DNA of 64,000 nucleotides. Source: Nitrospira sp. GTDB lineage: Bacteria; Nitrospirota; Thermodesulfovibrionia; Thermodesulfovibrionales; SM23-35. The notes under the pieces were generated by a model. The model was not told where the DNA came from. It did no database searches and worked only from the letters and a program-made list of their open reading frames with translations. How positions within the stretch are numbered: the stretch's first letter is position 1; each line of letters begins with the position of its first letter. The stretch covers positions 5,101 to 69,100 of the forward strand of contig VGWX01000002.1 in assembly GCA_016873615.1 (NCBI GenBank), in the 5' to 3' direction. The position numbers were made by a program, and so were the translations under genes. Below are positions 1 through 64,000 of the stretch, piece after piece.

Positions 1-63
1 ATCAAGCCCTTCTTTTGAATCAGCAAGGATATTGCTGCCGATCTTCACAACAAGTCGCTTCAT
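1..63 (-). CDS. proB: glutamate 5-kinase, first 21 codons only (gene runs off the left edge)
   Basis: Minus-strand ATG at 63-61 with GAGGT upstream. Translation MKRLVVKIGSNILADSKEGLD resembles ProB/amino-acid-kinase N-termini. Too short to be certain. Confidence 0.45.
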   Translation of the reverse strand, partial: MKRLVVKIGSNILADSKEGLD

Positions 64-162
64 ATAATTTTACCTCTGCAAAATTATACATCGGCATTGA
101 TCCTATTGTCATCAGGCAAGTTTCTGAAGATTAAGTTCGATTTCAGAATAAAATATGAGGCG

Positions 163-1578
163 CTACAACACTTTTAATGCTGACTCTGTAACCCGGGGGT
201 CAAACTGTGTATTAATACATCTCTTAAATTCCAGGAATGCATACTCTTTCCCCGGCGCTTGTCTGTGCGGTCTGTCTGCAGTCATTGAATCAAATGAGTC
301 AGCCACGTGGAGTATCCTTGCACCCACAGGAATATCTTCACCCTTAAGGCCGTCAGGATATCCTTTTCCATCTATTCTCTCATGGTGGTGGCGTATTAAA
401 GGTATAATATCCTTTAACTGCTTGACCGGTTTGAGGATTGAGACCCCCTGAACAGGATGTTTTTTTATCAGTTCAAGCTCCTTGTCTGTAAGATTCACCG
501 GCTTATCAATAAGCCCTTTATTAATTATTCCTATATCATGAAGGAGGGCAGCAAGCCTGATTTTCTCCATTTCCTCCTCACTGAGCCCCATCGCTTTCGC
601 AATCTTTATTGAATATGATGCTACCCTTTCAGAATGACCCCCCATACAGGGCCTTTTCTCATCTATTGCGTTCACTATTGCCCTCACAAAGTTAATAAAC
701 AACTCTTTGGTCTTGTAGTACGAATCAGAAATCTCGTCAATGATATCGAGAAAGAGATACTTATTTCGTTCGGTTTTATCAGTCCACAACTGCAGTTGTT
801 TAATACTTTCATTCAGGACCATCTCTTCCTTCTTGCGTGCGGTTATATCATGGATAGTTCCCCTGTAATAGATTAAATTGCCGTTTGTATCGCGGACAGC
901 GCGTACACTCTCTGAAATCCATATCTTGCTGCCGTCCTTATGATAAACCTGAGATTCAAATCCTGAGACAACTTCTGTTTTTTTTACTAAATTCATGAAC
1001 TTTGAACGACGTTTGGGTTCGATATATATTTGATCGCAATTGTCCTTCAGATCTGTCATCAGATCCTTTGGAGATTCATAACCCAAAATACGTGCAAGTG
1101 GTTTATTTGCTGCAATAAACTGTCCTTCTGATGAAGTTAAATAAATCCCTTCAACAGAGTTTTCGAAAATAGCCCGATATATCTCCTCTGATTTCTTTAA
1201 GCGCCGCACTTCCATAGCCCGTGATATCTTCATTAAAAGTTCCTCCGCCTTAAATGGTTTTATTACATAATCAAAGGCGCCAACTTCCCTGTCGCCTGCA
1301 GAAGTCTGTACGGTATCCTGACCTTTAATCACAATGCAGGCAAGATGGGGATCTATAACCAGAGCTGCCCGCATAAGTGCGATACCATCCGTATCAGGCG
1401 TTGCTGCGTCCGTCAAAAACATATCAACAGAGTGATTCTTCAATGCCTCAAGCGTACGCTCCCATAACGCACTGGCTGATACCATGTAGCCGACATTTGA
1501 GAGAATTCCGCATAAAGAGGTCATGAATTCAATGTCCTTGCTGAAAACCACGATCTTTTCTTTTTCAGGCTTATTCAT
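163..1578 (-). CDS. response-regulator receiver - PAS - HD-GYP protein (putative c-di-GMP phosphodiesterase)
   Basis: 471 aa ORF. N-terminal receiver (DMFLTD, KPF). PAS block (IFENSVEGIY...DGSKIWISES). C-terminal HD-GYP signatures LHDIGI and HHHERIDGKGYP. Confidence 0.85.
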   Translation of the reverse strand: MNKPEKEKIVVFSKDIEFMTSLCGILSNVGYMVSASALWERTLEALKNHSVDMFLTDAATPDTDGIALMRAALVIDPHLACIVIKGQDTVQTSAGDREVGAFDYVIKPFKAEELLMKISRAMEVRRLKKSEEIYRAIFENSVEGIYLTSSEGQFIAANKPLARILGYESPKDLMTDLKDNCDQIYIEPKRRSKFMNLVKKTEVVSGFESQVYHKDGSKIWISESVRAVRDTNGNLIYYRGTIHDITARKKEEMVLNESIKQLQLWTDKTERNKYLFLDIIDEISDSYYKTKELFINFVRAIVNAIDEKRPCMGGHSERVASYSIKIAKAMGLSEEEMEKIRLAALLHDIGIINKGLIDKPVNLTDKELELIKKHPVQGVSILKPVKQLKDIIPLIRHHHERIDGKGYPDGLKGEDIPVGARILHVADSFDSMTADRPHRQAPGKEYAFLEFKRCINTQFDPRVTESALKVL

Positions 1579-1700
1579 TTAATATTCCTTTGTTTGTTCA
1601 TAGTTTTTCCCAATCGATAAAGAATAACAAATCGCTTTTCATAAAAAATATCGTAAAAAATATATTCTTCTGTAGTATTTTTCCTACAATATTTATTCTA

Positions 1701-2333
1701 TTATTCTACTAATCCATGTTTCACAGCATAACGGATAACTTCTGCTATGGAATTCATGTTCATTTTTTCAAGTATCCTTGTCCTGTAGGTGCTTACAGTC
1801 TGTATGCTCAGTGATAACTCCTGAGCAATTTCCTTTAATGTCTTTCCCAGGGCTGACATGCACATTACCTGATACTCCCGATCAGAAAGCGTTTCATGAG
1901 ATGGCCTTTCAACATATATCTCCAGTTCAGAGATCAATTTCTCGGCAAGTGAAGCATTGACAAACTTTCCTCCCTTTGAAATTTTCCTTATTGCAGCAAT
2001 CAGTTCATCCGGCGCACTCTCTTTGGTCAGATAACCTGATGCGCCTGCACGTAAAGACCTTACCGCATACTGTTCCTCAGGATGCACACTCAACATGAGG
2101 ACAGGGAGTTTAGGGTTTTTCCTCTTTACCAGCCTGAGAATTTCAAGCCCATTTTTACCGGGCATCGAAATGTCCAGCAGAATCACATCATAATTATTTT
2201 CAGATATCTTATCGAGCGCTTCCAATCCATTGTCTGCTTCTTCAGAGACGATCATATCAGGAGTTTCAGATATAATCTGTTTCAAACCTTTTCGAACAAT
2301 GGCATGATCATCAGCAATAAAGATCTTTATCAT
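1701..2333 (-). CDS. NarL/LuxR-family response regulator (REC + LuxR HTH)
   Basis: 210 aa. MIKIFIADDHAIVRKGLKQI, DVILLDISMPGKNG, C-terminal LSDREYQVMCMSALGKTLKEIAQELSLSIQTVSTYR LuxR-type HTH. Confidence 0.9.
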   Translation of the reverse strand: MIKIFIADDHAIVRKGLKQIISETPDMIVSEEADNGLEALDKISENNYDVILLDISMPGKNGLEILRLVKRKNPKLPVLMLSVHPEEQYAVRSLRAGASGYLTKESAPDELIAAIRKISKGGKFVNASLAEKLISELEIYVERPSHETLSDREYQVMCMSALGKTLKEIAQELSLSIQTVSTYRTRILEKMNMNSIAEVIRYAVKHGLVE

Positions 2334-3771
2334 TCTTCTCTGCTCCCTTATTCAGCGGGATATTGACGTTTATTGTGGTTCCATTGCCGTTAATGCCGGC
2401 AATTCTTACAGTCCCCTGTAACAGATGGACACGCTCCCGTATGCCGGTCAAACCAAATGATTGAGGGCTTGAAAGCTGCTCATCAATAATCCCTTTTCCA
2501 TTATCGGCAACTTCCAGTTCTATTGTATCTGCAGCCTCTCTCAAGCATACTCTTACTAAAGTTGCATGCGCATGTCTTACAATATTAGTCAGGGCTTCCT
2601 GGAGTATGCGGTAAATGGCAGTGGAAGCATCCTGACTCAAAATAATATCATCAGGATCAAGGGTGAGCTCACATTTAATCCCTGTCCTTTTCTGGAATTC
2701 TCCTAATTGCCATTCAATAGCTGCTGCAAGGCCAAGGTCATCCAATAATCCCGGTCTTAGTTCTGCTGAAATCCTTTGCACTGTCTTCACGGCAGTATCG
2801 ATCAGATCTGACATTGATTGTGTCTTTGTGAACAGTGTTTTTTGATCTCCGGGGATTTTGGCGTTTAACCAGCATAAATCCATTTTCAGCGCTGTCAACA
2901 TCTGACCGAGTTCATCATGGATCTCGCGCGCCATATACATCCTTTCCTTTTCCCTTGCAGACTGTAAATGCGCAGAGAGATTACGCAGCTGTTCACGCGA
3001 TCTCCTCAGCTCCTCTTCAGCCTTTTTGCGCTCGGTGATATCTTCAACAATACCTTCATAGTAGAGCAATTCCCCGTTTGTCCCGTATACAGCAATGGCA
3101 TTCTCGGAAATCCATATTTTTCCGCCATCTTTCCGATATGCCTGTGACTCAAATCCCTGTACAACTCTTTTCATGCGCATATGCCGGATAAATTCTCTGT
3201 GACGCTGTGGTTCAACGTGGAGTTGACGCGCTATATCAGTGAGATTCATGATCAGATCTTCGGGCGAATCATACCCGAGGATACGTGACAGCGCAAGGTT
3301 AGCAGTAATATAACGCCCGCTGGGCGCCATCTGATAGATACCGCCTATCGCATTTTCGAAAATAGAGCGATATTTCTTCTCGGCCTCCCGCAGACGCCTG
3401 ACACTTATCGCACGGGATAAAATCTGCCGGAGCATTTCATAATTTAAGGGTTTCAGCATATAATCAAAAGCTCCAACCTTCATTGCATCAACAGCAGACT
3501 GAATTGTCCCCATTCCGGTTATGATTATGCCGAGAAGAGAAGGGTCTATTGTAAGCGCATCCTGTAACAGGGAGATGCCGTCCATTTCAGGCATAATGAG
3601 ATCAGTCAGGAGCAGGTCAAATGTCTGCTCCTTTAATTCCATTAGAGCGTCTTTTCCTGATGTATACCCTGCTACCAGATATCCATAACGCGAAAGCAGG
3701 TCGCACATAGGAGTCAGCGATTCGATATCATCATCAACAATAATCAATCGGCCTGATTCTAATTCAATCAC
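2311..3771 (-). CDS. hybrid REC-PAS-histidine kinase (HisKA_3 / NarX-type)
   Basis: 486 aa. Receiver (DLLLTDLIMPEMDG), PAS, H-box MAREIHDELGQ, HATPase boxes NIVRHA, DNGKGI, GLTGIRER. Overlaps the downstream LuxR regulator by 23 nt. Confidence 0.85.
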   Translation of the reverse strand: MIELESGRLIIVDDDIESLTPMCDLLSRYGYLVAGYTSGKDALMELKEQTFDLLLTDLIMPEMDGISLLQDALTIDPSLLGIIITGMGTIQSAVDAMKVGAFDYMLKPLNYEMLRQILSRAISVRRLREAEKKYRSIFENAIGGIYQMAPSGRYITANLALSRILGYDSPEDLIMNLTDIARQLHVEPQRHREFIRHMRMKRVVQGFESQAYRKDGGKIWISENAIAVYGTNGELLYYEGIVEDITERKKAEEELRRSREQLRNLSAHLQSAREKERMYMAREIHDELGQMLTALKMDLCWLNAKIPGDQKTLFTKTQSMSDLIDTAVKTVQRISAELRPGLLDDLGLAAAIEWQLGEFQKRTGIKCELTLDPDDIILSQDASTAIYRILQEALTNIVRHAHATLVRVCLREAADTIELEVADNGKGIIDEQLSSPQSFGLTGIRERVHLLQGTVRIAGINGNGTTINVNIPLNKGAEKNDKDLYC

Positions 3772-3955
3772 AATAAAAATACCTCTTTATACTATAATTT
3801 ATTATTAGCATTTGCTTCAATGGTTATTTGTTTATTCAGAAATGTAAATGATTATTAAGATTATTAACGTTTTTATTATAGCATTTGATATATATTTACG
3901 CATCTAAAAAATATGATATTGTGCCATTTCGATTATCACGATTTTATAGTATTAT

Positions 3956-4150
3956 TTGTATACAGAGTTTTATATGAAGAATCTTCGCAAAAAGAAAAAA
4001 CCAAGATATCGGATTCCTATTGATGCAGTTTTAAAATTGAGAACCCATCCTGTTTTATCAAAAAAGGGTGAGAAAGGATATAACAGGGAGCGTGTAAAAC
4101 AGGAAAACAGAAAAAGCATCAAAGACGAACATTTTGAAGAAAATGGTTGA
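3956..4150 (+). CDS. hypothetical small lysine-rich protein
   Basis: 64 aa ORF in an otherwise empty AT-rich gap upstream of scpB. No recognisable motif; could be non-coding. Confidence 0.2.
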   Translation: MYTEFYMKNLRKKKKPRYRIPIDAVLKLRTHPVLSKKGEKGYNRERVKQENRKSIKDEHFEENG

Positions 4151-4187
4151 ATTTTTCAGTTTATTCTGGTAAATTTAAAGTGTTTTT

Positions 4188-4721
4188 ATGGTGGAAGACA
4201 GAGAAAAGAAATCTGTTCTTGAAGCTTTTCTTTTTCTTTCAGGTGAAGTTTTGACATATGCTTCTCTGAAAGATATAACTGAAATTCCTGAACCTGAAGT
4301 AAAAAGGCTCATGGAAGATCTTATTAAAGAGTATAGAGAACGGAATGCCGGTTTGCTGATTGTTGAAATTGCCAATGGCTATCAGATGGTTACAAACCCT
4401 GAGTATGCGGATTGGGTCAGGAAATTCAAAAGCACACAGGTATCGAGCAGGCTGTCAATGCCGGCCCTTGAAACTCTTGCTATTATTGCTTACAGACAGC
4501 CTATAATAAGGGCTGAGGTCGAACAGATCAGGGGAGTAAATTCAGACAGTGCAATAAAAACACTGTATGAAAAAAGGCTTATTAAAATAATGGGGCGTAA
4601 GGAAGCGCCGGGCAGACCGTTTCTCTACGGAACAACGAGAGAATTTTTACAGTATTTCGGTCTGAAGGATCTGGCAGAATTGCCTACTCTCAAAGACCTT
4701 ACAAGAGAAGAGGCAGCATGA
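4188..4721 (+). CDS. scpB: segregation and condensation protein B
   Basis: 177 aa. LEAFLFLSGEVL, SRLSMPALETLAIIAYRQPIIRAEVEQIRGV, typical ScpB winged-helix pair. Confidence 0.85.
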   Translation: MVEDREKKSVLEAFLFLSGEVLTYASLKDITEIPEPEVKRLMEDLIKEYRERNAGLLIVEIANGYQMVTNPEYADWVRKFKSTQVSSRLSMPALETLAIIAYRQPIIRAEVEQIRGVNSDSAIKTLYEKRLIKIMGRKEAPGRPFLYGTTREFLQYFGLKDLAELPTLKDLTREEAA

Positions 4722-5857
4722 TTCAGGAGGTGAGCATGAAAAAGCTTTCTATATTAGTTACAACTCTAATTTTTACAATATTCATAACAGGGACTATTTA
4801 TGCCGACACTACGTACATCATAAAAAAAGGCGATAACCCATACAATATAGCAAAAAAATTCAAAATCAATACGCAGGATATCCTTAAAGCCAACAATATA
4901 AACCCGAAAAATATGAAACCAGGAACCAGGATAAACATACCGTCTGACAAAGATAACCCTTTACAGAAGAATACTTCTGCAAGAAATCAAAATATGGAGA
5001 CCTCCCAAAGCGTTGCTAAGAGCAATGTGAAAGCAATACAGTCCCATGAAGATCCTTCCGCTCATATAGTAAAAAAAGGGGACACCCTTTTATCCCTGTC
5101 GAAAAAATACTCGATACCGGTCAATGAACTCAGGGAACTCAATAATCTGAGGTCATCAAAACTGAAACCCGGACAGAAGCTTACACTGAGAAAGACTGGG
5201 CCAAAAACCTATACAGTGAAAAAAGGCGATAATGTTTATAAAATTGCAAAAAGATTTGATATTGATATCGATGAATTGAAAGAGATGAACGGGCTCGAAA
5301 CAGACCTTTTAAAACCGGGGCAGAAGATGCTTTTAGAGCATGAAACTGAGACTGATGAACCAAAAACCTACAACGCGATACTTTCTCAGGCATTCTCACA
5401 TTCAAATATCGAGGAAGAGTTGATGCAGGTTTCAGAATACGAAGAACACGGCATGAAAGACAGATTGATCCTCTTTGCAAAGAAACTGCTCGATATTCCG
5501 TACAGGTTTGGCGGAAACACCCTTTTGGGGATTGACTGTTCTGCTTACGTACAGAAGGTTTACAGTCTTGTCGGCGTCAATATCTCAAGGTCTGCAAGAC
5601 AACAGTTCACAGAAGGAAATCCTGTTGATAAAGAAGAGCTTTCTATCGGAGACCTCGTTTTTTTCAGGACATATGCTTCATTTCCCTCTCATGTAGGCAT
5701 TTACCTCGGCAACAACCTCTTTATCCATGCCTCATCAAGGAGCAAAAAGGTAACCATAGACAGTCTTGAAACACCTTACTACATCAAAAGATTTATCGGA
5801 GCAAAACGTCTGATAGACGGAGAAGAAAAGAAGGACGAACCTCAGAAGGAAGGGTAA
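4718..5857 (+). CDS. secreted peptidoglycan hydrolase, 3x LysM + NlpC/P60
   Basis: 379 aa. Signal-like N-terminus. Three LysM repeats (YIIKKGDNPYNIAKKF, HIVKKGDTLLSLSKKY, YTVKKGDNVYKIAKRF). NlpC/P60 core GIDCSAYVQKVY...HVGIYLG. ATGA overlap with scpB. Confidence 0.85.
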   Translation: MIQEVSMKKLSILVTTLIFTIFITGTIYADTTYIIKKGDNPYNIAKKFKINTQDILKANNINPKNMKPGTRINIPSDKDNPLQKNTSARNQNMETSQSVAKSNVKAIQSHEDPSAHIVKKGDTLLSLSKKYSIPVNELRELNNLRSSKLKPGQKLTLRKTGPKTYTVKKGDNVYKIAKRFDIDIDELKEMNGLETDLLKPGQKMLLEHETETDEPKTYNAILSQAFSHSNIEEELMQVSEYEEHGMKDRLILFAKKLLDIPYRFGGNTLLGIDCSAYVQKVYSLVGVNISRSARQQFTEGNPVDKEELSIGDLVFFRTYASFPSHVGIYLGNNLFIHASSRSKKVTIDSLETPYYIKRFIGAKRLIDGEEKKDEPQKEG

Positions 5858-7819
5858 TTAACCCTCATAAATTACCTTTCCCATATCTGAAACATCATAT
5901 CCGCCCAGGGCTGTTACTATGTTTTTGAACTCACTGTCTTCCTGTATGATCTTTATAAGGCGCCGGAGCATCTCTGTCTCGATAAATTCATGAGGTATTG
6001 CAAGATCATAGCGTTCCTTTGCTACCGGTATAAAATCGAGGTCAAGGGCCCGTGCTGATGCGAGGATAGCAAGTCCGGTGTCAGCAATACCTGTAAGCAC
6101 AGCAGAGGCAACACCCATGTGCGTATATTCCTCCCTTTCATACCCCCTTACGTCTCCCTGTTTTATGCCGATATCCTTCAGGCATTTGTCTGTAAGAAGT
6201 CTCGTTCCTGCACCTGATTGTCTGTTCACAAAGATGACATCTTTCCTCGTCAGATCTTTAAATCCCTTTATATCCTTTGGATTGCCTTTGGGAACAATAA
6301 GACCCTGCTCCCTGTATACCAGATTCATGAGGATAATTTTTCTTCCGGTAAGCAGCCGTTTAATGAACGGGACATTATATTCTCCAGTTTCCTCATGAAG
6401 GAGGTGAGTTCCCGCCATATGCGCCTCGCCCCTTTTTAGCGCCATCAGACCTCCCATTGACCCCACATGGGCTGAAGAGAGGGAGAATCCCGGAAATCTT
6501 TTCTTTAATATATTTGCAAGAAGGTCAAGCGCATTGTCATGACTTCCGATGCAGACGATTGTGCTCTCAATCTCAGATTTGGACCTCATTAACTCTATGT
6601 CTACTTCAGCGCCTGCGCCTAAGCCCTCAGACATGGCAGGGATTCTTACAAAACCATCAGCCCTTACAAGAGACATAAGCGCCCCTGCGCCACGGGTGAC
6701 CGGAGTTGCTATGAAATTATCTCCGACCTTTCCAACCTTTACCCTCAGGAATTCCTCCTGTCCAATAACTGATGCTGCCTGTCTGGACATCTTTGCCCTG
6801 AGTATTTCAGGCTCTTCCATTTCAATTCCCTGCCGTTTATACAAAAGGGGTTTGGCAAATAAATTGAATGTTATATAAGCAGATACCGGATATCCGGGGA
6901 TACCGAGGACAGGTTTCTCTTTTACCCATCCAAGGATAACCGGCTTTCCGGGCTTAATGTTTACGCCATGGAGCGCTATTTCTCCAAGGTCTTTTATGGC
7001 CTTTGCGGTGAAGTCTTCTGAACCGGCTGAGGCGCCTGCATTAATGACTATAAGATCTCCCATATCATAGGCTTCGAGAATTGCCTTTTTCAGCTCTTCA
7101 AGGTTATCAGGGATGATCCTGAATCTGACAGGTTCGCCTCCCCATTCACAGACAAGACCGCCGAGAATTCTTGAGTTGTACTCGATAATGTCGCCTTTCT
7201 TTAAATCAGAGCCCGGCTCTACAATTTCAGTGCCTGTAGGGATAATGACTACCTTCGGTTTCCTTCTGACCGACACATCAATATGTCCGCCTGCAAGCAT
7301 TGCTCCGATATCAACAGGCCTTATCTTTTGATTTTCCGGCAGTATCAGTTCAGTCGCTACAATGTCTTCACCAATAACCCGAACATGCTGCCAGGGTGTT
7401 GCAGGTGATAATATTTCAATGTATTCGGTTGCAGTTGCCTCTGAACTCTGCTCTTTGCTCTTTGCTTTAATAATATTCACATCCTCGATCATTATAACTG
7501 CATTGAATCTGTCAGGTATGGGATCGCCTGTGTCAACATAAACAGCCTCTTCGCCTGTTTTCAGTCTTTTAGGGTTTCTTTCTGTTGCGCCGAATGTGTC
7601 TGCAAATCTTACAGCATAGCCATCCATTGCTGAGGAGTGATAAAAAGGAGAGGAGATGTCTGCAGTTACCGCCTGAGCGGTAACCCTTCCAAGGGAGTCT
7701 GTGACTTTGATTTTCTCGCCTGAAAGCGGTCTCATAACCAGCCCGGAATCAAGCCTTTGAAGCCATTTTGATAATGCCTCGTGTAAAGGAGTGCTTTCAA
7801 GATAGATGTTACGGGACAT
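5858..7819 (-). CDS. moeA: MoeA-like molybdopterin molybdenumtransferase fused to a periplasmic-binding-protein-like domain
   Basis: 653 aa. MoeA N-terminal and MoCF-binding regions (SAMDGYAV, PTGTEIVEPG, INAGASAGSEDF), then a C-terminal ~230 aa PBP-like domain (IVCIGSHDNALD...VNRQSGAGTR). Confidence 0.8.
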   Translation of the reverse strand: MSRNIYLESTPLHEALSKWLQRLDSGLVMRPLSGEKIKVTDSLGRVTAQAVTADISSPFYHSSAMDGYAVRFADTFGATERNPKRLKTGEEAVYVDTGDPIPDRFNAVIMIEDVNIIKAKSKEQSSEATATEYIEILSPATPWQHVRVIGEDIVATELILPENQKIRPVDIGAMLAGGHIDVSVRRKPKVVIIPTGTEIVEPGSDLKKGDIIEYNSRILGGLVCEWGGEPVRFRIIPDNLEELKKAILEAYDMGDLIVINAGASAGSEDFTAKAIKDLGEIALHGVNIKPGKPVILGWVKEKPVLGIPGYPVSAYITFNLFAKPLLYKRQGIEMEEPEILRAKMSRQAASVIGQEEFLRVKVGKVGDNFIATPVTRGAGALMSLVRADGFVRIPAMSEGLGAGAEVDIELMRSKSEIESTIVCIGSHDNALDLLANILKKRFPGFSLSSAHVGSMGGLMALKRGEAHMAGTHLLHEETGEYNVPFIKRLLTGRKIILMNLVYREQGLIVPKGNPKDIKGFKDLTRKDVIFVNRQSGAGTRLLTDKCLKDIGIKQGDVRGYEREEYTHMGVASAVLTGIADTGLAILASARALDLDFIPVAKERYDLAIPHEFIETEMLRRLIKIIQEDSEFKNIVTALGGYDVSDMGKVIYEG

Positions 7820-8175
7820 TATTGCTTTGTCAGGAGTTTTTTGATCATTATCTTCAGTTCGTCAAGGTCCGATGATTTAACAATATATGCCTCCGAAGCC
7901 CATACTGCAAAGTCATCCCTGTAATCATAGGCTGTAGACATAATGACCGGAATCTTTGGATTTTTCTCCTTCATCTGCCTCAGGACCCTGATACCGTCAA
8001 TGTCAGGCAAAAGGATATCGAGGGTAACTATATCAGGAGATTCTTTTTCGAACATTTCAATCGCTTCCTGGCCATTCGATGCGACAACAACTTCATAGCC
8101 TTCATCCTCAAACTCCTCTTTATAAAGCCTTTGGATATGCAGGTCATCATCAACTATAAGTATTTTCATAATCAT
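7819..8175 (-). CDS. single-domain CheY-like response regulator
   Basis: 118 aa. KILIVDDD, DIVTLDILLPDIDG, receiver Lys region. The stop shares 1 nt with the moeA start (TAATG). Confidence 0.85.
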   Translation of the reverse strand: MIMKILIVDDDLHIQRLYKEEFEDEGYEVVVASNGQEAIEMFEKESPDIVTLDILLPDIDGIRVLRQMKEKNPKIPVIMSTAYDYRDDFAVWASEAYIVKSSDLDELKIMIKKLLTKQ

Positions 8176-8184
8176 TCCTCCCTT

Positions 8185-10620
8185 TTATTGATCACTTACG
8201 GGTATTAATACCCTGAATGTACTTCCTGCACCTAATTTGCTCTCCACCTCTATGCTGCCTCCATGCTCCTCTATAATCCTGTGTGTTATCGTAAGGCCAA
8301 GTCCGGTTCCCGCCTTCTTTGTAGTAAAAAACGGATCGAATATGAATGGGAGGTCTGCTTCAGCTATGCCCGCGCCGGAATCTTTGAACTCAAACACACA
8401 TGTGCTGTTTTTTGCATAGGTCTTTACTGATACCGTGCCATTGTTGTCAACCGCCTGAAGGGCATTTTTCAGTATATTGAAGAATGCATCTTTGATCCTG
8501 TTAGGATCAACAAAAATATCAACAGGGTTCCCTAACTCCTTAATGATTAATATTTGCTTATCATCAATCTCTGACTCTATGAGGGCAACAACCTCATCTA
8601 CGAGCTTATTGGCGTCAACAGTCTCCTTTATAATCCTTGTATCCTTAACAAAACTGAGGATTTCATTAAGTATGCCTTCAAGTCTTCCCACCTCTTTTGC
8701 AATAATATCAGCATACTCTTTCATATTGCCTTCCAGTTTCTTTTCGAGCCTCCTTGCAAACCCGCCGAGCGAGACAAGAGGATTCCGTATCTCATGGGCA
8801 ACACGCGCTGCAACTTCCCCGAGCGCTGCCATCCTGTCCGTCTTTATAACTTTCTCACGCAGGTTTTTCAATTCTGTGATGTCGCTGACAACATTGACAG
8901 TCCCTATGAATTCACCTGAAATATCAAATATCGGTGAACTTGACGTAATAAAAGTACCTCCCATATAGGGGTCCTCGACCTCTTCAACAAATGCCACTCT
9001 CTTCTGAACAGTCTTCTGGTGCGGGCATTCAGTCCATGGTTCTTTTGTTCCATGAAATACTTCATAACATTTCTTCCCTATAATTTCCTCAGGAGGTTTT
9101 CCTAATCTCAGGCTGACAGCTTTATTGATATTCTTGACAACATAATCTTCGGTAACGAAATAGACCATGTCTGATATAGACTCAAATATATTCTCAAGCT
9201 CCTGCTCTGTAAGCTTAACCTGCTCAAAGAGTCTCGCATTTTCTATAGCTGCCGCAACATGGTTTGAGAAGGCTGACAAGAAACGCATATCCTCCTCGGT
9301 AACAGGCCTCCTGTTGAAATAGTTGTCCACCCAGAGAACTCCCAGTACTTTGTCCCTGGATATCAGTGGCACAACAGCATAGGCCTGTGTTCCCAATTGC
9401 TGTATGAGCAGTATGTCCGAGAGCGGCTCACTGCCTACGTCGTCAACAGTAAAAAGCTTTTTCTCCTTTACAGCCTTTGCAAGGATTGTATCTTCTGAAA
9501 GAGGTATCTCTATCCCCTGGCTAAGTTTATCAAAAAACGAGTCCTTTTTTGACGGACCGACTTCTATTTCGTGCATAATATCAGGCAATGTCTTTCTCTC
9601 AAGTGATAGACTGTCCCATATATGGAATGCCTCATCATGGCTTGCCGGTCCCACACCCATCGCGCCTTTCAACAGATTTCTGTCTTCATCAACGAGAAAA
9701 AGGATAGCCCGGTTAAACCCAAGCCCTTCACCCATAGTAACTGCCGTAAGAACCATCCTCAGCAATCTATCAAGTTCAAGGGTTCCCCTCATTGCCGAAC
9801 TTATAAAGAAAAGCCTCGACAGTTCCTGATTTCTCCTGACGAGTTCCTTTTCTACATTCTTCTTTTCAGATATATCCCTCGAAATTCCACTGATACCGAT
9901 GACTTCTCCGGCAGCATTCTTTATCGGAGAGAGTGTGAGGCTTACAGATATGATTGTCCCGTCATGTTTTTTTCTGAACGTCTCGATCCTTCTGAGCACC
10001 TCTCCGTTTCTGATCCTTTGGTTATATTCCCACTCAGGGTCAAGAAGGAATTCAGGCACAAAAGGTAAATATTTTCCCAATGCATCTTCTTTGGTAAATC
10101 CATATATCCTCTCCGCCCCCTTGTTCCAGGAAGTAATGATACCATTCAGGTCAGAAGTGACTATTGCGTCTGCAGAATTTTCTATGATGCCCTCAAGATA
10201 CTCTTTTGTCTGGGCAACCTCATTATAGAGCCTGAGAACCTCGTTATGACAGAGCATCCTGTCGGTTATATCCTGAATAAATACAACACATTCAGCAACT
10301 TCCTCTGCATTCTGTTTAACGGGATACACCGAAAGTTCGGCATAATGTGTAGCCCCTTCACGGCTTATCTTCTGGGTTACAACATTTACCTCGCCTGTTT
10401 TAAATGTCACCTCTGCAGCGCAATGCGGACATATCAGGCTGTTGTTATGAAATACTTCCATACAGTCTTTATCCATAAGCTCAGCAACAGGCTTTTCTGT
10501 CCACTTCCCGACAGAGTTGTTGACTGCAAGTATCCTGTAATTTCTGTCAATTATCAGAACTCCATCGCGGATGTTTTCAAAGATCACCTCTGTAAATTTT
10601 TGTCTGTTAGCCAGGTCCAT
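8185..10620 (-). CDS. PAS/GAF/PAS sensor histidine kinase
   Basis: H-box VAHEIRNPL, N/G boxes NALQAV, DSGAGI, GTGLGL. PAS and GAF segments upstream. I start it at Met27 (MDLANRQKF, 10620), because the long ORF to 10698 would overlap the glgA 3' end by 67 nt. Confidence 0.85.
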   Translation of the reverse strand: MDLANRQKFTEVIFENIRDGVLIIDRNYRILAVNNSVGKWTEKPVAELMDKDCMEVFHNNSLICPHCAAEVTFKTGEVNVVTQKISREGATHYAELSVYPVKQNAEEVAECVVFIQDITDRMLCHNEVLRLYNEVAQTKEYLEGIIENSADAIVTSDLNGIITSWNKGAERIYGFTKEDALGKYLPFVPEFLLDPEWEYNQRIRNGEVLRRIETFRKKHDGTIISVSLTLSPIKNAAGEVIGISGISRDISEKKNVEKELVRRNQELSRLFFISSAMRGTLELDRLLRMVLTAVTMGEGLGFNRAILFLVDEDRNLLKGAMGVGPASHDEAFHIWDSLSLERKTLPDIMHEIEVGPSKKDSFFDKLSQGIEIPLSEDTILAKAVKEKKLFTVDDVGSEPLSDILLIQQLGTQAYAVVPLISRDKVLGVLWVDNYFNRRPVTEEDMRFLSAFSNHVAAAIENARLFEQVKLTEQELENIFESISDMVYFVTEDYVVKNINKAVSLRLGKPPEEIIGKKCYEVFHGTKEPWTECPHQKTVQKRVAFVEEVEDPYMGGTFITSSSPIFDISGEFIGTVNVVSDITELKNLREKVIKTDRMAALGEVAARVAHEIRNPLVSLGGFARRLEKKLEGNMKEYADIIAKEVGRLEGILNEILSFVKDTRIIKETVDANKLVDEVVALIESEIDDKQILIIKELGNPVDIFVDPNRIKDAFFNILKNALQAVDNNGTVSVKTYAKNSTCVFEFKDSGAGIAEADLPFIFDPFFTTKKAGTGLGLTITHRIIEEHGGSIEVESKLGAGSTFRVLIPVSDQ

Positions 10621-10631
10621 GAATAAACCCC

Positions 10632-12089
10632 TTACCGCTTCTTTTTTTGTATAGCAGCATTGTAGAGTTCCATATATCTCCGGGCTGACCTTTTCCACGA
10701 GAAGTCAGTCTTCATTCCGTCTATTATCATCTTGTTCTTCTTGTCATTATCTGTATAAACGCAAAAGGCCCTTTTCAGGGCATCCTTCAATGCAGAAGCA
10801 GTATAATCAGAAAAAAGGAAACCGGTGCCCTTCGATCTCAAAGGTTCAAAGTCTTCTATGGTATCCATAAGTCCTCCGGTCTTTCTCGCAACCGGGATGC
10901 AACCGTATCTCAGGGCCATGAGTTGTCCGAGTCCGCATGGTTCATATCTGGACGGTATAAGAAAAAAATCTGACCCTGCATAAATCCTGTGCGCAAGCGG
11001 ATCATCAAATCCGATGGTAACCGAGATCATCCCCTTAAACTTTTTTGAAAATTCCTCAAAACTCCTGTGGAACATCTCATCACCTTTTCCAAGGATAGCA
11101 ATCTTTACACCGGAAGACAAGATATCAGGGATCGATTCTATGAAAATATCCAATCCCTTCTGTGCCGACAACCTGCCCACCATACCGATAAGAGGCATGC
11201 TTTCAGCATTAAGGATATCTGAGGGTTGAAACAGCCTCTGCAGGAGTTCTCTTTTGCAGATCATTTTTCCTGAGATGTCATTATGACTGTATTGTACAGG
11301 TAAAAATTCATCTCTTGAGGGGTCCCATTCATCGTAGTCTATTCCGTTTATAACACCGTAAAGATCATCCTCCCTTGTTTTCAATACACCTTCAAGTCCG
11401 AAACTGAACTCCTTATTGAGTATTTCCTTTGAGTATGAAACACTGACAGCGCTCAAAATATCTGCGGATATAATCCCTGCCTTAAGAAAGTTTATCTTTC
11501 CGTAAAACTCTATACCATCAGGCGTAAAAAGATCCCAGCCGAGATTTGTAAGAGGCATCTCTGATGCAGGGAAAAGACCCTGATATCCGATGTTGTGTAT
11601 AGTGAATACGGTAGCTGTCCTTTTGAAAAAAGCATCATTTTTATATACCTTCTTAAGGTAAAGAGGGACAAGTCCTGTCTGCCAGTCGTTACAGTGTATT
11701 ATATCCGGCCTGAAATCAAGGGCCTTGCATGTTTCTATTATGCCTCTTGCAAAGAAAATGAACCTTGATGCATTATCAGCATAATCTCCTTTAGGCGTAC
11801 CATAGAGCTCTTGTCTGTCGAAAAATTCATCACATGCTATGAAATAATTGTCATATTTATCGCTGAATACCCTGCCCTCTGTTACCCTTCCTCCAACAGG
11901 AACCTTTACTGTAATCCCTGTATAATTCAGATACGATCGGCTCTCTTTTATCCCTTTGTAAAGAGGAAGGATAATGCGCGCGTCCTTTTTGATTTTCCGA
12001 TATTCCTTGCACAGGGCGCCGGCCACATCCGCAAGCCCGCCGGTTTTTATATATGGCACTGCCTCAGAAGAGGCTATTAGGATCTTCAT
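10632..12089 (-). CDS. glgA: glycogen (starch) synthase
   Basis: MKILIASSEAVPYIKTGGLADV motif and a GT5/GT1 C-terminal half. Start placed at 12089 (Met25 of the ORF), giving a 4-nt ATGA overlap with the galT stop. Confidence 0.9.
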   Translation of the reverse strand: MKILIASSEAVPYIKTGGLADVAGALCKEYRKIKKDARIILPLYKGIKESRSYLNYTGITVKVPVGGRVTEGRVFSDKYDNYFIACDEFFDRQELYGTPKGDYADNASRFIFFARGIIETCKALDFRPDIIHCNDWQTGLVPLYLKKVYKNDAFFKRTATVFTIHNIGYQGLFPASEMPLTNLGWDLFTPDGIEFYGKINFLKAGIISADILSAVSVSYSKEILNKEFSFGLEGVLKTREDDLYGVINGIDYDEWDPSRDEFLPVQYSHNDISGKMICKRELLQRLFQPSDILNAESMPLIGMVGRLSAQKGLDIFIESIPDILSSGVKIAILGKGDEMFHRSFEEFSKKFKGMISVTIGFDDPLAHRIYAGSDFFLIPSRYEPCGLGQLMALRYGCIPVARKTGGLMDTIEDFEPLRSKGTGFLFSDYTASALKDALKRAFCVYTDNDKKNKMIIDGMKTDFSWKRSARRYMELYNAAIQKKKR

Positions 12090-13081
12090 ATTTTCGCTTC
12101 TCTCATAAATCTGGCAGATTCCTCGGGAGGGGTCGGGTTGATATAAAAGCCTGATCCCCATTCAAACCCTGCTATTTTTGTAAGCTTCGGGACTATTTCT
12201 ATATGCCAGTGGTAGTAATCATTCACCTCCTCAGTAAACGGTGAGGTATGGAGCACGAAATTATACGGCGGTATATCAAGTATTTTATCGATCTGTTTCA
12301 GTACCACCTGAAGTATCTCTGCCAATGGCGCAAAATTGTTATCAGGAGGATAAAACCCTGACTCATGCTTCTTCGGCAAAATCCATGTCTCAAATGGCGC
12401 GCTTGGTGCAAATGGCGCAATGGCAACATACCGGGCATTTTCATAGATAACCCTTTTTTTGGAATCGAGTTCCTGGCTGATCACATCACAGAAAATACAC
12501 CTTTCCTTCAGATCATAATAACGTTTTGCTGCATCTGTCTCTTCTTTTACCAGTTTCGGTATGATCGGTAGACCGATCAACTGGGTATGGGAATGCTCAA
12601 GAGAAGCGCCTGCGGCCTCTCCTTCATTTTTGAAGATCAGGACATATTTCAGCCGCTTGTCCTTTCGTAGATCATTGAGTCTTTGATAATAGGCCCAGAG
12701 TGCGTCTTCCACTCCTTTTAATGGTATCGTTGAAAGCGACTGCATATGATCGGGTGTTTCCACTATTACCTCATGGGCGCCTATGCCGTTCATCTTGTCA
12801 AATATTCCCTCTCCTGTTTTGGTCAGGTCTCCAAATATCTGAAGTGCAGGGAACTTGTTCGGCATGGTCCGCAATGTCCATCCCGGAGAATTTGGTTTTG
12901 TATCGGCAGGCCTGAAAGCCATTATCTCCTGTGGTGTGGTATATTCGTTACCCGGGCAGAATGGACAGAACCCTCCCCTTTTTTTCTGGGAAGGTGAAAT
13001 AAAATCTGTTGGTCTTTTGCCCCTTTCAACAGAAATGATTACCCATCGACCGGATATTGGGTCTTTCCTCAGTTCAGACAT
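12086..13081 (-). CDS. galT: GalT-type hexose-1-phosphate nucleotidyltransferase (HIT superfamily)
   Basis: 331 aa. Zn site CPFCPGNE. Active-site HSHTQLI (HxHxQ). Duplicated half-barrel layout. Confidence 0.8.
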   Translation of the reverse strand: MSELRKDPISGRWVIISVERGKRPTDFISPSQKKRGGFCPFCPGNEYTTPQEIMAFRPADTKPNSPGWTLRTMPNKFPALQIFGDLTKTGEGIFDKMNGIGAHEVIVETPDHMQSLSTIPLKGVEDALWAYYQRLNDLRKDKRLKYVLIFKNEGEAAGASLEHSHTQLIGLPIIPKLVKEETDAAKRYYDLKERCIFCDVISQELDSKKRVIYENARYVAIAPFAPSAPFETWILPKKHESGFYPPDNNFAPLAEILQVVLKQIDKILDIPPYNFVLHTSPFTEEVNDYYHWHIEIVPKLTKIAGFEWGSGFYINPTPPEESARFMREAKI

Positions 13082-13209
13082 ATCTCCTCCATCTGTCGTA
13101 AAACGCAGACGTCACGCGTCAGAAGTTGCTGAATCCCTTGCGCCTGATGCTTAACGCCTATCGCCTATCGGATTTGGTATTATTATATCACAATGAGATA
13201 TAATCACTC

Positions 13210-14187
13210 ATGAAACCTACGTTTATACACAACCTCGTCAATAGCCACTTTGAAGACCCTTCGCTTTTTGTCAGGATCATGAGAGAGAAGAGGGCATTTT
13301 TATTCGATATAGGCAATATCACAAAACTCCATCCAGGCGACCTCCAGAAAATAACAGACGTCTTTGTTACGCATACCCACATAGATCATTTTATAGGATT
13401 CGACACCCTTCTCAGGGCGTTATTAAGAAGAGAAATACCTTTAAGAGTCTTTGGTCCTTCAAATATTATTGACTGTGTTGAGGGCAAACTGAAGGGTTAT
13501 ATGTGGAACCTTATAAAGGAATACCCCTTAAGGATAGAGGTATTTTCCGTGGATGGAAATTCAGCAACCTCTTCCTGCTTTTATGCTGAGAACCGTTTTC
13601 AGAGAATAGACAGGGGCACGTCCCGGTTTGACGGTACGCTCGTAAAAGAACCTCTCTTTACAATAAAGGCCCTGCAGCTTAATCATCAGGTCCCATGTCT
13701 TGCTTATTCACTTGAAGAAGAATTTCATATCAATATAAACAAGGCATCCCTGAATGATATAGGCCTGCCTGTCGGGCCATGGCTTTCTGAATTGAAACGC
13801 GCTATCAGAGAGAACAGGCCGGGAGAGACAGAGCTCGTTGTATCTGACAGAAGATTCTTCCTGCGGGAATTAAGAGAGATTGCAACAATAACAAGAGGCC
13901 AAAAGATCTCATATGTAACTGATATCGCAATTAATAATGAGAATATTGAGAAGATCATTGAATTCGCGCGGGGTTCCGACACCTTCTATTGCGAAGCATA
14001 TTTTATGGACAAAGATATGGACAGGGCTTTAAAGAGATTCCACCTTACTGCAAAAATAACCGGCAGGATTGCAAGAGAGGCAGGGGTCGGGAATCTTGTT
14101 GCTATGCATTTTTCGCCAAAATACAGGGAGCAGGATGAGAAGCCTGAAGACGAAGCACTGAGGGAGTTCAGGAATCAGACCTCTTAA
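13210..14187 (+). CDS. MBL-fold metallo-hydrolase (RNase Z-like)
   Basis: 325 aa. VTHTHIDH motif and later His/Asp ligands (AMHFSPKY). Confidence 0.75.
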   Translation: MKPTFIHNLVNSHFEDPSLFVRIMREKRAFLFDIGNITKLHPGDLQKITDVFVTHTHIDHFIGFDTLLRALLRREIPLRVFGPSNIIDCVEGKLKGYMWNLIKEYPLRIEVFSVDGNSATSSCFYAENRFQRIDRGTSRFDGTLVKEPLFTIKALQLNHQVPCLAYSLEEEFHININKASLNDIGLPVGPWLSELKRAIRENRPGETELVVSDRRFFLRELREIATITRGQKISYVTDIAINNENIEKIIEFARGSDTFYCEAYFMDKDMDRALKRFHLTAKITGRIAREAGVGNLVAMHFSPKYREQDEKPEDEALREFRNQTS

Positions 14188-15403
14188 AAGTCAGAACAGC
14201 ATTTAATCCGCCAAAACCGAATGAATGAGATATTGCATGCCGTATCTCAGCCTTACGAGTCTGAGTCACATAATCAAGGTCACAGTCAGGATCCCTCTCT
14301 TTCAAGTTTACTGTTGGCGGAATGATCCCTTCTCTCATGCTCATTAATGTAAAAGCTGCTTCAAGCGCACCTGATGCAGCGAGCATATGGCCTGTTAAGG
14401 ATTTGATCGAGGTGATGGGTACATGGCCGGCGTTTCCGCCAAAAGACAGCTTGACCGCCTCTGTCTCTGTCTTGTCGCCAAGGGGCGTTGACGTCCCGTG
14501 AGCATTTATAAAATCGATATCATCCGGTTTTAAACCTGCTTCGTCTATTGCCATACTTATTGCCCTTGATTCACCTTCTGATGACGGTTTTGTCCGATGG
14601 AATGCATCTGTTGTATTTCCGTAGCCTGTAATTTCACCGTATATCTTCACCCCTCTTTTCACAGCGCGTATATAATCTTCCAGCACAAGGATGCATGCGC
14701 CTTCTGAAAGCACAAATCCGTCGCGTGTCCTGTCAAACGGCCTGCTTGCAGAAGCGCCATTACCTTTTGATAATGCTCCTGATGCTCCATATCCCTCAAT
14801 ACATATCCTGCATATCGGGGCCTCGGTGCCGCCGCAGAGGATCAGCCCCGTATGACCGGTTCTGATTAACCTGTACGCCTCGCCTATAGCGCTTGTGCCT
14901 GACGCACATGCATTGGATATGCCGAGGCAGTAACCTTTTATGCCGAGCTTTTGAGCGACATAAGATGAAGCCATGCTTATTGTTGTTGACGACATGAGAT
15001 ATGCAGACGTCCGTAAAGCATGGGGCGTAAAGCCTGAGGAATATATTTTCCGGATCTCTTTTTCTAAAGTGCTTATACCGCCTCGGCCTGAACCGATAAT
15101 TACACCTGCTGACAAGGGTATTGAGTGAGGAAAGAGGAGGCCCGCATCCTCGGCTGCCATTATTGATGCAGCTGCTGCATATTGCACGAAGGGATCAAGG
15201 CGCAATATCTCTTTTCTGGATAAATACCTGCCGGCATCAAACCCTTTCAATTCTCCGGCAACTTTCCACTGAAGATGAAAAGCATCAAATCTGGTTATGG
15301 GTGTTATTCCGGATAACCCTGCTTTTGCAGACTTCCAGGAGTCATCAAATGAATTCCCGATAGGACTGACAGCTCCTATCCCTGTCACAGCAACCCTGTT
15401 CAT
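14168..15403 (-). CDS. fabF: beta-ketoacyl-ACP synthase II
   Basis: 411 aa. Active-site ACASG, INAHGTSTPLGD, GHMLAASG, SFGFGGLNA. Confidence 0.9.
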   Translation of the reverse strand: MNRVAVTGIGAVSPIGNSFDDSWKSAKAGLSGITPITRFDAFHLQWKVAGELKGFDAGRYLSRKEILRLDPFVQYAAAASIMAAEDAGLLFPHSIPLSAGVIIGSGRGGISTLEKEIRKIYSSGFTPHALRTSAYLMSSTTISMASSYVAQKLGIKGYCLGISNACASGTSAIGEAYRLIRTGHTGLILCGGTEAPICRICIEGYGASGALSKGNGASASRPFDRTRDGFVLSEGACILVLEDYIRAVKRGVKIYGEITGYGNTTDAFHRTKPSSEGESRAISMAIDEAGLKPDDIDFINAHGTSTPLGDKTETEAVKLSFGGNAGHVPITSIKSLTGHMLAASGALEAAFTLMSMREGIIPPTVNLKERDPDCDLDYVTQTRKAEIRHAISHSFGFGGLNAVLTFKRSDS

Positions 15404-15510
15404 TTTTAATTATAATATCACAATATGGCTTGCCATGCCTCCCGGATTTATTGCCGTTCTGCATGGCATATGGTATTATTATAAGAATTCCCGGTATCTA
15501 AGGGGGGTAA

Positions 15511-16308
15511 TTGGTAGGGGATATACTAAAAAACAAACGAGAAGAATTAGGGCAGGATCTCAGGGAAATCTCAAATACCCTTAAAATAAAATATGATTAT
15601 CTTAAAGCGATTGAGGATGGAGATCTGGGAAAGCTTCCTCAGGAGGTTTATGTAAAAGGCTACATCCGCGAATATGCTGAACACCTGAGAATAGATCCTG
15701 AGGCCGCCATCAATGCTTATGTGCAGCAAATATCGCCGCCCCAGGTTGAAAACAAGGACATTCCTGAAAAGACGCCGGAGAAGACGAAAATACCGAAGAT
15801 AGGATATGTGCTCATTTCCCTGCTCTTCATTCTCATAACCATAACTCTCTCGTATACGATATTTTCACAGAAAGGTAAAGATATAAACCGGCCTGCAGAG
15901 CAAACTCAAAAAGAGATATCTTCACAAAATGCCGGACCGATAAAAGAAACACCTTCTTCTGTAGTAACACCCGGGGGAACCACAATCCCTGATAGTAACA
16001 AGGAGGCGCCATTAGCAAATACTGAAACAAAAAAAGAAATTGTGCCTCCAAAAACATATGTGTCCCGGCAGGTTCTTGAGGTCTTTGCCATTGATACAAC
16101 ATGGCTTCTGGTATTGATAGATAAAGCTGATTCAAAAGAGATGCTGTTGAAACCCGGTGATTCAGCAAAATGGCATGCTAAAAACTGTTTCTCTCTGAAA
16201 ATCGGAAATGCCGGAGGCATAAGGTTAGTATTCAATGGAAAAGAAATTAAAAAACTGGGCGAAAAAGGTCAGGTAATCAATATAGATCTTCCAGGCGCCG
16301 GCATATAG
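15511..16308 (+). CDS. RodZ-like HTH / membrane protein
   Basis: 265 aa from a TTG start with AAGGGGGG upstream. N-terminal XRE-type HTH (LKNKREELGQDLREISNTLKI), one TM segment, C-terminal DUF4115-like beta domain. Confidence 0.7.
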   Translation: MVGDILKNKREELGQDLREISNTLKIKYDYLKAIEDGDLGKLPQEVYVKGYIREYAEHLRIDPEAAINAYVQQISPPQVENKDIPEKTPEKTKIPKIGYVLISLLFILITITLSYTIFSQKGKDINRPAEQTQKEISSQNAGPIKETPSSVVTPGGTTIPDSNKEAPLANTETKKEIVPPKTYVSRQVLEVFAIDTTWLLVLIDKADSKEMLLKPGDSAKWHAKNCFSLKIGNAGGIRLVFNGKEIKKLGEKGQVINIDLPGAGI

Positions 16309-16463
16309 ACTTGGCTGAAAACAGCGTGCTTAATCCCTTTCTTTTTTGCTGATCTTATGGCGTCAGACAAAGACAAAAGACGATTCAAAAGATATAGATA
16401 CAAATCAGCGCTCTCTATCTCTCTAAAAGAAAAATCATTAAACCAAAAAATGCATTTGGATAA

Positions 16464-16654
16464 AACCACAGAGTTCACAGAGGTATTTTAAACTTTAAAA
16501 AGACTTTTAATTTCAAGCAATTCTCTGTGCCCTCATGTTATATTTTTGAAAACAATTAAGACTCAGTCCTGCATAAAATAGTGCACAGAGGAAATTATAA
16601 AAACTGATAGGTTCTCTTTTATTATCAAAATGTTTCTCCGTGTACTCTGTGGTT
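16464..16654. repeat. MITE-like inverted-repeat element, AACCACAGAG family (copy 1, ~191 bp)
   Basis: Left end AACCACAGAGTTCACAGAGG (16464-16483). Right end CTCCGTGTACTCTGTGGTT (16636-16654) is its imperfect reverse complement. An inner pair TTCTCTGTGCCCTC (16521) / GTGCACAGAGGAA (16581). Same termini as 45330-45409. Confidence 0.7.
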
Positions 16655-16876
16655 AATTGCATTATTCGGGTTAAAGGGCAGGATAACCGATTATTAAAGG
16701 GTATCGGATTATCTCGCGGAACTCGGGCTGAACCTGAGGGCACAGTCCATCTTTGAAAAGGCGATTAAAATGGAGCCTTTTAATGCAATGGCATACAATG
16801 GACTGAAGAGGATAAGGGATTCTTCTCAATGATTGTTCGGGCAAAAGTTATTGAAGAAGGTGTATATTAAATGTAG

Positions 16877-17644
16877 ATGATTAAAAACTCATTCAGCATT
16901 TTAAACGGAATCGGTGAGAGACTCGAGAAAAAGCTCTGGAGAAACGGAATACTTACATGGGCTGATTTCATTAACGCCTCTGATATAGATTTCATAACCT
17001 CGCAGAGAAAAAGCTTTTTTGATGAATGCCTTTCCTCTGCTCTCAAGGAACTTGATAATTCCAACGCTGTTTATTTTGCAACAACCATAAAAAGGAGAGA
17101 ACACTGGAGGCTCTTTGACACTTTCAGGGATGAAGCAGCATATCTTGATATAGAAACAAATGGTTTTATGCCGGGAAACGGAGGCTATGTAACTGTCGTC
17201 GGGATATATGACGGCTATGATTATAAATGTTTCGTAAGAAATGTAAACCTTACATGTGAGAATCTGAGGAATGAATTCTCCAGATATAAATATCTGATAA
17301 CATTTTACGGCGCGGGATTTGACGTCCCGTTCCTTATGAGATCAATGCCGGATCTGAGATTTGATATACCCCACTTTGATATCTGCTTTGGTTCTAGAAA
17401 AATAGGTTTTAAAGGAGGATTAAAAAAGCTTGAAGTAGATCTCGGAATCGAAAGAGACGAGACTATCAGGAATCTCGACGGATATGACGCTGTAAAACTC
17501 TGGGAACATGCTCAGAGGGGAAACACTGAAGCAATGGAAATCCTTAAACTATACAATAAGGCAGATACGGTAAACCTTGCTAAAATTGTAGATTTTATTT
17601 ATAACAAATTAAGATTACAGACAGGCATAGAGGAATATCTATAA
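16877..17644 (+). CDS. RNase H-like (YprB-type) exonuclease-fold protein
   Basis: 255 aa. YLDIETNGF acidic motif, ITFYGAGFDVPFL, later DAV..W. Matches my memory of the RNase_H_2 / YprB family. Confidence 0.6.
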   Translation: MIKNSFSILNGIGERLEKKLWRNGILTWADFINASDIDFITSQRKSFFDECLSSALKELDNSNAVYFATTIKRREHWRLFDTFRDEAAYLDIETNGFMPGNGGYVTVVGIYDGYDYKCFVRNVNLTCENLRNEFSRYKYLITFYGAGFDVPFLMRSMPDLRFDIPHFDICFGSRKIGFKGGLKKLEVDLGIERDETIRNLDGYDAVKLWEHAQRGNTEAMEILKLYNKADTVNLAKIVDFIYNKLRLQTGIEEYL

Positions 17645-17810
17645 CTAATATCGAACATCATAAGCAAGACTTCACCTGCAATATTACCCATGCTGTTAGT
17701 CTTTATGAAACCCATGGTCAGGCCTTATGCGCTGACGAGAAACTTCAGGCCCTGTTCAAGCTTGAAGGATATACAAAGATCAAGATATCATTGTATGCCT
17801 CGAAACATCA

Positions 17811-17996
17811 ATGAGCGACTCAGATAACTGGATAAAAGATGAATTGCTCCAGGCATTCTATGCCGTTGTAGACGATTTCAAGAACAACGTAATCGAAGAA
17901 GATGTATTCAAAGAGAGGCTCCTGAGGCTGGCAGAAAGGTACGAACGACGTATCGGAAAAAAGGAACTGACCATTGAGCAAAAAGATCTGTTCTGA
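17811..17996 (+). CDS. hypothetical protein
   Basis: 61 aa helical ORF. Its start overlaps the stop of an upstream start-less ORF (CAATGA). No family recognised. Confidence 0.35.
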   Translation: MSDSDNWIKDELLQAFYAVVDDFKNNVIEEDVFKERLLRLAERYERRIGKKELTIEQKDLF

Positions 17997-18450
17997 CGGG
18001 AAAATACCTCATTCAGTAATTCGTCTTTCATTAAATATTTCTTTCTCTCTACTCATAATTCTTTTATCCGCTAAACTGACTTACAGCCTGAATAATAATC
18101 AGTCTTGTGCTTATGAAGATAAGCTTTTAACCTGCATAAATACATACAGAGTTGAGAATAGCCTTCGACCCCTTTCAATGGATGCCAACTTCAATAAACT
18201 TGCAAAAAGCCACAGTCAGTATATGCAGAATAAAAATGCCTTAAATCATGACCATTTTGATGAAAGATTCAGTAAAAGCGGACGATCTCTATGCGTCGAA
18301 AATGTGGGATGGAATTATCCAACCCCTGAAGCCCAGTTGCAGGCATGGAAAAAGTCGGGCGGCCACAACAAGAACCTTTTGAATAAGAAGATAAAGCACG
18401 CAGGCATTGCCAGATCCGGAACATATGTGACCTTCTTCGCCTGTGAATAA
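17974..18450 (+). CDS. CAP / SCP / YkwD-like secreted protein
   Basis: 158 aa. TM/signal segment, then KLAKSHSQYM...NALNHD...ENVGWN...W..SGGHNKNLL, typical of CAP domains. Confidence 0.7.
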   Translation: MSKKICSDGKIPHSVIRLSLNISFSLLIILLSAKLTYSLNNNQSCAYEDKLLTCINTYRVENSLRPLSMDANFNKLAKSHSQYMQNKNALNHDHFDERFSKSGRSLCVENVGWNYPTPEAQLQAWKKSGGHNKNLLNKKIKHAGIARSGTYVTFFACE

Positions 18451-18483
18451 TCAAACCTCGTGTAAAGTCTTCTGGAGGACTAC

Positions 18484-18921
18484 ATGAAAAAATATCTCAT
18501 CACTTTATTATTTTTTGCTGCTTTCGGAGTTCCATACATTGCCGTGGCAGGTGACTATGATTCTGGAGTTAAATCAACGCTTATTCTGAAGACAACCACA
18601 ACGACCGACAATTATCCTGCGAAGTACCTGAATACTCAAAGGCCGGAAATAACCGCCATGAAAGTGGAAATCAAACCTGGCGCTGAAACAGGGTGGCACA
18701 GCCATCCTGTTCCCCTTTACGCTTATGTGCTGGAAGGGAACCTTACTGTAGAGATAAAAGGAGGGAATAGATATAATTTCAATGCCGGTGACGCTATTGT
18801 TGAAGTCGTGAATATCCCTCATAACGGTAAGAACCTTGGCACAATGCCGGTGGTGCTTATTGCCTTTTACACGGGGGAAATAGGCACACCCAACACTATT
18901 ATGATTCCTCCTGATCAGTAG
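18484..18921 (+). CDS. secreted cupin-domain protein
   Basis: 145 aa. Signal peptide ending AVAG. Cupin motif GWHSHPVPLYAYVLEGNLTVE...PHNGKN. Confidence 0.75.
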   Translation: MKKYLITLLFFAAFGVPYIAVAGDYDSGVKSTLILKTTTTTDNYPAKYLNTQRPEITAMKVEIKPGAETGWHSHPVPLYAYVLEGNLTVEIKGGNRYNFNAGDAIVEVVNIPHNGKNLGTMPVVLIAFYTGEIGTPNTIMIPPDQ

Positions 18922-19011
18922 GCGACAATGTTAAAACATGATACGGCGCGCAATAAAAAGAGCAGTTGATGATTTTTTTCAAAGTGAAGTAGATTATAAC
19001 TAATCATCTTT

Positions 19012-19539
19012 ATGGAGAGTATTACGGTAAACAAAAAACTGTTTTTGTTTCTGCATGTGCTGGGAATATCTGTATTCGTGTTGTCATACATATGTGCCTG
19101 TGAAAAAGAAAAACGCAGCACAACCTCCTCAATATCTGCTGATTCTCCCAACGAAATAAAATTCCACAGAGAGGGTGAGTTGGCGTTTATCAGCAAGGAA
19201 AGCAGGAAAAAGATTAAAACCATTTATATTGAGATAGCTGATACTCCCGAGAAATTAGAAGCAGGATTAATGTACAGACGAACTATGGCAGATACAGAGG
19301 GTATGTTATTTGTTTTTAAAAAAGCTAAGAAGAGATTCTTCTGGATGGAAAATACCTATATTCCGCTTGATATGATTTTTGTTGATGAAAACATGAAGAT
19401 AGTAAAGATAGAGAAAAATACGATACCAATGTCTGAAGAGAAGATTCCTACACATAAGAACACACTCTACACTGTTGAGGTGAATGCCGGTTTTTGTGAT
19501 AGATACGGAATTAATGTCGGAGATTATATCCAGTTCTAA
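19012..19539 (+). CDS. DUF192-family protein
   Basis: 175 aa. GLMYR...GMLFVF...FWMENTYIPLDMIFVD...V.E.NAG pattern of COG1430/DUF192. Confidence 0.75.
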   Translation: MESITVNKKLFLFLHVLGISVFVLSYICACEKEKRSTTSSISADSPNEIKFHREGELAFISKESRKKIKTIYIEIADTPEKLEAGLMYRRTMADTEGMLFVFKKAKKRFFWMENTYIPLDMIFVDENMKIVKIEKNTIPMSEEKIPTHKNTLYTVEVNAGFCDRYGINVGDYIQF

Positions 19540-19547
19540 CCGTCCTC

Positions 19548-20738
19548 TCAGCTTTGACTGATAATTTTCCCCTTCCTTATACCACTTGCCCAAAATATAC
19601 AGGCAGCGAGCGCCAGCACCAATGACGCTCCTATAAAGGATTTTGATATGCCAAAGTATACAGCTATAATGCCTGAGACCAAGGGACCTGTTGTATGGCC
19701 TATATCCATTATGGAACCCAGAATTCCCATAGCTGAACCCCTGCCATCGGCTACGCTCAAATCAGCGATAAAAGCTGATGTTGCAGATGTTACAACAGAC
19801 AGGCTGAATCCGAACAGGATACTTAATAATAAAAGGGGGATAAAAGAGTTGAATAATGAAAAACTGCCGATACAGAGTGAACCTGTCAAAGCTCCGAAAA
19901 AAATCTGCGCTTCCCTCCCATGCCTGTCGGAAAATCTACCCATTACAGGCTTCATAAGCGCAAGGGTTATGACCTGTAAGGAGAGGAATATCCCGACCTC
20001 AAATGCGCTAAGACCTATTTTTAAAGAATAAAGCGGAAGAAAAGTCTCGAATGTTCCATAGGCAAACAAAATAGCGGCTTCAACAGCGCTGGTAATAACT
20101 ATCCCCTTGTTAGAGATAACAGTTTTGAATACTCTGAATGTTTCTTGCCAGGACTTTGCCTCCTTTTTAGTCTCCGCTGTATCAGGTATTTTAAAGCTCA
20201 GGAGCAGTGTGATAATTCCCGCCATCCCACACACAAGATAAATAACCTTATAACTGATGCCGGGGTTAAAAACAAGCGCGCCGATAATGCCGCCTCCAAC
20301 TAATGGAGCAAGAAATCTGCCCACAAGGGTTGAGGTCGAGAACCACCCTATCTTCTCGCCCCGTTCTTTCTTGAAGATGTCTGAAACAAGCGCCATGGAA
20401 ACAGGGATAAATATTGCTGTTGCCAATCCATGGTAGAGCCTGATGAGGGCAAGCTGCCAGATATTTGTCACAAATAGGTAAAGAAAAGGAGCTGATGAAA
20501 ATACTATAGATGAAAAAACAAGCATCCTCTTCTTCCCCAGTCTGTCGGCGAAAATGCCCGCAGGAATACTCATGACAACTCCAGTAAAAGCAGAGATGGA
20601 AGCAATAAACCCTACTCCGGACGGATCAGCGCCCAAATAGGCCGTAAAGATGGGAAGCACAGGGCTCTTGGATATTGTAGAGCTGAATACCGCAAAGAGA
20701 CCTGTGCAGCAGAGCAAAATGAAGGAACTGGTTTTCAA
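19548..20738 (-). CDS. MFS transporter
   Basis: 396 aa, about 12 hydrophobic segments, FADRLGKKR loop 2-3 motif. Confidence 0.85.
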   Translation of the reverse strand: MKTSSFILLCCTGLFAVFSSTISKSPVLPIFTAYLGADPSGVGFIASISAFTGVVMSIPAGIFADRLGKKRMLVFSSIVFSSAPFLYLFVTNIWQLALIRLYHGLATAIFIPVSMALVSDIFKKERGEKIGWFSTSTLVGRFLAPLVGGGIIGALVFNPGISYKVIYLVCGMAGIITLLLSFKIPDTAETKKEAKSWQETFRVFKTVISNKGIVITSAVEAAILFAYGTFETFLPLYSLKIGLSAFEVGIFLSLQVITLALMKPVMGRFSDRHGREAQIFFGALTGSLCIGSFSLFNSFIPLLLLSILFGFSLSVVTSATSAFIADLSVADGRGSAMGILGSIMDIGHTTGPLVSGIIAVYFGISKSFIGASLVLALAACIFWASGIRKGKIISQS

Positions 20739-21286
20739 ACCCCGATTAAGCCCTGTATCTCCTGATGGTATTTGAGATACCGCTGAAGGGTTTTAAAGTT
20801 CTTGCCATATTTTGGATACTCTTTTAAAATTGCCTCAAATCTTTGCTCTGCTTCAAGTTCGTCACCGCCGATATCAACGATCCCGTCAGTAATAATATCC
20901 ACAAGCCTGTCTGCATAAATCACTATTCTTTCTTCAAGAGATCTAAGCGTATAGTCCTTCACCGGCAATCCCAGTTCCCTCGCTTCTTCTTCAGTCAGCC
21001 CTCCCCTTATATGTTTTTCCATGATGGCAGTTATTGCCTCAGGCAGTCCGAGATCTTTTCCCATCTCAGCCCCGATTTGTCCGTGTTCTATGGCATGCGT
21101 TACTGCTTTGCCGAGGTCGTGGAATAAGGCTCCTCTACCAACAATTTCCATGTCGATATTCGCTCTTATTCTTTGTGCAATCTCTAAAGCCTTTTCTGCA
21201 ACTTTGACACAATGTTTTACGTCATCCTCAGAAACTCCTGCCTTTTTGAGTAATTCGATGTCAGAATTCTTTATCTTATAACTCAT
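20735..21286 (-). CDS. HD-domain phosphohydrolase (HDIG type)
   Basis: 183 aa. GALFHDLGK, EKHIRGG, ADRLVD. 4-nt overlap with the downstream MFS gene. Confidence 0.8.
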   Translation of the reverse strand: MSYKIKNSDIELLKKAGVSEDDVKHCVKVAEKALEIAQRIRANIDMEIVGRGALFHDLGKAVTHAIEHGQIGAEMGKDLGLPEAITAIMEKHIRGGLTEEEARELGLPVKDYTLRSLEERIVIYADRLVDIITDGIVDIGGDELEAEQRFEAILKEYPKYGKNFKTLQRYLKYHQEIQGLIGV

Positions 21287-21536
21287 GGTTCTCTCCTTTC
21301 ACTTGATACCGAAATAGTTATGACTGAGAATATCCCTGAAAAAAGTGTATTTTGTGACCTGCCCTTCCTGAAGGTATTTCAGGAGAATGCATTTATCCTT
21401 CTTTGAAAATATATCGAAAAGTTTCATGGTCTTATTCCAATAATTATATGTTACCTGAATTGAGCGATGCTTTATGAAAAAAGCTTTTAAAATGCCTTAC
21501 CCAATGATCGCAGGACTGCTCGATTGAAATCTTTAA

Positions 21537-22244
21537 TTATTCTTTGTAATATTCCGGATACATTTTTTTTGCGCATTCTGAGCATAAGCCATGACTGAAT
21601 TTTGCATCGGTGTGTTCACTTATATAAGCTTCGAGCTGGTTCCAGGAACCCTTATCGTCCCGGATCTTTTTGCAGTAAGAACATATGGGCAATATACCGT
21701 GTAATGTCTTGATTGTGGCAAGAGCTTCCCGAAGCTTCTCCTCTGCCAGCTTACGATTACTGATTTCTCTGTCTATACTCTCTATCATCTCATTCGTAAC
21801 ATTTTTCAGAGCTTCCAATAACTCAACTTCTGATTCCCCTGAGACCCTGGCATTCAGGTCGCCTTTTGACACCTTGTGCAATACGTCAAAATGTTCGGCA
21901 AGTCCCATGGCAAACTCATGAGACTGGTCAACCATCTCCCCTATGTTTTTTGCCGTCAGATTAACCTTATATTTTAATTTTGCAATTATTTCAAATTCTG
22001 ATTCTTCGGATATTCTCACATCAGGATCTCCGTAAGATATCTTCTTTAATGCCTCGAATACTTCGGAAAGGCTTATCGCAAGTTCCATGCTGATATTTTC
22101 AAGTTCTTTTTCGATATCTTCAGCAGTCTTCCTGAACTGCATGAAGGTTTCCTCCAGTTCAACATTCCGCTGGCGCAACCCTGTCAGTTCATATATGAGC
22201 TGCTTTTTCGTCTTCTTTTCATCTTTCATAGCGTGCATATCCAT
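21537..22244 (-). CDS. coiled-coil signalling protein with two HAMP-like repeats and a C-terminal Cys4 module
   Basis: 235 aa. Repeats ISYGDPDVRISEESEFE and VSKGDLNARVSGESEVE. C-terminus ICSYCKKIRDDKGSWNQLEAYISEHTDAKFSHGLCSECAKKMY. Confidence 0.6.
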   Translation of the reverse strand: MDMHAMKDEKKTKKQLIYELTGLRQRNVELEETFMQFRKTAEDIEKELENISMELAISLSEVFEALKKISYGDPDVRISEESEFEIIAKLKYKVNLTAKNIGEMVDQSHEFAMGLAEHFDVLHKVSKGDLNARVSGESEVELLEALKNVTNEMIESIDREISNRKLAEEKLREALATIKTLHGILPICSYCKKIRDDKGSWNQLEAYISEHTDAKFSHGLCSECAKKMYPEYYKE

Positions 22245-22274
22245 TCCTGAACTTTCACATACATTCCAACAAAC

Positions 22275-23183
22275 TCAGCTTTTTATCTCTTCCTCCTCTT
22301 CCTCATCATCTTTATATGCCCTCTTCTTTTGTATCAACCTTATAAAACCGTATACTGTAATCAAGGCAGCGAGGGCAAAGATTATCGTATACAGGTTGGC
22401 GCTTAAATAGGCAAACCAGGCATATTTCCTTTTAAGACTTGCATGCCATTTCGACTCAAGCTCTGAAAGAGAAAGTCCAAGGCTTTTCTGGACAGATTCA
22501 TTAATTGTATCGCCTTCTTTCAGGTTTTCAAGTATCTGCATAAGCTCAATTTTGCCGAAATCTCTGACGATATATTCAATAATATTTTTGCTTTCCTCGT
22601 ACGCAAGGATCAGGGAAGGCTCATCCATCGGAAACCTTGCAAGCTCCCTGATGCTTATCAATCTGTCGGATACAGCAGCCTTTGTAAGAATTCTGCCTCC
22701 GTCATCTGCCATAAGCTCTGCAACTCCACCGCTTGCCCACTGGCAGACCCCTTCATCAATCCATCTGGGTAAAAGTCTGCTGTCTATATTCCGGTGTAAA
22801 AGGAGATGACATAATTCATGCTTAAGTGTAGATCTGAGGGTGAAAGGTTTTGTATAAACCCTTGAGGTATCAATAACGATGATATCCCTGTCAGGCAAGG
22901 CAAAGGCGGCGATTATATCCATTCCAACTATTTTTCTGAAGGCGTCCCTGTCGCCTGTGAGAATTATCTTTGGCCTGAAGTTCATTTCCCACTTCAGGGT
23001 TTCGACAAGCTCCTGACTGACGACAGGGTATACTTGTGCAACTTCTGCAGCAACATTTGCTAATCTTTCTTCATAAGAAACTGTAAAATCTTTTGTCTGG
23101 ATAGTTCTGATTTCAGCATGGATAGCTTGCATCGGCATTATGCAGAGAACTATGAAAAGCAGAGCGCTCAATCCTGATAGCAT
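22275..23183 (-). CDS. secreted HExxH metallopeptidase-like protein with C-terminal TM anchor and poly-Glu tail
   Basis: 302 aa. Signal peptide, HELCHLLLH, later E/W-rich region, TM (WFAYLSANLYTIIFALAALITVYGFI), DDEEEEEE tail. Confidence 0.6.
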   Translation of the reverse strand: MLSGLSALLFIVLCIMPMQAIHAEIRTIQTKDFTVSYEERLANVAAEVAQVYPVVSQELVETLKWEMNFRPKIILTGDRDAFRKIVGMDIIAAFALPDRDIIVIDTSRVYTKPFTLRSTLKHELCHLLLHRNIDSRLLPRWIDEGVCQWASGGVAELMADDGGRILTKAAVSDRLISIRELARFPMDEPSLILAYEESKNIIEYIVRDFGKIELMQILENLKEGDTINESVQKSLGLSLSELESKWHASLKRKYAWFAYLSANLYTIIFALAALITVYGFIRLIQKKRAYKDDEEEEEEIKS

Positions 23184-23316
23184 TATGAATTATTGTTGCT
23201 CTTTTCTCTGCAAGAAGGCAATGCCTTTTGTTGAATTCTTTCTCTAATGCTATAATAACCACAAATTCGCATCAATTGAGAATCATGATGAAGACTTGTT
23301 GGCAGAGGAGGCAAAA

Positions 23317-25047
23317 ATGAGGACTCTGAGAATTGCCCTTGCACAGATTAACCCTACTGTCGGAGACCTTGAGGGTAATTCTTCAAAGATCATTGATTAC
23401 ATTAAAAAAGCAAAGACAGCCGGTTCTGATCTGGTTGCTTTTCCTGAACTCGCGATAACAGGGTATCCCCCTGAAGACCTCCTTCTCAAAACACAGTTCA
23501 TAGACGATAACCTGAATGCCCTGAAAAAGGTCCGGAAAAATGTAGGGGACATAACCGCAATAGTCGGATTTGTTGACAGAAAAAACGATATCTACAATGC
23601 CGCTGCAGTAATTTACAACAAAAATATCATTGACACCTATCATAAAATGTACCTCCCCAACTACGGGGTATTCGATGAATACCGTTATTTCCAGTCCGGC
23701 GCCAGACGTCCGATATACAGGATCGGGAATACCTGGATTGGCATCAATATATGCGAAGACATCTGGTATCCTGAAGGCCCTGCAAGGGTTCAGGCGCTCG
23801 CAGGCGCTGAGGTGATTATAAATATCAACGCATCCCCATATCACATTGGCAAAGGGAAATTCAGAGAGGATATGCTTTCAACAAGGGCTTCTGATAATTT
23901 GGTTTTTGTGGCTTATCTCAATACGATTGGAGGACAGGATGAACTTGTATTTGACGGACACAGTCTGATACTGGATCAAAACGGAGAGATAATCTCAAGG
24001 GGCAAACAGTTTGAGGAAGACCTCATGATAGTTGACCTGGATCTTGAGGGTGTATTGATGAGCAGGCTTCATAACCCCCGCAGAAGACAGGAAGTGATCA
24101 GACTCGAGAAAGGAGCAGCAGAAAAAATCATCATCCCTATCGGGAAGAGATCCCGTAAAAAGGGAATCCCGCATCCTGCAACTTATAAAGTCTTCGACCC
24201 ATTAGAGGAAGTGTATAAGGCGCTTATTCTCGGCACATCTGATTATGTTCACAAAAATGGTTTCAAAGGGGTTGTTATCGGCCTCAGCGGCGGCATTGAT
24301 TCCGCACTTGTTGCTTCTCTTGCAGTAGATGCACTTGGAAAAGAAAATGTAACAGGCCTCTTCATGCCGTCTCCATATACCTCGGCAGAAAGCAGGGAAG
24401 ATGCATATGCTCTTGCCGGAAATATCGGAATAAAATTAATAGAAATCCCCGTCACAAATATTTTCAGGGGCTATCTTGACCAATTAAAGGAAATTTTTAA
24501 TGGGCTGCCGGTAGATACAACAGAGGAAAACCTGCAGGCAAGGATAAGAGGCAACCTGCTTATGGCATATTCAAATAAATTCGGAAAGCTTGTTCTGACA
24601 ACAGGGAATAAATCCGAGATGAGCGTTGGATATGCAACATTATATGGTGATATGGCAGGAGGTTTTGCAGTTATAAAAGATGTGCCAAAAACAATGGTAT
24701 ATGACATTTGCAAATGGAAAAATGATAATGAAGCTTCCCCTGTAATACCTGAAAGGATCTTCTGTAAAGAACCATCAGCAGAACTCAGGCCCGGTCAGAA
24801 AGATACAGACACGCTCCCACCCTATCAGGCGCTTGACCCGGTGCTCAAGGCGTATATTGAGGATGATAAAAGTTTTGACGAGATATTGTCTCTCGGATGC
24901 GAACATGAATGTGTGCGGAATATTATAGGTATGATAGACAGAAGCGAATATAAAAGAAGACAGGCGCCTCCGGGAATAAAAATAACCCCGAGAGCATTCG
25001 GCAGAGACAGGCGTTTCCCGATAACAAATAAGTACAAAGGATTTTGA
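23317..25047 (+). CDS. nadE: glutamine-dependent NAD+ synthetase
   Basis: CN-hydrolase half (FPELAITGYPPED, NICEDIW) plus NAD synthetase half (GLSGGIDSA, P-loop-like SGGxDS). Start chosen at MRTLRIALAQ (23317); the ORF opens at 23296. Confidence 0.9.
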   Translation: MRTLRIALAQINPTVGDLEGNSSKIIDYIKKAKTAGSDLVAFPELAITGYPPEDLLLKTQFIDDNLNALKKVRKNVGDITAIVGFVDRKNDIYNAAAVIYNKNIIDTYHKMYLPNYGVFDEYRYFQSGARRPIYRIGNTWIGINICEDIWYPEGPARVQALAGAEVIININASPYHIGKGKFREDMLSTRASDNLVFVAYLNTIGGQDELVFDGHSLILDQNGEIISRGKQFEEDLMIVDLDLEGVLMSRLHNPRRRQEVIRLEKGAAEKIIIPIGKRSRKKGIPHPATYKVFDPLEEVYKALILGTSDYVHKNGFKGVVIGLSGGIDSALVASLAVDALGKENVTGLFMPSPYTSAESREDAYALAGNIGIKLIEIPVTNIFRGYLDQLKEIFNGLPVDTTEENLQARIRGNLLMAYSNKFGKLVLTTGNKSEMSVGYATLYGDMAGGFAVIKDVPKTMVYDICKWKNDNEASPVIPERIFCKEPSAELRPGQKDTDTLPPYQALDPVLKAYIEDDKSFDEILSLGCEHECVRNIIGMIDRSEYKRRQAPPGIKITPRAFGRDRRFPITNKYKGF

Positions 25048-25075
25048 ACTGTTTAAAATACTTTTTCAGCTATAT

Positions 25076-25161
25076 GTCATTCCGACTTGTTCGGAATCTT
25101 TCCTGCCGTTTATTGGTATTTGTACGCTCTTTTTGAAAAAGATTCCCGACAAGCGGATGAC
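25076..25161. repeat. MITE-like palindromic element, GTCATTCC family (copy 1, 86 bp, intergenic)
   Basis: Left end GTCATTCCGACTTGTTCGGAATC (25076-25098). Right end GATTCCCGACAAGCGGATGAC (25141-25161) is its imperfect reverse complement. Each end is itself a hairpin. Confidence 0.7.
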
Positions 25162-25187
25162 AACAAAATAAAGATTTGGAGTTATAT

Positions 25188-25457
25188 ATGAAGAAAAACA
25201 TTTTTTTACCAGTTGTAGCTTTGATTATCTCTGCTACATTTCTTCTGCTACCTGCTCTTGCTGTTGAAACGAAAGATACGAAAACAACCCAGATTAAAAA
25301 ACAGCCGGAGATTCAGCAGATTAAGCCCAGGAAACCTGTCAGGATAAAACTCAAGCGTTCCACAGAAGGCAAATATACATGGGATCTTTCAGGTGATGAT
25401 GCCGACGAGATTGTAAAGGCAGACAAGCGCCTGAGGAAATTGCTGAACATAGAGTGA
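25188..25457 (+). CDS. small secreted lysine-rich protein
   Basis: MKKNIFLPVVALIISATFLLLPALA signal peptide. GTGA overlap with the rsmI start suggests it is translated. Confidence 0.5.
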   Translation: MKKNIFLPVVALIISATFLLLPALAVETKDTKTTQIKKQPEIQQIKPRKPVRIKLKRSTEGKYTWDLSGDDADEIVKADKRLRKLLNIE

Positions 25458-26281
25458 AAGGAATACTCTATATCGTCTCAACTCCTATAGGTAACCTCGA
25501 AGATATTACCTTGAGAGCATTACGGGTTCTCAAAGAAGTGGATGTTATTGCAGCAGAAGATACCCGCCATTCTCTGAAATTGCTCAGCCATTATGGTATT
25601 TCAAAACCGATGATCAGCCACTGGAAAGAAAAAGAGAGATCAAAGGCTGAGGAGATCATGCGGAGACTTCTGTCAGGTCAATCAGTTGCCCTTATCTCAG
25701 ATGCCGGAACACCCGGGATATCAGACCCCGGTGCAATTCTCATAAAAATGGCTATCGAAGAGAATGTCCCTGTAGTCTCAATCCCCGGACCGTCTGCATG
25801 TATAGCTGCATTATCACTCTCAGGGCTTCTGACTGATCAATTTGCATTCATAGGATTCCTTCCTCCGAAGAAAATCCAGCGTCAAAAGATGCTCCTTGAA
25901 TTAAGTCTTGAGACAAAGACCCTCATTTTTTATGAAGCGCCGCACAGGATCATAGAGACGCTTCTTGATATGGAGACTGTATTTTCAGGCCGGAGAGCAG
26001 CGCTTGTGAAAGAGATTACAAAAATACACGAAGAAGTATTACGGGGGGATATTTCAGAGATATTAAGCAGCCTCGAAAAGACAAAAATTGCAGGTGAGTA
26101 TATACTTATTCTTGAGGGAAAGACCGAAAAAGATAAGGTTTCAACCGCAGATGCCCTTATGGAAATACATTCTCTGCTGAGAAAGGGTCTCGGTAGAAAA
26201 GAGGCTGTAAAAAAGATTGCAGAACAATACGGGTTAAGCAAAAAAGAACTCTATGACAGAAGCCTCAATGAAATCCCTTGA
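25454..26281 (+). CDS. rsmI: 16S rRNA (cytidine1402-2'-O)-methyltransferase
   Basis: 275 aa. GILYIVSTPIGNLEDITLRAL, IAAEDTR, SDAGTPGISDPG, FYEAPHR. Confidence 0.9.
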   Translation: MKGILYIVSTPIGNLEDITLRALRVLKEVDVIAAEDTRHSLKLLSHYGISKPMISHWKEKERSKAEEIMRRLLSGQSVALISDAGTPGISDPGAILIKMAIEENVPVVSIPGPSACIAALSLSGLLTDQFAFIGFLPPKKIQRQKMLLELSLETKTLIFYEAPHRIIETLLDMETVFSGRRAALVKEITKIHEEVLRGDISEILSSLEKTKIAGEYILILEGKTEKDKVSTADALMEIHSLLRKGLGRKEAVKKIAEQYGLSKKELYDRSLNEIP

Positions 26282-26334
26282 CTTTTTCGGCACTTAGCAA
26301 TAAAATTTTCAAATAATATATCAAGAGGTGAACC

Positions 26335-27300
26335 GTGGCACACAAGCTCCTTCTTGCAGATGATAGTATTACCATACAAAAGGTCATAGAACTTATACTC
26401 GCAGAGGAAGAATTTGAAATCAAGTCTGCAAACAACGGTGAAGAGGCCTTAGCTCTTATTCCGTCTTATAGGCCTGACATAATTCTTGCGGATATAGAAA
26501 TGCCGAAAATGAACGGGTACCAGCTATGTGAAAAGATAAAACAGAATCCTTCAACGAGTAATATTCCTGTCATATTGCTTACAGGAGCTTTTGAGCCGCT
26601 TGATGAAGAGCTCGCAAAACACGTGAAAGCAGACGACTTTATTATAAAACCGTTTGAGTCACAGGATTTGATAAGCAAGATAAATGCTGCCCTGACCATA
26701 TCAGCAGTGGCAGAAGCAGAGCCGGTCGAAGGTATCGTGGAAGCAGAAGCCATTGGTATAGAGGAAATGCCTGCTGAAGAAGACCTCTGGGCAATGGAAG
26801 AGATCACTGAAAGCAAAGAAATTTCCGGGTTACCGGCTGAAGAAGGAATCGCGGCAAGCACTGAAGAATTAATAGAGATTGCAGAGGAAACTGAAGTTGA
26901 GGCTGAAGCTGCAATATTCGAAGAACCTGCGCCTTCATTTGCTGAGAAAGCAAGAGTCGCAGATATAAGGCCGGCAATACCGGAAAGAGAGCTGCCTTCA
27001 AAAAATGAGCTGAAGGCAATATTTGAAAAAGCAGTACAGGAAAGAATGTCTTCATTAGTATCATCGCTGGATATGAAAGAAGCAGTTTTTGCCGCATTAA
27101 CCCCTTTGATAAAGGATTCTGTTGAGAAGATCCTGTGGGAAGTCACACCTGACCTTGTCGAACGTATGCTGAGAGAAATGTTGAAAGGCTCACTTGAATC
27201 TCTTACAAAAGAGGTTGAGAAAGTGATCTGGGAAACAGTACCTGACCTTGCAGAGACTATGATTTCTAAAGAAATAGAGAGGATAAGGTCAGAATTTTAG
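26335..27300 (+). CDS. response regulator with acidic linker and repeat-containing C-terminal domain
   Basis: 321 aa, GTG start. Receiver (LLADDS, DIILADIEMPKMNG, KPF). About 100 aa Glu/Ala-rich linker. C-terminal tandem EKILWEVTPDLVERML / EKVIWETVPDLAETMI. Confidence 0.8.
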   Translation: MAHKLLLADDSITIQKVIELILAEEEFEIKSANNGEEALALIPSYRPDIILADIEMPKMNGYQLCEKIKQNPSTSNIPVILLTGAFEPLDEELAKHVKADDFIIKPFESQDLISKINAALTISAVAEAEPVEGIVEAEAIGIEEMPAEEDLWAMEEITESKEISGLPAEEGIAASTEELIEIAEETEVEAEAAIFEEPAPSFAEKARVADIRPAIPERELPSKNELKAIFEKAVQERMSSLVSSLDMKEAVFAALTPLIKDSVEKILWEVTPDLVERMLREMLKGSLESLTKEVEKVIWETVPDLAETMISKEIERIRSEF

Positions 27301-29993
27301 ACAAGGGCTTTAATCCGCAAGGCGTAGAAGAAAAGTGGTATCAATTCTGGGTCTCCAAGGGGTATTTCCCTCCGTCCCTTAACCGCAAAGGTTCTGCCTA
27401 TTCCCTTGTAATACCACCTCCAAACGTAACAGGTTCCCTGCATATGGGCCATGCGCTGAACACCGTCATACAGGATATCCTTTCCCGATGGAAGCGCATG
27501 TCAGGATATAAAGTTCTGTGGCTGCCTGGCACTGATCACGCAGGCATCGCAACACAAAATGTAGTCGAGAAACAGCTTGCATCTGAAGGACTGGACAGGC
27601 ATAAACTCGGCCGCAATGCTTTTATTGAGCGTGTCTGGAAATGGAAGGCTGAATCCGGAGGAACGATCATCCATCAACTGAAAAAGCTCGGCGCTTCATG
27701 TGACTGGTCAAGAGAGAGGTTTACCCTTGATGAAGGACTCTCAAAAGCAGTAAGAGAAGTCTTTGTAAGGCTTTATGAACAGGGATTGATATACAGGGAC
27801 AACAGGCTTATAAACTGGTGTCCCCGCTGTCACACAGCGCTTTCAGACCTCGAGGTCGAGCACAAAGAACTGGAAGGGAAACTGACATACATTAAATATC
27901 CGCTTTCCGATGGTAGTAGCAGATACATAACTGTTGCAACAACAAGGCCGGAGACAATGCTCGGTGATACTGCTGTGGCAGTAAACCCTGAAGATGAGAG
28001 ATATAAGAAATTCATCGGAAAGTTTGTAGATCTTCCTCTTACGCAAAGACAGATCCCTGTAATCTCTGATACCGCAGTTGATCAGGCCTTTGGAACAGGC
28101 GCTGTAAAAGTGACGCCTGCACATGATTTCAACGATGAATCAATGGCAAAAAGACAGAAAACACCGTTGCCGTTTATAACAGTGATCGGAGATGACGGCC
28201 GTATGACGGCTGATGCAGGGGAAAGATATGCCGGTCTCGATAGATATGAATGCAGGAAGCTCGTTCTCAGGGACTTAAAGGGAATGAACTTTATTGAAAA
28301 AGAAGAACCGCATAAATATGCAATTGGACACTGTTACCGGTGCAAGACGATTACTGAACCGCTATCAACACCGCAGTGGTATGTGAATGTGCAGTCCATG
28401 GCCAAAGACGCTATCAAGGCAGTCAAAGAGGAGAGGATAAGGATCATACCGAAGACATGGGAAAATACCTATTTTGCCTGGATGGAGGATATCAAAGACT
28501 GGTGCATATCCCGCCAGATATGGTGGGGACACAGGATACCAGTCTGGTACTGCCAGAAAATGCAGAGCGATAAATGCAAGGCCCAAAACGGAATAATAGT
28601 CTCAAGGGTTGAACCGCACGCCTGTCCTTATTGCAGTTCAGGAGAATTAGCGCAGGATGAGGATGTTCTTGATACATGGTTCTCATCTTCTTTATGGCCC
28701 TTTTCTACTCTCGGATGGCCTGATAATGCCGATGATCTGAAGACGTTTTATCCCACAAGCGTTCTTGTTACCGGTTTTGACATAATCTTCTTCTGGGTAG
28801 CGAGGATGATAATGATGGGCCTTAAATTTATGGAAGACGTTCCCTTCAGGGATGTATACATTCACGCCCTTGTCAGGGATATAAGAGGGCAGAAGATGTC
28901 AAAGTCTAAAGGTAACGTTGTTGATCCTCTGATAATGATAGACAGATACGGCGCTGATGCCTTCAGGTTTACCCTTGCTGCATTTGCTGCACAGGGCAGG
29001 GACGTTAAATTCTCTGAGGACAGGGTTGAAGGCTACAGGCATTTTGTGAACAAGCTCTGGAACGCAGCACGGTTCATTATGATGAATGCCGAAGGGGCTT
29101 CGCCAGATAATAATCGTACATTATCACTGCCGACAAGGTGGATATTGAGCAGGCTTTCAGCTACTGTTGAAGACATGAATAAAGCGCTCGAAGAATACAG
29201 GTTCAACGATGCGGCAAGCAGTATATATCAGTTTATATGGCATGAATTCTGTGACTGGCATATCGAAATGGCAAAAATCGAATTCCAGGATACGAAATCG
29301 GCAATCGGGGCAAAGTGGTGCCTCATTTATACTCTTGATATATCCCTCAGGCTTTTGCATCCCTTTATGCCTTATGTAACAGAGGAAATATGGCAGAAAA
29401 TCAAAGCGTCTTTAGAGACCATACACTCAAAACCTGATATAAAAGAGAGCATCATGAACTCTGATTATCCGGAATCATTGCCGAGGGAACCTGAGGCAGA
29501 AGAAGATATGTCGGTTATTTTAGATGCAGTCATGGGGATAAGGACCGTTAGGGGCGAACTGAATATCTCTCCGTCTCTTAAAGTGAATGCAGCAATAAAA
29601 ACCTATTCCCGGAAGTCAGAAAAGATATTGAAGGACAATCTGCACTATATCAAAGCCCTTGCAAAGGCCGATGAGATAAAGACAGGCATGGATATTGAGA
29701 AACCTGAAGGTTCCGCAACCTCAGTAAAAGGTTCGATGGAGATCTTTGTTCCGCTAAAAGGGCTCTTGAATATTGCTGCAGAACTCGATAGACTTATGAA
29801 AGATATGGCAAAGGTTAAATTGAGTATAGCTTCTCTGAACAAGAAACTGTTTAATGACGATTTCCTCCAGAGAGCGCCAAAGGAAATTATTGAAAAAGAA
29901 AAGGCAAAATATGAAAAACTGATCCATATGAGAGAGAGGATCACAGAAAGCATTAAAATGTTAAAAGAAGCGGAGGTGAATGATAATGCATAA
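27294..29993 (+). CDS. valS: valine--tRNA ligase
   Basis: HMGH (HIGH) and KMSKS motifs, editing domain, C-terminal coiled coil. The first ATG (27444) lies inside the HIGH motif. The conserved N-terminus ([13 protein letters not shown]...[10 protein letters not shown]) is open upstream to 27270, so I place the start at ATT 27294 (see findings). Confidence 0.9.
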   Translation: [899 protein letters not shown]

Positions 29994-30471
29994 GAAAGCG
30001 AAGGAACTCGAAAAGGAAAATATCGAATTCATTGAGGGCGAATTTATCAATATTAAACAGAGCACTATAAGTTCTGTTGAAGGAGGCCATATTGAACTCC
30101 AGCAGGTGGGAGCGCTCAGCATAGACGGTGACAGAATCGAAGTTACACAGGGCGCCGCCGGTATCCTTAAAGGAAATGATATAAACCTGAATCAGTGCAT
30201 CAGCGCCGTATCCGCTGCTGATAATATATCATTAAACTTTTCTTTCTCTCCCCTGACCATCTCAAGGGAACAGATAACAGCGAACAGATCAGCTGTCGGC
30301 CTTATGGCAGCAAGAGAGATCGCATCAGAGAATACTTCGGCATTCCTTGTACTTTCGAATAAGATCGAAGGAAATATAACAACACTTCTTGACTGGCGCT
30401 CAGCTCTTGCATTAGGCGCTGTTATGGGAGGAATTCTGGGTTTTACTTCCTTATTGCTTAAAAGGAAATAA
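29980..30471 (+). CDS. hypothetical C-terminally membrane-anchored protein
   Basis: 163 aa. Beta-rich repetitive body and C-terminal TM LALGAVMGGILGFTSLLL. 14-nt overlap with the valS end. Confidence 0.45.
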   Translation: MIMHKKAKELEKENIEFIEGEFINIKQSTISSVEGGHIELQQVGALSIDGDRIEVTQGAAGILKGNDINLNQCISAVSAADNISLNFSFSPLTISREQITANRSAVGLMAAREIASENTSAFLVLSNKIEGNITTLLDWRSALALGAVMGGILGFTSLLLKRK

Positions 30472-30472
30472 T

Positions 30473-31306
30473 ATGGAGATCCCTTCAAGTGTCATCAATC
30501 TGATCCATCGCGCACTTGAAGAAGACATAGGCCCTGGAGATATTACAACCTCCCTCGTGATACCCGGGGAGCATGAATCAAAGGCAGCGTATTTATCCAA
30601 GGGAAATTTTGTCCTGGCTGGACTGCCTTTTGCAAAAGAGGTTTTCCGGATACTTACCCCTTCAGTTGGCTTCAGAATCTTTTTCAATGATGGTGATAAA
30701 GTGAACGCGGCAGATGTCATTGCCGAGGTTTACGGCAACACCCGTTTTATCCTTAAAGGAGAAAGGGTAAGTCTTAATATTCTTCAAAGACTTTCAGGCA
30801 TAGCCACCCTCACGAACATGTTCACAGAAAAGGTTAAAGGCCTCAATGTGAAGATAGTCGATACAAGAAAGACAACTCCCTGTCATAGGTTTATGGAAAA
30901 ATATGCAGTAAGAACAGGCGGCGGCTATAACCACAGATTCGGACTGTTTGATGGCATCCTGATAAAGGACAATCATATAAAAGCTGTGGGGAATATAAGA
31001 GAAGCTGTTCAGCGTGCAAAAAACAGTCATCATCTCACAAAAATTGAAGTGGAGGTCCGGAATCTTGATGAACTTAATGAAGCCATCGAAGCCGGGGCAG
31101 ATGTTGTAATGCTCGATAATATGACGATCTCTGATATGAAAGAGGCGGTAAGGATATCAAAAAGCAGGGTTCTGCTTGAGGCCTCAGGCAGCGTCAATCT
31201 TGAAAATGTCAGAGATATTGCTGAAACAGGCGTTGATTTAATCTCAATCGGAGCGCTTACTCATTCAGCGCCGTCAGTTGATATCTCCTTGAAAATAGTG
31301 CTATAG
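30473..31306 (+). CDS. nadC: nicotinate-nucleotide pyrophosphorylase (carboxylating)
   Basis: 277 aa. GPGDITT, ERVSLNILQRLSGIAT, TRKTTP, IKDNHI, MLDNM. Confidence 0.9.
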   Translation: MEIPSSVINLIHRALEEDIGPGDITTSLVIPGEHESKAAYLSKGNFVLAGLPFAKEVFRILTPSVGFRIFFNDGDKVNAADVIAEVYGNTRFILKGERVSLNILQRLSGIATLTNMFTEKVKGLNVKIVDTRKTTPCHRFMEKYAVRTGGGYNHRFGLFDGILIKDNHIKAVGNIREAVQRAKNSHHLTKIEVEVRNLDELNEAIEAGADVVMLDNMTISDMKEAVRISKSRVLLEASGSVNLENVRDIAETGVDLISIGALTHSAPSVDISLKIVL

Positions 31307-31340
31307 TTTGATATATATATGAACATAAGGAGGTAATTTA

Positions 31341-31523
31341 ATGAACCTTAAAGATATTAGAGATATGGCAAAATCACAAGGTATAAAAGTCGGCAATATG
31401 AAGAAAGAAAATATTATCAGATCTATCCAGCGCGCTGAAGGCAACTTTGACTGTTTCGGCTCTGCAATAACAGGTGAATGTAACCAAATGAACTGCATCT
31501 GGCGTGGAGACTGTCTGAAATAA
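31341..31523 (+). CDS. small SAP/Rho-N-like protein with Cys-rich tail
   Basis: 60 aa. MNLKDIRDMAKSQGIKVGNMKKENIIRSIQ helix-extended-helix, then CFGSAITGECNQMNCIWRGDC. AGGAGG-like RBS (AAGGAGGT) upstream. Confidence 0.55.
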   Translation: MNLKDIRDMAKSQGIKVGNMKKENIIRSIQRAEGNFDCFGSAITGECNQMNCIWRGDCLK

Positions 31524-31536
31524 GCCGTCTTTCAGG

Positions 31537-31629
31537 CTAAACTTCTAATTCCTTATCCTCAAAGACTTCCACACGATTCCGTCCCTGATTCTTGGCCTTA
31601 TAGAGAGCGCTGTCCGCTTCACTGAAGGG
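31537..31629 (-). pseudogene. C-terminal remnant of a GGDEF diguanylate cyclase
   Basis: Minus-strand translation PFSEADSALYKAKNQGRNRVEVFEDKELEV* is the canonical GGDEF C-terminus (AD.ALY.AK..GRNRV). In-frame TGA immediately upstream; no rest of the domain. Confidence 0.7.
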
Positions 31630-31646
31630 TCACGATCTGGATGCTG

Positions 31647-32891
31647 TTACAAAACTTTAGGTGAAGCGCTGCGGAGGAACAGGGAACCGACTGCGCCTAA
31701 CAGGGCCACGCCAGCGGCAAGCAACAGCGCAGGTGATAAAGAATGGCCGGCATCCGCTATAATTCCGGCAACACTTGGACCCGCAGCCTGGCCAATACCA
31801 AAGAAAAGCGTGACAAAGCCAAGTCCGGCAGGCGCAAGTCTTGGGCCGAGCAGATCTCCGCACGTTGCAGCCATAATTGCAGGGATACTCCATGCTGAGA
31901 GGCCGAAAAGTACAGCAGAAATTATGAATCCGGTCGAAAACGGCCAGAGCGCAAACAAACCGAAGGCAACCGAATGGATAATGTAGACTATCACAAGAGC
32001 TGTTTTGCGGCCAAGTCTGTCCGAGACCGAACCCCAGATCAGTCCGCACAACAGGCTTAACCATCCCATAAGCATGAACAGTCTGCCGGCAGACTCCTGT
32101 GTATATCCACCCTCAGCTATCAGGTATTTTGTAAAGAAAGTCATATAGATGATGTATGAAAATCCATAAGCAACATAAATCAGACCCAAATGCCATACAA
32201 CACCGGACCGATAGACCCTTCCCCAGTTTAATTCTCTCACTTTCGCAGTAATAGTTGTGCTTTCTCCTGCAGCGCCTATTGGAAGAAGTCCGAGTTCCGA
32301 AGGACAATTGCGCAGAATCGTAAAGGCAAGAACCGCCAACCCTAAGGTTATGCCTGCAAACAAAAACCAGCAGATGCGCCAACCGTTCCATCCGTAAGCG
32401 GAAAGCACATGGGGCACAAGAAATCCCAGGACAATCAGCGCTAACGAAGAGCCTGTCACGCCAATCCCTGCAGCCATACCACGGCGACGCTGAACAAACC
32501 ATGCGGCAAGCAGTCCCATGGCTGGAACATTGCTGGCGCCGCTGCCGATACCGGTAACGACCCTCCAGACTGCAGCACTGGCAAAGCTGTTTGCAAGCCC
32601 CGTCATCAGCATGCCCGCAGCCGCCACTGTAAGACCGACCGTGATGACGACCCGCGGACCATATCGTGCTGCAAGGGCCCCTCCCAGAACAGACAGCGCC
32701 AGATATCCAATAAGATTGGCTGTGGCAAGGACACCGGCTTGGGTGTTGCTGAGTCCCAGACCCTGCTGCATAGCGGGCAGCGCCATCGTATAGCCGAACC
32801 GTGCCAATCCCAGAGCGCCAAAGACAACAAGAGTCCCTGCTGCAAGGATAAGCCATGCATAGTGAAAATGTGATGGTTTTATGGGTTTCAA
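31647..32891 (-). CDS. MFS transporter, compositionally foreign (GC-rich)
   Basis: 414 aa, 12 TM-like segments. This is the only place in the window where long shadow ORFs appear in several other frames (31657-32064, 32113-32856, 32518-32793, 32606-32860). That is the hallmark of much higher GC. Confidence 0.85.
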   Translation of the reverse strand: MKPIKPSHFHYAWLILAAGTLVVFGALGLARFGYTMALPAMQQGLGLSNTQAGVLATANLIGYLALSVLGGALAARYGPRVVITVGLTVAAAGMLMTGLANSFASAAVWRVVTGIGSGASNVPAMGLLAAWFVQRRRGMAAGIGVTGSSLALIVLGFLVPHVLSAYGWNGWRICWFLFAGITLGLAVLAFTILRNCPSELGLLPIGAAGESTTITAKVRELNWGRVYRSGVVWHLGLIYVAYGFSYIIYMTFFTKYLIAEGGYTQESAGRLFMLMGWLSLLCGLIWGSVSDRLGRKTALVIVYIIHSVAFGLFALWPFSTGFIISAVLFGLSAWSIPAIMAATCGDLLGPRLAPAGLGFVTLFFGIGQAAGPSVAGIIADAGHSLSPALLLAAGVALLGAVGSLFLRSASPKVL

Positions 32892-32907
32892 TGAATTGTC
32901 ACCAGCA

Positions 32908-33927
32908 TTAAAGGCATCTGCCAGATACCTCTGAAAATAATCTCAATTTCTCCATCATTGTGTTGAATTTATTTGGCTTGAGCGATTGCGGACCATCAGA
33001 AGAAGCATGCTCCGGGTCAGGATGCACCTCAACTATCAGCCCATCTGCGCCGGCAGCAATCGCAGCAAAGGCCATTGGAGCTACATACAGATAATTTCCT
33101 GTGGCATGCGATGGGTCTACTACAACCGGCAGATGGGTTTTCTGCTTTAATACCGGAATAGCTGAAAGATCAAGAGTATTGCGGGTTGCGGTCTCAAAGG
33201 TTCGTATGCCGCGCTCACAAAGGATTACTGATTGGTTTCCTTCACTCAGTATATATTCAGCGCTCATGAGCAGTTCCTGAATAGTCATGGACATTCCCCG
33301 TTTTAACAGTACCGGTTTCTTCAGCTGGCCAAGCTTTTTCAGGAGCTCGAAGTTCTGGGCATTTCTTGTTCCAATCTGAAGAATATCCGCATATTCTGCA
33401 ACAAGCTCAGCGGTTTCAGGATTGACAACTTCAGTAATAATCGGCAATCCCGTTGCTTCCCTGGCCTTTGCAAGAAGTTTTAAGCCTTCCTCTTTCATGC
33501 CCTGAAAAGAATATGGAGATGTCCTCGGTTTAAAAGCCCCTCCTCGTAATACTTTTGCACCCGCTTCTTTCACCGCAGCCGCCGCCTCCATAATCTGCTC
33601 CTCGCTTTCGACTGCACATGGTCCTGCAATAACAATGATATCTTTATCACCGATACTCACATTATCACTTATTTTTATGATGCTCGTCTCTTTTTTGACT
33701 TCTCTTGATGCAAGTTTGTAGGGTTTGAGTATAGGCACTACACTTTCAACCCCCTGCATAAATTCGATTGACTGAAGAATCACCTTTCCCCTCTCGTCCC
33801 CGACCGCGCCTATCACATCTCTTGTTGTCCCATGAATAATATGAGGCTTATATCCGAATTCCTTAATTTTCTTAACCACCTCATCCCTCTCACGCTTTGT
33901 TGCCCCTGCCTTCATTACAATGATCAT
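32908..33927 (-). CDS. aroF: 3-deoxy-7-phosphoheptulonate (DAHP) synthase, type I-beta with N-terminal regulatory domain
   Basis: [26 protein letters not shown] ferredoxin-like N-domain, then the KDO8P/DAHP core ([33 protein letters not shown]). Start at 33927 behind AGGAG; the ORF opens at 33960. Confidence 0.88.
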
Positions 33928-33957
33928 TATGACATCTCCTTTCCTCTGCCCGGAAAC

Positions 33958-33988
33958 CAAAAAGGCCGGAGAGTTTTCCCCGGCCTTA
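33958..33988 (-). terminator. intrinsic terminator immediately upstream of aroF (attenuator terminator)
   Basis: Minus-strand AAGGCCGGGG-AAAACT-CTCCGGCCTT (10-bp stem, one G-U) followed by TTTTGGTTT. It ends about 30 nt before the aroF start codon. Confidence 0.7.
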
Positions 33989-34095
33989 ATCTTTTTTATA
34001 AAATAAAAATAGCCGGGGTTGCCTTCCGTCTACCCTCGGCTCCTGGTTGATCTTTTGTGTTAGTTCTGTCTATCTCTCACAATCAACCCTTACCT

Positions 34096-34167
34096 CAGGC
34101 AGACGGCCTAAAGTAAAAGCCGTACCAGAAGTAAAAGCTAAAATATGAGAAACAGATATTATGCATG
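34096..34167 (-). CDS. aromatic-rich leader peptide MHNICFSYFSFYFWYGFYFRPSA
   Basis: 23 codons + TGA, checked codon by codon. 11 of 14 core residues are F/Y/W (6 F, 4 Y, 1 W). Lies between a putative promoter and the aroF terminator hairpin. No obvious SD sequence. Confidence 0.55.
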
Positions 34168-34171
34168 TATA

Positions 34172-34202
34172 TTTTTAACAGATCAGACGAATGAATGTCA
34201 AG
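34172..34202 (-). promoter_or_regulatory. possible sigma70-type promoter for the aroF leader
   Basis: Minus strand TTGACA (34202-34197), 18 nt spacer, TAAAAA(T). The predicted start would fall at or next to the leader ATG (leaderless-like), which weakens or complicates the call. Confidence 0.3.
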
Positions 34203-34219
34203 AAATTACCCGTCCCCGA

Positions 34220-34282
34220 AAAATGCAGAGGGATGGGATAGCCCTCTTTATAACCTGAGAGCTATCAACATCCCTCCTGTGC
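34220..34282 (-). terminator. intrinsic terminator of the porin gene
   Basis: Minus strand CAGGAGGGATG...CATCCCTCTG long imperfect hairpin with an inner ATAGCTCTC/AGAGGGCTAT pairing, followed by CATTTTT. About 25 nt after the porin stop. Confidence 0.55.
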
Positions 34283-34307
34283 AAATATTATTATTTAGAC
34301 TATTGTC

Positions 34308-35744
34308 TTAAATTTTAAACTGGAGCTGCCACCTTAAGAATTGTCCGTTTTTTGCATTGTCAGCATAAAAATCACCTGGGATAAAGTATTCATACTGGAA
34401 AAACGCATCGATATTTTTCGAGAATTTGTGGCTGAGCAATAACGTCGGGAGATGTCCTTTCTCTTTGCCATCGCTGAACATTGCGCTTTGCCCGGCCAGA
34501 GGATTTGCTTTCTCGTTTGACCTGAGATACTGATACGAGAGAGATAACTTAGTATCCGGCGTTAATTCCATACTTACTTTTGCCATATATAACTGGAGAT
34601 TTGTCCAGTAACCTGGAATCGCGTAACCTTCTTTTAAAGTTTCATATATCTGGGTGTAAATAATCAGCTCGTTCCAATATGGATTCCTCGAAAATAAAGG
34701 GTCCCAATTTTCGTTTTTTTCAGAACCAGGATCATCTCCGGACAAACTCACAAAACGAAGCTCAAACTCAGGCTTCAGTTTCATATCAGCAAATTTGCGT
34801 TTCCCAAAGATATACCCTCCATATCCTTCTCTGTCTTGCCCTGAGTATCCTCCACCAGGGGCCTTATTTCCGTCATATTCTCCGAACTGGTAAGCAAATT
34901 CACCGCCCACTGTCCATGGACCGGATGTATATACCGCTCTGGCTCCAATTGTATTCAGATCGAGCTCAGGAGTAGCCGGCCCAATAAGATGTTTTTCTTC
35001 TTTTTTATAAATATAATATGGTTCCACAGTCAGGTTTTCACTGAGTTTATCTCTGCCATAAACGACAAAAGCCTGTTCGTCAGAGGCATTCAGGATCTTT
35101 TTATGTTTGTAATATGTTCCGGCATCTGGAACAGCAGTGCGCCATACCGGCATATATCTATCTCTGAATTGATTGGTGATATAGACAAGATCTACATTGT
35201 GATTCTGGTTTATCCTCCATTTTAGCTTTGCTGCATTAAAGAAGAAAGTCCTTGAACCGTCACCAGGTGTTCCATCACAAATTAAAAATCCCTCGCCATA
35301 CATGTCCGGTCCCAGAAAATCCTGTCTTCCTATTTTCAGGTCAACCGGCAGTCCGAATATATTGTTCGCTTTGATATACAAATTATCAAAGACAAACTCA
35401 TCTTCATCCAGTCTTACGTAATCGTCAATCTTACTCAACGGATCACTTGGTTGCTTATAGGGACCCAGATTATACTTGGCTTCATTGGTAAACTTAAGAT
35501 ATACACCAGTATCCTTATTAAAGTCTGCGCTGCCCCAGAGAGATGTCTTGAAGCGGAAGAAATTTCTGTCGTAATTAGTATTACTTGGGGGCAGTGTTTT
35601 TAAATCCAGCAAATTATCCCATATCTCCTGCCTGATCCTTTCTGAAGCTCCATAATTAAATGTTACTTCAGCAAAAGCAGCTGAAATGAAAAAAACACTC
35701 CCTAACAATACCAGCAATACTACGGCTAAAAATTTTTTCATCAT
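34308..35744 (-). CDS. outer-membrane beta-barrel porin (alginate-export-like)
   Basis: 478 aa. Signal peptide MMKKFLAVVLLVLLGSVFFISAAFA. Alternating aromatic/polar beta-strand pattern throughout, C-terminal WQLQFKI. Confidence 0.6.
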   Translation of the reverse strand: MMKKFLAVVLLVLLGSVFFISAAFAEVTFNYGASERIRQEIWDNLLDLKTLPPSNTNYDRNFFRFKTSLWGSADFNKDTGVYLKFTNEAKYNLGPYKQPSDPLSKIDDYVRLDEDEFVFDNLYIKANNIFGLPVDLKIGRQDFLGPDMYGEGFLICDGTPGDGSRTFFFNAAKLKWRINQNHNVDLVYITNQFRDRYMPVWRTAVPDAGTYYKHKKILNASDEQAFVVYGRDKLSENLTVEPYYIYKKEEKHLIGPATPELDLNTIGARAVYTSGPWTVGGEFAYQFGEYDGNKAPGGGYSGQDREGYGGYIFGKRKFADMKLKPEFELRFVSLSGDDPGSEKNENWDPLFSRNPYWNELIIYTQIYETLKEGYAIPGYWTNLQLYMAKVSMELTPDTKLSLSYQYLRSNEKANPLAGQSAMFSDGKEKGHLPTLLLSHKFSKNIDAFFQYEYFIPGDFYADNAKNGQFLRWQLQFKI

Positions 35745-35842
35745 GTCCCCCTCCTATAGTTTGTAATGATGCAACAGAATACCATAAGTTGTAAATTTTT
35801 TAAACATTTTTCTTTATCCATTTTTCTTTATCCGGATGCCTC

Positions 35843-37141
35843 TCATAATGCCCTTTTGTCTATAACCTTTTTTATTTTTCCGTCAAACCTCTCAAGCCTC
35901 TTTTTCTCAACTGGTTTAACCTCGACAGATACGCCGAGTTCCGATGCAAGCCTCGATTTTATCCGTTCAATAAAATCCTTCTGTTTTCTGACCTGATCGA
36001 AAAATATGGACTCAGACACCTCAACGAGAACAGTTAATTCATCAATTGCAGCTTTTCTCTCCAATATTACCTGAAAATGAGGCTCTGTTCCTTCAATCTC
36101 GAACAAGACTGATTCAATTTGAGATGGAAAAACAGTAATCCCCTTTATCTTGATCATGTCATCTGTCCGACCCAGAACCTTGCTCATTTTAACAAACGTC
36201 CTGCCGCAAGGACAGGGTTCTGTTATCAGGCTTGTCAGATCCCTGGTTCTGAACCGTATCACAGGGAATGCTTCTTTGGTCAGGGTGGTTATAACCAGTT
36301 CACCTGTTTTCCCATCAGGCAAGGGATCGAGGGTTTCCGGATCAACAACCTCGATAAGGAAGTGATCTTCATTAATGTGGAGGCCCTTGCGCTCCTGACA
36401 TTCTCCTGCTACTCCCGGACTCATTACTTCACTCAAACCATAGTTGTCAGTCGCAATGATTTTAAGCTTTTCCTGTAATTCATGCCGCATCGCCTCTGAC
36501 CATGGTTCTGCTCCAAAAAGCCCGTATTTTAGAGACATGGAGTTCACATTAATGCCCATCTCGATGATTGTATCAGCTATTGAAAGCGCATGACCCGGGG
36601 TGCACATAAGGGCAGTTGTTTTGAAATCCTGCATTATTTTTACCTGTCGCCTGGTATTGACACTTGAGATGGGGATTACCGAAGCTCCTATGCGTTCTGC
36701 GCCATAATGCAGACCCAATGCGCCGGTAAAAAGTCCATAATCAAACGCAATCTGAACAATATCGTTTTGAGTAACACCCCCTGCCACAAGAATTCTTGCC
36801 GCAAGGTTCGACCAGTTTTTTATGTCATTGCGTGTATAACCGACGGCCGTCGGCATTCCGGTTGTGCCGGAAGACGCCTGAACCCTGACCACCTCTCGCA
36901 GAGGAACCGCAAACATGCCATATGGATAACTCATTCTCAAATCATCTTTTGAAGTGAAAGGAAGCTTATTTACGTCTTCAAGCGACCGGAAGGAGTCAGG
37001 GTCAATTCCCAATTCATCGAATTTCTTCCTGTAAAAAGGAACATTCATGTAAACTCTTAATACCGCGGCCTGAAGCCTCTCAAGCTGTAACTGCTTAAGA
37101 GCTTCTCTGCTGATACATTCTTTTTCACCTTCCCAGTACAT
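35843..37141 (-). CDS. paaK: phenylacetate--CoA ligase family protein (copy 1)
   Basis: 432 aa. LQLERLQ, ASSGTTGMPT AMP-binding P-loop, YGLSE, C-terminal GKIKKVIDKR. Confidence 0.88.
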   Translation of the reverse strand: MYWEGEKECISREALKQLQLERLQAAVLRVYMNVPFYRKKFDELGIDPDSFRSLEDVNKLPFTSKDDLRMSYPYGMFAVPLREVVRVQASSGTTGMPTAVGYTRNDIKNWSNLAARILVAGGVTQNDIVQIAFDYGLFTGALGLHYGAERIGASVIPISSVNTRRQVKIMQDFKTTALMCTPGHALSIADTIIEMGINVNSMSLKYGLFGAEPWSEAMRHELQEKLKIIATDNYGLSEVMSPGVAGECQERKGLHINEDHFLIEVVDPETLDPLPDGKTGELVITTLTKEAFPVIRFRTRDLTSLITEPCPCGRTFVKMSKVLGRTDDMIKIKGITVFPSQIESVLFEIEGTEPHFQVILERKAAIDELTVLVEVSESIFFDQVRKQKDFIERIKSRLASELGVSVEVKPVEKKRLERFDGKIKKVIDKRAL

Positions 37142-37167
37142 AAAGTCCCTCCATTTTATTTATTGAA

Positions 37168-37902
37168 TCAAACCTTATAGTCAACATCCCTGCCTAAATA
37201 GGCTCTCTGGACATCTCTATTTAAAAGCAGGTCTTCTGCAGGACCCTGGAGTAAGATTCTCCCTGTTTCAAGAACATATCCTGTATTTGCAATCCTCAGG
37301 GCGCTCCTCGCGTTCTGTTCAACCAGAAGCACTGTGAGACCATAGGTGTCCCTTAACTCGATGACGTATCTGAATATCTCCTTGATCACTATCGGGGCAA
37401 GCCCCATGCTCGGTTCATCAAGTAAAAGCAGCTTCGGCCTTGCCATTAAAGCGCGTCCGATAGCAAGCATCTGCTGTTCACCGCCTGAAAGGGTCCCTGC
37501 AAGCTGCTTTCTCCGTTTCTGTAAAATAGGAAAGATAGAGTAAATCATCTCCATATCATCCCTGATTTTTGAACGATTTTTCAGGGAATACCAGTGAAAA
37601 GAGCCGAGCAACAAATTATCCTCAACGCTTAACGGCTTAAAAACAAGGCGTCCTTCAGGGACGTGTGAAATCCCATTTTTTACTATAGCATCCGGGCTTT
37701 GTCCGGAGATATCAAGACCATTGAATGCCAGACTTCCGTTGCTTGACCTGATAAGCCCTGATATGGTGTGCAGGAGAGTTGTTTTGCCTGCTCCATTGCC
37801 GCCGATAAGCGTAACAATCTCTCCCTTGTTTACATGAAGGGAGACCCTTTTAATAGTGTGTATCTTGCCGTAATAGACGTCTACATTTTTAAGTATGAGC
37901 AT
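37168..37902 (-). CDS. livF: branched-chain/aromatic amino-acid ABC transporter ATPase (LivF type)
   Basis: Walker A GGNGAGKTT, signature LSGGEQQML, Walker B LLLLDEP. Start at MLILKNVDVYYG (37902). Confidence 0.88.
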   Translation of the reverse strand: MLILKNVDVYYGKIHTIKRVSLHVNKGEIVTLIGGNGAGKTTLLHTISGLIRSSNGSLAFNGLDISGQSPDAIVKNGISHVPEGRLVFKPLSVEDNLLLGSFHWYSLKNRSKIRDDMEMIYSIFPILQKRRKQLAGTLSGGEQQMLAIGRALMARPKLLLLDEPSMGLAPIVIKEIFRYVIELRDTYGLTVLLVEQNARSALRIANTGYVLETGRILLQGPAEDLLLNRDVQRAYLGRDVDYKV

Positions 37903-38677
37903 TGTATCCTCTCTGAATCTCTTCTTCCTCTCCAAGATACGCAACAATTACTTCATGGTTTTTTTGTATTTCAAGGGGTGTGCCTTCAGCTATTACCTCA
38001 CCGAAGTTAAGGACAATTATCGAGTCACTTATACTCATCACAAGGTCCATATCATGTTCGACAAGGACTACAGTGATCTTCAGCTCATCTCTTATTTTCC
38101 TGATAATCTCTCCAAGATTACGTGTTTCCTTTATATTCAAACCTGCGGCAGGTTCATCCAGAAGTACAAGTCGCGGCCCTGTAGCCAGGGCCCTTCCGAT
38201 TTCCAAAGTCCTCTGTTCACCGATTGGAAGATTTGAGGCAGGTTCATCTTTTCTTTGACCAAGATTTATATACTCCAGAATTTCTTCACTTTTACGCTGT
38301 ATTTCCCTTTCTTCTTTCACAACAAAGGGAAGCTTAAATCCTGAAGAAAGAAATCCGGATCTTGTTCTCGCATATTGACCAACCATTATATTCTCAATAA
38401 CAGTCATGTTTCCGAATAACTCTACATGCTGAAAGGTGCGTGAAATACCCTTTCTGGCGATCCTGGCCGGAGCTACGTTAACTAATTTTTCACCTAAAAA
38501 AAATACATCACCTTTATCAGGCTGATGGATACCGCTCACAATATTGAGCAAGGTGGTTTTACCCGCGCCATTTGGCCCTATAAGCGCCTTAATATCTCCT
38601 TCTATGACGTCAAAACTGACATTTCTCAGGGCCATAAGTCCCCCGAAACTCATCCATATCTCTTTAATGTTTAGCAA
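37889..38677 (-). CDS. livG: amino-acid ABC transporter ATPase (LivG type)
   Basis: GPNGAGKTT, LPIGEQRTLEIGRAL, LVLLDEPAAGL, C-terminal AYLG. Confidence 0.88.
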   Translation of the reverse strand: MLNIKEIWMSFGGLMALRNVSFDVIEGDIKALIGPNGAGKTTLLNIVSGIHQPDKGDVFFLGEKLVNVAPARIARKGISRTFQHVELFGNMTVIENIMVGQYARTRSGFLSSGFKLPFVVKEEREIQRKSEEILEYINLGQRKDEPASNLPIGEQRTLEIGRALATGPRLVLLDEPAAGLNIKETRNLGEIIRKIRDELKITVVLVEHDMDLVMSISDSIIVLNFGEVIAEGTPLEIQKNHEVIVAYLGEEEEIQRGYNAHT

Positions 38678-39614
38678 CAGCGAACTCTCTCAATTTCTTT
38701 ATTTTTTCGATCAGGATCGGGACTATTCCCTTTCTGAAAAACATGAGGGATAACGTCAGGATCAAACCATACACCAGCACATCCAATTCTTCAAATCTTC
38801 TCAACAGCTCCGGCAACACCGTAATCACCACAGCTCCGATGACAGCGCCCCACAGGTTCGTAATCCCTCCGACAATTACCATCATGAGGACTAATATCGA
38901 GTAAAATAACGAAAAACTGCTCGGACTGATGAATGTCACATAATGTGCATAGAGACTGCCGGCCAATGACGCATATACCGCGCTAAGGATAAAAACTTTT
39001 ATTTTGAGTGCAGTGACATTCAGCCCCATCGCATTACATGCCATATCACTGTCGTGGATAGCCCTCAATGCCCTTCCTGTCCCTGAGTTAATTAAATTTA
39101 TGGAGAAGAGCATTACAACAGCAACAAGACCCCATATCAGATAAAAATAGCCTGTTGTTGAACCTATTGTATAACCTAAAAGGCCGAAATGGGGGATATC
39201 TCCGAAACCTGACGGACCACCCGGGCCCCATTCATTCAGGATTATATAGATGATTTCGCCAAAACCAAGGGTGGCTACTGCCAGGTAATGCCCTTTCAAT
39301 CTAAGGGCAGGGACTGCCAGAATCATTGCTGCAACGGCAGCAACAATCATTGCGCATATCACACTGATAACTATCGGAAGCCCTGCATGCACGCTTAATA
39401 TCGATGAGATATAAGCGCCGATCCCGTAAAACCCTGCCTGCCCTAAAGATACTTGCCCTGCATATCCCATAAGTATGCATAACCCTATGGCTACCAGGGC
39501 GTTTATTCCGGAGAATATTCCTACAGTAATGGTATAGGTGCTGCCTGAGATAACAGGCAAGAGGATAATGAGAAGTATAAAGATCAGGAAAGATAATAAA
39601 TCCCCTTTTTTCAT
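38664..39614 (-). CDS. livM: amino-acid ABC transporter permease (LivM type)
   Basis: 316 aa polytopic. GYAGQVSLGQAGFYGIGAY motif. Confidence 0.85.
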   Translation of the reverse strand: MKKGDLLSFLIFILLIILLPVISGSTYTITVGIFSGINALVAIGLCILMGYAGQVSLGQAGFYGIGAYISSILSVHAGLPIVISVICAMIVAAVAAMILAVPALRLKGHYLAVATLGFGEIIYIILNEWGPGGPSGFGDIPHFGLLGYTIGSTTGYFYLIWGLVAVVMLFSINLINSGTGRALRAIHDSDMACNAMGLNVTALKIKVFILSAVYASLAGSLYAHYVTFISPSSFSLFYSILVLMMVIVGGITNLWGAVIGAVVITVLPELLRRFEELDVLVYGLILTLSLMFFRKGIVPILIEKIKKLREFAVAKH

Positions 39615-39617
39615 GTG

Positions 39618-40505
39618 CTAAAACTTTCGCAACTGATGCATTGCTTTACTGACAAATATTCCGGCAGGCTTAAAAAAAAGGATTAACAGAAGAATGATTA
39701 AAGCTACTGCATCCTTCAGCCCTGAATGTATGTATCCCGCGGTCATGGATTCGAGGATGCCGATGATAAATCCGCCGATAACCGCGCCTCTGTTTGTGCC
39801 AAGACCTCCCATTATTGCCGCACAAAACCCCTTTACCGCAAGCATGGGACCTTTGTCATATTCCATAAGGGAAATAGGAGTTATCGCCATGCCTCCAATT
39901 GCGCCTACCACAGCGCTTAAAACAAAGGATAACATGACCATTCTGGATACATTGATTCCAACCAGTTTAGCTGCAGTAGGATTCACTGCACAGGCGAGCA
40001 TTGCCTTCCCGACCATTGTCTTTTTAAAGAAGAAAAACAATAAAATGATACAGAAACCGGTAATGCCTATTACCCATAGTGTCTGTTGCTGAATAATTGC
40101 CCCATAGATACTCAAAGGTTCTCCTTCTGTAAAGGAAGGGTAAACATAGGGATCTTTGCCGAAAGCAAACATTAAAATCCCGCGCAACACGATTGAAACT
40201 GCTATGGTAATCATGATCATCAATAACAGATCCGGATTTTTTAAAGGCTTTATAGTCAGTCTTTCCATTAAAAGCCCTACAATACCTGCGGAAATAATAG
40301 TGAACGCAACAGATACAAGGAATGGGAGTTTAAGTGATTCGGCAAAAAACCACATCATGAGCCCGCCTATCACGACAAATTCACCCTGGGCAAGGTTTAT
40401 GATAGAAGTGGCATTATATGTGATATTAAAGCCTATGCCAACTAAGGCATAAACAGCCCCGACGGTAAGACCGGAAAAAAGGAATTGTAAAAAGACTGTA
40501 AGCAA
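39618..40505 (-). CDS. livH: amino-acid ABC transporter permease (LivH type)
   Basis: 295 aa polytopic. INLAQGEFVVIGG motif. Confidence 0.85.
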   Translation of the reverse strand: MLTVFLQFLFSGLTVGAVYALVGIGFNITYNATSIINLAQGEFVVIGGLMMWFFAESLKLPFLVSVAFTIISAGIVGLLMERLTIKPLKNPDLLLMIMITIAVSIVLRGILMFAFGKDPYVYPSFTEGEPLSIYGAIIQQQTLWVIGITGFCIILLFFFFKKTMVGKAMLACAVNPTAAKLVGINVSRMVMLSFVLSAVVGAIGGMAITPISLMEYDKGPMLAVKGFCAAIMGGLGTNRGAVIGGFIIGILESMTAGYIHSGLKDAVALIILLLILFFKPAGIFVSKAMHQLRKF

Positions 40506-40572
40506 ATTGTGATATTTCCTGAAGAGAATTGAGGGGATGTTGCCATCCCCTCAATTGTTCAATCATTTATTT

Positions 40573-41733
40573 TTATTTCAGAATTTCCCAATCGCCGTTT
40601 TTCACTACCACCATCTCAAAGGCGGTCTTGTCTAAACCGCAATGGTCATCCTTCGACATATTAAAAATACCGCCTGTCCCGGGCCATTTCTGGATATTCG
40701 TCTCTATATAATCCCTGATCTTCTTTTTATCAGGCCCTACTTTTTTCAATGCTTCAACTATCATCATAATGGCATCATACGCATGTCCGCCAAACGTGCC
40801 CGGCTCGCTCTTGTATAATGCCTCATAATCCTGTGTATATTTTTTCAATAAAGCTTTCTGGGGGTGCTTATCAGGGAGCTTATCCCATACAACCAATCTT
40901 CCGAGCGGCGCAATGACTCCTTCAGCAGCCTTTCCTGCAAGTTCTATGTTTTTCTTGCTTCCCCAGCCGTGGCTTTGATAGAGTGGGATTCCCATTTTAA
41001 GCGCCTGCCAGTTTTTCGTCACAACTACCTGACCCGGCCCTACCGACCAGTTGATCACTGCCTGGGCGCCTGCTGCCTTAATTTTGGTAAGCTGTGTCGT
41101 CATATCTGAATCTTTTGGCCCGTATTTCTCTTCTGCAACAATAGTAATGCCATATTTGGGAGCTATTTCAAGGAGCGCCTTTTTCCCGGCATCGCCAAAG
41201 CCTGTGGATATAGTGATAATTCCGATCTTGCTTATGCCCTGCTTTTTCATATACCCATAGATTGCTTCTACTGCGCTGATATCATACTGAGGTGTTTTGA
41301 AAATCCAGGTGCGATCTTTTACCGGCTGGGTTATTGGAGCTCCGGCTGCGCATGAAAGAAGCGGAGTAGCAGCGGTGTTCATAATCGGGACTAATGCCAT
41401 TGATTCACCTGTTGTAGACGGCCCTACAATAGCCAGCACCTTATCATTTTCAAGAAGTTTTTTGGCAGAGAGAACAGCCTGTGTTTCATCACTCTTTGTG
41501 TCCTCAATAATAATTTCCAGAGGATGTCCGTTTATACCACCCGCTTTATTGATCTGATCCTTAAGCATTACTGCGGTATTTTTTTCAGGTTCTCCCAAAA
41601 AAGAAGCAGGCCCGGTTACCGCAAAAAGAGCTCCTATTCTATAGGGTTCTTTTGCGTATGCATTCACGAATAAGAAAAAAACAGATAATGCTGCTACCAA
41701 AACTACGAGAAATCTTTTCGGCGCTTTTTCCAT
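40573..41733 (-). CDS. periplasmic amino-acid-binding protein (Leu/Ile/Val-binding family fold)
   Basis: 386 aa. Signal peptide, YRIGALFAVTGPASFLG, type-I PBP layout. Confidence 0.82.
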   Translation of the reverse strand: MEKAPKRFLVVLVAALSVFFLFVNAYAKEPYRIGALFAVTGPASFLGEPEKNTAVMLKDQINKAGGINGHPLEIIIEDTKSDETQAVLSAKKLLENDKVLAIVGPSTTGESMALVPIMNTAATPLLSCAAGAPITQPVKDRTWIFKTPQYDISAVEAIYGYMKKQGISKIGIITISTGFGDAGKKALLEIAPKYGITIVAEEKYGPKDSDMTTQLTKIKAAGAQAVINWSVGPGQVVVTKNWQALKMGIPLYQSHGWGSKKNIELAGKAAEGVIAPLGRLVVWDKLPDKHPQKALLKKYTQDYEALYKSEPGTFGGHAYDAIMMIVEALKKVGPDKKKIRDYIETNIQKWPGTGGIFNMSKDDHCGLDKTAFEMVVVKNGDWEILK

Positions 41734-41794
41734 GATCTCCTCCCTTAGTTGAATTATTCGGGGATTGATTCTCCCCGGTTTCTAAAAAATTTCT

Positions 41795-42226
41795 TCACAG
41801 CGCGGAGAGTTCTTCTCCTCCCAGTATCCTTACACCCGCCTGCTGCAATATGTCAACAGACTTCTCAAACTCATCAAAACGGAAGATAACAATAGCATTT
41901 TCTCCGCTCTTTTCGACAAAGGCATACATATATTCTACGTTTATCCCTTCATCTTTTATGGTGTTCAGAATACTTGAGAGTCCTCCAGGTCTATCCGGCA
42001 CTTCAATTGCAACAACCCTCGTTTTCTCAACAGTAAAACCATTCTCTTTTAAAGCCTGCCGTGCCTTCTCCGTTTCATTCACAATAAGTCTCAATATCCC
42101 GAAATCAGCTGTATCGGCAAGATAAAGAGCCCTTATATTTATTCCTGCTTCAGATAAAACAGATGTTACCTCGGCAAGCCTCCCTGACTTGTTCTCAAGA
42201 AATATGGATATCTGTTCAACATTCAT
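41795..42226 (-). CDS. tandem ACT-domain protein (copy 1)
   Basis: 143 aa. ISIFLENKSGRLAEVTSVLSEAGINIRAL and a second ACT ([28 protein letters not shown]). Confidence 0.8.
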   Translation of the reverse strand: MNVEQISIFLENKSGRLAEVTSVLSEAGINIRALYLADTADFGILRLIVNETEKARQALKENGFTVEKTRVVAIEVPDRPGGLSSILNTIKDEGINVEYMYAFVEKSGENAIVIFRFDEFEKSVDILQQAGVRILGGEELSAL

Positions 42227-42983
42227 ATTCCACCTTATTAAGAAACATGGATATAAAGATTATCACATATTGGAGCAAGAAAACAATACATTGTACTGCG
42301 GATGTTTATGACGTGAGAAGCCGGAAGTGCTGTTGATTTGCTTGAGCAACGGATTTTATACAGTTATCGTTATACTTTTCCCATTCAACAAAGCTTGTTA
42401 ATAAACTGTCAGTAAAATGGTTTATCCCTTTTGCCGATTATTGAAATTTGAAGGCTCTCATCACTATGCCTAAATTTCAGTCAGAGAATATTTGCTTTAA
42501 ATTCATTGCATTACAGATATATTGCTGGTTTTGCAGGGAAAATTGTTTTTTGACATTCGTAAGATCAATACTATAAAGGCTTTAATGAATATCATGTTAA
42601 TAAACTTATGGATATCCCTGTATTTACTTGCTTTGCTAAGGTTGCATTTATTCGATTAGTAGTTATTTAAAAAAATACAAGAAAGAGATTTTAAATCCTG
42701 CGATGTACGAATAACCTAACGTCACGATAATCTCCCGTCCTGCAAAATTACTCCATGAAAAGAGTATTTCTCCTATGACCCTGCCAGTCTTTTGCGATAT
42801 GTCATTGAAATCGAATGTTGTACGCTTATGACCAGGATTACAGGTTATTTGCAGGAAATTTTAAATATATGATAGAATTATAAAATTTTTTGTACGTATA
42901 TCCGGTTTATTGTTTTGCTGATATCAAATATACAAGTTTTTCAAAATCTTTGGTTGGAATCAACCACGAATTAAAGAAGGACA

Positions 42984-43571
42984 ATGGAAATTACAAACGT
43001 GCTTTTTTCAGGAGTAGGAGGACAGGGAATTATCCTTGCAAGTAAAATCCTAACCAAATGTGCCTTTGATTCAGGATACATGGTAAAAGAAAGCGAACTG
43101 CATGGCATGGCACAAAGAGGGGGGAGCGTCACAAGCCATGTGCGTTTCGGGGAAGAAGTCTACTCCCCTCTGATCCATAAGGGAAAAGCTGATTTTCTCG
43201 TAGCGCTGGAAGAACTGGAAGGCTTGCGATATGCCTTTTATCTTAAACCGGATGGAAAGGTAATCCTCAACCAGAAAAGGGTGGTGCCTTCCTCTATTAA
43301 TCCGGCTGTTGCCCCATATCCTGAAGACGTAAAACATCAATTGGAGCATATGGGTTTTCACGTGGATAGCGTAAATGCTTTTGAAATCGCAAACAATCTG
43401 GGGAACCCCAAACTGGACAATATTATTGTAATGGGAATTCTTTCCCGGTACCTGCCTTTCACTATCTCTACATGGGAAACGGTAATAAAAGAATCCGTGC
43501 CGGTAAAGACAATTGAGATTAACCTTGTTGCATTCGGCAAAGGGAGAGAGATAGCAGAGGGTAAAACATAA
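42984..43571 (+). CDS. iorB: indolepyruvate:ferredoxin oxidoreductase beta subunit
   Basis: 195 aa. GVGGQGIILASKIL, ESELHGMAQRGGSV. Confidence 0.85.
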   Translation: MEITNVLFSGVGGQGIILASKILTKCAFDSGYMVKESELHGMAQRGGSVTSHVRFGEEVYSPLIHKGKADFLVALEELEGLRYAFYLKPDGKVILNQKRVVPSSINPAVAPYPEDVKHQLEHMGFHVDSVNAFEIANNLGNPKLDNIIVMGILSRYLPFTISTWETVIKESVPVKTIEINLVAFGKGREIAEGKT

Positions 43572-43573
43572 CA

Positions 43574-44866
43574 ATGTTCTGGCAAAAGGATATCGAAGCA
43601 CTCAGTCGCAAGGCTCTGGAAGAATTGCAGTTGAAAAGGTTGAAACAGACTGCCCATCGGGCCTGCAAAAATATACCGTTCTACAAAGAGCGCTTTTCAA
43701 AATTAAATATTAAACCAAACGATATCACCTCCTTAAAAGACATTCAGAGACTTCCTTTTACCACCAGAGAAGATTTGCGTGAAAACTACCCTTATGGTAT
43801 GCTCGCTGTCTCAAAAGAACAGGTTGTGCGTCTGCATACGTCAAGCGGGACTACCGGAAAGCCTAAGGCGATCTTTTTTTCAAAAAAGGACGTTGACCGG
43901 GCTGCTGAACTCATTGCACGCTGTCTTATTATGACAGGAATAAAAAAAGACGATGTGCTCCAGAACATGATGACCTACGGATTATTTACCGGCGCGCTTG
44001 TCATGCATTATGGCGCAGAGAAAGTTGGAGTATTGGTAATCCCTGCAGGCCCCGGCAATACGAAGAGACAGATTGCGCTTATGCAGGATTTTAAAACTAC
44101 TACCCTCCATCTCACTCCGAGTTATGCGCTCTATCTTGCAAGCGTTATGGGCAATGAAGGACTGGTTCCAAGAAGAGACTTATCTCTCCGGAGGGCATAT
44201 CTGGGGTCTGAACCATATTCTGAAGAAACGAGGGATAAGATTGAAAAATTCTTTGGCATTGATGTATATAATTCTTACGGTTTATCTGAAATGAATGGTC
44301 CGGGAGTTGCATTTGAATGTGTTAATAAAAATGGGATGCATCTATGGGAAGATAATTTTATTATGGAGATAATCGATCCCGATACAGGTAAAAAACTGCC
44401 TGAAGGGGAAAAGGGTGAACTTGTTCTCACTACATTATGCCGCGAAGCAATGCCTATCCTTCGTTACCGCACAAGAGATATCGTCATGATAATTCCCGGC
44501 AAATGCAAATGCGGAAGAACACACCGCAGGATTTCCCGCATCATAGGCAGATCAGACGATATGATTATCATACGCGGCGTAAACATCTTCCCTCAGCAGA
44601 TCGAGCGGGTCTTAATGGGCATCAAAGCAGTAGCACAGAATTATCAGATCGTCCTTGAGGCCTACGACCAGATGACTGTGAGAGTGGAAATATCAAAAGA
44701 CCTTTTCGATGGGAGAGTGGAGCATTTAGTAAATCTGCAAAACGAGATAACTGAAAAATTACGCTCTGAACTCCTGGTAAAACCAAAAGTAGAACTCCTG
44801 GAACCAGGCACACTGCCGGTAAGTGAAGGAAAATCAACAAGGGTTATTGATAAGAGAACGCTGTAA
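43574..44866 (+). CDS. paaK: phenylacetate--CoA ligase family protein (copy 2)
   Basis: 430 aa. [32 protein letters not shown]. Confidence 0.88.
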   Translation: MFWQKDIEALSRKALEELQLKRLKQTAHRACKNIPFYKERFSKLNIKPNDITSLKDIQRLPFTTREDLRENYPYGMLAVSKEQVVRLHTSSGTTGKPKAIFFSKKDVDRAAELIARCLIMTGIKKDDVLQNMMTYGLFTGALVMHYGAEKVGVLVIPAGPGNTKRQIALMQDFKTTTLHLTPSYALYLASVMGNEGLVPRRDLSLRRAYLGSEPYSEETRDKIEKFFGIDVYNSYGLSEMNGPGVAFECVNKNGMHLWEDNFIMEIIDPDTGKKLPEGEKGELVLTTLCREAMPILRYRTRDIVMIIPGKCKCGRTHRRISRIIGRSDDMIIIRGVNIFPQQIERVLMGIKAVAQNYQIVLEAYDQMTVRVEISKDLFDGRVEHLVNLQNEITEKLRSELLVKPKVELLEPGTLPVSEGKSTRVIDKRTL

Positions 44867-44885
44867 TAAATAAAAGGAGTGTCAT

Positions 44886-45329
44886 ATGGAAGAGTTAAAG
44901 CAGCTTTCCATCTTTTCTGAGAACAAGCCCGGCAGACTCAAGAAAATAACAAAGGTTCTCGCAGAAGAAGGCGTGAACATACTTGCAATCAATATTGCGA
45001 GTTCAAACGGGTTCGGTGTGTTAAAGTTTATTGTTGATAAATGTGACCTGGCCTATCAAAAACTCAAACAAAAGGGTTTTACCGTCTCTCTCAATGAAGT
45101 GCTGGCAATTGAACTGGTAGACAAGCCCGGAGGATTATGTGAAGTCGCCACGATTTTATCGAAAAAAAGAATCAATATAGAGAACGCTTATGTATTGATT
45201 CTGGAATCCAGAAAAAAGGCCTTCTTAATTGTAGATACGAATGATATCGAAAAGGCAAAAAAACTTTTAAAGCATGAAAATCTGCGTTTTTTTACCGCAA
45301 AGAAAAATATAAAAAGAAAGGCAAAATGA
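44886..45329 (+). CDS. tandem ACT-domain protein (copy 2)
   Basis: 147 aa. LSIFSENKPGRLKKITKVLAEEGVNILAI and LVDKPGGLCEVATILSKKRINIENAY. Confidence 0.8.
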   Translation: MEELKQLSIFSENKPGRLKKITKVLAEEGVNILAINIASSNGFGVLKFIVDKCDLAYQKLKQKGFTVSLNEVLAIELVDKPGGLCEVATILSKKRINIENAYVLILESRKKAFLIVDTNDIEKAKKLLKHENLRFFTAKKNIKRKAK

Positions 45330-45409
45330 AACCACAGAGAACACAGACGGGGAAAGACGCATGTTATTTTAATATTGATATTAATATGTTCTCTGTGACC
45401 TCTGTGGTT
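45330..45409. repeat. MITE-like inverted-repeat element, AACCACAGAG family (copy 2, 80 bp)
   Basis: AACCACAGAGAACACAGACGG (45330-45350) and GTTCTCTGTGACCTCTGTGGTT (45388-45409) flank an AT-rich palindrome (TTTTAATATTGATATTAATAT). Starts directly after the ACT stop codon. Confidence 0.7.
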
Positions 45410-45446
45410 AATTTTTTATAATATGGTAAACGTGAAGGAGAGAAAG

Positions 45447-46745
45447 ATGATCTGGAATAAAGAAGCAGAGGGCATGCGCATTGGGGAAAGGGAGAAACTG
45501 CAGCTCGAAAGACTGAAAACAAGCCTTGGGCGGGCATATAAAAATGTTCCCTATTACAAAAAACGGTTTGATGAAATGAAAGTCAAACCCGGAGACATAA
45601 AAAGCCTGAAAGACATTAAAAAACTCCCTTTCACTACAAAAACCGATTTAAGAGAAGGGTATCCTTTTGGATTATTTGCAGTTCCCTGTAAAAAAATAAT
45701 AGAGGTGCATACTTCGTCCGGAACTACCGGAAAGCCGACGGTATCCGGATACACAAGGAAGGACATAGAAATCTGGGGCGAGGTGATGGCGCGTGCCCTC
45801 ACCATGTGCGGAGCGTCAAAAGACTCTATTATTCAAAATGGCTATGGCTATGGCTTATTTACAGGGGGGCTCGGTGTGCACTACGGAGGTCAAACAATCG
45901 GGGCAACGGTAGTCCCCGTGTCTGCGGGGCAGACCAAAAGACACCTCGATATTATGCAGGACTTCGGGTCCACAATCCTCACCTGCACGCCTTCTTACGC
46001 GCTGTATTTAACCGAGGCGGTTGAAGAAGCGGGCATAAATATAAAGAGGTTAAAACTTAAGGCAGGTTGCTTTGGCGCTGAGGTATGGACCGACAGGATG
46101 CGGGATGAAATCGAGAAAAGGTTTCATCTTATTGCTCTCAATATTTACGGACTGACTGAAATAATCGGACCCGGCGTTGCGCAGGAATGTGACCAGAAAA
46201 ACGGCCTCCACATTTGCGAAGACCACTTTTACCCTGAAGTTGTCTCTCCTGAGACTTTGGAGCCCCTTCCGGAAGGAGAAAAGGGAGAACTGGTTCTCAC
46301 TACATTAACCCGCGAGGGTATGCCCATGATCCGTTTCAGGACCAGGGATATAACCACCTTAAGAAGAGAACGCTGCAAATGCGGAAGAACTCTCGTACGG
46401 ATGGACCGGATAACCGGACGCACAGATGACATGTTAAAGATAAGGGGAGTTCTTATCTTTCCTTCCCAGATAGAAAAAGCGCTCCTTGAGGTCAAAGGGG
46501 TAGAACCGCATTATCAGATTATCGTAACCCGACCGCAGCACCTTGATGAAATAGAGGTTCAGGTCGAGACTTCAAAGAAGATATTCTCGGATGAAGTGAA
46601 GCAGCTTGAGGAAGTGAAGAAAAAGATAGAAAAGCATATTGAAAATTCAATCGGGTTGAGGGTGAAGGTTACTCTGGTTGAACCGAAGACCCTTCCGCGC
46701 AGTGAAGGCAAGGCTAAGAGGGTTATAGACAAACGTCAATTATAA
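45447..46745 (+). CDS. paaK: phenylacetate--CoA ligase family protein (copy 3)
   Basis: MIWNKEAEG...LQLERLK aligns with the N-termini of copies 1 and 2. AAGGAGAG RBS before 45447 (the ORF opens at 45423). [25 protein letters not shown]. Confidence 0.88.
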
Positions 46746-46756
46746 AGGAGAGTGCC

Positions 46757-47188
46757 ATGGAAGTAAAACAGATATCCTTATTCTTAGAGAATAAAAAAGG
46801 AAGGTTATGGGAAGCGATGGATGTTTTGGCAAAGGCAAAAATTAACATCAGGGCTCTCTCAATCGCTGACACATCCGATTTTGGAATCCTGCGTTTAATT
46901 GTTCCTGATCCCGATAAAGCAAAAAAGGTTCTCACAAAGAGCAACTTTACTGTCAGGGAAAACGATGTGATAGCAGTCGGCGTATCCGATAAGCCCGGAG
47001 GCTTGGCAGGAATACTGAAGATTTTAACCGATGCTGATATCAATGTCGAATATATGTATGCCTTTGTTGAGAAAAGCGGAGAAAAGGCAATTGTGGTGCT
47101 GCGGACAGACAGCATCAGCAACGGGAAAAAAGCGCTGAAAAAAGCTGGGATTACTGTGCTCTCTTCTCGGGATGTATATGGGTTATAG
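46757..47188 (+). CDS. tandem ACT-domain protein (copy 3)
   Basis: 143 aa. [29 protein letters not shown] and [28 protein letters not shown]. Confidence 0.8.
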
Positions 47189-48779
47189 CTTTTCTTCTCA
47201 TTTTCGCAAGTCTCCTTGTCACAAACACACAGGGCCTGCGTGAAATAACAACGTTGACCCCTTGAGCATCCAGCTTTTCTTTCAGGATTGCTTTTGTTTT
47301 CTCAACTTCAAAGGGATCGACCACCTCAATAGAATTCACGCCGCAGGATCTGCAAAGTTCCTCAAGAGAGATTTTTCCACCCTCTTCTCCCTTTGCAGTT
47401 ATACCGGTTAATGGTGTTGGCTGGTTCCCTGTCATTGCAACCGCTGAATTATCCAGAATGAGCACAAGGATATTTGCCTTGTTATAAACAGCATTGATCA
47501 GAGCAGGTATTCCGGAATGAATAAAGGTGGAATCTCCAATTACTGCTGCCACTCTTTTTACACCTTGTTTAGAAATTCCTGCTGCCTTACTAATGCCGGC
47601 TCCCATGCAGAGGCAGGTATCCACTATCTGATAGGGGGGATTAGCGCCAAGCGTATAGCAGCCGATATCACCGGCAGTAAATGTAGGCTTAACCGCTTTC
47701 AGAGCAGTATAGAGCTTGCTATGTGGACAACCCGGGCACAAAACAGGTGGTCTTGCTGGTAAAGGCTTAGAAGGCATATAACTTCTCTGACCTGTATTCC
47801 AGTCCGGGATATATTCAGATAATACATCGGGGCCGAGTTCCCCTGTGATGCTAATTTCCCCGGAAATCTTCCCCTTCACTTTAGTAGAATATCTTCTTGC
47901 GATCTCCTCCATAAAGGGTTCGCCTTCTTCCAAAACCCAGATTTCTTCAAGCCCTTCCACAAAATCTTTAATCAATGTTTCGGCAAAAGGGTAATAAGAT
48001 ATCTTCAGGATGGCATATTCAGGGCCATACTCTTTTGCATAGACATACCCGATGCCACAGGCTATAATCCCTTTTTTCCGTCCATTCTTAAAAGTCCTGT
48101 TCAATCCTGATTTTTCGCCCCAGATTCTTAAACCTTCCTGTTTTTCGATCAAATTTCTGTGACATCTCAACACATTGCTCGGGACAGCGATCATGTTCGC
48201 AGGATCTTTCCGTAGTAGAAGAGGGTTCTGCTCCCGAACAGTTCCTAACCTGACTGGTGAATAGGCATGGCAAATCCTTGTCACCGTCCTCAACATCACC
48301 GGAAGGCCCATCTTTTCGGATAATTCGAAGGCCATGATCGTCATATCCTTGGCTTCCTGTGAATCACACGGCTCAAGACATGGTATTTTTGCAAATTTTG
48401 CATAGAAACGGGAATCCTGTTCATTCTGTGAAGAATATGCGCTCGGATCATCAGATACAGCAAGGACTAACCCTCCTTTAATTCCGAGGTATGCAGCAGT
48501 CATTAAAGCGTCTGAAGCAACATTAAGTCCTACATGTTTCATGGAACATAATGCTCTTTTCCCAGCATAGGAAGCGCCGATTGCCGTTTCCAAACTCACT
48601 TTTTCATTTACCGCCCATTCAACTTCGCCATCGAAATTATGTGCGATATATTCGAGAATTTGCGTTGCAGGGGTTCCTGGATAACTTGTTGCCAGGGATA
48701 TCCCTGCCTCTATTGCACCCCTTCCAATTGCATCGTCACCTAACATGATAATTTCCTGATTCACTTGATTTAGTTTCAC
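47151..48779 (-). CDS. iorA: indolepyruvate:ferredoxin oxidoreductase alpha subunit (short form, no C-terminal ferredoxin domain seen)
   Basis: 542 aa. N-terminal pyrimidine-binding domain ([13 protein letters not shown]), CPGCPH cluster motif, TPP motif GDSTFIHSG...NSAVAMTG. Ends about 25 aa after ISRRPC. Confidence 0.82.
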
Positions 48780-48892
48780 CTGAAAATACTCCTTTTAACC
48801 ATTTATATATATAGACAGCTTTTAATTATACCACTAAAATTTAAATATTTTTGCATTTCAGTGAAGTCATTAACATCATAACCCCACCTTAT

Positions 48893-48915
48893 CTCCCCTT
48901 AACTTAAGGGGGGAG
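48893..48915. repeat. GC palindrome CTCCCCTTAA-C-TTAAGGGGGGAG (REP-like hairpin)
   Basis: Near-perfect dyad read directly, followed by G-rich GGGGAGAGGGGGAG. Sits in the divergent gap between iorA and the amidohydrolase gene. Confidence 0.5.
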
Positions 48916-49046
48916 AGATGGGGAGAGGGGGAGTTATTGTTCATTTTGCACTACCAATTGTCAGAATAATGCGTGTAGAATATTCATGAAATGAAAGTAT
49001 TATTGATTTCCATACCCACGCCTTTCCTGATGATTTATCGGAAAGG

Positions 49047-49784
49047 GTGATAAAGATGCTCGAGGACGAGGGGGGTATCAAAGCTCATCTTGACGGCAAA
49101 ATTTCCTCCCTGCTTTCTTCAATGGACAACTGCGGGATTGAAAAGAGCGTCATCTGCAACATTGCAACAAAACCATCCCAGTTCGACTCCATCCTGCAAT
49201 GGAGCAAAACAGTCAGATCAGAAAGAATTATTCCATTTCCATCTATTCATCCTTATGACCCGGATTTTAAAGTTAAAATCGATAAAATAAAAAATAATGG
49301 TTTTAAAGGAATAAAATTTCATCCTTACTATCAGAATTTCACTATAGACGAGGAAAAGATTTTTCCTGTTTATGAAAAAATATCGAATGAGAACCTCATT
49401 CTGGTAATGCATACCGGATTTGATTTTGCTTTTCAGCGTATAAAGATAGCTGATCCTGAGAAAATAATCACGGTTTTAGAAAACTTTCCTTCACTTAAAA
49501 TGGTCACAACACATCTGGGCGCATGGGAAGAGTGGGAAGAGGTCGAGCGCTTTTTGCTCGGCAAACCCATTTACATGGAGATATCATTTTCGCTTGAGTT
49601 TTTAAATGACACTGTAAGGAAAATCATTTCCAGCCACCCGGCAGAATATATTCTCTTCGGCACAGATTCTCCCTGGACAGAACAACAGAAAACACTTTCT
49701 TTATTCAGGGAACTCCAACTTGGAGAAGAAAAAGAAGAACTTATTCTGCGGGAAAACGCCATGAAGCTGCTTGGTTCTGTTTGA
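49047..49784 (+). CDS. amidohydrolase-2 / TIM-barrel metal-dependent hydrolase (N-terminus probably lies further upstream)
   Basis: 245 aa from GTG 49047. KGIKFHPYYQ, VMHTG, TTHLG, FGTDSPW. The expected HxH metal motif (IIDFHTHAFPD) is in frame upstream at 48999-49031 but has no canonical start. Confidence 0.75.
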   Translation: MIKMLEDEGGIKAHLDGKISSLLSSMDNCGIEKSVICNIATKPSQFDSILQWSKTVRSERIIPFPSIHPYDPDFKVKIDKIKNNGFKGIKFHPYYQNFTIDEEKIFPVYEKISNENLILVMHTGFDFAFQRIKIADPEKIITVLENFPSLKMVTTHLGAWEEWEEVERFLLGKPIYMEISFSLEFLNDTVRKIISSHPAEYILFGTDSPWTEQQKTLSLFRELQLGEEKEELILRENAMKLLGSV

Positions 49785-49842
49785 TCTGTTGATAGGAGTA
49801 CCTTTTACAAAAATGAATTTAGTTTTTCTGGTAAGTTGTTGC

Positions 49843-51114
49843 TTAAAACAGCCTTGTCTGCCCTTTGATCTCTTTCCTCTCTACTGCCTCAAATATTTTA
49901 ATCTTGCCGAATTCACCGTCATAGCCCGGGACAATATGCACATTCCCGGAGCGCATCCTGTGAATCGCCTCCCTTAATAACAAAGACCCGGCCCTTTCGA
50001 TAGCATCAAGCGGGGTGTCCATAAGTATTGCAAACTCGTTTCCGAGGCTCTCGATGAGATGGAAATACTGTTTATTTACCGCCTTGCTGTTTACGCCAAC
50101 CTTCATAACCTGGGCAATTATTTCCTGAAGCGGAATGAGTGAATAAAAAGGGAGCGCTCCTTCAGGGCTGAAACCATTTTTCCTGTCAGCAAGTTTTTCG
50201 ACTCTGTGCAGAACACCAACAGTAACTTTTTTTCCGCACACTGGACAGAGATAATTGTGTCTTCTCGTCTCTTCCGGCGAGAGGTTCACGTCACAGGATC
50301 TATGACCGTCATAATGATACTTGCCCTCCTCAGGAAAAAATTCTACCGTCCCCAGAAAACCTTTTCTTGTCTTAATAGCTTCTGTGATCGTCTGATAAGA
50401 TATCTCCGTATCAAAGATATTCGCCTCACGCCCGAGTTTTGATGGTGAGTGCGCATCTGAATTTGATATGAGCGTTATTTTGTCAAGCGATGACAGCCTC
50501 CAGTTCATGGAGGGATTTGATGATAACCCTGTCTCAAGCGCATAGATGTGAGCGGTCAGTTCATCAAAACATTCCTCAAGTGAATCAAATCCCGATACAG
50601 CGCCAAATACAGAGAAATGAGGGGTCCAGATATGTGCAGGAACAAGCATGGCTTTATCAGATATATCAAGAATGATCTCCAGCAAATTTTTTGCATCAAG
50701 TCCAAGGATCGGCCTTCCGTCAGATGCAATATTCCCAATTCTTGAAAGGGCAATATTTATTTTTGAAACAACAGCAAGGTCAGGGGCAAAGATAAGACAG
50801 TGCACTTTGCGTACTTTTCCATTCTTTTTGTAAATGCAGCTTACCTCTGCGGTCAGCAGGAAACAGACCTCTCTTACACAGAGAGGAGGGACATTATTAA
50901 TTTTATAATTATCTTTTAATTTAAATAAGTTATCACATTCAGTATAAAGTTTTTCTTTTATTTCTTCATGCCAGTGAGGATGGGTAAAATCACCTGTTGC
51001 AACAACATTTATGCCCTTGAGTTGAGCCCACTTCCAGAGGCTTTCGGGTGACATGTCACTGCTGGTAGCACGTGAATATCGTGAATGAATATGCAGGTCA
51101 GCAATAAAACGCAT
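49843..51114 (-). CDS. PHP-domain nuclease, endonuclease Q-like
   Basis: 423 aa. MRFIADLHIHSRYSRATS PHP start, PAHIWTPHFS, SNSDAHSP, Zn-ribbon CPVCGKKVTVGVLHRV. Length and motifs match my memory of EndoQ. Confidence 0.6.
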   Translation of the reverse strand: MRFIADLHIHSRYSRATSSDMSPESLWKWAQLKGINVVATGDFTHPHWHEEIKEKLYTECDNLFKLKDNYKINNVPPLCVREVCFLLTAEVSCIYKKNGKVRKVHCLIFAPDLAVVSKINIALSRIGNIASDGRPILGLDAKNLLEIILDISDKAMLVPAHIWTPHFSVFGAVSGFDSLEECFDELTAHIYALETGLSSNPSMNWRLSSLDKITLISNSDAHSPSKLGREANIFDTEISYQTITEAIKTRKGFLGTVEFFPEEGKYHYDGHRSCDVNLSPEETRRHNYLCPVCGKKVTVGVLHRVEKLADRKNGFSPEGALPFYSLIPLQEIIAQVMKVGVNSKAVNKQYFHLIESLGNEFAILMDTPLDAIERAGSLLLREAIHRMRSGNVHIVPGYDGEFGKIKIFEAVERKEIKGQTRLF

Positions 51115-51120
51115 TGAGAG

Positions 51121-51723
51121 TCAGGCCTTTTGTCTCTTTCTGTGCCATAAAATATAAGCTAAGATCAGCAATGCACAGCCGATTATTGCGTATATGCTCC
51201 ACTGCCTGCTGACTTCGAGAATCTTCTCTTTATTGTTCCCGACAAAATACCCGATATATGCAAGTATCCATACCCAGATTCCGGCGCCGAAGGCGGTATA
51301 GAAAGAGAATTCAAGGAGATTCATTCTGCAGAGCCCGGCAGGAAACGATATATAATGCCTGACCCCAAGAATGAGTCTGCCGATGAAGGTACTTATATGC
51401 CCATGCTTCAGAAAGAATAACTCCCCTTTCTCAAAATGGCTTTTAGAAACACCGAAATATTTCCCATATTTCAGAATGAACGGCCTGCCGAAAAAGACAG
51501 CTATTGCATAGTTGAACAGCGCTCCCAAAACACTGCCTACGGTACCGGACAGGATCACCCCTGCCCAGCTCATCTTGTTCTGTGAGATAAGATATCCGGC
51601 AGGCGGTATCACAAGCTCTGAGGGCAATGGAATAAAGGTGCTTTCTATAAACATCAGAAGCACTATGCCGGGATAGCCTACAGTGCCAATTGTATCAATC
51701 AACCAGTTTAGAAACGCGTGCAT
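51121..51723 (-). CDS. DedA-family membrane protein
   Basis: 200 aa. FIESTFIPLPSELVIPPAGY and GRLILGVRHYISFPAG signatures. Confidence 0.85.
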   Translation of the reverse strand: MHAFLNWLIDTIGTVGYPGIVLLMFIESTFIPLPSELVIPPAGYLISQNKMSWAGVILSGTVGSVLGALFNYAIAVFFGRPFILKYGKYFGVSKSHFEKGELFFLKHGHISTFIGRLILGVRHYISFPAGLCRMNLLEFSFYTAFGAGIWVWILAYIGYFVGNNKEKILEVSRQWSIYAIIGCALLILAYILWHRKRQKA

Positions 51724-51901
51724 TTACCCTCCACAAAAAATTACTTTCCAGAAATTATGACTCCCGACATAAATCAGAAATAACTTTGTAGTGTACCTTT
51801 AAGTAAAGTATTTTGAAAAGTTTTTTTATGGTAATTTAATTCCTGGATTTTAAAAGAGTATAGATGACTAATTATTTTGCTGAATTTCTTTATACTTGCA
51901 C

Positions 51902-52186
51902 TTACTTTTTTACGGGCTTGTTCTTATCCATTAAAATCTGGCACGGAGATATGCTTCCTTTATAAACCTCTATATGGCAACTGCAACAATCTGTAATGTT
52001 GTTACCTGCCCTTTCTACCATTTTCTGATATTTTTGAGGATTCTTGATCTTTACTTTTTCGATATGCTCTTTCATTCCCTGCAACTGATCTGGAGGACTT
52101 ATGATTGGTTGAGCATCTGAGTTAACTCTTCCACAGAAAATAAAACTCAGACATATAATTGCAATAATCGTTACATGTTTCAACAT
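51902..52186 (-). CDS. small secreted monohaem c-type cytochrome
   Basis: 94 aa. Signal peptide MLKHVTIIAIICLSFIFC. Single CCSCH (CxxCH). Last gene of the cytochrome string. Confidence 0.65.
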   Translation of the reverse strand: MLKHVTIIAIICLSFIFCGRVNSDAQPIISPPDQLQGMKEHIEKVKIKNPQKYQKMVERAGNNITDCCSCHIEVYKGSISPCQILMDKNKPVKK

Positions 52187-52200
52187 ATGATCAATCTCCT

Positions 52201-53499
52201 TTAAAACAATGGTTTACCATAAGGAGTACCATCAATTGAACTGTTGCCGTGATAATGGCAATCCATGCAATTACGGTAATTTCCGCCTCCTGGATGGCAT
52301 TTTCCACACCCTAAACCTGAACCCGTAGGATGAGTATGCAGGTCCCCAACATTAAGATTGGTATGACATTTGCCGCAAAGCCATACCCATTCCTTCTTTG
52401 CCCTTCCATCAGGGCCTGTACCGTTGCCATTGTTTATGACAGTAACCACTCCGTTATTAACCTGTTTCCTTACAAGATAATTATTCGGTGAACCATGCGG
52501 TTCATGGCAATCTGTACAGGCTGTTATATATTGCCCGCACTTTGTCAGCCCATCGTAAGGCATGGCTAAAAGCGATGTTGCGCCCTGAGAACAATAGGTT
52601 GCCATATAGCCGCCATGATTTTCATTCGCCCAGTTAAAAGTTCGTAAATTTCTCAGCAGCTGATTGCTGTAAATAATGTTTGAGTTATTATGACAGTCGA
52701 TGCAAAATGTATTAAAATCAGCTAAATTGGACCCATCCTGAGTTGATGAACCGTCAGGTTCATATCCTGATGCAGCATTCGGCGCCTGGTAAATTCCGCC
52801 AAAAGAATTTGCATACATGTTCATCCTCTCTGCTGCAGCATCGCCCCAAAGGCCCCATGCATTATTATCCTTGCTGTGGAGACTTGGCCGTGAAACAGGG
52901 GAATATCCTCTTGTACCGGAGGTTTTCCTGCTGTTTGGCGCATTGGCAGGGTCTCCCTTTACCGCATGAGGATTATGACATGCAGCACAGGGATTGGAAT
53001 CATTTGTAAACCCCCATCTTCCATTGATAAATGTTTTTATATTGCCGAGGTTGTGGGAAGTCGCTGGTGAAATAAATGAGAATGCCTCCTTAATGTCATT
53101 CAGTGAATCAGCATAACCGCCTGCACGGTAGCTGTAGCTGCGGTTTATAAGACCTCCTGTTTGAAATGAGCTCAGGTCTGTATGACACTGAAAGCAAACA
53201 TTATCTGTCTGGTTTATATGATTGTTGTAGAACAGGGCATATTTGTCAGGGCCTCCAGTTGGGTTAGGCTCGGCTCCGCCGATGCTCGCATGCTGCTCAT
53301 GGCAGTGAACACAATTGCCAACTGAATAACCAAAAGAACTGATACTTGTACGGCTTACTCCATACGTGTTCTTTCCATGGGCAGAGTCAAGATAAGGCCC
53401 TGAATCGACAGTGTCAGGATACAGGAAGCATAGAGCTAAGAGCATAGAGCCAAGAGTAACTATCTGAAATTTTTTATTAAAACACTTATCTTTCTGCAT
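52201..53499 (-). CDS. secreted multihaem c-type cytochrome, 8 CxxCH
   Basis: 432 aa. CVHCH, CFQCH, CAACH, CIDCH, CTDCH, CGKCH, CGKCH, CMDCH. Low haem density with long Gly/Asn/Ser-rich loops. N-terminal CVHCHEQHASIGG resembles the neighbouring OmcS-like N-terminus. Confidence 0.85.
   Translation of the reverse strand: MQKDKCFNKKFQIVTLGSMLLALCFLYPDTVDSGPYLDSAHGKNTYGVSRTSISSFGYSVGNCVHCHEQHASIGGAEPNPTGGPDKYALFYNNHINQTDNVCFQCHTDLSSFQTGGLINRSYSYRAGGYADSLNDIKEAFSFISPATSHNLGNIKTFINGRWGFTNDSNPCAACHNPHAVKGDPANAPNSRKTSGTRGYSPVSRPSLHSKDNNAWGLWGDAAAERMNMYANSFGGIYQAPNAASGYEPDGSSTQDGSNLADFNTFCIDCHNNSNIIYSNQLLRNLRTFNWANENHGGYMATYCSQGATSLLAMPYDGLTKCGQYITACTDCHEPHGSPNNYLVRKQVNNGVVTVINNGNGTGPDGRAKKEWVWLCGKCHTNLNVGDLHTHPTGSGLGCGKCHPGGGNYRNCMDCHYHGNSSIDGTPYGKPLF
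53427..53461. repeat. 7-bp tandem repeat tract (AGCATAG AGCTAAG AGCATAG AGCCAAG AGTAACT)
   Basis: Five units in register, inside the signal-peptide coding region (GSMLLALCFLY) of the 8-haem cytochrome. Confidence 0.75.
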
Positions 53500-53543
53500 A
53501 AATCCTCTTATTTGTATTTATTCTCTCTTCAGTTTGCTCTTTA

Positions 53544-54746
53544 CTAATTCTTTGACGTATGACATACATTGCATCCATTTGGCTGACCATTTCCCGGCCA
53601 ACTCTTATAATCCCATCGCAACATCTTGAAATATGGCGATGCATGTGCCCGGTGACAGGAAAGGCACATAACCAGGTCTGTACCCAGCGTCACGGTACCA
53701 CTTGGTCCTGTCCAGCCACTCAAGGTAGGTCTTGCCACTGGAACTAATGGGTTATATGTACCTGTTGCACCGGAGGCACCGAAGGCGCTTGCATATTCAT
53801 CACTGTTGGGTATGATCAAATCCGAGGGATGTCTGATCCACGGGCTTCCGGTCGTTAGGTCATCCTCAATATGAAAATTTCCGTGACAACCGGTGCAGTA
53901 TGCTGTCATGGTATTTTCTCCGATCGCCGAGAACCCTCCAGCGGAAGTTTTTGTTCCGCTTGCACCTAAATATTCGTTATGATCGGTTGCGCTTGCACTA
54001 TATTGCCAGTCATCATCTTCTATGCCTGCCACACCAAAACCGGAACCACTTTTATGACCATCCAGAAAGCGGAACCATCCTTCAGCGGAGCTGTCTACAA
54101 CCGGACCTGTATCATCGAGGTGATGGTAACCTTTCGGACTGTCGCTTCCAACCATATGACATTTTGTACAGCCCTGACGGGAGGTATCGAACCCGAAGTA
54201 GGGTGGGCCCGTAGTTCCGTGAATATTCTCGTGGCATGAATTGGTCCCGCTGCATCCCCATGATTTTCCGGGCGCTTCATTTAATGTACTTTCAGGGTTT
54301 GAGGCAAAAATATTGTGTCCGGTGGTGTCCTCTGTCTGCACCCAGTAGAAATTTCCTGCCGACAGACCCATCACTGCATTATAGGAAGGCTGCTGGCTGT
54401 TGAAGACGATAGGCGCACCGGTTAACGGATCTTTCCAGGCACTCCCATCTGTCTTTGAATGGCAACCCAAACATGATCCGCGCAGGAGAGACTGTTTAGG
54501 TTTTGTATCACTTTCATCAGGAGCAAGGTACTGCATGTGGGCACCATTCTGACTGTTATGCATGGTATGGCAATTACTGCAATTACCGGTGACTTTGGCC
54601 TCCAGCTGCAATGCATAACTCCATAAGGCCATTACTGTAGAACAAATAAAAAATGCAGAATAAAATGAACGTAATCCTTTATTTTTTGCTTTTAAGCACA
54701 TTTTCCCCATGTCAGATGCCTGCGATCTATTCTCAATAAAAGACAT
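53544..54746 (-). CDS. OmcS-like secreted multihaem cytochrome (6 CxxCH + one CX5CH-like site)
   Basis: 400 aa. CSNCHTMHNSQNG, CLGCH, GHNI, CSGTNSCH, CTKCH, CTGCH, IRHPS, CLSCHRAHASPYFKMLRW, C-terminal CNVCHTSKN. Colinear with my recollection of Geobacter OmcS. The real start may be Met13 (54710). Confidence 0.8.
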   Translation of the reverse strand: MSFIENRSQASDMGKMCLKAKNKGLRSFYSAFFICSTVMALWSYALQLEAKVTGNCSNCHTMHNSQNGAHMQYLAPDESDTKPKQSLLRGSCLGCHSKTDGSAWKDPLTGAPIVFNSQQPSYNAVMGLSAGNFYWVQTEDTTGHNIFASNPESTLNEAPGKSWGCSGTNSCHENIHGTTGPPYFGFDTSRQGCTKCHMVGSDSPKGYHHLDDTGPVVDSSAEGWFRFLDGHKSGSGFGVAGIEDDDWQYSASATDHNEYLGASGTKTSAGGFSAIGENTMTAYCTGCHGNFHIEDDLTTGSPWIRHPSDLIIPNSDEYASAFGASGATGTYNPLVPVARPTLSGWTGPSGTVTLGTDLVMCLSCHRAHASPYFKMLRWDYKSWPGNGQPNGCNVCHTSKN

Positions 54747-54977
54747 TTCTATATATGAAGCAAAAGATATACCATGCAGTCCGATGAAGATAATTTAAGC
54801 ATTAGTTACATTATTTTACCAGATTCATCCCGCACGGTTCAATTAAGAATTAATCTTTTTGCTGATATAGCTTATTGTCAGGAGTTACAGGAAATTATTT
54901 CCGTACTGAAGAAGATGCCTTCTTAATTATCTATTGCTAATTTTACTGCCCCGCATTATCGTATCATTCTCAACATT

Positions 54978-56360
54978 CTATTTCTTATGGCACTGGATGC
55001 AGAGTTGTCTCTTTCTGTCGAAATAGAGCATAAAATCCGCTTTGGCAGAATGCATGCTGTGGCAGGTAATACAGGTAATTCCCTTGCCATTGCGCGGGTC
55101 TTTTACATTTTCTCCCAGGGGGTGAGTAATCTTGTGCTGCTGGGTATGACACTTTGCACATGTATGTATATCGTCTGCCCTGAAGTAGAGTACATTACGG
55201 GAATGGGGAGGGGCATGACAATCAAAGCATTTCCTGTCTTTCACAGGAACACATCTTATAGATTTCAATGCCTTCTCCATAAAAAGCGTTCTCTTTTCGG
55301 TAGTTTCGTGGCAGGAATAGCATAAAAGCGTTTCCTTGCCTGTAAGATTCTTCCTTTTTGAAGCGTGATGGCTGTGGCACATGGTGCATTCGCCCTTCTT
55401 ATTGTCGATGTGAACATCGTTTTCCTTTATTACAAAAGTGTCTTTCTTATGACAGTTGAGACATAATGCCTTTCCGGACAATTTCGTTGTTACCTTTTTA
55501 CCGGATTCGATAGGGTGATGGCATTCTTCACACTTCATTTCCAGAAATGCCTTATGTCCATAAGGTCCGAGACGGCCCCTTGTATTGGAAGAGTGCCCGC
55601 TGTGGCATGATGTGCAGTCTGATTTGTCTATTGCAGCCGTTATTGAAACCCCTGCAACCTTGCATCCGGCAAAATGACATTTACGGCATAAAGCATTGGG
55701 AGTTCCAAGGATCAGATCCTCTGACGAAGATGCATGCGGATCATGGCAGGATGAGCATTGCCCTTCCTTGAATGGATTGTGCAGAAAAGATTTTTTCAAT
55801 TCGTCTTTCAAATGTCCATGGCAACCCCAGCACAGGTCTTTTTGAGCTTTCACCAATAGTTTTTTATTGTCACTGCCATGGGCATGATGGCAATCCGTAC
55901 ATGTTCCCCTTCTCACCGCATTATGCACGAAATTCTTCTTTAACGCCTTATTTATCCCTTCGTGACAGGAGAGGCATAAGGAATTAATATCCTCCTTAAG
56001 AAGACCTTTCACACTCCCTGCATGAGAATTATGACATGAATTGCATTTCCCATCCTTAAAAGGAAAATGAACCGAGTTGCGTGTCAGGCTGTCTTTAAGC
56101 TTTATATGACACCTGTAGCAGAGATCAGGCGCTTTTTCTTTAAGATCACCCTGAGCATAGGCGAAAACAGCGAATAGCGTAGAGGTAAGAGCTAAGAGTA
56201 CGAAGCATATAGCATATTGCATATAGCGTAGAGCTGTTAGCGAAGAGCTTGGAGCAAAGAGCTTAGAGTCTTTAGCTCTTGGCTCTTTACCCTTGGCTCT
56301 TTGCTCCTGGCTCCTTGCTCTTGGCTTATTCATGACAGGCTCTGCAATCACCTTTTCCAA
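54978..56360 (-). CDS. periplasmic multihaem cytochrome, 16 CxxCH
   Basis: 16 CxxCH counted by hand in paired-CxxCH spacing. The start is ambiguous: 56360, 56333 (MNKPRARS, ATGAATAA overlap with the upstream stop) or 56222 (MQYAICFVLLALTSTLFAVFAYA, a clean signal peptide). Confidence 0.85.
   Translation of the reverse strand: MEKVIAEPVMNKPRARSQEQRAKGKEPRAKDSKLFAPSSSLTALRYMQYAICFVLLALTSTLFAVFAYAQGDLKEKAPDLCYRCHIKLKDSLTRNSVHFPFKDGKCNSCHNSHAGSVKGLLKEDINSLCLSCHEGINKALKKNFVHNAVRRGTCTDCHHAHGSDNKKLLVKAQKDLCWGCHGHLKDELKKSFLHNPFKEGQCSSCHDPHASSSEDLILGTPNALCRKCHFAGCKVAGVSITAAIDKSDCTSCHSGHSSNTRGRLGPYGHKAFLEMKCEECHHPIESGKKVTTKLSGKALCLNCHKKDTFVIKENDVHIDNKKGECTMCHSHHASKRKNLTGKETLLCYSCHETTEKRTLFMEKALKSIRCVPVKDRKCFDCHAPPHSRNVLYFRADDIHTCAKCHTQQHKITHPLGENVKDPRNGKGITCITCHSMHSAKADFMLYFDRKRQLCIQCHKK
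56176..56329. repeat. 22 consecutive 7-bp units in perfect register, with internal dyad symmetry
   Basis: AGCGTAG AGGTAAG AGCTAAG AGTACGA AGCATAT AGCATAT TGCATAT AGCGTAG AGCTGTT AGCGAAG AGCTTGG AGCAAAG AGCTTAG AGTCTTT AGCTCTT GGCTCTT TACCCTT GGCTCTT TGCTCCT GGCTCCT TGCTCTT GGCTTAT. 154 bp = 22 x 7. Confidence 0.85.
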
Positions 56361-58275
56361 AAGGATTGTGTTTGTTTTTTCTTAACATACCCTGTTTTTC
56401 AGTAACATGCGGCTCATGACATGAAAGACAATGTTTTATATTTGCTATAGGCTTCATGTGTGCCTTCAACAGCTTTTCCGAATCAGCTGTATGGCATTTA
56501 ACACACAAGTCCGGGTCCTTTGCATTAACCATTGATTTCGAAACCGAGAAATGTGACAGATGACAGCTGAGGCAGTCGCCTTTTTCCATATCGATATGCC
56601 CTTTTCTTGCAGTGGTCGTAACGATCCTTTCATGACATGACAGACAGAGTTCTTTCGGCCTGTTTAAAAGCAGGTTATCCATCCTGGTTCCATGGGCGCT
56701 ATGACAAGCCGAACATTTCCCTTCTTCGGCAGGCAGATGTTTAACAGCGCTTGCCGCCATATCCGTCTCCATTTTCCTGTGGCAATCAAAACATAGATCG
56801 GGCATCGCCTTAATCGCATGACCTGCATATTCACTTGCATGAGGGTCGTGACATTTCCCGCAGGTCTTTTCCTTAAATGGTTTGTGTACGGATCCTTCCT
56901 TCAGGTCGAGAAGCATATTCCCGTGACAGCTCATGCAGAGCTGGTCCGGCATATTGTTTAATAATTTCGGGTAAGAAGAGGCATGAGGTTTATGACAGGA
57001 GATGCATTTTCTGTTATTGACGGGATTATGGATATATGTCTTGAAGAAATCTTTTTCCTCTTTTTTATGACATGTGTAACACAAGCCGGAGACGGGGGTT
57101 TTCATCATATGCGGATTATTGCTGCCATGTGAGTCATGACAGCTGCCGCATTCCACCTTTGAAAAAGGCATATGCATGTTTTTTTCCTGCAGCTCCTTTT
57201 CTGTCTTTACGTGGCATGTAAAACAGAGCTTTTTCCCTGATGCCTTCAGATAGAATGGGTTGGGAGAAGCATGCGGGTTATGGCACGCTGTGCAGCCCTT
57301 GTCTTTAATCGGAGCATGCAAAGCGCTCACCTTTAACAGGTCTGTTTTTTTCTTGTGGCAGTTTATGCAGAGGTCATTTTTGTCCATGAGTGTAACCTTT
57401 GCATAATCAGTCGCGTGGGGGCTGTGGCAGCTCAGACATTTATCTTCATCTGCAGGACGGTGTCTGTGTGCCTCTCTGAATTCCTTTTCCTCCTTTTTAT
57501 GGCAGGTGTAGCAGAGTTTCCCGCCGGAGGCTACAACATCTAACGGTTTGGGGTCGTTCACTGCCTTGTGGCACGATGAGCACTGACCGGTTTTCAAAGG
57601 CGCATGGATCGACTCCCTGAGAAGTTTTTGATTTGTCGAACTGTGCGGGGTATGACATCCGCTGCATCTGCCTTTTTGAACAGGATAGTCTTTATGGGCC
57701 ATTCTGAATTTATCGGCAGTTACATTATGGCATGTCTGGCAGAGTTCAAGTTCAGGTTTCAACAGGTTGTTCTCATATTGCGAACCGTGAGCCGAATGGC
57801 ACGTGATACATCCGTCTGACATCGGTTTATGTCTTTTGGCGCGCGTGAAAGGCGTCTGATTATGACAGGTAAAGCACTGCTCGCTCCCTGTCTTTTTCTG
57901 AAGTGACTTGTTTTCCGATGCATGAGGATTATGACAGGGAAGGCATTTGCTCTGCTTCAGCGCAGTATGAACATGTGTTGTATTTTCGATATTTGCTGCC
58001 ATCTGTTTATGACATGTGAAACAGAGCCTTCTCTCTTCTCTCTCCTTAAGGGTCAATACGGCAATCTTTCCGTGACGGAGATGACATGCCTCACAGTCCC
58101 TCTTTGCGGCAGGGGAGTGGACATACTTCTTCTGGAATTCAGTCAGTTTTGTTTTATGACAATCCAGGCACGGCTTTGCCACAAATCCTTTACGCACTGT
58201 TTGTTCAGGCGCACAGGTATAAAAAAGAATACCGAAGATGAAGAGCGCCGGAAGAAGGTTAATTAATCTTTTCAT
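56326..58275 (-). CDS. periplasmic multihaem cytochrome, 26 CxxCH
   Basis: 649 aa. 26 CxxCH counted by hand in a regular VH.P....C..CH.PH / LC..CH doubled-CxxCH pattern. N-terminal hydrophobic segment ending FYTC. Confidence 0.9.
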   Translation of the reverse strand: MKRLINLLPALFIFGILFYTCAPEQTVRKGFVAKPCLDCHKTKLTEFQKKYVHSPAAKRDCEACHLRHGKIAVLTLKEREERRLCFTCHKQMAANIENTTHVHTALKQSKCLPCHNPHASENKSLQKKTGSEQCFTCHNQTPFTRAKRHKPMSDGCITCHSAHGSQYENNLLKPELELCQTCHNVTADKFRMAHKDYPVQKGRCSGCHTPHSSTNQKLLRESIHAPLKTGQCSSCHKAVNDPKPLDVVASGGKLCYTCHKKEEKEFREAHRHRPADEDKCLSCHSPHATDYAKVTLMDKNDLCINCHKKKTDLLKVSALHAPIKDKGCTACHNPHASPNPFYLKASGKKLCFTCHVKTEKELQEKNMHMPFSKVECGSCHDSHGSNNPHMMKTPVSGLCYTCHKKEEKDFFKTYIHNPVNNRKCISCHKPHASSYPKLLNNMPDQLCMSCHGNMLLDLKEGSVHKPFKEKTCGKCHDPHASEYAGHAIKAMPDLCFDCHRKMETDMAASAVKHLPAEEGKCSACHSAHGTRMDNLLLNRPKELCLSCHERIVTTTARKGHIDMEKGDCLSCHLSHFSVSKSMVNAKDPDLCVKCHTADSEKLLKAHMKPIANIKHCLSCHEPHVTEKQGMLRKNKHNPFGKGDCRACHE

Positions 58276-58309
58276 AATTTATTCCATGAGTTCCAGAATT
58301 AATGAACTA

Positions 58310-58415
58310 CCCCGCAGCAAGCTGCGAGGTATCTTATATGCAACATGTGCTTAGGTAAACATCCCCCCTCAAGAGGGAGGTTATATGTATATAACCCCGA
58401 AGCAGAGCTTCGAGG
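58310..58415. repeat. two related GC hairpins (REP-like) in the PPIase-cytochrome intercistronic gap
   Basis: CCCCGCAGCAAGCTGCGAGG (58310-58329) and CCCCGAAGCAGAGCTTCGAGG (58395-58415) share the frame CCCCG-xAGC-loop-GCTx-CGAGG. Confidence 0.6.
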
Positions 58416-58472
58416 AATTCGTTGATTAAATAATTATCAATAAGCATATGCTATATGTCAAGCAAAATTATT

Positions 58473-59876
58473 TTACTGGTTAAATTTTTTTTCAATAGCC
58501 TGTATCTCTTCTTCATTTATCTTTACCTCGGCGTCTTTCTTCAGTTTGTCTATATACCTGTTCAATTTGGTGTTCACCTGTTCATTTACGTATGCTTTAT
58601 GCACGTTATTCCTGACCCTGGCATATTCTTCGTTCACTTCCCCTGTTCTATCCTGTATCCTGAATATTTTATATAACGAATCAATCGTGATTACCGGACT
58701 TATTTCTCCTGTCTGCAGGTTATCTATTATTTCAAGAACTGGTTTCGGCAGTTCCGCCTTTGTAAACCATCCGGACTCTCCGCCCGTGGATGCAGCAGAA
58801 TCAGTTGATCTTCTTTTTGCAACCCAGGAAAAATCAGCGCCATTCTGAAGGCTTTTCAATATTTCCTGCGCGTCATCCATGGTTTTTACGGTAATCTGCT
58901 GGATTTTAAAACGGACCGGTCTGATAAAGTCTTTCTGATGTTCTGTATAGTAGTCCTGCAGATTCTTTTCTGTGACGACTATCTGGGGAATAATTACCCT
59001 TTTGATGTATGTATTTTTGAGAAGCTGGTTTTCATAACGGTCAACCATCTTCCGGAATCCTGGATTCATTCTGTAATTCCGCCTGAGGGCCTCGTGATCC
59101 ACTGCTTTACGGTCGATCCATTTCTCAAGTATATCTTCCTTTTTTGGTTTCTTGAGAGCAGGCGTGATCATGGCAAAAAAATCTCCCACCGTCAGGATCG
59201 AACTGTTTATCTCTGCCAACTTCCTTGGATCTTTAGACCATTTCTCAGTATCCTCTTTCTTCCCGTCCGGCTCTATCTCAGAAAGAAGTTCCTTGTCAAT
59301 CTTAACAGTAATTTTTTCACGAAGGGATTTCAGATATTCATCGCCCCGCTCTTTCTCCCTTTGTTTCCTGATCTCCTTTGCTATTCCGGCCTTAACACTA
59401 TCAAATTCTTTATTCTCATAATTCTTTGCATGGTAGTCTTTGATTTCTTTTTCTGTTACTGAAACCTTCTGCACAATCTCCTCGTCATGCAGCCTTACAA
59501 CAGATTCCCTCAGGACATATGCAGCAACAGCCTGGTGAAGCTCCGGATACGTGTCCATTCCGGCATTGCGCGCTTCGTTGATGATTAATCTGTCATCTAT
59601 CTGCTTCTGAACATGCTGAGTTAAATTCAGGGCGCCTGCTGTCGAGAGGTCCTCTCTGCGGTGGGCAATATTCAAAGTATATTTAAGATCTTCCTCTGTT
59701 ATCGGCTCACCGTCAACAACCGCCAGAACCGGCTCTTTTTGCGAAAGCGATGCACAACCACCAAAAAAGAGCAAAGAGCTTAGAGCAAAGAGCACAAAGC
59801 GTAAAAAATAAATTTCAATGCCCGTTGTTCGTTGTTTTCTGCTCTTCGCTCTTGGCTCTTGGCTCTTTATCTCCAT
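58473..59876 (-). CDS. SurA-like lipoprotein peptidyl-prolyl isomerase (parvulin domain)
   Basis: 467 aa. Lipobox-like LLFFGGCAS. SurA-N-like helical region. PpiC domain (FKIQQITVKTMDDAQEILKSLQNGADFSWVAKRRSTDSAS..GGESGWF). Confidence 0.8.
   Translation of the reverse strand: MEIKSQEPRAKSRKQRTTGIEIYFLRFVLFALSSLLFFGGCASLSQKEPVLAVVDGEPITEEDLKYTLNIAHRREDLSTAGALNLTQHVQKQIDDRLIINEARNAGMDTYPELHQAVAAYVLRESVVRLHDEEIVQKVSVTEKEIKDYHAKNYENKEFDSVKAGIAKEIRKQREKERGDEYLKSLREKITVKIDKELLSEIEPDGKKEDTEKWSKDPRKLAEINSSILTVGDFFAMITPALKKPKKEDILEKWIDRKAVDHEALRRNYRMNPGFRKMVDRYENQLLKNTYIKRVIIPQIVVTEKNLQDYYTEHQKDFIRPVRFKIQQITVKTMDDAQEILKSLQNGADFSWVAKRRSTDSAASTGGESGWFTKAELPKPVLEIIDNLQTGEISPVITIDSLYKIFRIQDRTGEVNEEYARVRNNVHKAYVNEQVNTKLNRYIDKLKKDAEVKINEEEIQAIEKKFNQ
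59770..59874. repeat. 15 seven-bp units in register, two arms of opposite polarity
   Basis: AGCAAAG AGCTTAG AGCAAAG AGCACAA AGCGTAA ... TGCTCTT CGCTCTT GGCTCTT GGCTCTT. 105 bp = 15 x 7. Encodes MEIKSQEPRAKSRKQ...FVLFALSSLLFF of the PPIase. Confidence 0.8.
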
Positions 59877-60889
59877 GTTGTTTTACCCATTTCCTTCACC
59901 AGATTTGATACTGCCTTGTAAGCCACAGTCTCTGCAGCATTCATCCTTCCCATATCGAACACAAATATATTGTCATCGCCTTTAGTGTCATTGCTGTCAG
60001 ACCACAATAATCTGTCTTTATGAGCATCTATTAATCTTGCGTTTACAGAAGCTTCAGGCGGCATAGCGCCTTCCCCTTCAGAGAATTTTTCCACAGTTCC
60101 AACGATGATTCCATCTACACCCGAGGCGCCTGATATAGCTGCTGTTTTTTTCAGGTCTAATTCCCCTTTCTCTTTTACCCTTAAATCAACTACCAGCCGT
60201 CTTACTTCACCGTATTCTACAGGAATGAATCTTTTGTTTTTAAATAGCTCCACTATGAACATGTATGTCACTGCTATCCCGGCGTCTTTCACCCTGCTAT
60301 TGTTCTGAAAAGGCATTACAGCAATTCTATATGTCGACTCCATTTCTTTATTCGGCAGACTAAGGGTAAGAGAACTGTGCAATTTGCCTATGACCTTAAC
60401 TGCAAGCGCATCAATGATTGTTATAGTTCCAAGTCCCAGGATTCCGGTAAAATCATCTCCTGTTGCAGATGCATGATCCGCCCATATAATATCCCCGGTT
60501 AAAGAATCTACAAGACGCGCTGAAAAACCTATCCGTGGATTTTCTCCGCTATAGAAGGAATTGATTGATCCTATAAATACCGTCTTAACATTCAACTCTT
60601 CTCCCAATTTTAGCGCAAGGTCTTTTGTTATATATCCGGTGCATCTGATTCTTTCCTTAAGCAGAAATTTCTCAAGAGTATCTTCATCGAGCACATCAAG
60701 CCCTATTGACTCTAACCCGTCCCTCACCAAAGGCATGACAAATGCCACGGCATTTTTATCTTCACTAAGGTTTTCAAATGGAAACAGAGCTATTCTTCCG
60801 TAAAAATCCTTCTGGGCAGTATGCCCTGAATTAACAGCAAAGAACATAGAGCATAGAGCTATTAGCAAAGGGTATAGAACAAAAAACAT
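59867..60889 (-). CDS. secreted protein with two tandem GNA1162/LpoB/CsgG-N-like domains
   Basis: Start at MFFVLYPLLIALCSMFFAV (60889); the ORF stays open to 61090. Two repeats each starting RIA[LV].PF.N.S and ending ..ARL[VI]D...........W.D. Confidence 0.65.
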   Translation of the reverse strand: MFFVLYPLLIALCSMFFAVNSGHTAQKDFYGRIALFPFENLSEDKNAVAFVMPLVRDGLESIGLDVLDEDTLEKFLLKERIRCTGYITKDLALKLGEELNVKTVFIGSINSFYSGENPRIGFSARLVDSLTGDIIWADHASATGDDFTGILGLGTITIIDALAVKVIGKLHSSLTLSLPNKEMESTYRIAVMPFQNNSRVKDAGIAVTYMFIVELFKNKRFIPVEYGEVRRLVVDLRVKEKGELDLKKTAAISGASGVDGIIVGTVEKFSEGEGAMPPEASVNARLIDAHKDRLLWSDSNDTKGDDNIFVFDMGRMNAAETVAYKAVSNLVKEMGKTTWR

Positions 60890-60919
60890 AGAGTTTTTAA
60901 CTCTTCGCTCTTTGCACTT
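60843..60919. repeat. 11 seven-bp units in register
   Basis: AACATAG AGCATAG AGCTATT AGCAAAG GGTATAG AACAAAA AACATAG AGTTTTT AACTCTT CGCTCTT TGCACTT. Overlaps the signal-peptide codons and the 60889 start. Confidence 0.7.
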
Positions 60920-60952
60920 GCTAATAAGAGCATAATTAAAACCACATGGTAT

Positions 60953-61016
60953 GTCATTCCCGCTTGTCGGGAATCCTTCTGAAAAGCAAGAAAGATTGCG
61001 GACAAGCCGCAATGAC
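60953..61016. repeat. MITE-like palindromic element, GTCATTCC family (copy 2, 64 bp, inside an open reading frame)
   Basis: GTCATTCCCGCTTGTCGGGAATC (60953-60975) and GATTGCGGACAAGCCGCAATGAC (60994-61016). Same termini as 25076-25161. Confidence 0.7.
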
Positions 61017-61057
61017 AATATCGTGAGGAATGTGTACTTGCTTATGATCTCCTTATT

Positions 61058-61092
61058 AGCTTTTAGCTCTTTGTATTTTGCTCTTTGCATTT
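61058..61092. repeat. 5 seven-bp units (AGCTTTT AGCTCTT TGTATTT TGCTCTT TGCATTT)
   Basis: Read directly. Contains the 61090 ATG and encodes MQRAKYKELKA on the minus strand. Confidence 0.65.
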
Positions 61093-61670
61093 TATTTGTA
61101 AAGAGTCTGAATCGCCTCTTTGACCACCTTCAAAGCAGCTTCACTCATAGTGTCTGACCTTGCACCAAAATGCTTTGCCCAAAAATCAACGCCCCCCCTT
61201 GTCTTTGTTACCGACCATATGATACTTCCGGAGCTTGTATCAGCCATCATCAGCGTGATAGAAACTTCCGGAGAGGAGATATTTCCTTCTCTGACTTCCC
61301 CGAATTTGTTGACAGCGCCGAATATGACAGCCTGTACCTTAAGGGCTTTGCCGATAGCTTTTATCTGCTCTGCATTCGGAGACTGGCCTGTTTTTAATTT
61401 CAGGGTTTCGATAGCAGATATCACATCCCCGGGACATGTTACATCAACAAGTCCTGATGCCAGAAACTCGCTGATAACAATATGCCGTACAGCATCACCG
61501 GCAAATCTTTCGTTTGTCAGATTATCCAGAGGCAATACAGCCACCCTTTTTATAAAACTGAAGTCTGTATCCTGATTTATATAATGTGAAGGAGCGGCCT
61601 TCCCTCCACAGCCCGTTAAGAAAAATAATGCAAGCATGCAAATCGCAAAAAATGTTTTCAGCATTCTCAT
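61092..61670 (-). CDS. GNA1162/DUF799-like lipoprotein
   Basis: 192 aa. Lipobox FFLTGCGG. RVAVLPLDNLTNERFAGDAV...VQAVIFGAVNKFG...ITLMMADTSSGSIIWS pattern. Confidence 0.7.
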   Translation of the reverse strand: MRMLKTFFAICMLALFFLTGCGGKAAPSHYINQDTDFSFIKRVAVLPLDNLTNERFAGDAVRHIVISEFLASGLVDVTCPGDVISAIETLKLKTGQSPNAEQIKAIGKALKVQAVIFGAVNKFGEVREGNISSPEVSITLMMADTSSGSIIWSVTKTRGGVDFWAKHFGARSDTMSEAALKVVKEAIQTLYK

Positions 61671-61724
61671 CTTCTCCTGTCTCTCAATAACTTTTTGTTA
61701 AGCAATTTTCACACCAGTAAACCT

Positions 61725-61746
61725 CCCCGCCGCAGAGACGGCGGGG
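61725..61746. repeat. GC-only hairpin CCCCGCCG-CAGAGA-CGGCGGGG
   Basis: 8-bp all-GC stem in the 101-bp gap between the two lipoprotein paralogues. No convincing U-tract on the gene strand. Confidence 0.6.
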
Positions 61747-61771
61747 TATTTAAAAATATTAATAAACAATA

Positions 61772-62371
61772 TCAAAATAATGAACTTATAGACTCCCTTA
61801 CTACCTTCCCGGCAGCTTCACTCAAAGAAGGTCCTTCTGAACCAAAATGTCTGGTCCAGAAGTCAGGGCCGCCGGTTGTATGACGCACAGACCATATAAT
61901 ATTTCCTGATGGTGTGTCGATCAACCGCAAATGAATAGTCACCTCAGGATATGTAACAGAAATCCCCCTGCTTATTCCGAAGGATTCTACCGAACCCATC
62001 ATTACTGTTTTTACATCAAGCGCTTTGCCGATATCCTGTATTTCAGACATTTTCAGTGAACCGACAGATTTGATCTTCAACTCCTTCAAAAGTCTCGTAA
62101 CTTCTCCGGGCTCTGTTACCTCTATCCCTCTAATCAGAAGTTCCGTAATCACAAGCTTCCTGATCTTTTCATGAGCATGTTCATCTGCTGTAAAGTTTTC
62201 AAAAGGCATTGCGGCGATTTTCTTTATTGTGCCGGTGTCGGCTTTCAGCTTTGCAGCAACTCTTGGGCTGCATCCATATGCAAAAACAAACAAAAAGCAT
62301 AGAGCATAGAGCACAGAGCATAGAGCTAATCCACCCACCCCACTCTTAGCTATCCTTACCATAATCTGCAT
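61772..62371 (-). CDS. GNA1162/DUF799-like lipoprotein (paralogue)
   Basis: 199 aa. LFVFAYGCS lipobox-like. KIAAMPFENFTADEHAHEKI...VKTVMMGSVESFG...IHLRLIDTPSGNIIWS. Colinear with 61092-61670. Confidence 0.7.
   Translation of the reverse strand: MQIMVRIAKSGVGGLALCSVLYALCFLFVFAYGCSPRVAAKLKADTGTIKKIAAMPFENFTADEHAHEKIRKLVITELLIRGIEVTEPGEVTRLLKELKIKSVGSLKMSEIQDIGKALDVKTVMMGSVESFGISRGISVTYPEVTIHLRLIDTPSGNIIWSVRHTTGGPDFWTRHFGSEGPSLSEAAGKVVRESISSLF
62296..62330. repeat. 7-bp tandem repeat tract (AGCATAG AGCATAG AGCACAG AGCATAG AGCTAAT)
   Basis: The most regular tract. Encodes LALCSVLYALCFL of the lipoprotein signal peptide. Confidence 0.8.
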
Positions 62372-64000
62372 GTCAGATATCCGCCAAACACATATGTCTC
62401 TTTCTTCGTATCATTTGTCTCGCGTGTATAGTTATAGGAGAACTGAAAATCAAGAAATCTTGTAATATGCCATATCAAATAGCCGCTAAAAGAATCGGTT
62501 AACGTTGTATCCGGCCTTGTATCTTTAAATGTATGCTGGTAATTAAAATTCATACGGACAGCAGGAAGAAACAACCAGTCTATCAAAATCCCTTCTGAGC
62601 TGGTTGTTTCATTATCCGTATCTGATACGGAAAAACTACCTGACAGGCTGAAAAACCTGCCCGGACGATATGTAAGCAACATCAATGCATCGTTCGTGCT
62701 CGAAGAACTGCTGCCCGAAGCGCTGCTCAATCCATACGTTAGGTTGGCCGAGACTTTTGAAGAGAGACGCGCATCAAGCGTTCCCCTGACATACCGTGTT
62801 GAGGAGCTGGTGTCTTCCGAAGTTGCTGAGTCCGCTGACCGACTGTTGGTCGCATATGTCCTGGAATCAGTATATCCTATATCAGCAATCATATTCACAT
62901 CCCTGTAAAGTTTTGCCCCTACTGTCAGAAAATACAAACTGTTCATCGAGTGTTTTTCATTAAAATCAAAGGAATAAGTTCTGACAAAAGAGAGGTTCGT
63001 ATCGAGCGTTGGAAGAGGAGATGAATTAAAGGCTAATGAGTATGTATCTGATCTGATATCTGTCTTTTCTTTGTTGTCAAATGCCTGATTCCTCTCAAAC
63101 CTTGCTGTTGTTGCCAGATATCTCTGGATAAGCCACGTTGAAGATGCCCCGAAGTTTCTGGTTATATTGCTTTGAAGCATATTTCCGTTTTTCTGTATGG
63201 AATTCGTAAAGATGTTTGCAAAAGCGCCGCCGATTGAATTGATAACTGAAGCAGGGTTCTGGTCAGCCCTGTTCAGGAAATAATTAAGCCTGAAGGAAAG
63301 GACGGCTGAAGGCTTTATATTGGCATTAAAGCTGACGCCCTGGGTAAAGAATGTCGAAGTATCAGTGATTTTGCCTGACTGAGGTATAATATCAGCGCCA
63401 TAAGCCTCCATCTCCGTGACAAATACATCATTTACAGACGATACCTCCATATTGATCGCCCTGAAAAAAAGACTGTTCTGGGGGGCTGCAAATTTGATTT
63501 CGTATCGGTAAACATTATTTACAATATCAAAAACATGTGCGTTTACAGTCAGGATATTTATCTCTGTCCATGTATTGGGCAGGTTATATTCACTCTTATA
63601 GACTTTCCAGTTTGACCTCTGTATTAGCTCTGTATCCGATGTGATATCCTTATTGACATAAATGTACAGTGTATCAACGGGTTTCGCTGACGAAAACAGC
63701 TGGATGCCTGTATTATGGAACTTCTTCCCGTTCTGACCTATATTAATTGTACCTGAAGTTGTTGTCGCCGGAATATTGTAAATATTATCGCTCAGTGTTA
63801 TCGTTGCAGTTAATATATCCGCATCAGGTTCGAGCTGGGTACCCGATCCGTATATTCCCATTGAAGGCATCCGTTTGAATGAAACGCTTCCTGTCTGAGC
63901 GGCAAACTGCTCGATCTTGTTGCGGAAGTAATTTCCCTGATAACCTGCTGATGCATTGATCCTGCCGTCCCAAAAAGCTTTGCTATACCCGATGTTATAC
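62356..64000 (-). CDS. large outer-membrane beta-barrel-like protein, 5' end beyond the right edge
   Basis: The frame stays open from 63870 to 64000 (…YNIGYSKAFWDGRINASAGYQGNYFRNK…). Ser/Thr/Asn/Tyr-rich alternating strands. C-terminus GGYLTCRLW (terminal aromatic). Overlaps the next gene by 16 nt. Confidence 0.6.
   Translation of the reverse strand, partial: YNIGYSKAFWDGRINASAGYQGNYFRNKIEQFAAQTGSVSFKRMPSMGIYGSGTQLEPDADILTATITLSDNIYNIPATTTSGTINIGQNGKKFHNTGIQLFSSAKPVDTLYIYVNKDITSDTELIQRSNWKVYKSEYNLPNTWTEINILTVNAHVFDIVNNVYRYEIKFAAPQNSLFFRAINMEVSSVNDVFVTEMEAYGADIIPQSGKITDTSTFFTQGVSFNANIKPSAVLSFRLNYFLNRADQNPASVINSIGGAFANIFTNSIQKNGNMLQSNITRNFGASSTWLIQRYLATTARFERNQAFDNKEKTDIRSDTYSLAFNSSPLPTLDTNLSFVRTYSFDFNEKHSMNSLYFLTVGAKLYRDVNMIADIGYTDSRTYATNSRSADSATSEDTSSSTRYVRGTLDARLSSKVSANLTYGLSSASGSSSSSTNDALMLLTYRPGRFFSLSGSFSVSDTDNETTSSEGILIDWLFLPAVRMNFNYQHTFKDTRPDTTLTDSFSGYLIWHITRFLDFQFSYNYTRETNDTKKETYVFGGYLTCRLW

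Follow-up and report, generated by a model that had tools for sequence, protein, structure and literature searches.

A putative Phe/Tyr/Trp leader-peptide attenuator upstream of the DAHP synthase gene aroF in Nitrospirota and other bacterial groups

We found that the region upstream of aroF in the window (the whole 64,000-nt stretch of Nitrospira sp. DNA that was analysed) very probably holds a ribosome-mediated, leader-peptide transcription attenuator controlling this gene, judging from its sequence, its relatives and folding models. The target of the attenuator is aroF, and probably also the MFS transporter gene behind it. On balance, we lean towards a broader claim as well: that this leader belongs to a previously unrecorded family spanning phyla (it occurs in Nitrospirota and Desulfobacterota, and Planctomycetota have analogous forms), in which a leaderless ORF would sense jointly, at the entry to the shikimate pathway, whether the tRNAs for Phe, Tyr and Trp are charged, and a single stall would flip a six-segment RNA chain and disable two successive terminators. 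A sequence-only reading of the same DNA had proposed the core of this scheme, in which translation of an aromatic leader picks one pair of RNA helices (P1 and P3) or another (P2 and P4). Conservation, codon-level variation and ribosome-mask folding support that proposal. The features of the locus are listed in order of transcription, with window coordinates and the basis of each assignment in brackets.

34215..34283, minus strand: terminator belonging to the outer-membrane (Alginate_exp) gene upstream, with its long hairpin at 34283-34224 and then AUUUUU (folding)
34196..34201, minus strand: -35 hexamer TTGACA of the predicted leader promoter (sequence reading and conservation)
34172..34180, minus strand: extended -10 element TG-T-TAAAAA of the same promoter (sequence reading and conservation)
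34095..34166, minus strand: leader ORF, 23 codons plus UGA, product MHNICFSYFSFYFWYGFYFRPSA (sequence reading and codon-level conservation)
34110..34151, minus strand: putative sensor codons 6-19, comprising 6 Phe, 4 Tyr and 1 Trp (codon conservation and masking model)
34117..34156, minus strand: segment 1, the 5' arm of the long 1:2 hairpin, covering leader codons 4-17 and including the conserved UGG-UAC-GGC (folding)
34069..34109, minus strand: segment 2, the 3' arm of the 1:2 hairpin, which holds the P1 5' strand and the 5' arm of the spacer hairpin (folding)
34097..34106, minus strand: P1 5' strand, CCGUCUGCCU (RNAalifold consensus and pair counts)
34045..34088, minus strand: spacer hairpin M (GGUUGAU ... 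AUCAACC), nested inside P1 (per-sequence folding)
34026..34035, minus strand: P1 3' strand, GGGUAGACGG, overlapping the 5' arm and loop of T1 (RNAalifold, pair counts and folding)
34000..34040, minus strand: T1 (P2 of the sequence-only reading), a stem of 34040-34033 with 34018-34012, then UAUUUUUAUUUU at 34011-34000 (folding)
33978..34018, minus strand: P3, CCCCGGC of the T1 3' arm (34018-34012) with GCCGGGG of the T2 5' arm (33984-33978) (folding)
33957..33987, minus strand: T2 (P4 of the sequence-only reading), a canonical intrinsic terminator (terminator scan and folding)
33936..33941, minus strand: aroF Shine-Dalgarno sequence AAGGAG, located 8 nt before the ATG (33927) (sequence reading)
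32908..33927, minus strand: aroF, encoding a DAHP synthase of type I-beta that has a ferredoxin-like regulatory domain at its N-terminus (Pfam)

The leader ORF stands out by its composition. Residues 6-19 contain 6 Phe, 4 Tyr and 1 Trp, that is, 11 aromatics in 14 residues, a count that the sequence-only reading had given correctly. Among the short ORFs of the window it was the only outlier, the runner-up having 8, and in Markov-random windows (n = 30) the maximum number of aromatics per 14-residue stretch was only 6-9.

The boundaries of the transcription unit were also apparent. Its upstream limit is the terminator of the Alginate_exp gene, whose hairpin had a z-score of -4.6. Downstream of this terminator, the -35 hexamer lies 35 nt from the leader ATG, and the gap between the -10 element and the A of the ATG is only 5 nt; a sigma-70-type promoter so placed would set the start of transcription on the AUG, and the leader ORF is thus probably leaderless. 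A start downstream of the ORF, which had been named as a threat to the scheme, is not what this promoter predicts. The geometry recurred among relatives: in almost every Thermodesulfovibrionales and Geobacterales locus (C)TTGACA stood at a fixed 35-37 nt from the leader ATG, and 64/77 metagenome copies had it at 35-38 nt. All leader starts in the related loci were ATG, and no Shine-Dalgarno sequence was found upstream of the leader ATG in Thermodesulfovibrionales or Geobacterales loci. That leaderless translation operates in these phyla is an assumption of the model. Leaderless leader peptides have been described in Deinococcus deserti, where ORFs at the 5' end of the transcript have no Shine-Dalgarno sequence and the starts were mapped by dRNA-seq (PMC4007540); here, in contrast, the leaderless start is suggested by promoter geometry only.

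Folding of the 246-nt leader gave a z-score of -6.1 against shuffled sequences. The 1:2 hairpin was very stable (34156-34069; -45.3 kcal/mol, z = -9.2), and equivalent 1:2 hairpins recurred in relatives with different sequences. Helix P1 joins 34106-34097 with 34035-34026 in 10 bp, including 2 G-U pairs. Its 5' strand spans the Pro-Ser-Ala codons and the U of the stop codon, so that the leader UGA overlaps it, and it can be extended by GGU at 34094-34092. P1 and T1 are mutually exclusive, because they share GGG and loop nucleotides. The T1 stem consists of 7 bp with a bulged A and closes a 14-nt loop (-15.2 kcal/mol), whereas T2 pairs 33987-33977 with 33972-33962 in 11 bp around a 4-nt loop, AAAC, and ends in a U5 tail (-19.6 kcal/mol). 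P3 has 7 bp (-17.1 kcal/mol) and is extendable by pairing of the U-tract with an A-run. A terminator scan called T2 and did not call T1, whose loop is unusually large. The pairings drawn by hand in the sequence-only reading (P1 of 10 bp with 2 G-U pairs, P2 of 7 bp plus a bulge, P3, and P4 followed by a U-tract) held up, but every coordinate in it was shifted by +1, the leader ORF truly occupying 34166-34095 of the minus strand. Its list of elements was also incomplete: the long 1:2 hairpin, the spacer hairpin inside P1 and the probable leaderless start were all missed.

These elements suggest the following mechanism. Transcription would start at the AUG or within 1-2 nt of it, and the 23-codon ORF would be translated without a Shine-Dalgarno sequence on a leader RNA that behaves as a chain of six segments. 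The terminating set would comprise 1:2 (or a ribosome on segment 2), 3:4 (T1) and 5:6 (T2), and the read-through set 2:3 (P1, closed around M) and 4:5 (P3). When charged Phe-, Tyr- and Trp-tRNA are plentiful, the ribosome would reach the UGA inside segment 2 and cover the P1 5' strand; T1 and then T2 would form, and polymerase would terminate before aroF. If the leader were not translated, the very stable 1:2 hairpin would sequester segment 2, with the same termination as the outcome. If any of the three charged tRNAs were scarce, the ribosome would stall on codons ~8-17, with segment 1 melted and segment 2 left free. P1 could then form once segment 3 was transcribed and would block T1, and the freed 3' arm of T1 would pair with the 5' arm of T2 as P3, blocking T2 and allowing read-through into aroF.

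We modelled the switch as a kinetic one by cutting the transcript just before segment 4 and folding it with ribosome masks. Results showed that, in the window, the probability of P1 was 0.00 both for ribosome-free RNA and when the ribosome was placed at the stop codon, and exceeded 0.5 for stalls at 9/11 aromatic codons. In this masking model the antiterminator strand was freed by stalls at codons 8-17, and the response was robust to the assumed footprint edge between +9 and +17 nt. Codons that freed P1 were present in 46/46 loci, with Phe, Tyr and Trp all among them in 42/46. The sign of the switch given by the sequence-only reading, with a ribosome at the stop codon favoring P2 and P4 and an aromatic stall favoring P1 and P3, was therefore borne out by the masks. 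The alternatives were also present in the full-length folds, as the earlier scheme demanded: the minimum-free-energy structure contained T1 and T2, and constrained folds contained P1 and P3. For the full leader at equilibrium, T1 and T2 had probabilities of 1.0 and 0.95 in the off states, and a stall at W14 or Y15 raised P1 up to 0.63-0.85 and P3 to 0.55-0.78. Each state was thus thermodynamically plausible.

Full-length equilibrium folding was judged the wrong test model for a kinetic switch and was replaced by folding of the cut transcript. Under equilibrium, T1 fell below 0.5 with some stall in only 27/46 loci; thus, the model relies on the kinetic, co-transcriptional precedence of P1, a reliance that it shares with the classical trp attenuator. 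In the cut-transcript model, P1 also formed without a ribosome in 24/46 loci, mostly Geobacterales, indicating that the state in which an untranslated leader would terminate is not universal.

We then compared related loci. A homologous or analogous leader ORF was found upstream of aroF in ~50/80 genomic loci from several phyla. The conserved ORF and helices were carried by Thermodesulfovibrionales, Geobacterales and Syntrophales, and analogous forms occurred in Planctomycetota. The 30-nt leader core was present in 86 metagenome contigs, and in 79/79 of those reaching far enough downstream, aroF lay on the same strand, 180-330 nt away. Lack of conservation of the ORF and helices upstream of orthologous aroF genes would have told against the scheme as first proposed; both were conserved, across phyla.

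RNAalifold returned P1 and T2 as consensus helices. The P1 core was ~94% paired over 46 sequences, with CG-to-UA and GC/GU/AU changes; P3 was 94.7% paired, with CG-to-AU (10) and CG-to-UA (7) changes; T1 was 84% paired, with GC-to-AU changes; and T2 was 95.6% paired, with compensatory changes in 7/10 pairs. Compensatory changes are therefore seen in all four helices, and this covariation comes largely from a few deep clade splits, the independent events being few. Both sets of helices depended on the correct register: P1, M and P3 together were 77% paired, compared with 34-50% when the partners were slid, and 1:2, M, T1 and T2 together were 78.7% paired, compared with 31-59%. P3 duplex energies over 123 sequences (median -20.5, versus -12.6 for shuffled arms) were weakly informative, as automatic extraction over-extended the arms. 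P3 complementarity was weak (at most 5 bp contiguous) in one metagenomic subclass (L102, L121, L161). The spacer hairpin M was 46.6% paired in the MAFFT alignment, which was too poor at this point, and M was judged by folding each sequence. By this approach it was present in Thermodesulfovibrionales, Geobacterales and loci L036-38, and absent in Syntrophales. The sequences at its position differed, with GGUGUAA/UUACACC in Geobacterales and CCUGAUAC/GUAUCAGG in L036-38.

The tails of the two hairpins bear on which of them, T1 or T2, would be the main terminator. It is possible, although we consider it unlikely, that T2 is the sole terminator, that T1 is a mere anti-antiterminator without terminating activity, and that the 1:2 hairpin is unneeded. 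The terminator scan, in which only T2 was called canonical, and the 14-nt loop of T1 are consistent with this idea, as are Geomonas (L013, L017) and loci L036-38 and L024, in which the T1 tail is not U-rich but the T2 tail is. However, the T1 tail was U-rich (at least 6 of 9) in 37/46 loci, the window included, a feature that would be needless in a pure decoy helix; the T2 tail was U-rich in 34/46 loci. Some Geobacterales (L005, L006, L011, L012, L027) showed the opposite arrangement, with a poor T2 tail and a good T1 tail, and the 1:2 hairpin is very stable and recurrent among relatives. We therefore favor a reading in which T1 and T2 are two successive terminator-like hairpins. The pairing that the sequence-only reading called P2 is real, but the role it was given is too narrow: with a U-tract of its own in most loci, T1 is probably more than a decoy, namely the first of two terminator-like hairpins.

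The controlled gene itself was clear. The aroF product matched DAHP_synth_1 (1.8e-87) and DAHP_snth_FXD (6e-21) in Pfam, and full-length homologues exist. Its source organism is known from metagenome assemblies alone. The stretch from T2 to the aroF Shine-Dalgarno sequence contains a conserved UUUCCGGG-like block. This block would fit a switch that acts mainly on aroF translation or mRNA stability, for example through pairing of the freed T2 3' arm (UCUCC) with the Shine-Dalgarno sequence (GGAGA), and a fold constrained to the antiterminated state did form this pairing. We regard such a switch as very improbable, because the pairing has the wrong sign, in that it would repress translation in the read-through state; moreover, it is only 5 bp long and not evidently conserved in Geobacterales, and the U-tracts after both hairpins point to intrinsic termination.

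The attenuator reading also depends on translation of the leader, and here variation among relatives was informative. Their leaders had an aromatic fraction of 0.67 in frame, versus 0.20 and 0.19 in the remaining two frames. Phe, Tyr and Trp were all present in 46/49 leaders, Trp was kept in 33/33 aligned leaders, and the peptide motif FYFW[YF]GFYF[RK]PSA was strongly conserved. Phe and Tyr replaced each other, and TTT/TTC and TAT/TAC alternated, even where the nucleotide sequence was unconserved. Planctomycetota leaders had different sequences with the same amino-acid bias. These patterns argue that selection on the leader ORF acts at the codon level. They also make it very improbable that the ORF is untranslated and the RNA a riboswitch-like or TRAP-like element, binding a ligand or protein, whose U-rich arm spells Phe and Tyr codons by chance. 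The aromatic codons do sit in the U-rich arm of a long hairpin, and RNA pairing explains part of the peptide conservation (Gly and Arg-Pro-Ser-Ala); however, the frame-specific bias, the swaps and synonymous changes where the RNA drifts, and the Planctomycetota leaders all speak against this idea. In addition, a promoter-fixed ATG, an open frame and a stop in or just after segment 2 are kept across divergent nucleotide sequences, and the RNA had no Rfam match. A functional hydrophobic micro-protein followed by ordinary terminators or processing signals is hardly credible despite the conserved motif, because those non-aromatic residues that are conserved fall on nucleotides engaged in base pairs, other clades retain the aromatic composition and not the sequence, a terminator before the aroF Shine-Dalgarno sequence and a covarying antiterminator over the end of the ORF would be unexpected for a plain small gene, and the peptide had no protein-family match in NCBIfam or Pfam, with an exact-sequence look-up of six leader peptides finding none in the protein collection.

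The preferred reading, attenuation by a translated leader, has close counterparts in known systems. With the pheA (pheL) and trp (trpL) leaders it shares a short ORF rich in end-product codons, the 1:2, 2:3 and 3:4 alternatives, a stop codon whose position lets a terminating ribosome cover segment 2, and an intrinsic terminator before the structural gene. By the Rfam models of those leaders it has no homology to them in sequence or structure. It also differs from them in that the gene encodes the entry enzyme of the pathway rather than that of a terminal branch, one leader combines codons for three amino acids, translation probably starts leaderless, and there are two terminator-like hairpins. 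The his operon leader of Salmonella and E. coli has six segments, with A:B, C:D and E:F forming in the terminating state and B:C and D:E in read-through; only E:F is a terminator, and there are seven His sensor codons. The same domino logic applies to 1:2, T1 and T2 versus P1 and P3 in our leader, whereas in most loci a U-tract follows its middle hairpin (T1) as well, and its putative sensor codons are for Phe, Tyr and Trp.

Control of DAHP synthase by a leader peptide is not itself new, and the sequence-only reading overstated novelty on this point. According to the papers that cite it (PMC11802643, PMC7356990), the aroR leader of Corynebacterium glutamicum (Phe-Tyr-Phe; Neshat et al. 2014) lies upstream of the DAHP synthase gene aroF, and expression increases when ribosomes stall under Phe limitation, the reported response being to Phe and not Tyr. 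As so described, aroR is a direct functional precedent for an aromatic leader peptide before a DAHP synthase gene; it belongs to a different phylum and is a different leader, which we set apart by that description (Phe-Tyr-Phe only). Brewer et al. 2021 (PMC8632094) describe the uORFC-13-1 motif upstream of aroF, confined to Acholeplasma and some environmental sequences: a predicted uORF that has a ribosome-binding site and a U run specifying one or more Phe, accompanied by an intrinsic terminator and promoter elements. The leader studied here has instead a mixed Phe/Tyr/Trp run, and the two are set apart by this description and by the Rfam scan, in which the motif gave no hit in the window.

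A cmscan of positions 33500-34700 at E-values up to 10 gave no match to Phe_leader, Trp_leader or His_leader, the window had no T-box (RF00230) match, and 12 related loci had no Rfam match at gathering score. Two sub-threshold candidates, RcsR1 (28 bits, gathering 60) and the trpB motif (24, gathering 59), aligned only via two hairpins and U-tracts, and we rejected them as chance or terminator-driven. The leader-RNA family had no match in Rfam 15, NCBIfam or Pfam and was not found in the literature searched; the element was not described in Rodionov 2004 (on delta-proteobacterial regulons), Naville and Gautheret 2010, Seliverstov 2005 or the TyrA-context paper. Thus, the mechanism is a textbook one, and the attenuator family itself, common to several little-studied phyla, seems to be unrecorded.

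The leader would extend attenuation of the Yanofsky type to Nitrospirota, Geobacterales and Syntrophales, groups in which gene regulation is poorly known. It appears to be a compact natural sensor that integrates all three aromatic amino acids, and, with two coupled terminators and a start that is probably leaderless, it would serve well for testing how transcription and translation are coupled beyond the model organisms. Because several cultured Geobacteraceae carry the leader, the proposal is directly testable; the cultured carriers include Oryzomonas japonica Red96, Geomonas propionica Red259, Geomobilimonas luticola and Geobacter argillaceus. For annotation, the results point, in many genomes and MAGs, to a regulatory RNA in front of aroF and to an ORF of 23-32 codons that has gone unannotated.

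Lastly, orthologous aroF genes of Bacillota had T-box leaders at the same place (103-138 bits). These resemble the leader described here in gene, position and the quantity sensed (tRNA charging), and they too control a terminator, but a T-box lacks an upstream ORF and recognizes uncharged tRNA by direct binding. The presence of T-boxes before Bacillota aroF indicates that sensing of tRNA charging is a recurring solution at this gene, reached differently by phylum: through a T-box in Bacillota, through aroR in Corynebacterium, and probably through the aromatic leader ORF in the groups studied here.

Translation of the minus strand upstream of aroF, the DAHP synthase gene, gave a short leader ORF whose residues 6-19 comprise 6 Phe, 4 Tyr and 1 Trp, in full agreement with the composition that the sequence-only reading had reported within 14 residues. 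Every coordinate in that reading was 1 base too high, and its helices P1-P4 were correct once their positions were lowered by 1. With segments 1-6 numbered along the leader RNA, and T1 and T2 denoting the two terminator hairpins, the features of the locus are:

34201-34196, minus strand: predicted promoter, -35 hexamer TTGACA
34180-34172, minus strand: predicted promoter, -10 region TG-T-TAAAAA, 18-nt spacer from the -35
34166 (ATG) to 34097-34095 (UGA), minus strand: leader ORF, 23 codons, encoding MHNICFSYFSFYFWYGFYFRPSA
34156-34117 (segment 1, codons 4-17) with 34109-34069 (segment 2), minus strand: long, nearly perfect 1:2 hairpin
34106-34097 (CCGUCUGCCU) with 34035-34026 (GGGUAGACGG), minus strand: P1
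34088-34045, minus strand: spacer hairpin M, enclosed by P1
34040-34033 with 34018-34012, minus strand: P2, the T1 stem
34018-34012 with 33984-33978, minus strand: P3, joining the T1 3' arm to the T2 5' arm
33987-33977 with 33972-33962, then U5, minus strand: P4, the T2 stem

Other short ORFs on both strands of the 64-kb window held at most 8 aromatic residues per 14, and random Markov windows held 6-9. Together with the fold of the leader RNA (z = -6.1), this puts the observation beyond chance. Among 33 aligned leaders the Trp codon was invariant, and the aromatic positions showed Phe-Tyr swaps and TTT/TTC and TAT/TAC alternation that extended into the N-terminal portion, even though nucleotide conservation is lacking there. 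The aromatic fraction in these leaders was 0.67 in the ORF's own frame versus 0.20 and 0.19 in the two alternatives, and Phe, Tyr and Trp were all present in 46 of 49 leaders. RNA structure accounts better than peptide function for the conserved non-aromatic residues (Gly16 and Arg-Pro-Ser-Ala), because their codons coincide with base-paired nucleotides.

The 1:2 hairpin (-45.3 kcal/mol, z = -9.2) has an apex in which a conserved UGG-UAC-GGC pairs with GCCGUCUGCC; close relatives and Geobacterales carry counterpart hairpins made of different sequences. The 5' strand of P1 lies inside segment 2 and its partner in the T1 5' arm and loop, and hairpin M is constant in position but varies in sequence among clades. 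T2 is a canonical terminator, and 34 of 46 loci have a U-rich tail behind it. T1, followed in the window by UAUUUUUAUUUU, looks like a first terminator despite its atypical 14-nt loop, since its tail was U-rich in 37 of the 46. A conserved block, GGUUUCCGGG (33949-33958, minus strand; alignment A2 columns ~224-234), separates T2 from the aroF Shine-Dalgarno sequence and reads UUUGUGGGA or UUUCGGGG in Geobacterales.

The kind of mechanism is classical leader-peptide attenuation. In the off state T1 (3:4) and T2 (5:6) would form, while segment 2 would be tied up in the 1:2 hairpin or covered by a ribosome at the stop codon. A ribosome that pauses at Phe, Tyr or Trp codons for want of charged tRNA would open segment 1 and free segment 2 to form P1 (2:3) around M; P1 would block T1, and the released T1 3' arm would form P3 (4:5), thereby blocking T2.

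We folded the transcript as available just before segment 4 under a ribosome mask (footprint A-site -15 to +13). In the window, P1 had a probability of 0.00 both without a ribosome and with one on the stop codon, and of more than 0.5 for stalls at 9 of 11 aromatic codons. With the downstream footprint edge anywhere from +9 to +17, codons 8-17 were still effective and the stop-codon state was still off. All 46 loci had effective aromatic codons, which included Phe, Tyr and Trp in 42; P1 was present even without a ribosome in 24. At equilibrium, the full leader formed T1 (1.00) and T2 (0.95) with no ribosome or a ribosome at the stop, and P1 (0.63-0.85) and P3 (0.55-0.78) with a stall at W14 or Y15. 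That is, constrained folding reproduced the two alternatives that the sequence-only reading had proposed. Equilibrium folding alone switched only 27 of 46 loci; the switch thus requires P1 to take kinetic precedence, as happens in the trp attenuator. Forcing the fold to antiterminate released the T2 3' arm (UCUCC), which then paired with the aroF Shine-Dalgarno sequence (GGAGA); such pairing would have the wrong sign for regulation.

The expected compensatory changes were found in P1, P3 and T2. RNAalifold returned P1 and T2 as consensus helices of 37 leaders. Across a 46-sequence alignment, P1, M and P3 were 77% paired, versus 34-50% when partners were slid by 1-3 columns, and the off-state set (1:2 apex, M, T1, T2) was 78.7% paired versus 31-59%. 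Pairing reached ~94% in the P1 core, where CG-to-UA and GC/GU/AU changes occurred, and 94.7% in P3, with CG-to-AU in 10 sequences and CG-to-UA in 7; two-sided changes affected 7 of 10 T2 pairs. The T1 and T2 stems vary jointly among clades (CCGG, CAUGG and CGCGG cores; CUCCCCC/GGGGGAG in Geomonas), the pattern that selection for 4:5 pairing would give, although concerted evolution of two similar hairpins would be an alternative. In two loci (L046, L051) G-U wobbles let segment 5 pair with two different partners, an argument for dual pairing. Coupling of T1 and T2 is not universal, because P3 is weak in one metagenomic subclass (L102, L121, L161).

We concluded from comparison and modelling that the attenuator is real, is well conserved and is almost certainly functional. 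On computational grounds alone, mediation by the ribosome is very probable; the finer details (a leaderless start, active termination at T1 and coupling through P3) are moderately probable.

The leader ATG lies 5 nt from the -10 element; counted from the first T of the -35 hexamer it lies at 35 nt, the canonical spacing to +1. Nearly all Thermodesulfovibrionales and Geobacterales loci have 35-37 nt between the -35 and the start, which is always ATG, and no Shine-Dalgarno sequence before it; 64 of 77 metagenome copies have the promoter arrangement at 35-38 nt. Since this geometry places +1 on the ATG without a Shine-Dalgarno sequence, we infer that the ORF is translated from a leaderless transcript. 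Deinococcus deserti has leader peptides with mapped leaderless transcripts (PMC4007540), whereas here the start is predicted.

Among 185,579 species genomes, the closest aroF loci were from Thermodesulfovibrionales (Nitrospirota) metagenome-assembled genomes (86-90% amino-acid identity), followed by Geobacteraceae and Thermodesulfovibrio (75-81%). A Phe/Tyr/Trp-rich short ORF, anticipated in relatives, was present 130-300 nt upstream of aroF in ~50 of the best 80 loci. The motif F-x-F-W-[YF]-G-F-Y-F-[RK]-P-S-A is common to Thermodesulfovibrionales and Geobacterales, and Thermodesulfovibrio leaders read ...CSWRVFFFFFFTPS... or ...NWWWSFFFMPS.... A 30-nt core pattern occurred in 86 metagenome contigs, and because aroF lay on the same strand 180-330 nt downstream in 79 of the 79 reaching far enough, the element is linked specifically to DAHP synthase.

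In Syntrophales and other delta-type lineages the leaders read FFYFWSYYYFPLVCPS or RFFWFYFNFSPSA, and the Syntrophales type has a Shine-Dalgarno sequence, unlike the leaderless-type clades. Its loci (L041-L052) share an MDR... N-terminus and lack hairpin M; because the stop codon lies ~14 nt past segment 2, a ribosome at the stop blocks P1 incompletely in the masking model. Three Planctomycetota loci (L062, L066, L068) have unrelated leaders of the same aromatic composition (SFWYSFWFTY, WSFWAFYFF, GWFGFYFWF) ~130-310 nt upstream of aroF, and behind each lies one canonical terminator, its 5' arm being complementary to the ORF end. Either they arose independently or they are far-diverged relatives of the same design. 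In one locus (L039), T1- and T2-like hairpins (CCCCCGGCUUUUUU ... GGGCCGCG...CACGGCCUUUU) lie ~260-340 nt upstream of aroF, ~260 nt farther than usual; the intervening AT-rich repeats (GGAATGATGGAATATTGGAATGATG ... ATTCCAACATTCCATTATTCCAACATTCCAA) have the look of inserted DNA downstream of the attenuator.

In comparisons with L005-L035 and with L024, L026 and L032, the leader peptide and RNA of the window are closer to those of Geobacterales, another phylum, than to Thermodesulfovibrio of the same order-level group, whereas its aroF is about equally similar to both (75-81%). This suggests a possible lateral transfer of an attenuator-aroF cassette.

The his leader is likewise a six-segment chain. 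That control of DAHP synthase by such a leader would be new, as the sequence-only reading supposed, is not correct in general, because two precedents exist: secondary accounts of Neshat 2014 (PMC11802643, PMC7356990) describe an aroR leader (Phe-Tyr-Phe) that also controls aroF in Corynebacterium glutamicum, and a uORFC-13-1 motif is predicted at aroF in Acholeplasma (PMC8632094). Bacillota orthologues carry a T-box in the same position in place of the leader ORF (L049, L057, L059, L061, L073, L077), and L077 has two within 3 kb (940-1169 and 3702-3948). The leader matched no Rfam 15 model in the window and 12 related loci, the peptides matched no NCBIfam or Pfam model and were absent from a 15-billion-protein collection, and full-text literature searches turned up no account of this family for Geobacter, Nitrospirota or Syntrophales. 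The attenuator stands out by its probably leaderless start, by coupling two terminator-like hairpins and by reading all three aromatic amino acids in a single leader.

The surrounding genes are:

33927-32908, minus strand: aroF, type I-beta DAHP synthase with an N-terminal ferredoxin-like regulatory domain
31647-32891, minus strand: MFS transporter gene, directly behind aroF
34308-42226, minus strand: upstream cluster of an ACT-domain-pair protein, Liv-type ABC transporter, ligase and Alginate_exp protein

In the Thermotoga enzyme the ferredoxin-like domain confers feedback inhibition by aromatic amino acids; should it do the same here, control would act on both activity and transcription. The leader starts a separate transcription unit, because the gene upstream, encoding an Alginate_exp-family outer-membrane protein, has its own terminator (34283-34215). 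The MFS gene follows aroF after 16 nt (longest ORF, TTG start) and its synteny extends to the four closest relatives (L001-L004; gap ~90-260 nt); it may be co-transcribed with aroF and hence fall under the same attenuator. The upstream cluster, with its five transporter genes (branched-chain/aromatic-type) and PaaK-like aryl-CoA ligase (AMP-binding_C_2), may be an uptake or activation module for aromatic acids beside an aromatic biosynthesis gene; the ligase and Alginate_exp genes are syntenic in the same four relatives. In Geobacter argillaceus (L031), an unrelated cobalamin riboswitch (1871-2056, minus strand; 125 bits) lies ~2 kb upstream of aroF.

Follow-up and report, generated by a model that had tools for sequence, protein, structure and literature searches.

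The DNA analysed here (the window) is a 64,000-nt stretch of a Nitrospira sp. assembly (Nitrospirota, SM23-35; GCA_016873615.1, contig VGWX01000002.1, forward-strand positions 5,101-69,100), and the cluster under study occupies window positions 51902-64000, with its genes on the minus strand (Table 1). ORF coordinates give ten co-directional genes, where a preliminary description had counted eleven; successive intergenic gaps, from the barrel gene to the monohaem gene, measure -16, 101, 1, -10, 197, -35, 231, 44 and 14 nt. Promoter-like and terminator-like sites are no commoner in the cluster than in shuffled sequence, and strong terminators do not split the string. Five of the genes encode cytochromes, and a recount of their CxxCH motifs (26, 16, 6, 8 and 1; 57 in total) reproduced the earlier figures exactly. 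The rest of the window carries phenylacetate-CoA-ligase-like enzymes, an amino-acid ABC system and housekeeping genes.

Table 1. Features of the cluster, in window coordinates.
Feature	Position	Strand	Remarks
Large outer-membrane beta-barrel	62356..64000	-	C-terminal 547 aa, cut by window edge; OscE position
Small PelC/GNA1162-like lipoprotein ('lipoA')	61772..62371	-	199 aa
Small PelC-like lipoprotein ('lipoB')	61092..61670	-	192 aa; lipobox LTGC; OscF position
Protein with two PelC-like domains	59867..61090	-	407-aa ORF; OscG position
PPIase lipoprotein	58473..59876	-	SurA_N-like + parvulin; OscH position
Inverted heptamer arrays, PPIase 5' end	59766..59867	-	mRNA: (AGAGCNN)n then (GCTCTNN)n
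Similar heptamer arrays	53427-53456, 56204-56326, 60836-60927, 61052-61093, 62296-62326
PPIase to 26-haem gene spacer	58276..58472	-	best promoter-like match 58461-58433
26-haem cytochrome	56326..58275	-	repeated MtrA/DmsE-like modules; OscI/GSU2495 position
16-haem cytochrome	54978..56360	-	probable start ATG at 56222; OscJ position
6(+1)-haem cytochrome	53544..54746	-	OmcS family
8-haem cytochrome	52201..53499	-
Exported monohaem protein	51902..52186	-	94 aa; CCSCH

The full barrel gene can be read from another contig (L163) that matches window positions 60991-64000 at 100% identity and is taken to come from the same organism; there the protein is 794 aa long, identical to the window barrel throughout the overlap, and both beta-propeller genes lie upstream of it. 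Searches of Pfam and NCBIfam returned no match for the barrel. The AlphaFold2 model of a full-length orthologue (P0121, 88% identical; pLDDT 89.9) is all-beta, with approximately 30 strands and an inserted beta-sandwich, and its Foldseek matches are exclusively large outer-membrane barrels (MtrB, TonB-dependent receptors, PapC/FimD and LptD), the best TM-score among solved structures being that of MtrB (6r2q_B, TMq 0.36). Model and matches agree with the original description of a large outer-membrane beta-barrel.

Taken singly, the lipoprotein sequences match GNA1162, LpoB and CsgG, in every case below threshold, while the profile of the small-lipoprotein family matches PelC (E 3e-8), GNA1162 (3e-6) and PelC structures (E 3e-8 to 7e-5). 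The first small lipoprotein is an extra, lineage-specific paralogue of the second. The following 407-aa ORF does contain two further copies of the domain, as had been noticed (E 4e-16 and 1e-22); it probably starts at the ATG at 60889, giving 340 aa, and in this lineage has a signal peptide without a lipobox. Judged by these comparisons, the domain first labelled DUF799/LpoB is PelC/GNA1162-like. The two lipoproteins and their likeness to GNA1162 therefore stand, while the DUF799/LpoB label and the supposed link to curli and LpoB give way to what the family profile indicates. Membership of a well-characterised family might seem to count against a role in cytochrome export, but PelC itself partners an export barrel, forming a 12-mer ring on PelB (PMC12141448; PDB 5T10, 5T0Z, 9H80). 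As in PelBC, the small lipoproteins are PelC homologues by sequence and their genes adjoin that of an outer-membrane barrel, which suggests, by analogy, a comparable arrangement of a putative ring under the barrel. The window barrel nevertheless has approximately 30 strands and an inserted domain rather than 16 strands and TPRs, its cargo would be a haem protein and not a polysaccharide, and three genes supply four PelC-like domains. The PPIase was correctly recognised as a SurA-like parvulin lipoprotein, with both domains and an FGGC lipobox.

The 26-haem and 16-haem cytochromes score 288 and 133 bits respectively against TIGR03508, the model of the DmsE/MtrA family. Homologues of the former contain exactly 26 CxxCH motifs in 36/36 and 20/22 cases, and so match the published '26 heme GSU2495'. 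The 6(+1)-haem protein is collinear with residues 7-349 of OmcS, the hexahaem nanowire subunit (PDB 6EF8/6NEF), with five CxxCH in register, the motifs CHTMHNS and CLSCHRAHAS, and similar length, glycine and proline content; it is, however, only 28% identical and carries an additional CxxCH inside a window-specific insertion. The '+1' of the preliminary description is a CX5CH (C165-SGTNS-C171-H) that is conserved among orthologues and occupies the OmcS haem-3 position. The two families also align at 99.8% probability (hhalign, E 8e-30), and this protein is a distant member of the OmcS family. The 8-haem protein combines an OmcS-like five-haem core with a C-terminal three-haem c7-like extension and eight invariant extra histidines; its family aligns with OmcS at 96.8% (hhalign), the five haem motifs being in register, and its core is OmcS-derived, with the three-haem tail added. 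Its predicted structure (pLDDT 55) was unusable. In OmcS the histidine of CxxCHxxH ligates haem 5 of the neighbouring protomer, and this motif is retained in the 6(+1)-haem protein of the window, in 50 of 52 c6-like proteins and in 60 of 61 cyt8-like proteins. Homologues of the monohaem protein follow the 8-haem gene in five related contigs.

When 78 omcS loci, fetched with the PDB OmcS sequence as query, were compared with the window proteins by BLASTP, homologues turned up on the downstream side of omcS, arranged as in the window: the small lipoprotein in 56 loci (approximately 34% identity), the two-domain protein in 53, the PPIase in 42 and the 26-haem cytochrome in 33 (39-40% identity, E 1e-158), followed by the 16-haem cytochrome. 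In 45 omcS loci the ORF immediately preceding the small-lipoprotein gene is 600 aa or longer, and this set matched the barrel family with 100% probability (hhalign, E 1e-54); homologues of the 519-aa propeller encoded by the window's organism occupy the OscD position in 63 loci. A connection with omcS loci, at first only suggested, holds for all the genes from that of the barrel through to that of the 16-haem cytochrome. Lipoproteins are present in 45 of the 51 omcS loci with enough flank. In the reverse test, metagenome contigs were seeded by the two-domain protein alone and counted only where the flank allowed; the PPIase was present in 54/55, the barrel in 36/37, the propellers in 29/30 and 22/23, and the 26-, 16-, 6- and 8-haem cytochromes in 36/37, 34/35, 25/25 and 19/22. 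The order propellers, barrel, lipoproteins, PPIase and then the 26-, 16-, 6- and 8-haem cytochromes recurs in approximately 40 independent metagenome contigs, and the cluster is therefore more than a chance assembly; among the lipoprotein-seeded contigs of this lineage, barrel and lipoproteins never occurred without cytochromes. The homology of the small lipoproteins with PelC might be taken to mean that they and the barrel form a Pel-like exopolysaccharide export unit that happens to adjoin unrelated cytochrome genes. We consider this barely credible, given that the lipoprotein genes lie among the same cytochrome genes in practically all contigs whose flanks are long enough, that lipoprotein genes adjoin omcS across phyla, and that neither a Pel synthase nor a glycosyltransferase nor a TPR/PelB-type 16-strand barrel occurs in the window or its relatives.

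The osc ('omcS companion') cluster of G. sulfurreducens, GSU2493-GSU2504, has reportedly been characterised by Shen et al. in 2025 (Cell Chem Biol 32:239). Gene order, together with the published anchors (oscC = GSU2501, oscI = GSU2495, oscJ = GSU2494, the OscD propeller and the OscH PPIase), identifies the block downstream of omcS as this cluster. By gene order, the barrel corresponds to OscE, the small lipoprotein to OscF and the two-domain protein to OscG; by gene order and the anchors, the PPIase corresponds to OscH and the 26- and 16-haem cytochromes to OscI and OscJ. The window cluster is a Nitrospirota version of the osc gene set, with which Geobacter is proposed to fold, export and electrically connect its OmcS 'nanowires', and such systems were described in 2025; the module can no longer be called undescribed, as it originally was, because its G. 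sulfurreducens homologue has already been characterised (Shen et al. 2025). In a summary of that work (PMC13194489), folding by OscH, secretion by OscE/F/G and an effect of OscD on morphology are 'proposed' or 'suggested'.

Our essential contention is that the cluster is probably the downstream two-thirds of an osc-type locus in a Thermodesulfovibrionales-like Nitrospirota MAG, and that it handles an extracellular OmcS-type multihaem cytochrome. Such a locus would make, export, anchor and electrically feed that cytochrome, most likely as a polymer, and homology with the osc genes supports the initial view of an envelope module that may both build and feed an extracellular haem protein. All ten products would be exported by Sec, with haem attached in the periplasm, where the OscH-like PPIase might hold and fold the loop-rich OmcS-like subunits, that is, the 6(+1)- and 8-haem proteins. 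The OscE-like barrel, with its predicted 30 or so strands, would provide the outer-membrane passage or mount, and the PelC-like domains, four per gene set (one from each small lipoprotein and two from the two-domain protein), could form a periplasmic ring below it, as PelC does under PelB. Subunits would then polymerise outside the cell via the conserved CxxCHxxH histidine, and the OscI/J-like, MtrA/DmsE-like 26- and 16-haem cytochromes would supply the filament base with electrons brought through the periplasm; OscD-like beta-propellers are encoded in the same organism just past the window edge. For this lineage we infer that the subunits polymerise and are secreted, and likewise the direction in which electrons flow. 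Of the four OmcS paralogues in G. sulfurreducens, OmcS is the sole one known to polymerise, and homology with OmcS is therefore no proof of a filament.

That polymerisation is not known for most OmcS paralogues also lends something to a rather unlikely alternative, a porin-cytochrome conduit and nothing more, in which the 26- or 16-haem wire runs inside the barrel as MtrA does inside MtrB, OmcS-like proteins dock on the barrel as monomeric surface reductases, no polymer is secreted, and the PelC-like proteins and PPIase merely aid complex assembly. In MtrCAB and the Geobacter porin-cytochrome systems (PDB 6R2Q), too, a large barrel goes with haem-dense periplasmic cytochromes of the MtrA/DmsE kind and with an outer cytochrome that is poorer in haem; both wires match TIGR03508, MtrB gives the best TM-score for the barrel, and the 8-haem protein exceeds the Pfam threshold for MtrC/MtrF domain II/IV (51 bits). 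However, the TM-scores are low, the barrel lies outside the MtrB/PioB porin family and has approximately 30 strands with an inserted domain against the 26 of MtrB, the wires carry 26 and 16 haems rather than 10, the outer partner is OmcS-like rather than MtrC-like, and PelC-like proteins, PPIase and propellers are added. Moreover, the inter-subunit histidine motif is conserved, PelC-like rings are known to partner polymer-export barrels, and genetic evidence links a homologous module to the formation of OmcS filaments (PMC13194489). With MtrB as the barrel's best match by TM-score and with MtrA/DmsE-like wires, a conduit role fits too; the readings are compatible, and we prefer a hybrid in which the conduit also serves as the mount of a filament.

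The same parts might serve electron uptake: a Nitrospirota cell that reduces sulfate or nitrate would use them to take in electrons from a syntrophic partner, a cathode or minerals. Multihaem chains are in principle reversible and the remaining window genes give no hint of metal respiration, but sequence sets no direction, and OmcS-carrying Thermodesulfovibrionia have been interpreted as iron reducers in subsurface metagenomes. We regard uptake as improbable; it would alter the physiology and leave the identity of the machine unchanged.

With the osc cluster, the window shares the barrel, small PelC-like lipoprotein, two-domain protein, PPIase and 26- and 16-haem cytochromes in the same order, OmcS-family genes within the locus and, in the same organism, an upstream beta-propeller, yet its proteins are only 24-40% identical. 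It differs in its second small lipoprotein, a two-domain protein lacking a lipobox, the NHL and 519-aa propellers side by side upstream, and two OmcS-superfamily genes 3' of the 16-haem gene, besides the upstream copies in relatives. Further differences are a small monohaem protein, an 8-haem derivative that is conserved, the CX5CH that the subunit family carries at the haem-3 site (found in 0 of 101 canonical OmcS-like ORFs) and heptamer arrays at the gene starts. Branch-specific among these are the CX5CH site, the second small lipoprotein, the downstream subunit genes and the hypervariable inverted heptamer arrays. The omcE cluster (Petersen et al., bioRxiv 10.1101/2025.10.22.684050) is described as comprising the subunit, a large beta-barrel and two each of multihaem cytochromes and beta-propeller lipoproteins. 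It has two propellers and a large barrel in common with the window's relatives, but the window subunit is OmcS-like and not the tetrahaem OmcE. At the 5' end of the PPIase gene, the hairpin formed by the inverted heptamer arrays has a folding energy of -47.6 kcal/mol (z -6.3). Three GC-rich hairpins lie in a 124-nt insertion (58302-58424) of the spacer that follows this gene, an insertion absent from relatives 87-94% identical.

The gene string of the cluster recurs, family by family, downstream of omcS across phyla, and we read it as a divergent branch of the osc (omcS companion) type of Geobacter sulfurreducens. With the OmcS sequence of PDB 6EF8 as query, 78 genomic loci carrying OmcS homologues of 50-67% identity were fetched from Geobacterales, Nitrospirota, Myxococcota, Acidobacteriota, Rokubacteria and others, and the window proteins were compared with all ORFs of these loci by BLASTP. 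Downstream of omcS and on the same strand the order is constant: a gap of ~1.5 kb, a large ORF, a small lipoprotein, a two-domain protein, a PPIase, a 26-haem cytochrome and a 16-haem cytochrome. The ORF maps of Citrifermentans bremense (L029) and of a MAG from Thermodesulfovibrionia (L039) repeat this arrangement. Homologues of the small lipoprotein occur in 56 loci (~34% identity), of the two-domain protein in 53, of the PPIase in 42, and of the 26-haem cytochrome in 33 (39-40% identity, E 1e-158); among the 51 loci with at least 7 kb downstream, the first three are found in 45, 44 and 39 respectively. The one-domain and two-domain proteins of the window match ORFs at the OscF and OscG positions with E 6e-36 and 3e-41, and the PPIase matches the ORF at its own position with E 3e-25. 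The large ORF at the OscE position is weakly matched by BLASTP with the window barrel; at the level of families, hhalign aligns the barrel with the ORFs, each no shorter than 600 aa, that occupy this position in 45 omcS loci (probability 100%, E 1e-54, 695 columns).

Osc names were mapped through gene order and published anchors (oscC = GSU2501, oscI = GSU2495, oscJ = GSU2494; PMC13194489) rather than by direct alignment with the GSU proteins, because G. sulfurreducens PCA is absent from the returned loci, the best of which is 67% identical. Counted from the OscD propeller, the OscH PPIase and the OscI 26-haem cytochrome, the window genes are assigned to the OscE, OscF, OscG, OscH, OscI and OscJ positions. 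GSU2495 is described as a ~70 kDa protein with 26 haems, and wherever a Geobacter genome has the OmcS-like gene, a block of eight genes, GSU2500-2493, comes after it (bioRxiv 10.1101/2025.11.06.686851); GSU2497 is annotated as a lipoprotein. The features that mark an osc-type cluster are found here: an OmcS-family gene, a barrel, proteins at the OscF and OscG positions, a PPIase, a 26-haem cytochrome followed by OscJ and, in contig L163 beyond the window edge, an upstream propeller. Thus the module, which the preliminary description had thought undescribed, is of a kind already known, and the link to the Geobacter omcS locus that it drew is borne out by the same families in the same order downstream of omcS. 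The presence of OmcS genes in Thermodesulfovibrionia has already been noted in marker-gene surveys, and the genetics that tie osc genes to formation, secretion and morphology of the filament come from G. sulfurreducens only (PMC13194489).

Coordinates of the cluster, its repeat arrays and neighbouring features (window positions unless a contig is named), and presence of its genes among contigs with enough flank in a scan of metagenomes
Feature	Coordinates	Strand or location	Contigs with the feature
Ten co-directional ORFs (ORF calls)	64000 down to 51902	minus	
Upstream OmcS-like genes			11/18
Propellers			29/30 and 22/23
Barrel			36/37
Small lipoprotein lipoA			50/51
Small lipoprotein lipoB			56/59
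PPIase			54/55
26-haem cytochrome (c26)			36/37
16-haem cytochrome (c16)			34/35
Six-CxxCH cytochrome (c6)			25/25
8-haem cytochrome (c8)			19/22
Monohaem protein	51902-52186		
Overlap with contig L163	60991-64000		
Inverted period-7 array	53427-53456	minus-strand gene 5' end	
Inverted period-7 array	56204-56326	minus-strand gene 5' end	
Inverted period-7 array	59766-59867	minus-strand gene 5' end	
Inverted period-7 array	60836-60927	minus-strand gene 5' end	
Inverted period-7 array	61052-61093	minus-strand gene 5' end	
Inverted period-7 array	62296-62326	minus-strand gene 5' end	
Array outside the window	L163 2365-2500	barrel gene	
Arrays outside the window		L079-L082, many of L083-L162	
Insertion in c6	54140-54215	residues ~178-202	
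Insertion in PPIase-c26 spacer	58302-58424		
Best sigma-70-like match	58461-58433		
Deletion in contig L165	60779-60801 (L165 ~2630)	two-domain protein gene	
DedA/VTT-domain protein gene	51121-51723	adjoins cluster	
Genes including three phenylacetate-CoA-ligase-like paralogues	35843-37141, 43574-44866, 45423-46745, 47151-48779	upstream of cluster	

The cluster comprises ten genes and not the eleven first counted, the adjoining DedA/VTT-domain gene being unrelated. From the barrel to the monohaem gene the successive gaps are -16, 101, 1, -10, 197, -35, 231, 44 and 14 nt, and all ten products have an N-terminal signal peptide. Promoter-like and terminator-like matches within the cluster are no commoner than in shuffled sequence, and an Rfam search of the region gave no match. 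We reject a split of the string, at the gaps of 197 nt and 231 nt, into operons that have nothing to do with one another, since the order is kept in ~40 contigs and across phyla. The rest of the window carries housekeeping genes. Three paralogous genes similar to phenylacetate-CoA ligase (AMP-binding + AMP-binding_C_2) are found upstream of the cluster, together with one gene resembling indolepyruvate/pyruvate:ferredoxin oxidoreductase and one for the binding protein of a branched-chain amino-acid ABC system; these genes point to aromatic or amino-acid catabolism. The 8-haem protein is MBM4144828.1 (FJ240_00920), labelled 'Nitrospira sp.' at NCBI; this genus label is probably loose, since the nearest protein relatives are labelled Thermodesulfovibrionales or Nitrospirota. 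At present the proteins of these MAGs are annotated as 'hypothetical', 'TolB-like', 'FlgO family' or 'CsgG/HfaB'.

Within the lineage, four relatives share one order: one to three OmcS-like genes, an NHL propeller, a propeller of ~530 aa, the barrel, lipoA, lipoB, the two-domain protein, the PPIase, c26, c16, c6 and c8. A metagenome scan seeded with the two-domain protein only yielded 80 loci; this order is seen in all contigs among them that reach 9 kb. Because the cross-phylum alignment was too divergent, a closer alignment (A3) was used, and this reverse test of co-occurrence therefore covers the window lineage only (at least 45% identity). Two loci, L147 and L150, have a rearranged layout, with c6 and c8 directly after the two-domain protein gene; further on in L150, the opposite strand carries the PPIase, c26 and c16, with more OmcS-like genes. 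The cluster runs on beyond the window edge and is longer than first described, as is evident from L163, which is 100% identical to the end of the window and extends upstream of it, carrying the full 794-aa barrel, a 519-aa propeller lipoprotein just upstream of it and the end of an NHL propeller. Homologues of the 519-aa propeller stand at the OscD position in 63 omcS loci.

A conduit of the porin-cytochrome kind, in which the outer cytochromes are monomeric and no filament is mounted, is the main rival to an assembly locus, and the barrel bears on it in both directions. The AF2 model of an 88%-identical full-length orthologue is all-beta (pLDDT 89.9), with ~12 strands, an inserted beta-sandwich (residues ~245-395) and then ~18 strands. 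Foldseek returned large outer-membrane barrels exclusively, all with low TM-scores, so that this is a large barrel without a close solved relative; the best TM-score was to MtrB, and the other matches were TonB-dependent receptors, PapC/FimD ushers and LptD. The MtrB-like fold class thus favours a conduit, as do the MtrA-like modules of c26 and c16, yet the barrel has no Pfam match and matches no porin family, and a conduit alone would leave unexplained both the PelC-like proteins and the fact that the locus is homologous to one for filament assembly. A hybrid, in which the conduit serves as a mount for a filament as well, is quite possible. We reject the classical MtrCAB conduit, because the barrel lacks the MtrB/PioB porin family signature. 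MtrCAB has a decahaem MtrA, whereas c26, with its 26 haems, and c16, with its 16, fit the DmsE/MtrA decahaem model only in the form of repeated modules; in place of an MtrC/OmcA lipoprotein the outer cytochromes of the window are OmcS-like.

The identity of the small lipoproteins had been given as DUF799/LpoB-type and linked to curli-like secretion, a reading which we revise. As single sequences, the three PelC-like proteins show similarity to GNA1162, LpoB and CsgG that is weak and below Pfam thresholds: LpoB falls short of both its cut-offs, scoring 22.1 bits in Pfam (cut-off 22.3) and 20.9 bits for TIGR02722 (cut-off 110.6), and CsgG scores 16-20 bits (cut-off 20.8). When the family profile is compared with PDB, it matches PelC (5t11, E 3e-8; 5t10, 7e-8; 9h80_C, 1e-7; 5t0z, 7e-5) and GNA1162 (4hrv, E 3e-6), with LpoB at E 0.02 and CsgG at E 0.3. 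We reject a CsgG curli-like channel or an LpoB function on account of these sub-threshold scores and of the better match to PelC. PelC (5T10, 5T0Z) forms a dodecameric ring, which in the PelBC complex is mounted on the PelB barrel (PMC12141448). An exporter of Pel polysaccharide is likewise rejected, given the lack of synthase genes and the strict linkage to cytochromes. The lipobox of lipoB reads LTGC. The 407-aa ORF contains two PelC-like domains; its signal peptide in the window lineage ends GYA|AQ, without a lipobox, whereas the two-domain protein of canonical osc-type loci has one. Some homologues of this protein (P0084, P0089) carry a C-terminal OmpA peptidoglycan-binding domain (PF00691), which hints that a PelC-like ring can be tethered to the cell wall. 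In contig L165, otherwise identical, 25 nt are deleted from the conserved IALFPFENLS region of the two-domain gene; this would shift the frame, and could be either a real null allele or an assembly error.

The PPIase combines a Rotamase_2 domain (E 4.5e-17) with a SurA_N-like part in Pfam, and its lipobox reads FGGC. The spacer between its gene and that of c26 holds a 124-nt insertion with three small GC-rich hairpins (CCYC...GGGG), which is missing from L083 and L153 (87-94% identical). A similar GC-rich palindromic insert lies between heptamer arms in L080, and the 124-nt insertion resembles a mobile palindromic element of small size. Next to this insertion is the region's best sigma-70-like match (11 of 12).

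All five cytochromes keep the number of CxxCH motifs first counted by hand (26, 16, 6, 8 and 1, 57 in total), and the haem-dense ones give 'doubled CXXCH' matches in Pfam. With 26 CxxCH in 649 aa, c26 agrees with its counterparts at omcS loci, which likewise have 26; this number recurs in 36/36 and in 20/22 homologues, and 16 haems are found in 34/34 homologues of c16. The homology of c6 and c8 to OmcS is visible only by pairwise BLASTP and by profile-profile comparison, and phmmer searches of PDB with the single c6 and c8 sequences matched no nanowire cytochrome. Over residues 9-346, c6 is 28% identical to OmcS 6EF8 and has the motifs CHTMHNS and CLSCHRAHAS in common with it, and the two families align by hhalign at 99.8% (E 8e-30). 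At E up to 0.001, the c6 family comprises 932 clusters (50% identity). Five CxxCH of c6 are in register with OmcS, and the six in order that typify the OmcS family are not found in it. At the OmcS haem-3 site a CX5CH motif (C.G...CH) is present in 46/52 lineage members and in 0/101 canonical OmcS-like ORFs, and the c6 family probably keeps six haem sites by means of this other motif. The sixth canonical CxxCH of the window copy is added by an insertion, TTGPPYFGFDTSRQGCTKCHMVGSD, that is absent from the orthologues in L079 and L080; with this extra motif, the window copy may bind seven haems.

The motif CxxCHxxH, which in c6 reads CSNCHTMHNS, is conserved in 50/52 c6-like, 60/61 c8-like and 100/101 canonical OmcS-like ORFs. 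In OmcS the histidine of this motif is reportedly His16, the ligand of the neighbour's haem 5 (Wang et al. 2019). That haem 5 of OmcS takes one of its axial ligands from the adjacent subunit is stated in PMC6584659, and among the G. sulfurreducens OmcS paralogues filament formation is known for OmcS only (bioRxiv 10.1101/2025.11.06.686851). Homologues of the 432-aa c8 are numerous in Nitrospirota and have 8 CxxCH, besides which another 8 histidines are invariant; the c8 profile matches OmcS with a probability of 96.8% and five haem motifs in register, the three extra haems lying in a c7-like C-terminal tail. Its AF2 model (pLDDT 55) was too poor for a structure search. The cluster is closed by an exported 94-aa monohaem protein (CCSCH) without a family match, homologues of which (35-43% identity) follow the 8-haem gene in L084, L087, L149, L159 and L160.

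From homology, synteny, domain identities and conserved motifs we infer a working model, every step of which is conditional. The PPIase lipoprotein would fold loop-rich OmcS-like subunits, which would then be exported or mounted by the barrel and an underlying ring of PelC-like domains. Outside the cell the subunits would join through the conserved CxxCHxxH histidine, the 26- and 16-haem MtrA-like wires would bridge the periplasm to the base of the filament, and the propellers would shape its form, as proposed for OscD. Cytochrome nanowires have been proposed as a main route for the transfer of electrons from anaerobes to minerals and partner cells, and their export and mounting are still termed an open question in the literature. 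Here a deep branch of uncultured subsurface Nitrospirota has retained every gene of the proposed assembly set, with subunits far from OmcS. This provides a second, distant data point on what such a system cannot do without (the barrel, PelC-like domains, a PPIase, exactly 26 + 16 haems and propellers), together with new candidate filament subunits for structural work and, in a PelC-like ring under a barrel, a concrete structural analogy for export. In the literature searched we found no account of a divergent branch with its own order, of CX5CH subunits, of the octahaem derivative, of the second small lipoprotein or of the PelC homology, some of which the primary osc paper (Shen et al. 2025) may cover.

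The window lineage also carries inverted heptamer arrays at the 5' ends of at least six cluster genes, that of the barrel being seen in L163. In the mRNA an (AGAGCNN)n arm is followed after ~45 nt by a complementary (GCTCTNN)n arm, a pattern with 13 occurrences in the window (12 within the cluster) against 0 expected by chance. The predicted hairpins are strong (PPIase, -47.6 kcal/mol, z -6.3; c16, -52.6 kcal/mol, z -4.8), z falling to about -6 in the window and to -12 in relatives. The arrays encode the charged n-region (EPRAKS...) and the hydrophobic h-region (LYALCS...) of signal peptides. Relatives of 87-94% identity differ exactly at the arrays; one has three more units (+21 nt) with the frame kept, another has the heptamer pair AAACAGT / ACTGTTT, its arms again complementary, and several families of heptamer unit exist across the lineage. 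Arrays stand at 16-39% of gene starts in 8/11 scored gene families, at nil to 9% of those of the barrel, c26 and lipoB, and at 2/54 control ORFs, and so are enriched at cluster gene starts; they are absent from 77/78 canonical omcS loci. Possible roles are an RNA switch, slipped-strand phase variation or the genesis of signal peptides. We think it unlikely that the lineage builds filaments as yet unseen, as two distinct homopolymers or as one heteropolymer of the CX5CH hexa/heptahaem subunit and the octahaem OmcS derivative with its c7-like tail, and that the arrays switch or tune the expression of envelope parts and subunits, making a surface 'wire' that is phase-variable or controlled by hairpins. 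The same population is represented by three independent short-read assemblies (L163, L164 and L167, 100% identical to the window), all of which end exactly at window position 60991. This position falls between arrays within the leader of the gene for the two-domain protein, and the heptamer repeats thus appear to break assemblies.

What the first reader, a model, noticed from the sequence alone, without database searches (positions are those of the whole stretch)
53427..62330. Heptanucleotide (AGCNNNN / NNNNGCT) tandem repeats encode the signal peptides of at least five genes in the cytochrome cluster
Six tracts consist of 7-bp units in strict register, with consensus near AGCATAG/AGCAAAG on the plus strand: 53427-53461, 56176-56329, 59770-59874, 60843-60919, 61058-61092 and 62296-62330.

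On the coding (minus) strand, the CTATGCT/CTTTGCT polarity translates to hydrophobic cores: LALCSVLYALCFL, GSMLLALCFLY, LIALCSMFF and FALSSLLFF. The opposite polarity (AAGAGCC etc.) translates to basic n-regions: QEPRAKSRKQ, RAKGKEPRAKD and QRAKYKELKA.

I found these tracts only in this cluster. Since 7 is not a multiple of 3, gain or loss of one unit shifts the frame. This is the logic of Neisseria opa CTCTT repeats, which also lie in signal-peptide coding regions. The tracts also resemble cyanobacterial STRR heptamers. They could therefore mediate phase variation, recombination between cluster genes, or RNA structure.
Basis: seen in the sequence. Interest (0 to 1): 0.65.

Follow-up and report, generated by a model that had tools for sequence, protein, structure and literature searches.

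The report
Heptamer repeats that encode signal peptides
Seven-base DNA repeats really do spell out the export signals of five secreted proteins in a Nitrospirota cytochrome operon, but they look like stable, tolerated repeat DNA (sometimes folding into strong mRNA hairpins) rather than an on/off switch.

Summary
Six period-7 tracts lie at the stated coordinates (core AGAGC plus two variable bases on the plus strand, GCTCTNN on the coding strand). Chance predicts none, and 12 of the 13 pattern matches in the window fall within 53.4-62.3 kb.

All tracts lie in the 5' leaders of five genes for secreted proteins in a Thermodesulfovibrionales multihaem-cytochrome/lipoprotein operon. The pyrimidine-rich polarity encodes the hydrophobic core of the signal peptide. 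In three leaders an inverted copy upstream encodes a basic n-region, and the two arms are predicted to form hairpins (-24 to -53 kcal/mol).

Phase variation by unit slippage is not supported:
- Eight near-identical contigs from five samples show no change in unit number.
- Related strains differ only by three units (21 nt, which keeps the frame).
- Units are imperfect.
- In a related population the leader polymorphism lies in a poly-C run, not in the heptamers.

Orthologues show the leaders are hypervariable mosaics of at least seven small-repeat types, while mature proteins stay at least 90% identical.

Most likely these are heptameric simple-sequence repeats, sometimes in inverted pairs, that persist in a permissive, cleaved leader. 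Hairpin effects on translational coupling are possible. I rate this a new variant of a known kind.

The parts
53427..53461 (-). Tract 1. T-arm only: (CTNNGCT)x5 on the coding strand, encoding the h-region LGSMLLALCFL of the 432-aa multihaem cytochrome.
   Evidence: No significant RNA structure (z 0.0). Identical in L001 and L002.
52201..53499 (-). Multihaem cytochrome c, 432 aa. Leader MQKDKCFNKKFQIVTLGSMLLALCFLY. It has its own AAGAGGA ribosome-binding site, 44 nt after the upstream stop.
56176..56266 (-). Tract 2 T-arm, about 13 degenerate units. Encodes KLFAPSSSLTALRYMQYAICFVLLALTST, the end of the n-region plus the h-region.
56270..56329 (-). Tract 2 A-arm, (AAGAGCN)-type units. Encodes KPRARSQEQRAKGKEPRAK. 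It starts 1 codon after the ATG at 56333, which overlaps the upstream stop (CATGAATAA).
   Evidence: Pairs with the T-arm: -53 kcal/mol, z -4.4.
54978..56333 (-). Multihaem cytochrome c, 451 aa from the ATG (460 aa from an upstream TTG). Identical to NCBI 'Nitrospira sp.' FJ240_00930. The mature part starts at about AYA|QGDLKEKAPDLCYRCH.
59766..59804 (-). Tract 3 T-arm. Encodes LRFVLFALSSLLF just before the lipobox FGGC.
59838..59870 (-). Tract 3 A-arm. Encodes IKSQEPRAKSR. It begins 2 codons after the ATG at 59876, which overlaps the upstream stop (ATGGAGATAA).
   Evidence: Hairpin with the T-arm: -43 kcal/mol, z -6.2. L124 has 3 extra units here with the ORF kept.
58473..59876 (-). PpiC/SurA-like peptidyl-prolyl isomerase lipoprotein, 467 aa.
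60836..60894 (-). Tract 4 T-arm. Encodes SMFFVLYPLLIALCSMFFA, the h-region of the 343/407-aa GNA1162/CsgG-like protein.
60899..60919 (-). Tract 4 short A-arm (KCKERRV). Forms a small hairpin with the start of the T-arm.
   Evidence: -24.4 kcal/mol, z -3.3.
60920..61057 (-). REP/MITE-like insert with two inverted hairpin units (GTCATTGCGGCTTGTCCGCAATC and GATTCCCGACAAGCGGGAATGAC). It lies between tracts 5 and 4. The ORF stays open through it.
   Evidence: Fold -37.6 kcal/mol, z -3.8. The window's leader sequence here, including this insert, has no counterpart in L124, which has a different, shorter leader. Three contigs break inside it at 60991, so it is multi-copy.
61058..61092 (-). Tract 5. 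A-type units encoding MQRAKYKELKA. Its ATG at 61090 lies 1 nt after the upstream stop.
59867..61090 (-). GNA1162/CsgG-like protein. 407 aa from the ATG at 61090, or 343 aa from the ATG at 60898. Which start is used is undecided.
62296..62330 (-). Tract 6. T-arm only, (CTATGCT)x4.4, the most regular tract (91% matches). Encodes LALCSVLYALCFL before the lipobox AYGC.
   Evidence: Same unit number in L124 with 2 substitutions. Identical in L135-L139. Orthologue P0319 lacks exactly 7 aa, which equals 3 units.
61772..62371 (-). CsgG/LpoB-like lipoprotein, 199 aa. Its ATG overlaps the upstream stop (ATGCAGATTATGGTAA).

Best explanation
**What it is.** The tracts are heptanucleotide simple-sequence repeats, with unit GCTCT plus two variable bases on the coding strand. 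They sit inside the translated, cleavable leaders (signal peptides) of five secreted-protein genes. These genes belong to a multihaem-cytochrome / PpiC / LpoB-CsgG-like lipoprotein operon that is conserved in Thermodesulfovibrionales (Nitrospirota).

**How it codes.**
- Because 7 = 1 mod 3, three units (21 nt) are read in all three frames. The pyrimidine-rich polarity therefore always yields the same hydrophobic 7-residue cycle (L-[FY]-A-L-C-S-[ML]), which serves as the h-region.
- In three leaders an inverted copy of the repeat lies just upstream. It is read as a Lys/Arg/Glu/Gln-rich cycle (K-S-[KQ]-E-[QP]-R-A), which serves as an extended n-region.
- The two arms can pair in the mRNA into a stem of about 30 bp. 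The stem starts within a few nucleotides of a start codon that overlaps the upstream gene's stop codon.

**Why it is there.** I read the tracts as DNA-level repeats: products of slippage or duplication, and small inverted-repeat modules. They persist because a signal peptide is cleaved off and needs only a 'basic then hydrophobic' composition, which this repeat and its complement supply. They are one of at least seven kinds of small repeat that colonise these same leaders across the order. They are old and stable, not a slippage switch.

**Shown:** the repeats, their coding frame, their inverted arrangement, the predicted hairpins, their stability among near-identical contigs, 3-unit-only length changes, and leader hypervariability in orthologues.

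**Inferred:** that persistence is due to tolerance rather than a selected function; that the upstream ATGs are the starts actually used; and that the hairpins, if they matter, act on translational coupling or mRNA stability.
For: **Coding status**
- In each of the five leaders only the frame continuous with the mature protein is free of stops (0 versus 1-7 stops).
- Four of the five starts overlap or abut the upstream stop.
- In 96 of 119 orthologue clusters of the 451-aa cytochrome, the ORF is open from an MNK-like start. DNA checks show this is the ATG overlapping the upstream stop (CATGAATAA) in L126, L127, L133 and L148. Leader lengths range from 17 to 113 aa.

**DNA-driven sequence**
- Periodicity is 7, 14 or 28 nt, not 21 nt.
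- The h-regions contain unusual Cys, Tyr, Ser and Met.
- Orthologous PpiC leaders in L125 and L126 use a different heptamer, (ACTGTTT)n, at the same place.

**Stability**
- There is no unit-number difference in L001-L003 and L135-L139, from five samples.
- Changes occur only in 3-unit steps: +21 nt in the L124 A-arm and -7 aa in P0319.
- Nine contigs of a related population differ only in a poly-C run.

**Permissive, colonised leaders**
- Within clusters whose mature parts are at least 90% identical, leaders switch among module types A-G.
- There is an empty/filled pair with a 216-nt in-frame MITE-like insertion that has terminal inverted repeats.
- The window's tract 5 / REP-like leader sequence has no counterpart in L124, which has a different leader.
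- The same genes are affected in L126, at 71% aa identity.

**Hairpins**
- Window: -53, -43 and -24 kcal/mol.
- L126 and L124: -37.6, -52.5 and -44 kcal/mol.
- No shuffle folds as well.

**General phenomenon**
- GCTCTNN arrays occur in many phyla and are mostly intergenic.
- They recur in the lipoprotein signal peptide of one orthologous gene in three Alphaproteobacteria MAGs.
- Heptamers are reported as the most abundant long SSR class in bacteria (PMC4679880 and PMC4692102).
Against: - **Confinement to one operon.** 16 of 17 period-7 tracts in 121 kb lie in this operon's leaders. At least six other secreted proteins in the window lack them. Recurrence at the same genes in a relative at 71% identity is more than simple tolerance predicts and hints at a selected role or a local mechanism.
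- **Strength of the hairpins.** Their size and their position at cistron junctions look functional.
- **Unverified calls.** Start codons and signal-peptide cleavage sites were judged by eye (AXA|Q, lipobox), not with a predictor or with data. In the 199-aa lipoprotein family only 25 of 115 leaders are in frame with the overlapping ATG. In L140 and L141 the A-arm region lies outside the main ORF, so A-arms are not always translated.
- **Limited resolution.** Assemblies give consensus sequences, so minority length variants would be invisible.
- **Limited sampling.** Only about 64 kb of the source genome was seen, and the 121 kb scanned is biased towards this cluster.
Confidence: 0.55

Rival explanations
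1. Selected RNA element. The inverted heptamer arms are kept because the mRNA hairpin at the cistron junction does something useful. It could enforce translational coupling, since the start codon lies at or near the stem base and only a ribosome terminating on the upstream gene would open it. It could set differential mRNA stability or processing within the operon. Or it could offer an array of pyrimidine-rich heptamers to an RNA-binding protein such as a Csp-type protein.
For: Strong hairpins that no shuffle matches occur in the window and in L124 and L126, although the arm sequences differ. In L126 cyt440 the AUG/stop overlap is inside the stem. In window tract 3 the stem starts about 7 nt after the AUG. 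The same genes carry two-arm leaders in a relative at 71% identity. The tract 3 stem is followed by UUUUUU. PMC4679880 proposes translational regulation for TAACTGA heptamer arrays next to start codons and notes that CspB binds heptamer repeats.
Against: Tracts 1 and 6 have no second arm and no significant structure. Close relatives replace two-arm leaders with unrelated modules that fold weakly: L125 z -1.5 and L126 PpiC z -0.8. L124 has unequal arms, 8 versus 5 units. There is no Rfam match. Any inverted repeat folds, so the structure by itself is not evidence of selection.
Confidence: 0.2
2. Contingency locus. Gain or loss of single 7-nt units by slipped-strand mispairing switches each gene on or off, as with the Neisseria opa CTCTT repeats in signal-peptide coding regions.
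For: The unit length is not a multiple of 3 and the tracts lie inside ORFs near the 5' end. Length changes do occur in tracts over evolutionary time. Frame-shifted leader alleles exist in a related population. About 10% of orthologue entries have truncated N-termini.
Against: No unit-number variation was seen in eight contigs from five samples. The only changes seen are 3 units. All tracts are in frame in the window, L124 and L126. Units are heterogeneous and each arm has only 3-5 good units. The frame-shifted alleles map to a C6/C8 run, with the heptamers identical. Three 'truncated' entries that were checked turned out to be gene-caller start choices, or leaders with their own nearer ATG.
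Confidence: 0.08
3. Mobile or exchangeable leader cassettes. The heptamer modules and the other module types move between leaders by recombination, gene conversion or transposition, so the whole 5' leader is swapped as a unit. The repeats are the substrate or footprint of that exchange.
For: Leaders of mature proteins at least 90% identical belong to discrete, recurring module types shared between different genes of the cluster and between genomes. L125 and L126 share a PpiC leader type that differs from the window and L124. A clean 216-nt insertion with inverted termini exists. Flanks at 94% identity border completely unrelated leader DNA.
Against: No transposase, recombinase or target-site duplication is linked to the heptamer modules. 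The modules are low-complexity and variable, so common descent of copies cannot be shown. In-situ slippage plus inverted duplication explains type A equally well.
Confidence: 0.15
4. Assembly or sequencing artefact.
For: Several short-read contigs end next to the repeats: L001 at 59743 and L135, L136 and L139 at 60991.
Against: The same tracts were recovered base for base in independent assemblies from JGI and Logan samples. Homologous tracts occur in related species.
Confidence: 0.01

Closest known systems
Heptameric simple-sequence repeats of bacteria. Examples: cyanobacterial STRR (Calothrix, Nostoc), TAACTGA arrays of Beggiatoaceae and Cyanobacteria (PMC4679880), and GGGAATC arrays of Xanthomonas (PMC4692102).
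   Same: Seven-nt units in short tandem arrays at several loci. They are often next to gene starts. Some are arranged as inverted repeats able to form stem-loops (Xanthomonas). Between strains they show indels in 7-nt increments (Cyanothece). Function is unknown or suggested to be post-transcriptional.
   Different: The known arrays are overwhelmingly intergenic, or lie just upstream of start codons. Here the arrays are inside ORFs and supply the signal peptide itself. The unit sequence differs (GCTCTNN). The units are heterogeneous. In the sequence seen, they are confined to one operon.
Neisseria opa CTCTT pentamer repeats (phase-variable signal-peptide coding repeats; from my own knowledge).
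   Same: A tandem repeat whose unit is not a multiple of 3, lying in the hydrophobic part of a signal-peptide coding region. The repeat is pyrimidine-rich, so every frame is hydrophobic.
   Different: The opa tracts are perfect, longer, and demonstrably variable, with many out-of-frame alleles in any genome. Here the tracts are imperfect, invariant among sampled contigs, always in frame, and change only in 3-unit steps.
Rickettsia palindromic elements (RPE) and other intragenic MITEs (review PMC10969869).
   Same: Small palindromic repeats found inside ORFs as in-frame additions that the protein tolerates. Relatives show filled and empty sites.
   Different: RPEs are 100-150-bp families of conserved sequence that insert into mature parts of many unrelated genes. 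Here the modules are low-complexity heptamer arrays confined to cleaved leaders of one operon. Transposition has not been shown.
[quoted passage not shown]
   Same: The coding repeat DNA has dyad symmetry and is associated with membrane-targeted proteins. Copy number and sequence are variable.
   Different: PARCELs are 25-residue protein-domain repeats in the mature protein, recognisable with an HMM. Here the unit is 7 nt, there is no domain, and the product is removed by signal peptidase.
REP/BIME-type intercistronic hairpins that stabilise upstream mRNA segments (from my own knowledge).
   Same: Stable stem-loops at gene junctions inside operons, present in some strains and absent in others.
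   Different: REPs are extragenic. Here the stem is made of translated sequence.

Membership tests
Heptameric SSR / STRR-type tandem repeats | Head-to-tail arrays of a 7-nt unit, far more than chance predicts. | tested here: met
Heptameric SSR / STRR-type tandem repeats | Dispersed over many loci of the genome, predominantly intergenic. | tested here: not met
   In the 64-kb window all good tracts lie in 9 kb and inside ORFs. The rest of the genome was not available. In other phyla the same unit is mostly intergenic.
Heptameric SSR / STRR-type tandem repeats | Unit sequence equal to a described family: STRR1-3 CCCCAGT, TTGGTCA, CAACAGT (recalled from memory), TAACTGA, or GGGAATC. | tested here: not met
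   The unit is GCTCTNN. The (ACTGTTT)n of L125 and L126 is 6/7 identical to the complement of STRR3, as I recall that sequence.
Phase-variable contingency locus (opa type) | Repeat unit not divisible by 3, inside the ORF. | tested here: met
Phase-variable contingency locus (opa type) | Long, perfect or near-perfect tract. | tested here: not met
   73-95% matches, with 3-5 good units per arm and units differing at two positions. Only tract 6 approaches this (4.4 units, 91%).
Phase-variable contingency locus (opa type) | Unit-number polymorphism, including out-of-frame alleles, among strains or populations. | tested here: not met
   Eight contigs from five samples are identical. Relatives differ by 0 or 3 units. 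The heptamers are invariant where a poly-C run varies. This holds at consensus level only.
Phase-variable contingency locus (opa type) | Observed ON/OFF switching of the product. | not testable with these tools
   Needs cultures, or read-level or single-cell data.
In-frame palindromic insertion elements (RPE/MITE-like) | Dyad symmetry. | tested here: met
   Tracts 2, 3 and 4. Not tracts 1, 5 and 6.
In-frame palindromic insertion elements (RPE/MITE-like) | Present in an ORF without breaking it, with empty sites in relatives. | tested here: met
   P0318 has an A-arm that is absent from the window and from P0317. The tract 5 / REP-like leader sequence of the window has no counterpart in L124. For a non-heptamer module.
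In-frame palindromic insertion elements (RPE/MITE-like) | Multi-copy family of conserved sequence with defined ends or a target-site duplication. | tested here: inconclusive
   The heptamer modules vary in unit number and sequence, and no ends or duplications could be defined. The REP-like insert at 60920-61057 is multi-copy, because contigs break in it.
Sec-type signal peptide / lipoprotein signal peptide | Basic n-region, hydrophobic h-region, then an AXA site or a lipobox Cys. | tested here: met
   Read by eye from the translations: AYA|QG, FGGC, AYGC, VNSG|H and PDTVDSG. No predictor was available. The mature parts are c-type cytochromes and lipoprotein families.
Known structured RNA families (Rfam) | Match to a curated covariance model. 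| tested here: not met
   No match at gathering threshold in the whole window.

The most novel reading that the evidence does not exclude
The [AAGAGCN]n[NGCTCTT]n palindrome may be a self-contained, orientation-independent and frame-independent 'portable signal peptide'. It reads as basic-then-hydrophobic on either strand and in any frame. It may also act as a frame adaptor: one unit gained or lost shifts the frame by one base without changing the encoded peptide, so it could restore the frame after other repeats insert. If so, heptamer tracts would be the device that lets these operon leaders be rebuilt continually while the ORFs stay open. They could also be a route by which proteins acquire export signals de novo.
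Probability: 0.12. Interest if true: 0.8.

Novelty: new variant of a known kind. Interest (0 to 1): 0.6.

Why it matters
Heptameric repeats are reported as the most abundant long SSR class in bacteria, yet they have almost no assigned biology. This is a clear case where they are translated and make up a functional protein segment.

- It shows that signal peptides can be written by low-complexity DNA and its complement. This is relevant to how export signals arise and turn over, and to gene calling and start-codon annotation in metagenomes.
- It exposes an order-wide hypervariable 5' leader in a conserved Thermodesulfovibrionales multihaem-cytochrome operon that resembles extracellular-electron-transfer clusters. 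That is a natural system for studying translational coupling, mRNA structure at cistron junctions, and tolerance of selfish DNA inside ORFs.
- It warns against inferring phase variation from repeat arithmetic alone.

Tried and rejected
**Leads that gave nothing**
- The Rfam scan of the window found no match.
It did not return the source genome, so it could not give a genome-wide distribution.
- A consensus type-A leader peptide searched against the protein collection returned only tiny spurious ORFs over repeats in other bacteria.
- An exhaustive phmmer search with the window's 55-aa leader returned two low-complexity hits. One shows a long [A][T] palindrome at the 3' end of a sensor-kinase ORF.
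- The promoter/terminator consensus scan was not enriched and not informative about the tracts.
- A perfect-hairpin scan of the window did not single out the cluster.
- A look-up of the 192-aa lipoprotein failed with the longest ORF and worked with the ATG two codons downstream.

**Ideas rejected**
- An assembly artefact, because independent assemblies agree.
- That 'truncated' orthologue entries are frameshift alleles caused by the heptamers. DNA checks showed gene-caller start choices or poly-C changes instead.
- That the LxALCSML motif is a selected peptide signal. The periodicity is 7 nt rather than 21 nt, and other heptamers substitute at the same site.

Full report
**1. The observation**

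In 7-base register the plus strand reads AGC-NN-AG, an invariant AGAGC core plus two variable bases. The coding (minus) strand therefore reads GCTCTNN.

- The pattern AGAGCNNAGAGCNNAGAGC with at most one mismatch occurs 13 times, against 0.00 expected from dinucleotide-preserving shuffles. Twelve of these lie in 53.4-62.3 kb. The thirteenth is a 2.6-unit tract at 7450 inside an unrelated ORF.
- Only period 7 gives dense self-matches; periods 5, 6, 8 and 9 give none.

**2. Anatomy**

The region is a co-directional (minus-strand) gene cluster:
- an outer-membrane-type protein (62356-63870);
- three LpoB/CsgG/GNA1162-like proteins, at least two of them lipoproteins;
- a PpiC/SurA-like lipoprotein;
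- four multihaem cytochromes;
- a 94-aa protein.

The 451-aa cytochrome is identical to a protein of a Nitrospirota MAG annotated 'Nitrospira sp.' FJ240_00930. Its relatives are annotated Thermodesulfovibrionales or Nitrospirota.

Five genes carry tracts, always in the first 40 or so codons. In four of them the first ATG overlaps or abuts the stop of the upstream gene:
- CATGAATAA at 56333;
- ATGGAGATAA at 59876;
- TAAAATG at 61090;
- ATGCAGATTATGGTAA at 62371.

The pyrimidine-rich polarity (the 'T-arm') always covers the hydrophobic core that precedes an AXA-type site or a lipobox Cys.

The purine-rich polarity (the 'A-arm') always lies upstream of the T-arm on the coding strand. In tracts 2, 3 and 4 the A-arm is the reverse complement of the T-arm.

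Folded as RNA, the two-arm tracts give -53 kcal/mol (z -4.4), -43 (z -6.2) and -24 (z -3.3). No shuffle folds as well. T-arm-only tracts 1 and 6 have no significant structure.

**3. Is the leader translated?**

- In each of the five leaders the frame continuous with the mature protein has no stop codon. The other two frames have 1-7 stops each.
- In 96 of 119 orthologue clusters of the 451-aa cytochrome, the ORF runs from an MNK-like start into the mature protein, although the leader varies from 17 to 113 residues. DNA checks show that this start is the ATG overlapping the upstream stop in L126, L127, L133 and L148. This is far above the one-third expected for a non-coding spacer.
- The rule is not absolute. 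In the 199-aa lipoprotein family only 25 of 115 leaders use the overlapping ATG. In L140 and L141 the A-arm region forms a short separate ORF and the gene has its own nearer ATG.

I conclude that the T-arms are always translated and that the A-arms usually are. In the window they probably are, but this is not proven.

**4. Why heptamers can do this**

This follows directly from the sequence. Seven is 1 mod 3, so three units are read in all three frames and the tract encodes the same 7-residue cycle whatever the phase:
- CTATGCT gives L-C-S-M-L-Y-A;
- CTTTGCT gives L-C-S-L-L-F-A;
- AAGAGCA gives K-S-K-E-Q-R-A;
- AAGAGCC gives K-S-Q-E-P-R-A.

The repeat supplies a hydrophobic stretch and its complement supplies a basic, hydrophilic one. 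That is the n-region and h-region of a signal peptide. The unusual Cys, Tyr, Ser and Met in these cores, and the periodicity of 7/14/28 nt rather than 21 nt, show that the DNA repeat dictates the peptide and not the reverse.

**5. Tests of phase variation**

*Near-identical contigs.*
- Look-ups with neighbouring genes that carry no tract returned eight contigs from five samples, at 99.2-100% identity.
- Tracts 1 and 2 (L001-L003) and tracts 4, 5 and 6 (L135-L139) are identical in unit number.

*Strains at about 94% nucleotide identity.*
- L124 has the same number of units in tract 6, with two substitutions.
- L124 has exactly three extra units (21 nt) in the A-arm of tract 3, with the ORF kept.
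- Orthologue P0319 lacks exactly seven residues, which equals three units, of tract 6.

*Could the approach detect frameshift alleles?*
- Yes. In a related population the abundant alleles P0230, P0232 and P0233 differ by a C6 versus C8 run inside another kind of palindromic insert.
- The heptamer tracts of that leader are identical in all nine contigs.
- Three 'truncated' database entries that were checked turned out to be gene-caller start choices or genes with a nearer ATG.

*Tract quality.* Together with the heterogeneity of the units (73-95% matches), this makes opa-like switching by unit slippage unlikely. Minority variants within populations cannot be excluded from consensus assemblies.

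**6. The wider picture**

The syntenic cluster in L126 (GCA_040960625.1, about 71% aa identity) has repeat-built leaders on the same genes: the outer-membrane protein, two LpoB/CsgG-like lipoproteins, PpiC and the 440-aa cytochrome. It has plain leaders on two of the same genes as the window: the 193-aa LpoB-like protein and the 648-aa cytochrome.

Its two type-A leaders fold at -37.6 and -52.5 kcal/mol (z -5.8). In the cytochrome leader the AUG/stop overlap lies inside the stem. The PpiC leaders of L125 and L126 use a different heptamer, (ACTGTTT)n, for the h-region.

Within protein clusters whose mature parts are at least 90% identical, the leader switches among discrete module types:
- A: QAKSKEQRAKS plus LYALCSML, the window's type;
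- B: KVQSSKFKVQSS plus LTLTLT;
- C and D: FTQFTQF..VNSVNS and SLxSFLSF..NPRNS;
- E: PLHPPLDKGG, a C-run/G-run palindrome;
- F: TVTMPVSVTLNGNVKEPNDVTV;
- G: HCEGRSPEAIS..AQND, REP-like.

The same types appear in the leaders of the 199-aa lipoprotein family. The T-arm motif is present in 45 of 119 and 36 of 115 orthologue clusters of the two families. The A-arm motif is present in 15 and 20.

One pair of alleles differs by a clean 216-nt in-frame insertion with inverted termini, directly after MNKRNF. In the window itself, the leader sequence from tract 5 through the REP-like block (60920-61057) has no counterpart in L124, which has a different, shorter leader there. A hairpin block at 58301-58425 is missing from both L124 and L125.

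A stringent period-7 scan of 121 kb of Thermodesulfovibrionales DNA found 17 tracts. Sixteen lie in the first 40 or so codons of cluster genes. This sample is biased towards the cluster. Even so, the remaining 52 kb of the window contains at least six other secreted proteins with ordinary leaders.

**7. Outside the lineage**

Most are perfect arrays outside long ORFs.

Three termite-gut Alphaproteobacteria MAGs (L083, L084, L123) carry different GCTCTNN tracts in the signal peptide of the same orthologous lipoprotein. A Bacteroidales locus (L057) shows another case. Both [A][T] and [T][A] inverted arrangements occur in intergenic examples. Only [A][T] was seen in leaders.

The literature reports that heptamers are the most abundant long SSR class in many bacteria, possibly because of polymerase slippage. 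Described families (STRR, TAACTGA, GGGAATC) are intergenic, sometimes next to start codons or inverted, and vary in 7-nt increments between strains (PMC4679880 and PMC4692102). In-frame palindromic insertions are known from Rickettsia RPEs (PMC10969869). Palindromic coding repeats are known from PARCELs (PMC2996958). Two literature searches aimed at repeats or palindromic elements in signal-peptide coding regions turned up no description of heptamer arrays that encode signal peptides.

**8. Interpretation**

The best-supported reading (about 0.55) is that these are heptameric SSRs, sometimes as inverted pairs, residing in a permissive coding segment. A cleaved leader needs only a basic-then-hydrophobic composition, and this repeat and its complement provide it in any frame. 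Purifying selection then removes only frame-breaking variants, which explains why only 3-unit changes are seen.

The leaders of this operon are a sink for many small repeats. The heptamer module is the kind that happens to be present in this strain.

The main rival (about 0.2) is that the hairpins are selected, for example to enforce translational coupling at overlapping stop/start junctions or to shape mRNA stability. The conserved position, with unconserved sequence, on the same genes favours some local cause. The arm-less tracts and the weakly folding replacement leaders argue against a general requirement for the structure.

Cassette-like exchange of leaders (about 0.15) and true phase variation (about 0.08) remain possible.

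**9. Novelty and value**

The repeat class is known. New here are:
- its use as the coding material of signal peptides;
- the palindromic n-region/h-region arrangement;
- the order-wide hypervariability of these leaders next to highly conserved mature proteins.

I rate it a new variant of a known kind, with interest 0.6. The most novel reading not excluded is that the palindrome is an orientation- and frame-independent portable signal peptide and frame adaptor (probability about 0.12).

Noticed in passing
window 60920-61057: A REP/MITE-like block with two inverted hairpin units (GTCATTGCGGCTTGTCCGCAATC and GATTCCCGACAAGCGGGAATGAC) lies inside the open leader of the 407-aa ORF. The window's leader sequence here has no counterpart in L124, which has a different leader. 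Three independent contigs end inside the block at 60991, so it is multi-copy.
   Followed up: partly
window 58301-58425: A 124-nt block of small hairpins (CCCCGCAGCAAGCTGCGAGG, CCCCCCTCAAGAGGGAGG, CCCCGAAGCAGAGCTTCGAGG) lies in the 5' UTR of the 649-aa cytochrome, downstream of the best promoter-like site (58461-58433). It is missing from L124 and L125, so it is an insertion or deletion between strains. A similar hairpin lies at about 61720-61750.
   Followed up: partly
L127-L129, L144-L149 (leader of P0230/P0232/P0233): In a related population the only leader polymorphism is a poly-C run: C6 (in frame, 489-aa product) versus C8 (frameshift). It sits inside a PPL..KGG-type C-run/G-run palindromic insert. 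L127 has a second 1-nt difference. Both alleles occur on many contigs. This could be homopolymer phase variation or two fixed strains.
   Followed up: partly
L142 versus L143 (P0129 versus P0132): A 216-nt in-frame insertion with inverted termini (..ACAAACGGCAGGGC / GCCCTGCCGTTT..) lies directly after codons MNKRNF of the signal peptide. The flanks are otherwise identical. NCBI and JGI call different starts on the filled allele.
   Followed up: partly
L137, corresponding to window 60779-60803: A 25-nt deletion in the mature part of the GNA1162/CsgG-like gene in sample 3300020221. It would shift the frame. It may be a real variant or a misassembly.
   Followed up: no
L001, corresponding to window 53616-53619: A 2-nt deletion plus 2 substitutions in the 400-aa cytochrome gene of sample 3300020221. 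The gene is called as 367 aa there.
   Followed up: no
L083, L084, L123 (termite-gut Alphaproteobacteria/Rickettsiales MAGs): The same orthologous lipoprotein (..AC|SKTDPVLPG..) has its signal-peptide core encoded by different GCTCTNN heptamer arrays in three species. This is an independent recurrence of the phenomenon.
   Followed up: partly
L127-L132: A ParE-type toxin pair and small ORFs are inserted between two cytochrome genes of the orthologous cluster. In L130 and L131 the cytochrome follows a different upstream gene (a retropepsin-like protease) and its leader is out of frame.
   Followed up: no
P0438: A sensor-kinase ORF from an unknown organism runs into a very long [A-arm][T-arm] heptamer palindrome (..QRAKSKGQRAKGKERRAKGKGHYALRSTLYALCPMLYALCS..) at its 3' end. 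This shows that such palindromes also occur downstream of genes.
   Followed up: no
window 7439-7466: The only other GCTCTTT-type tract in the window (2.6 units). It lies at codon 117 or so of an unrelated 653-aa ORF, read in the purine-rich sense.
   Followed up: no
window 51900-64000, L126 1-14200: The gene order is conserved across Thermodesulfovibrionales: outer-membrane protein, three LpoB/CsgG/GNA1162-like proteins, PpiC, four multihaem cytochromes and a small Cys-rich protein. It looks like a porin-cytochrome-type conduit. Its function was not examined.
   Followed up: no
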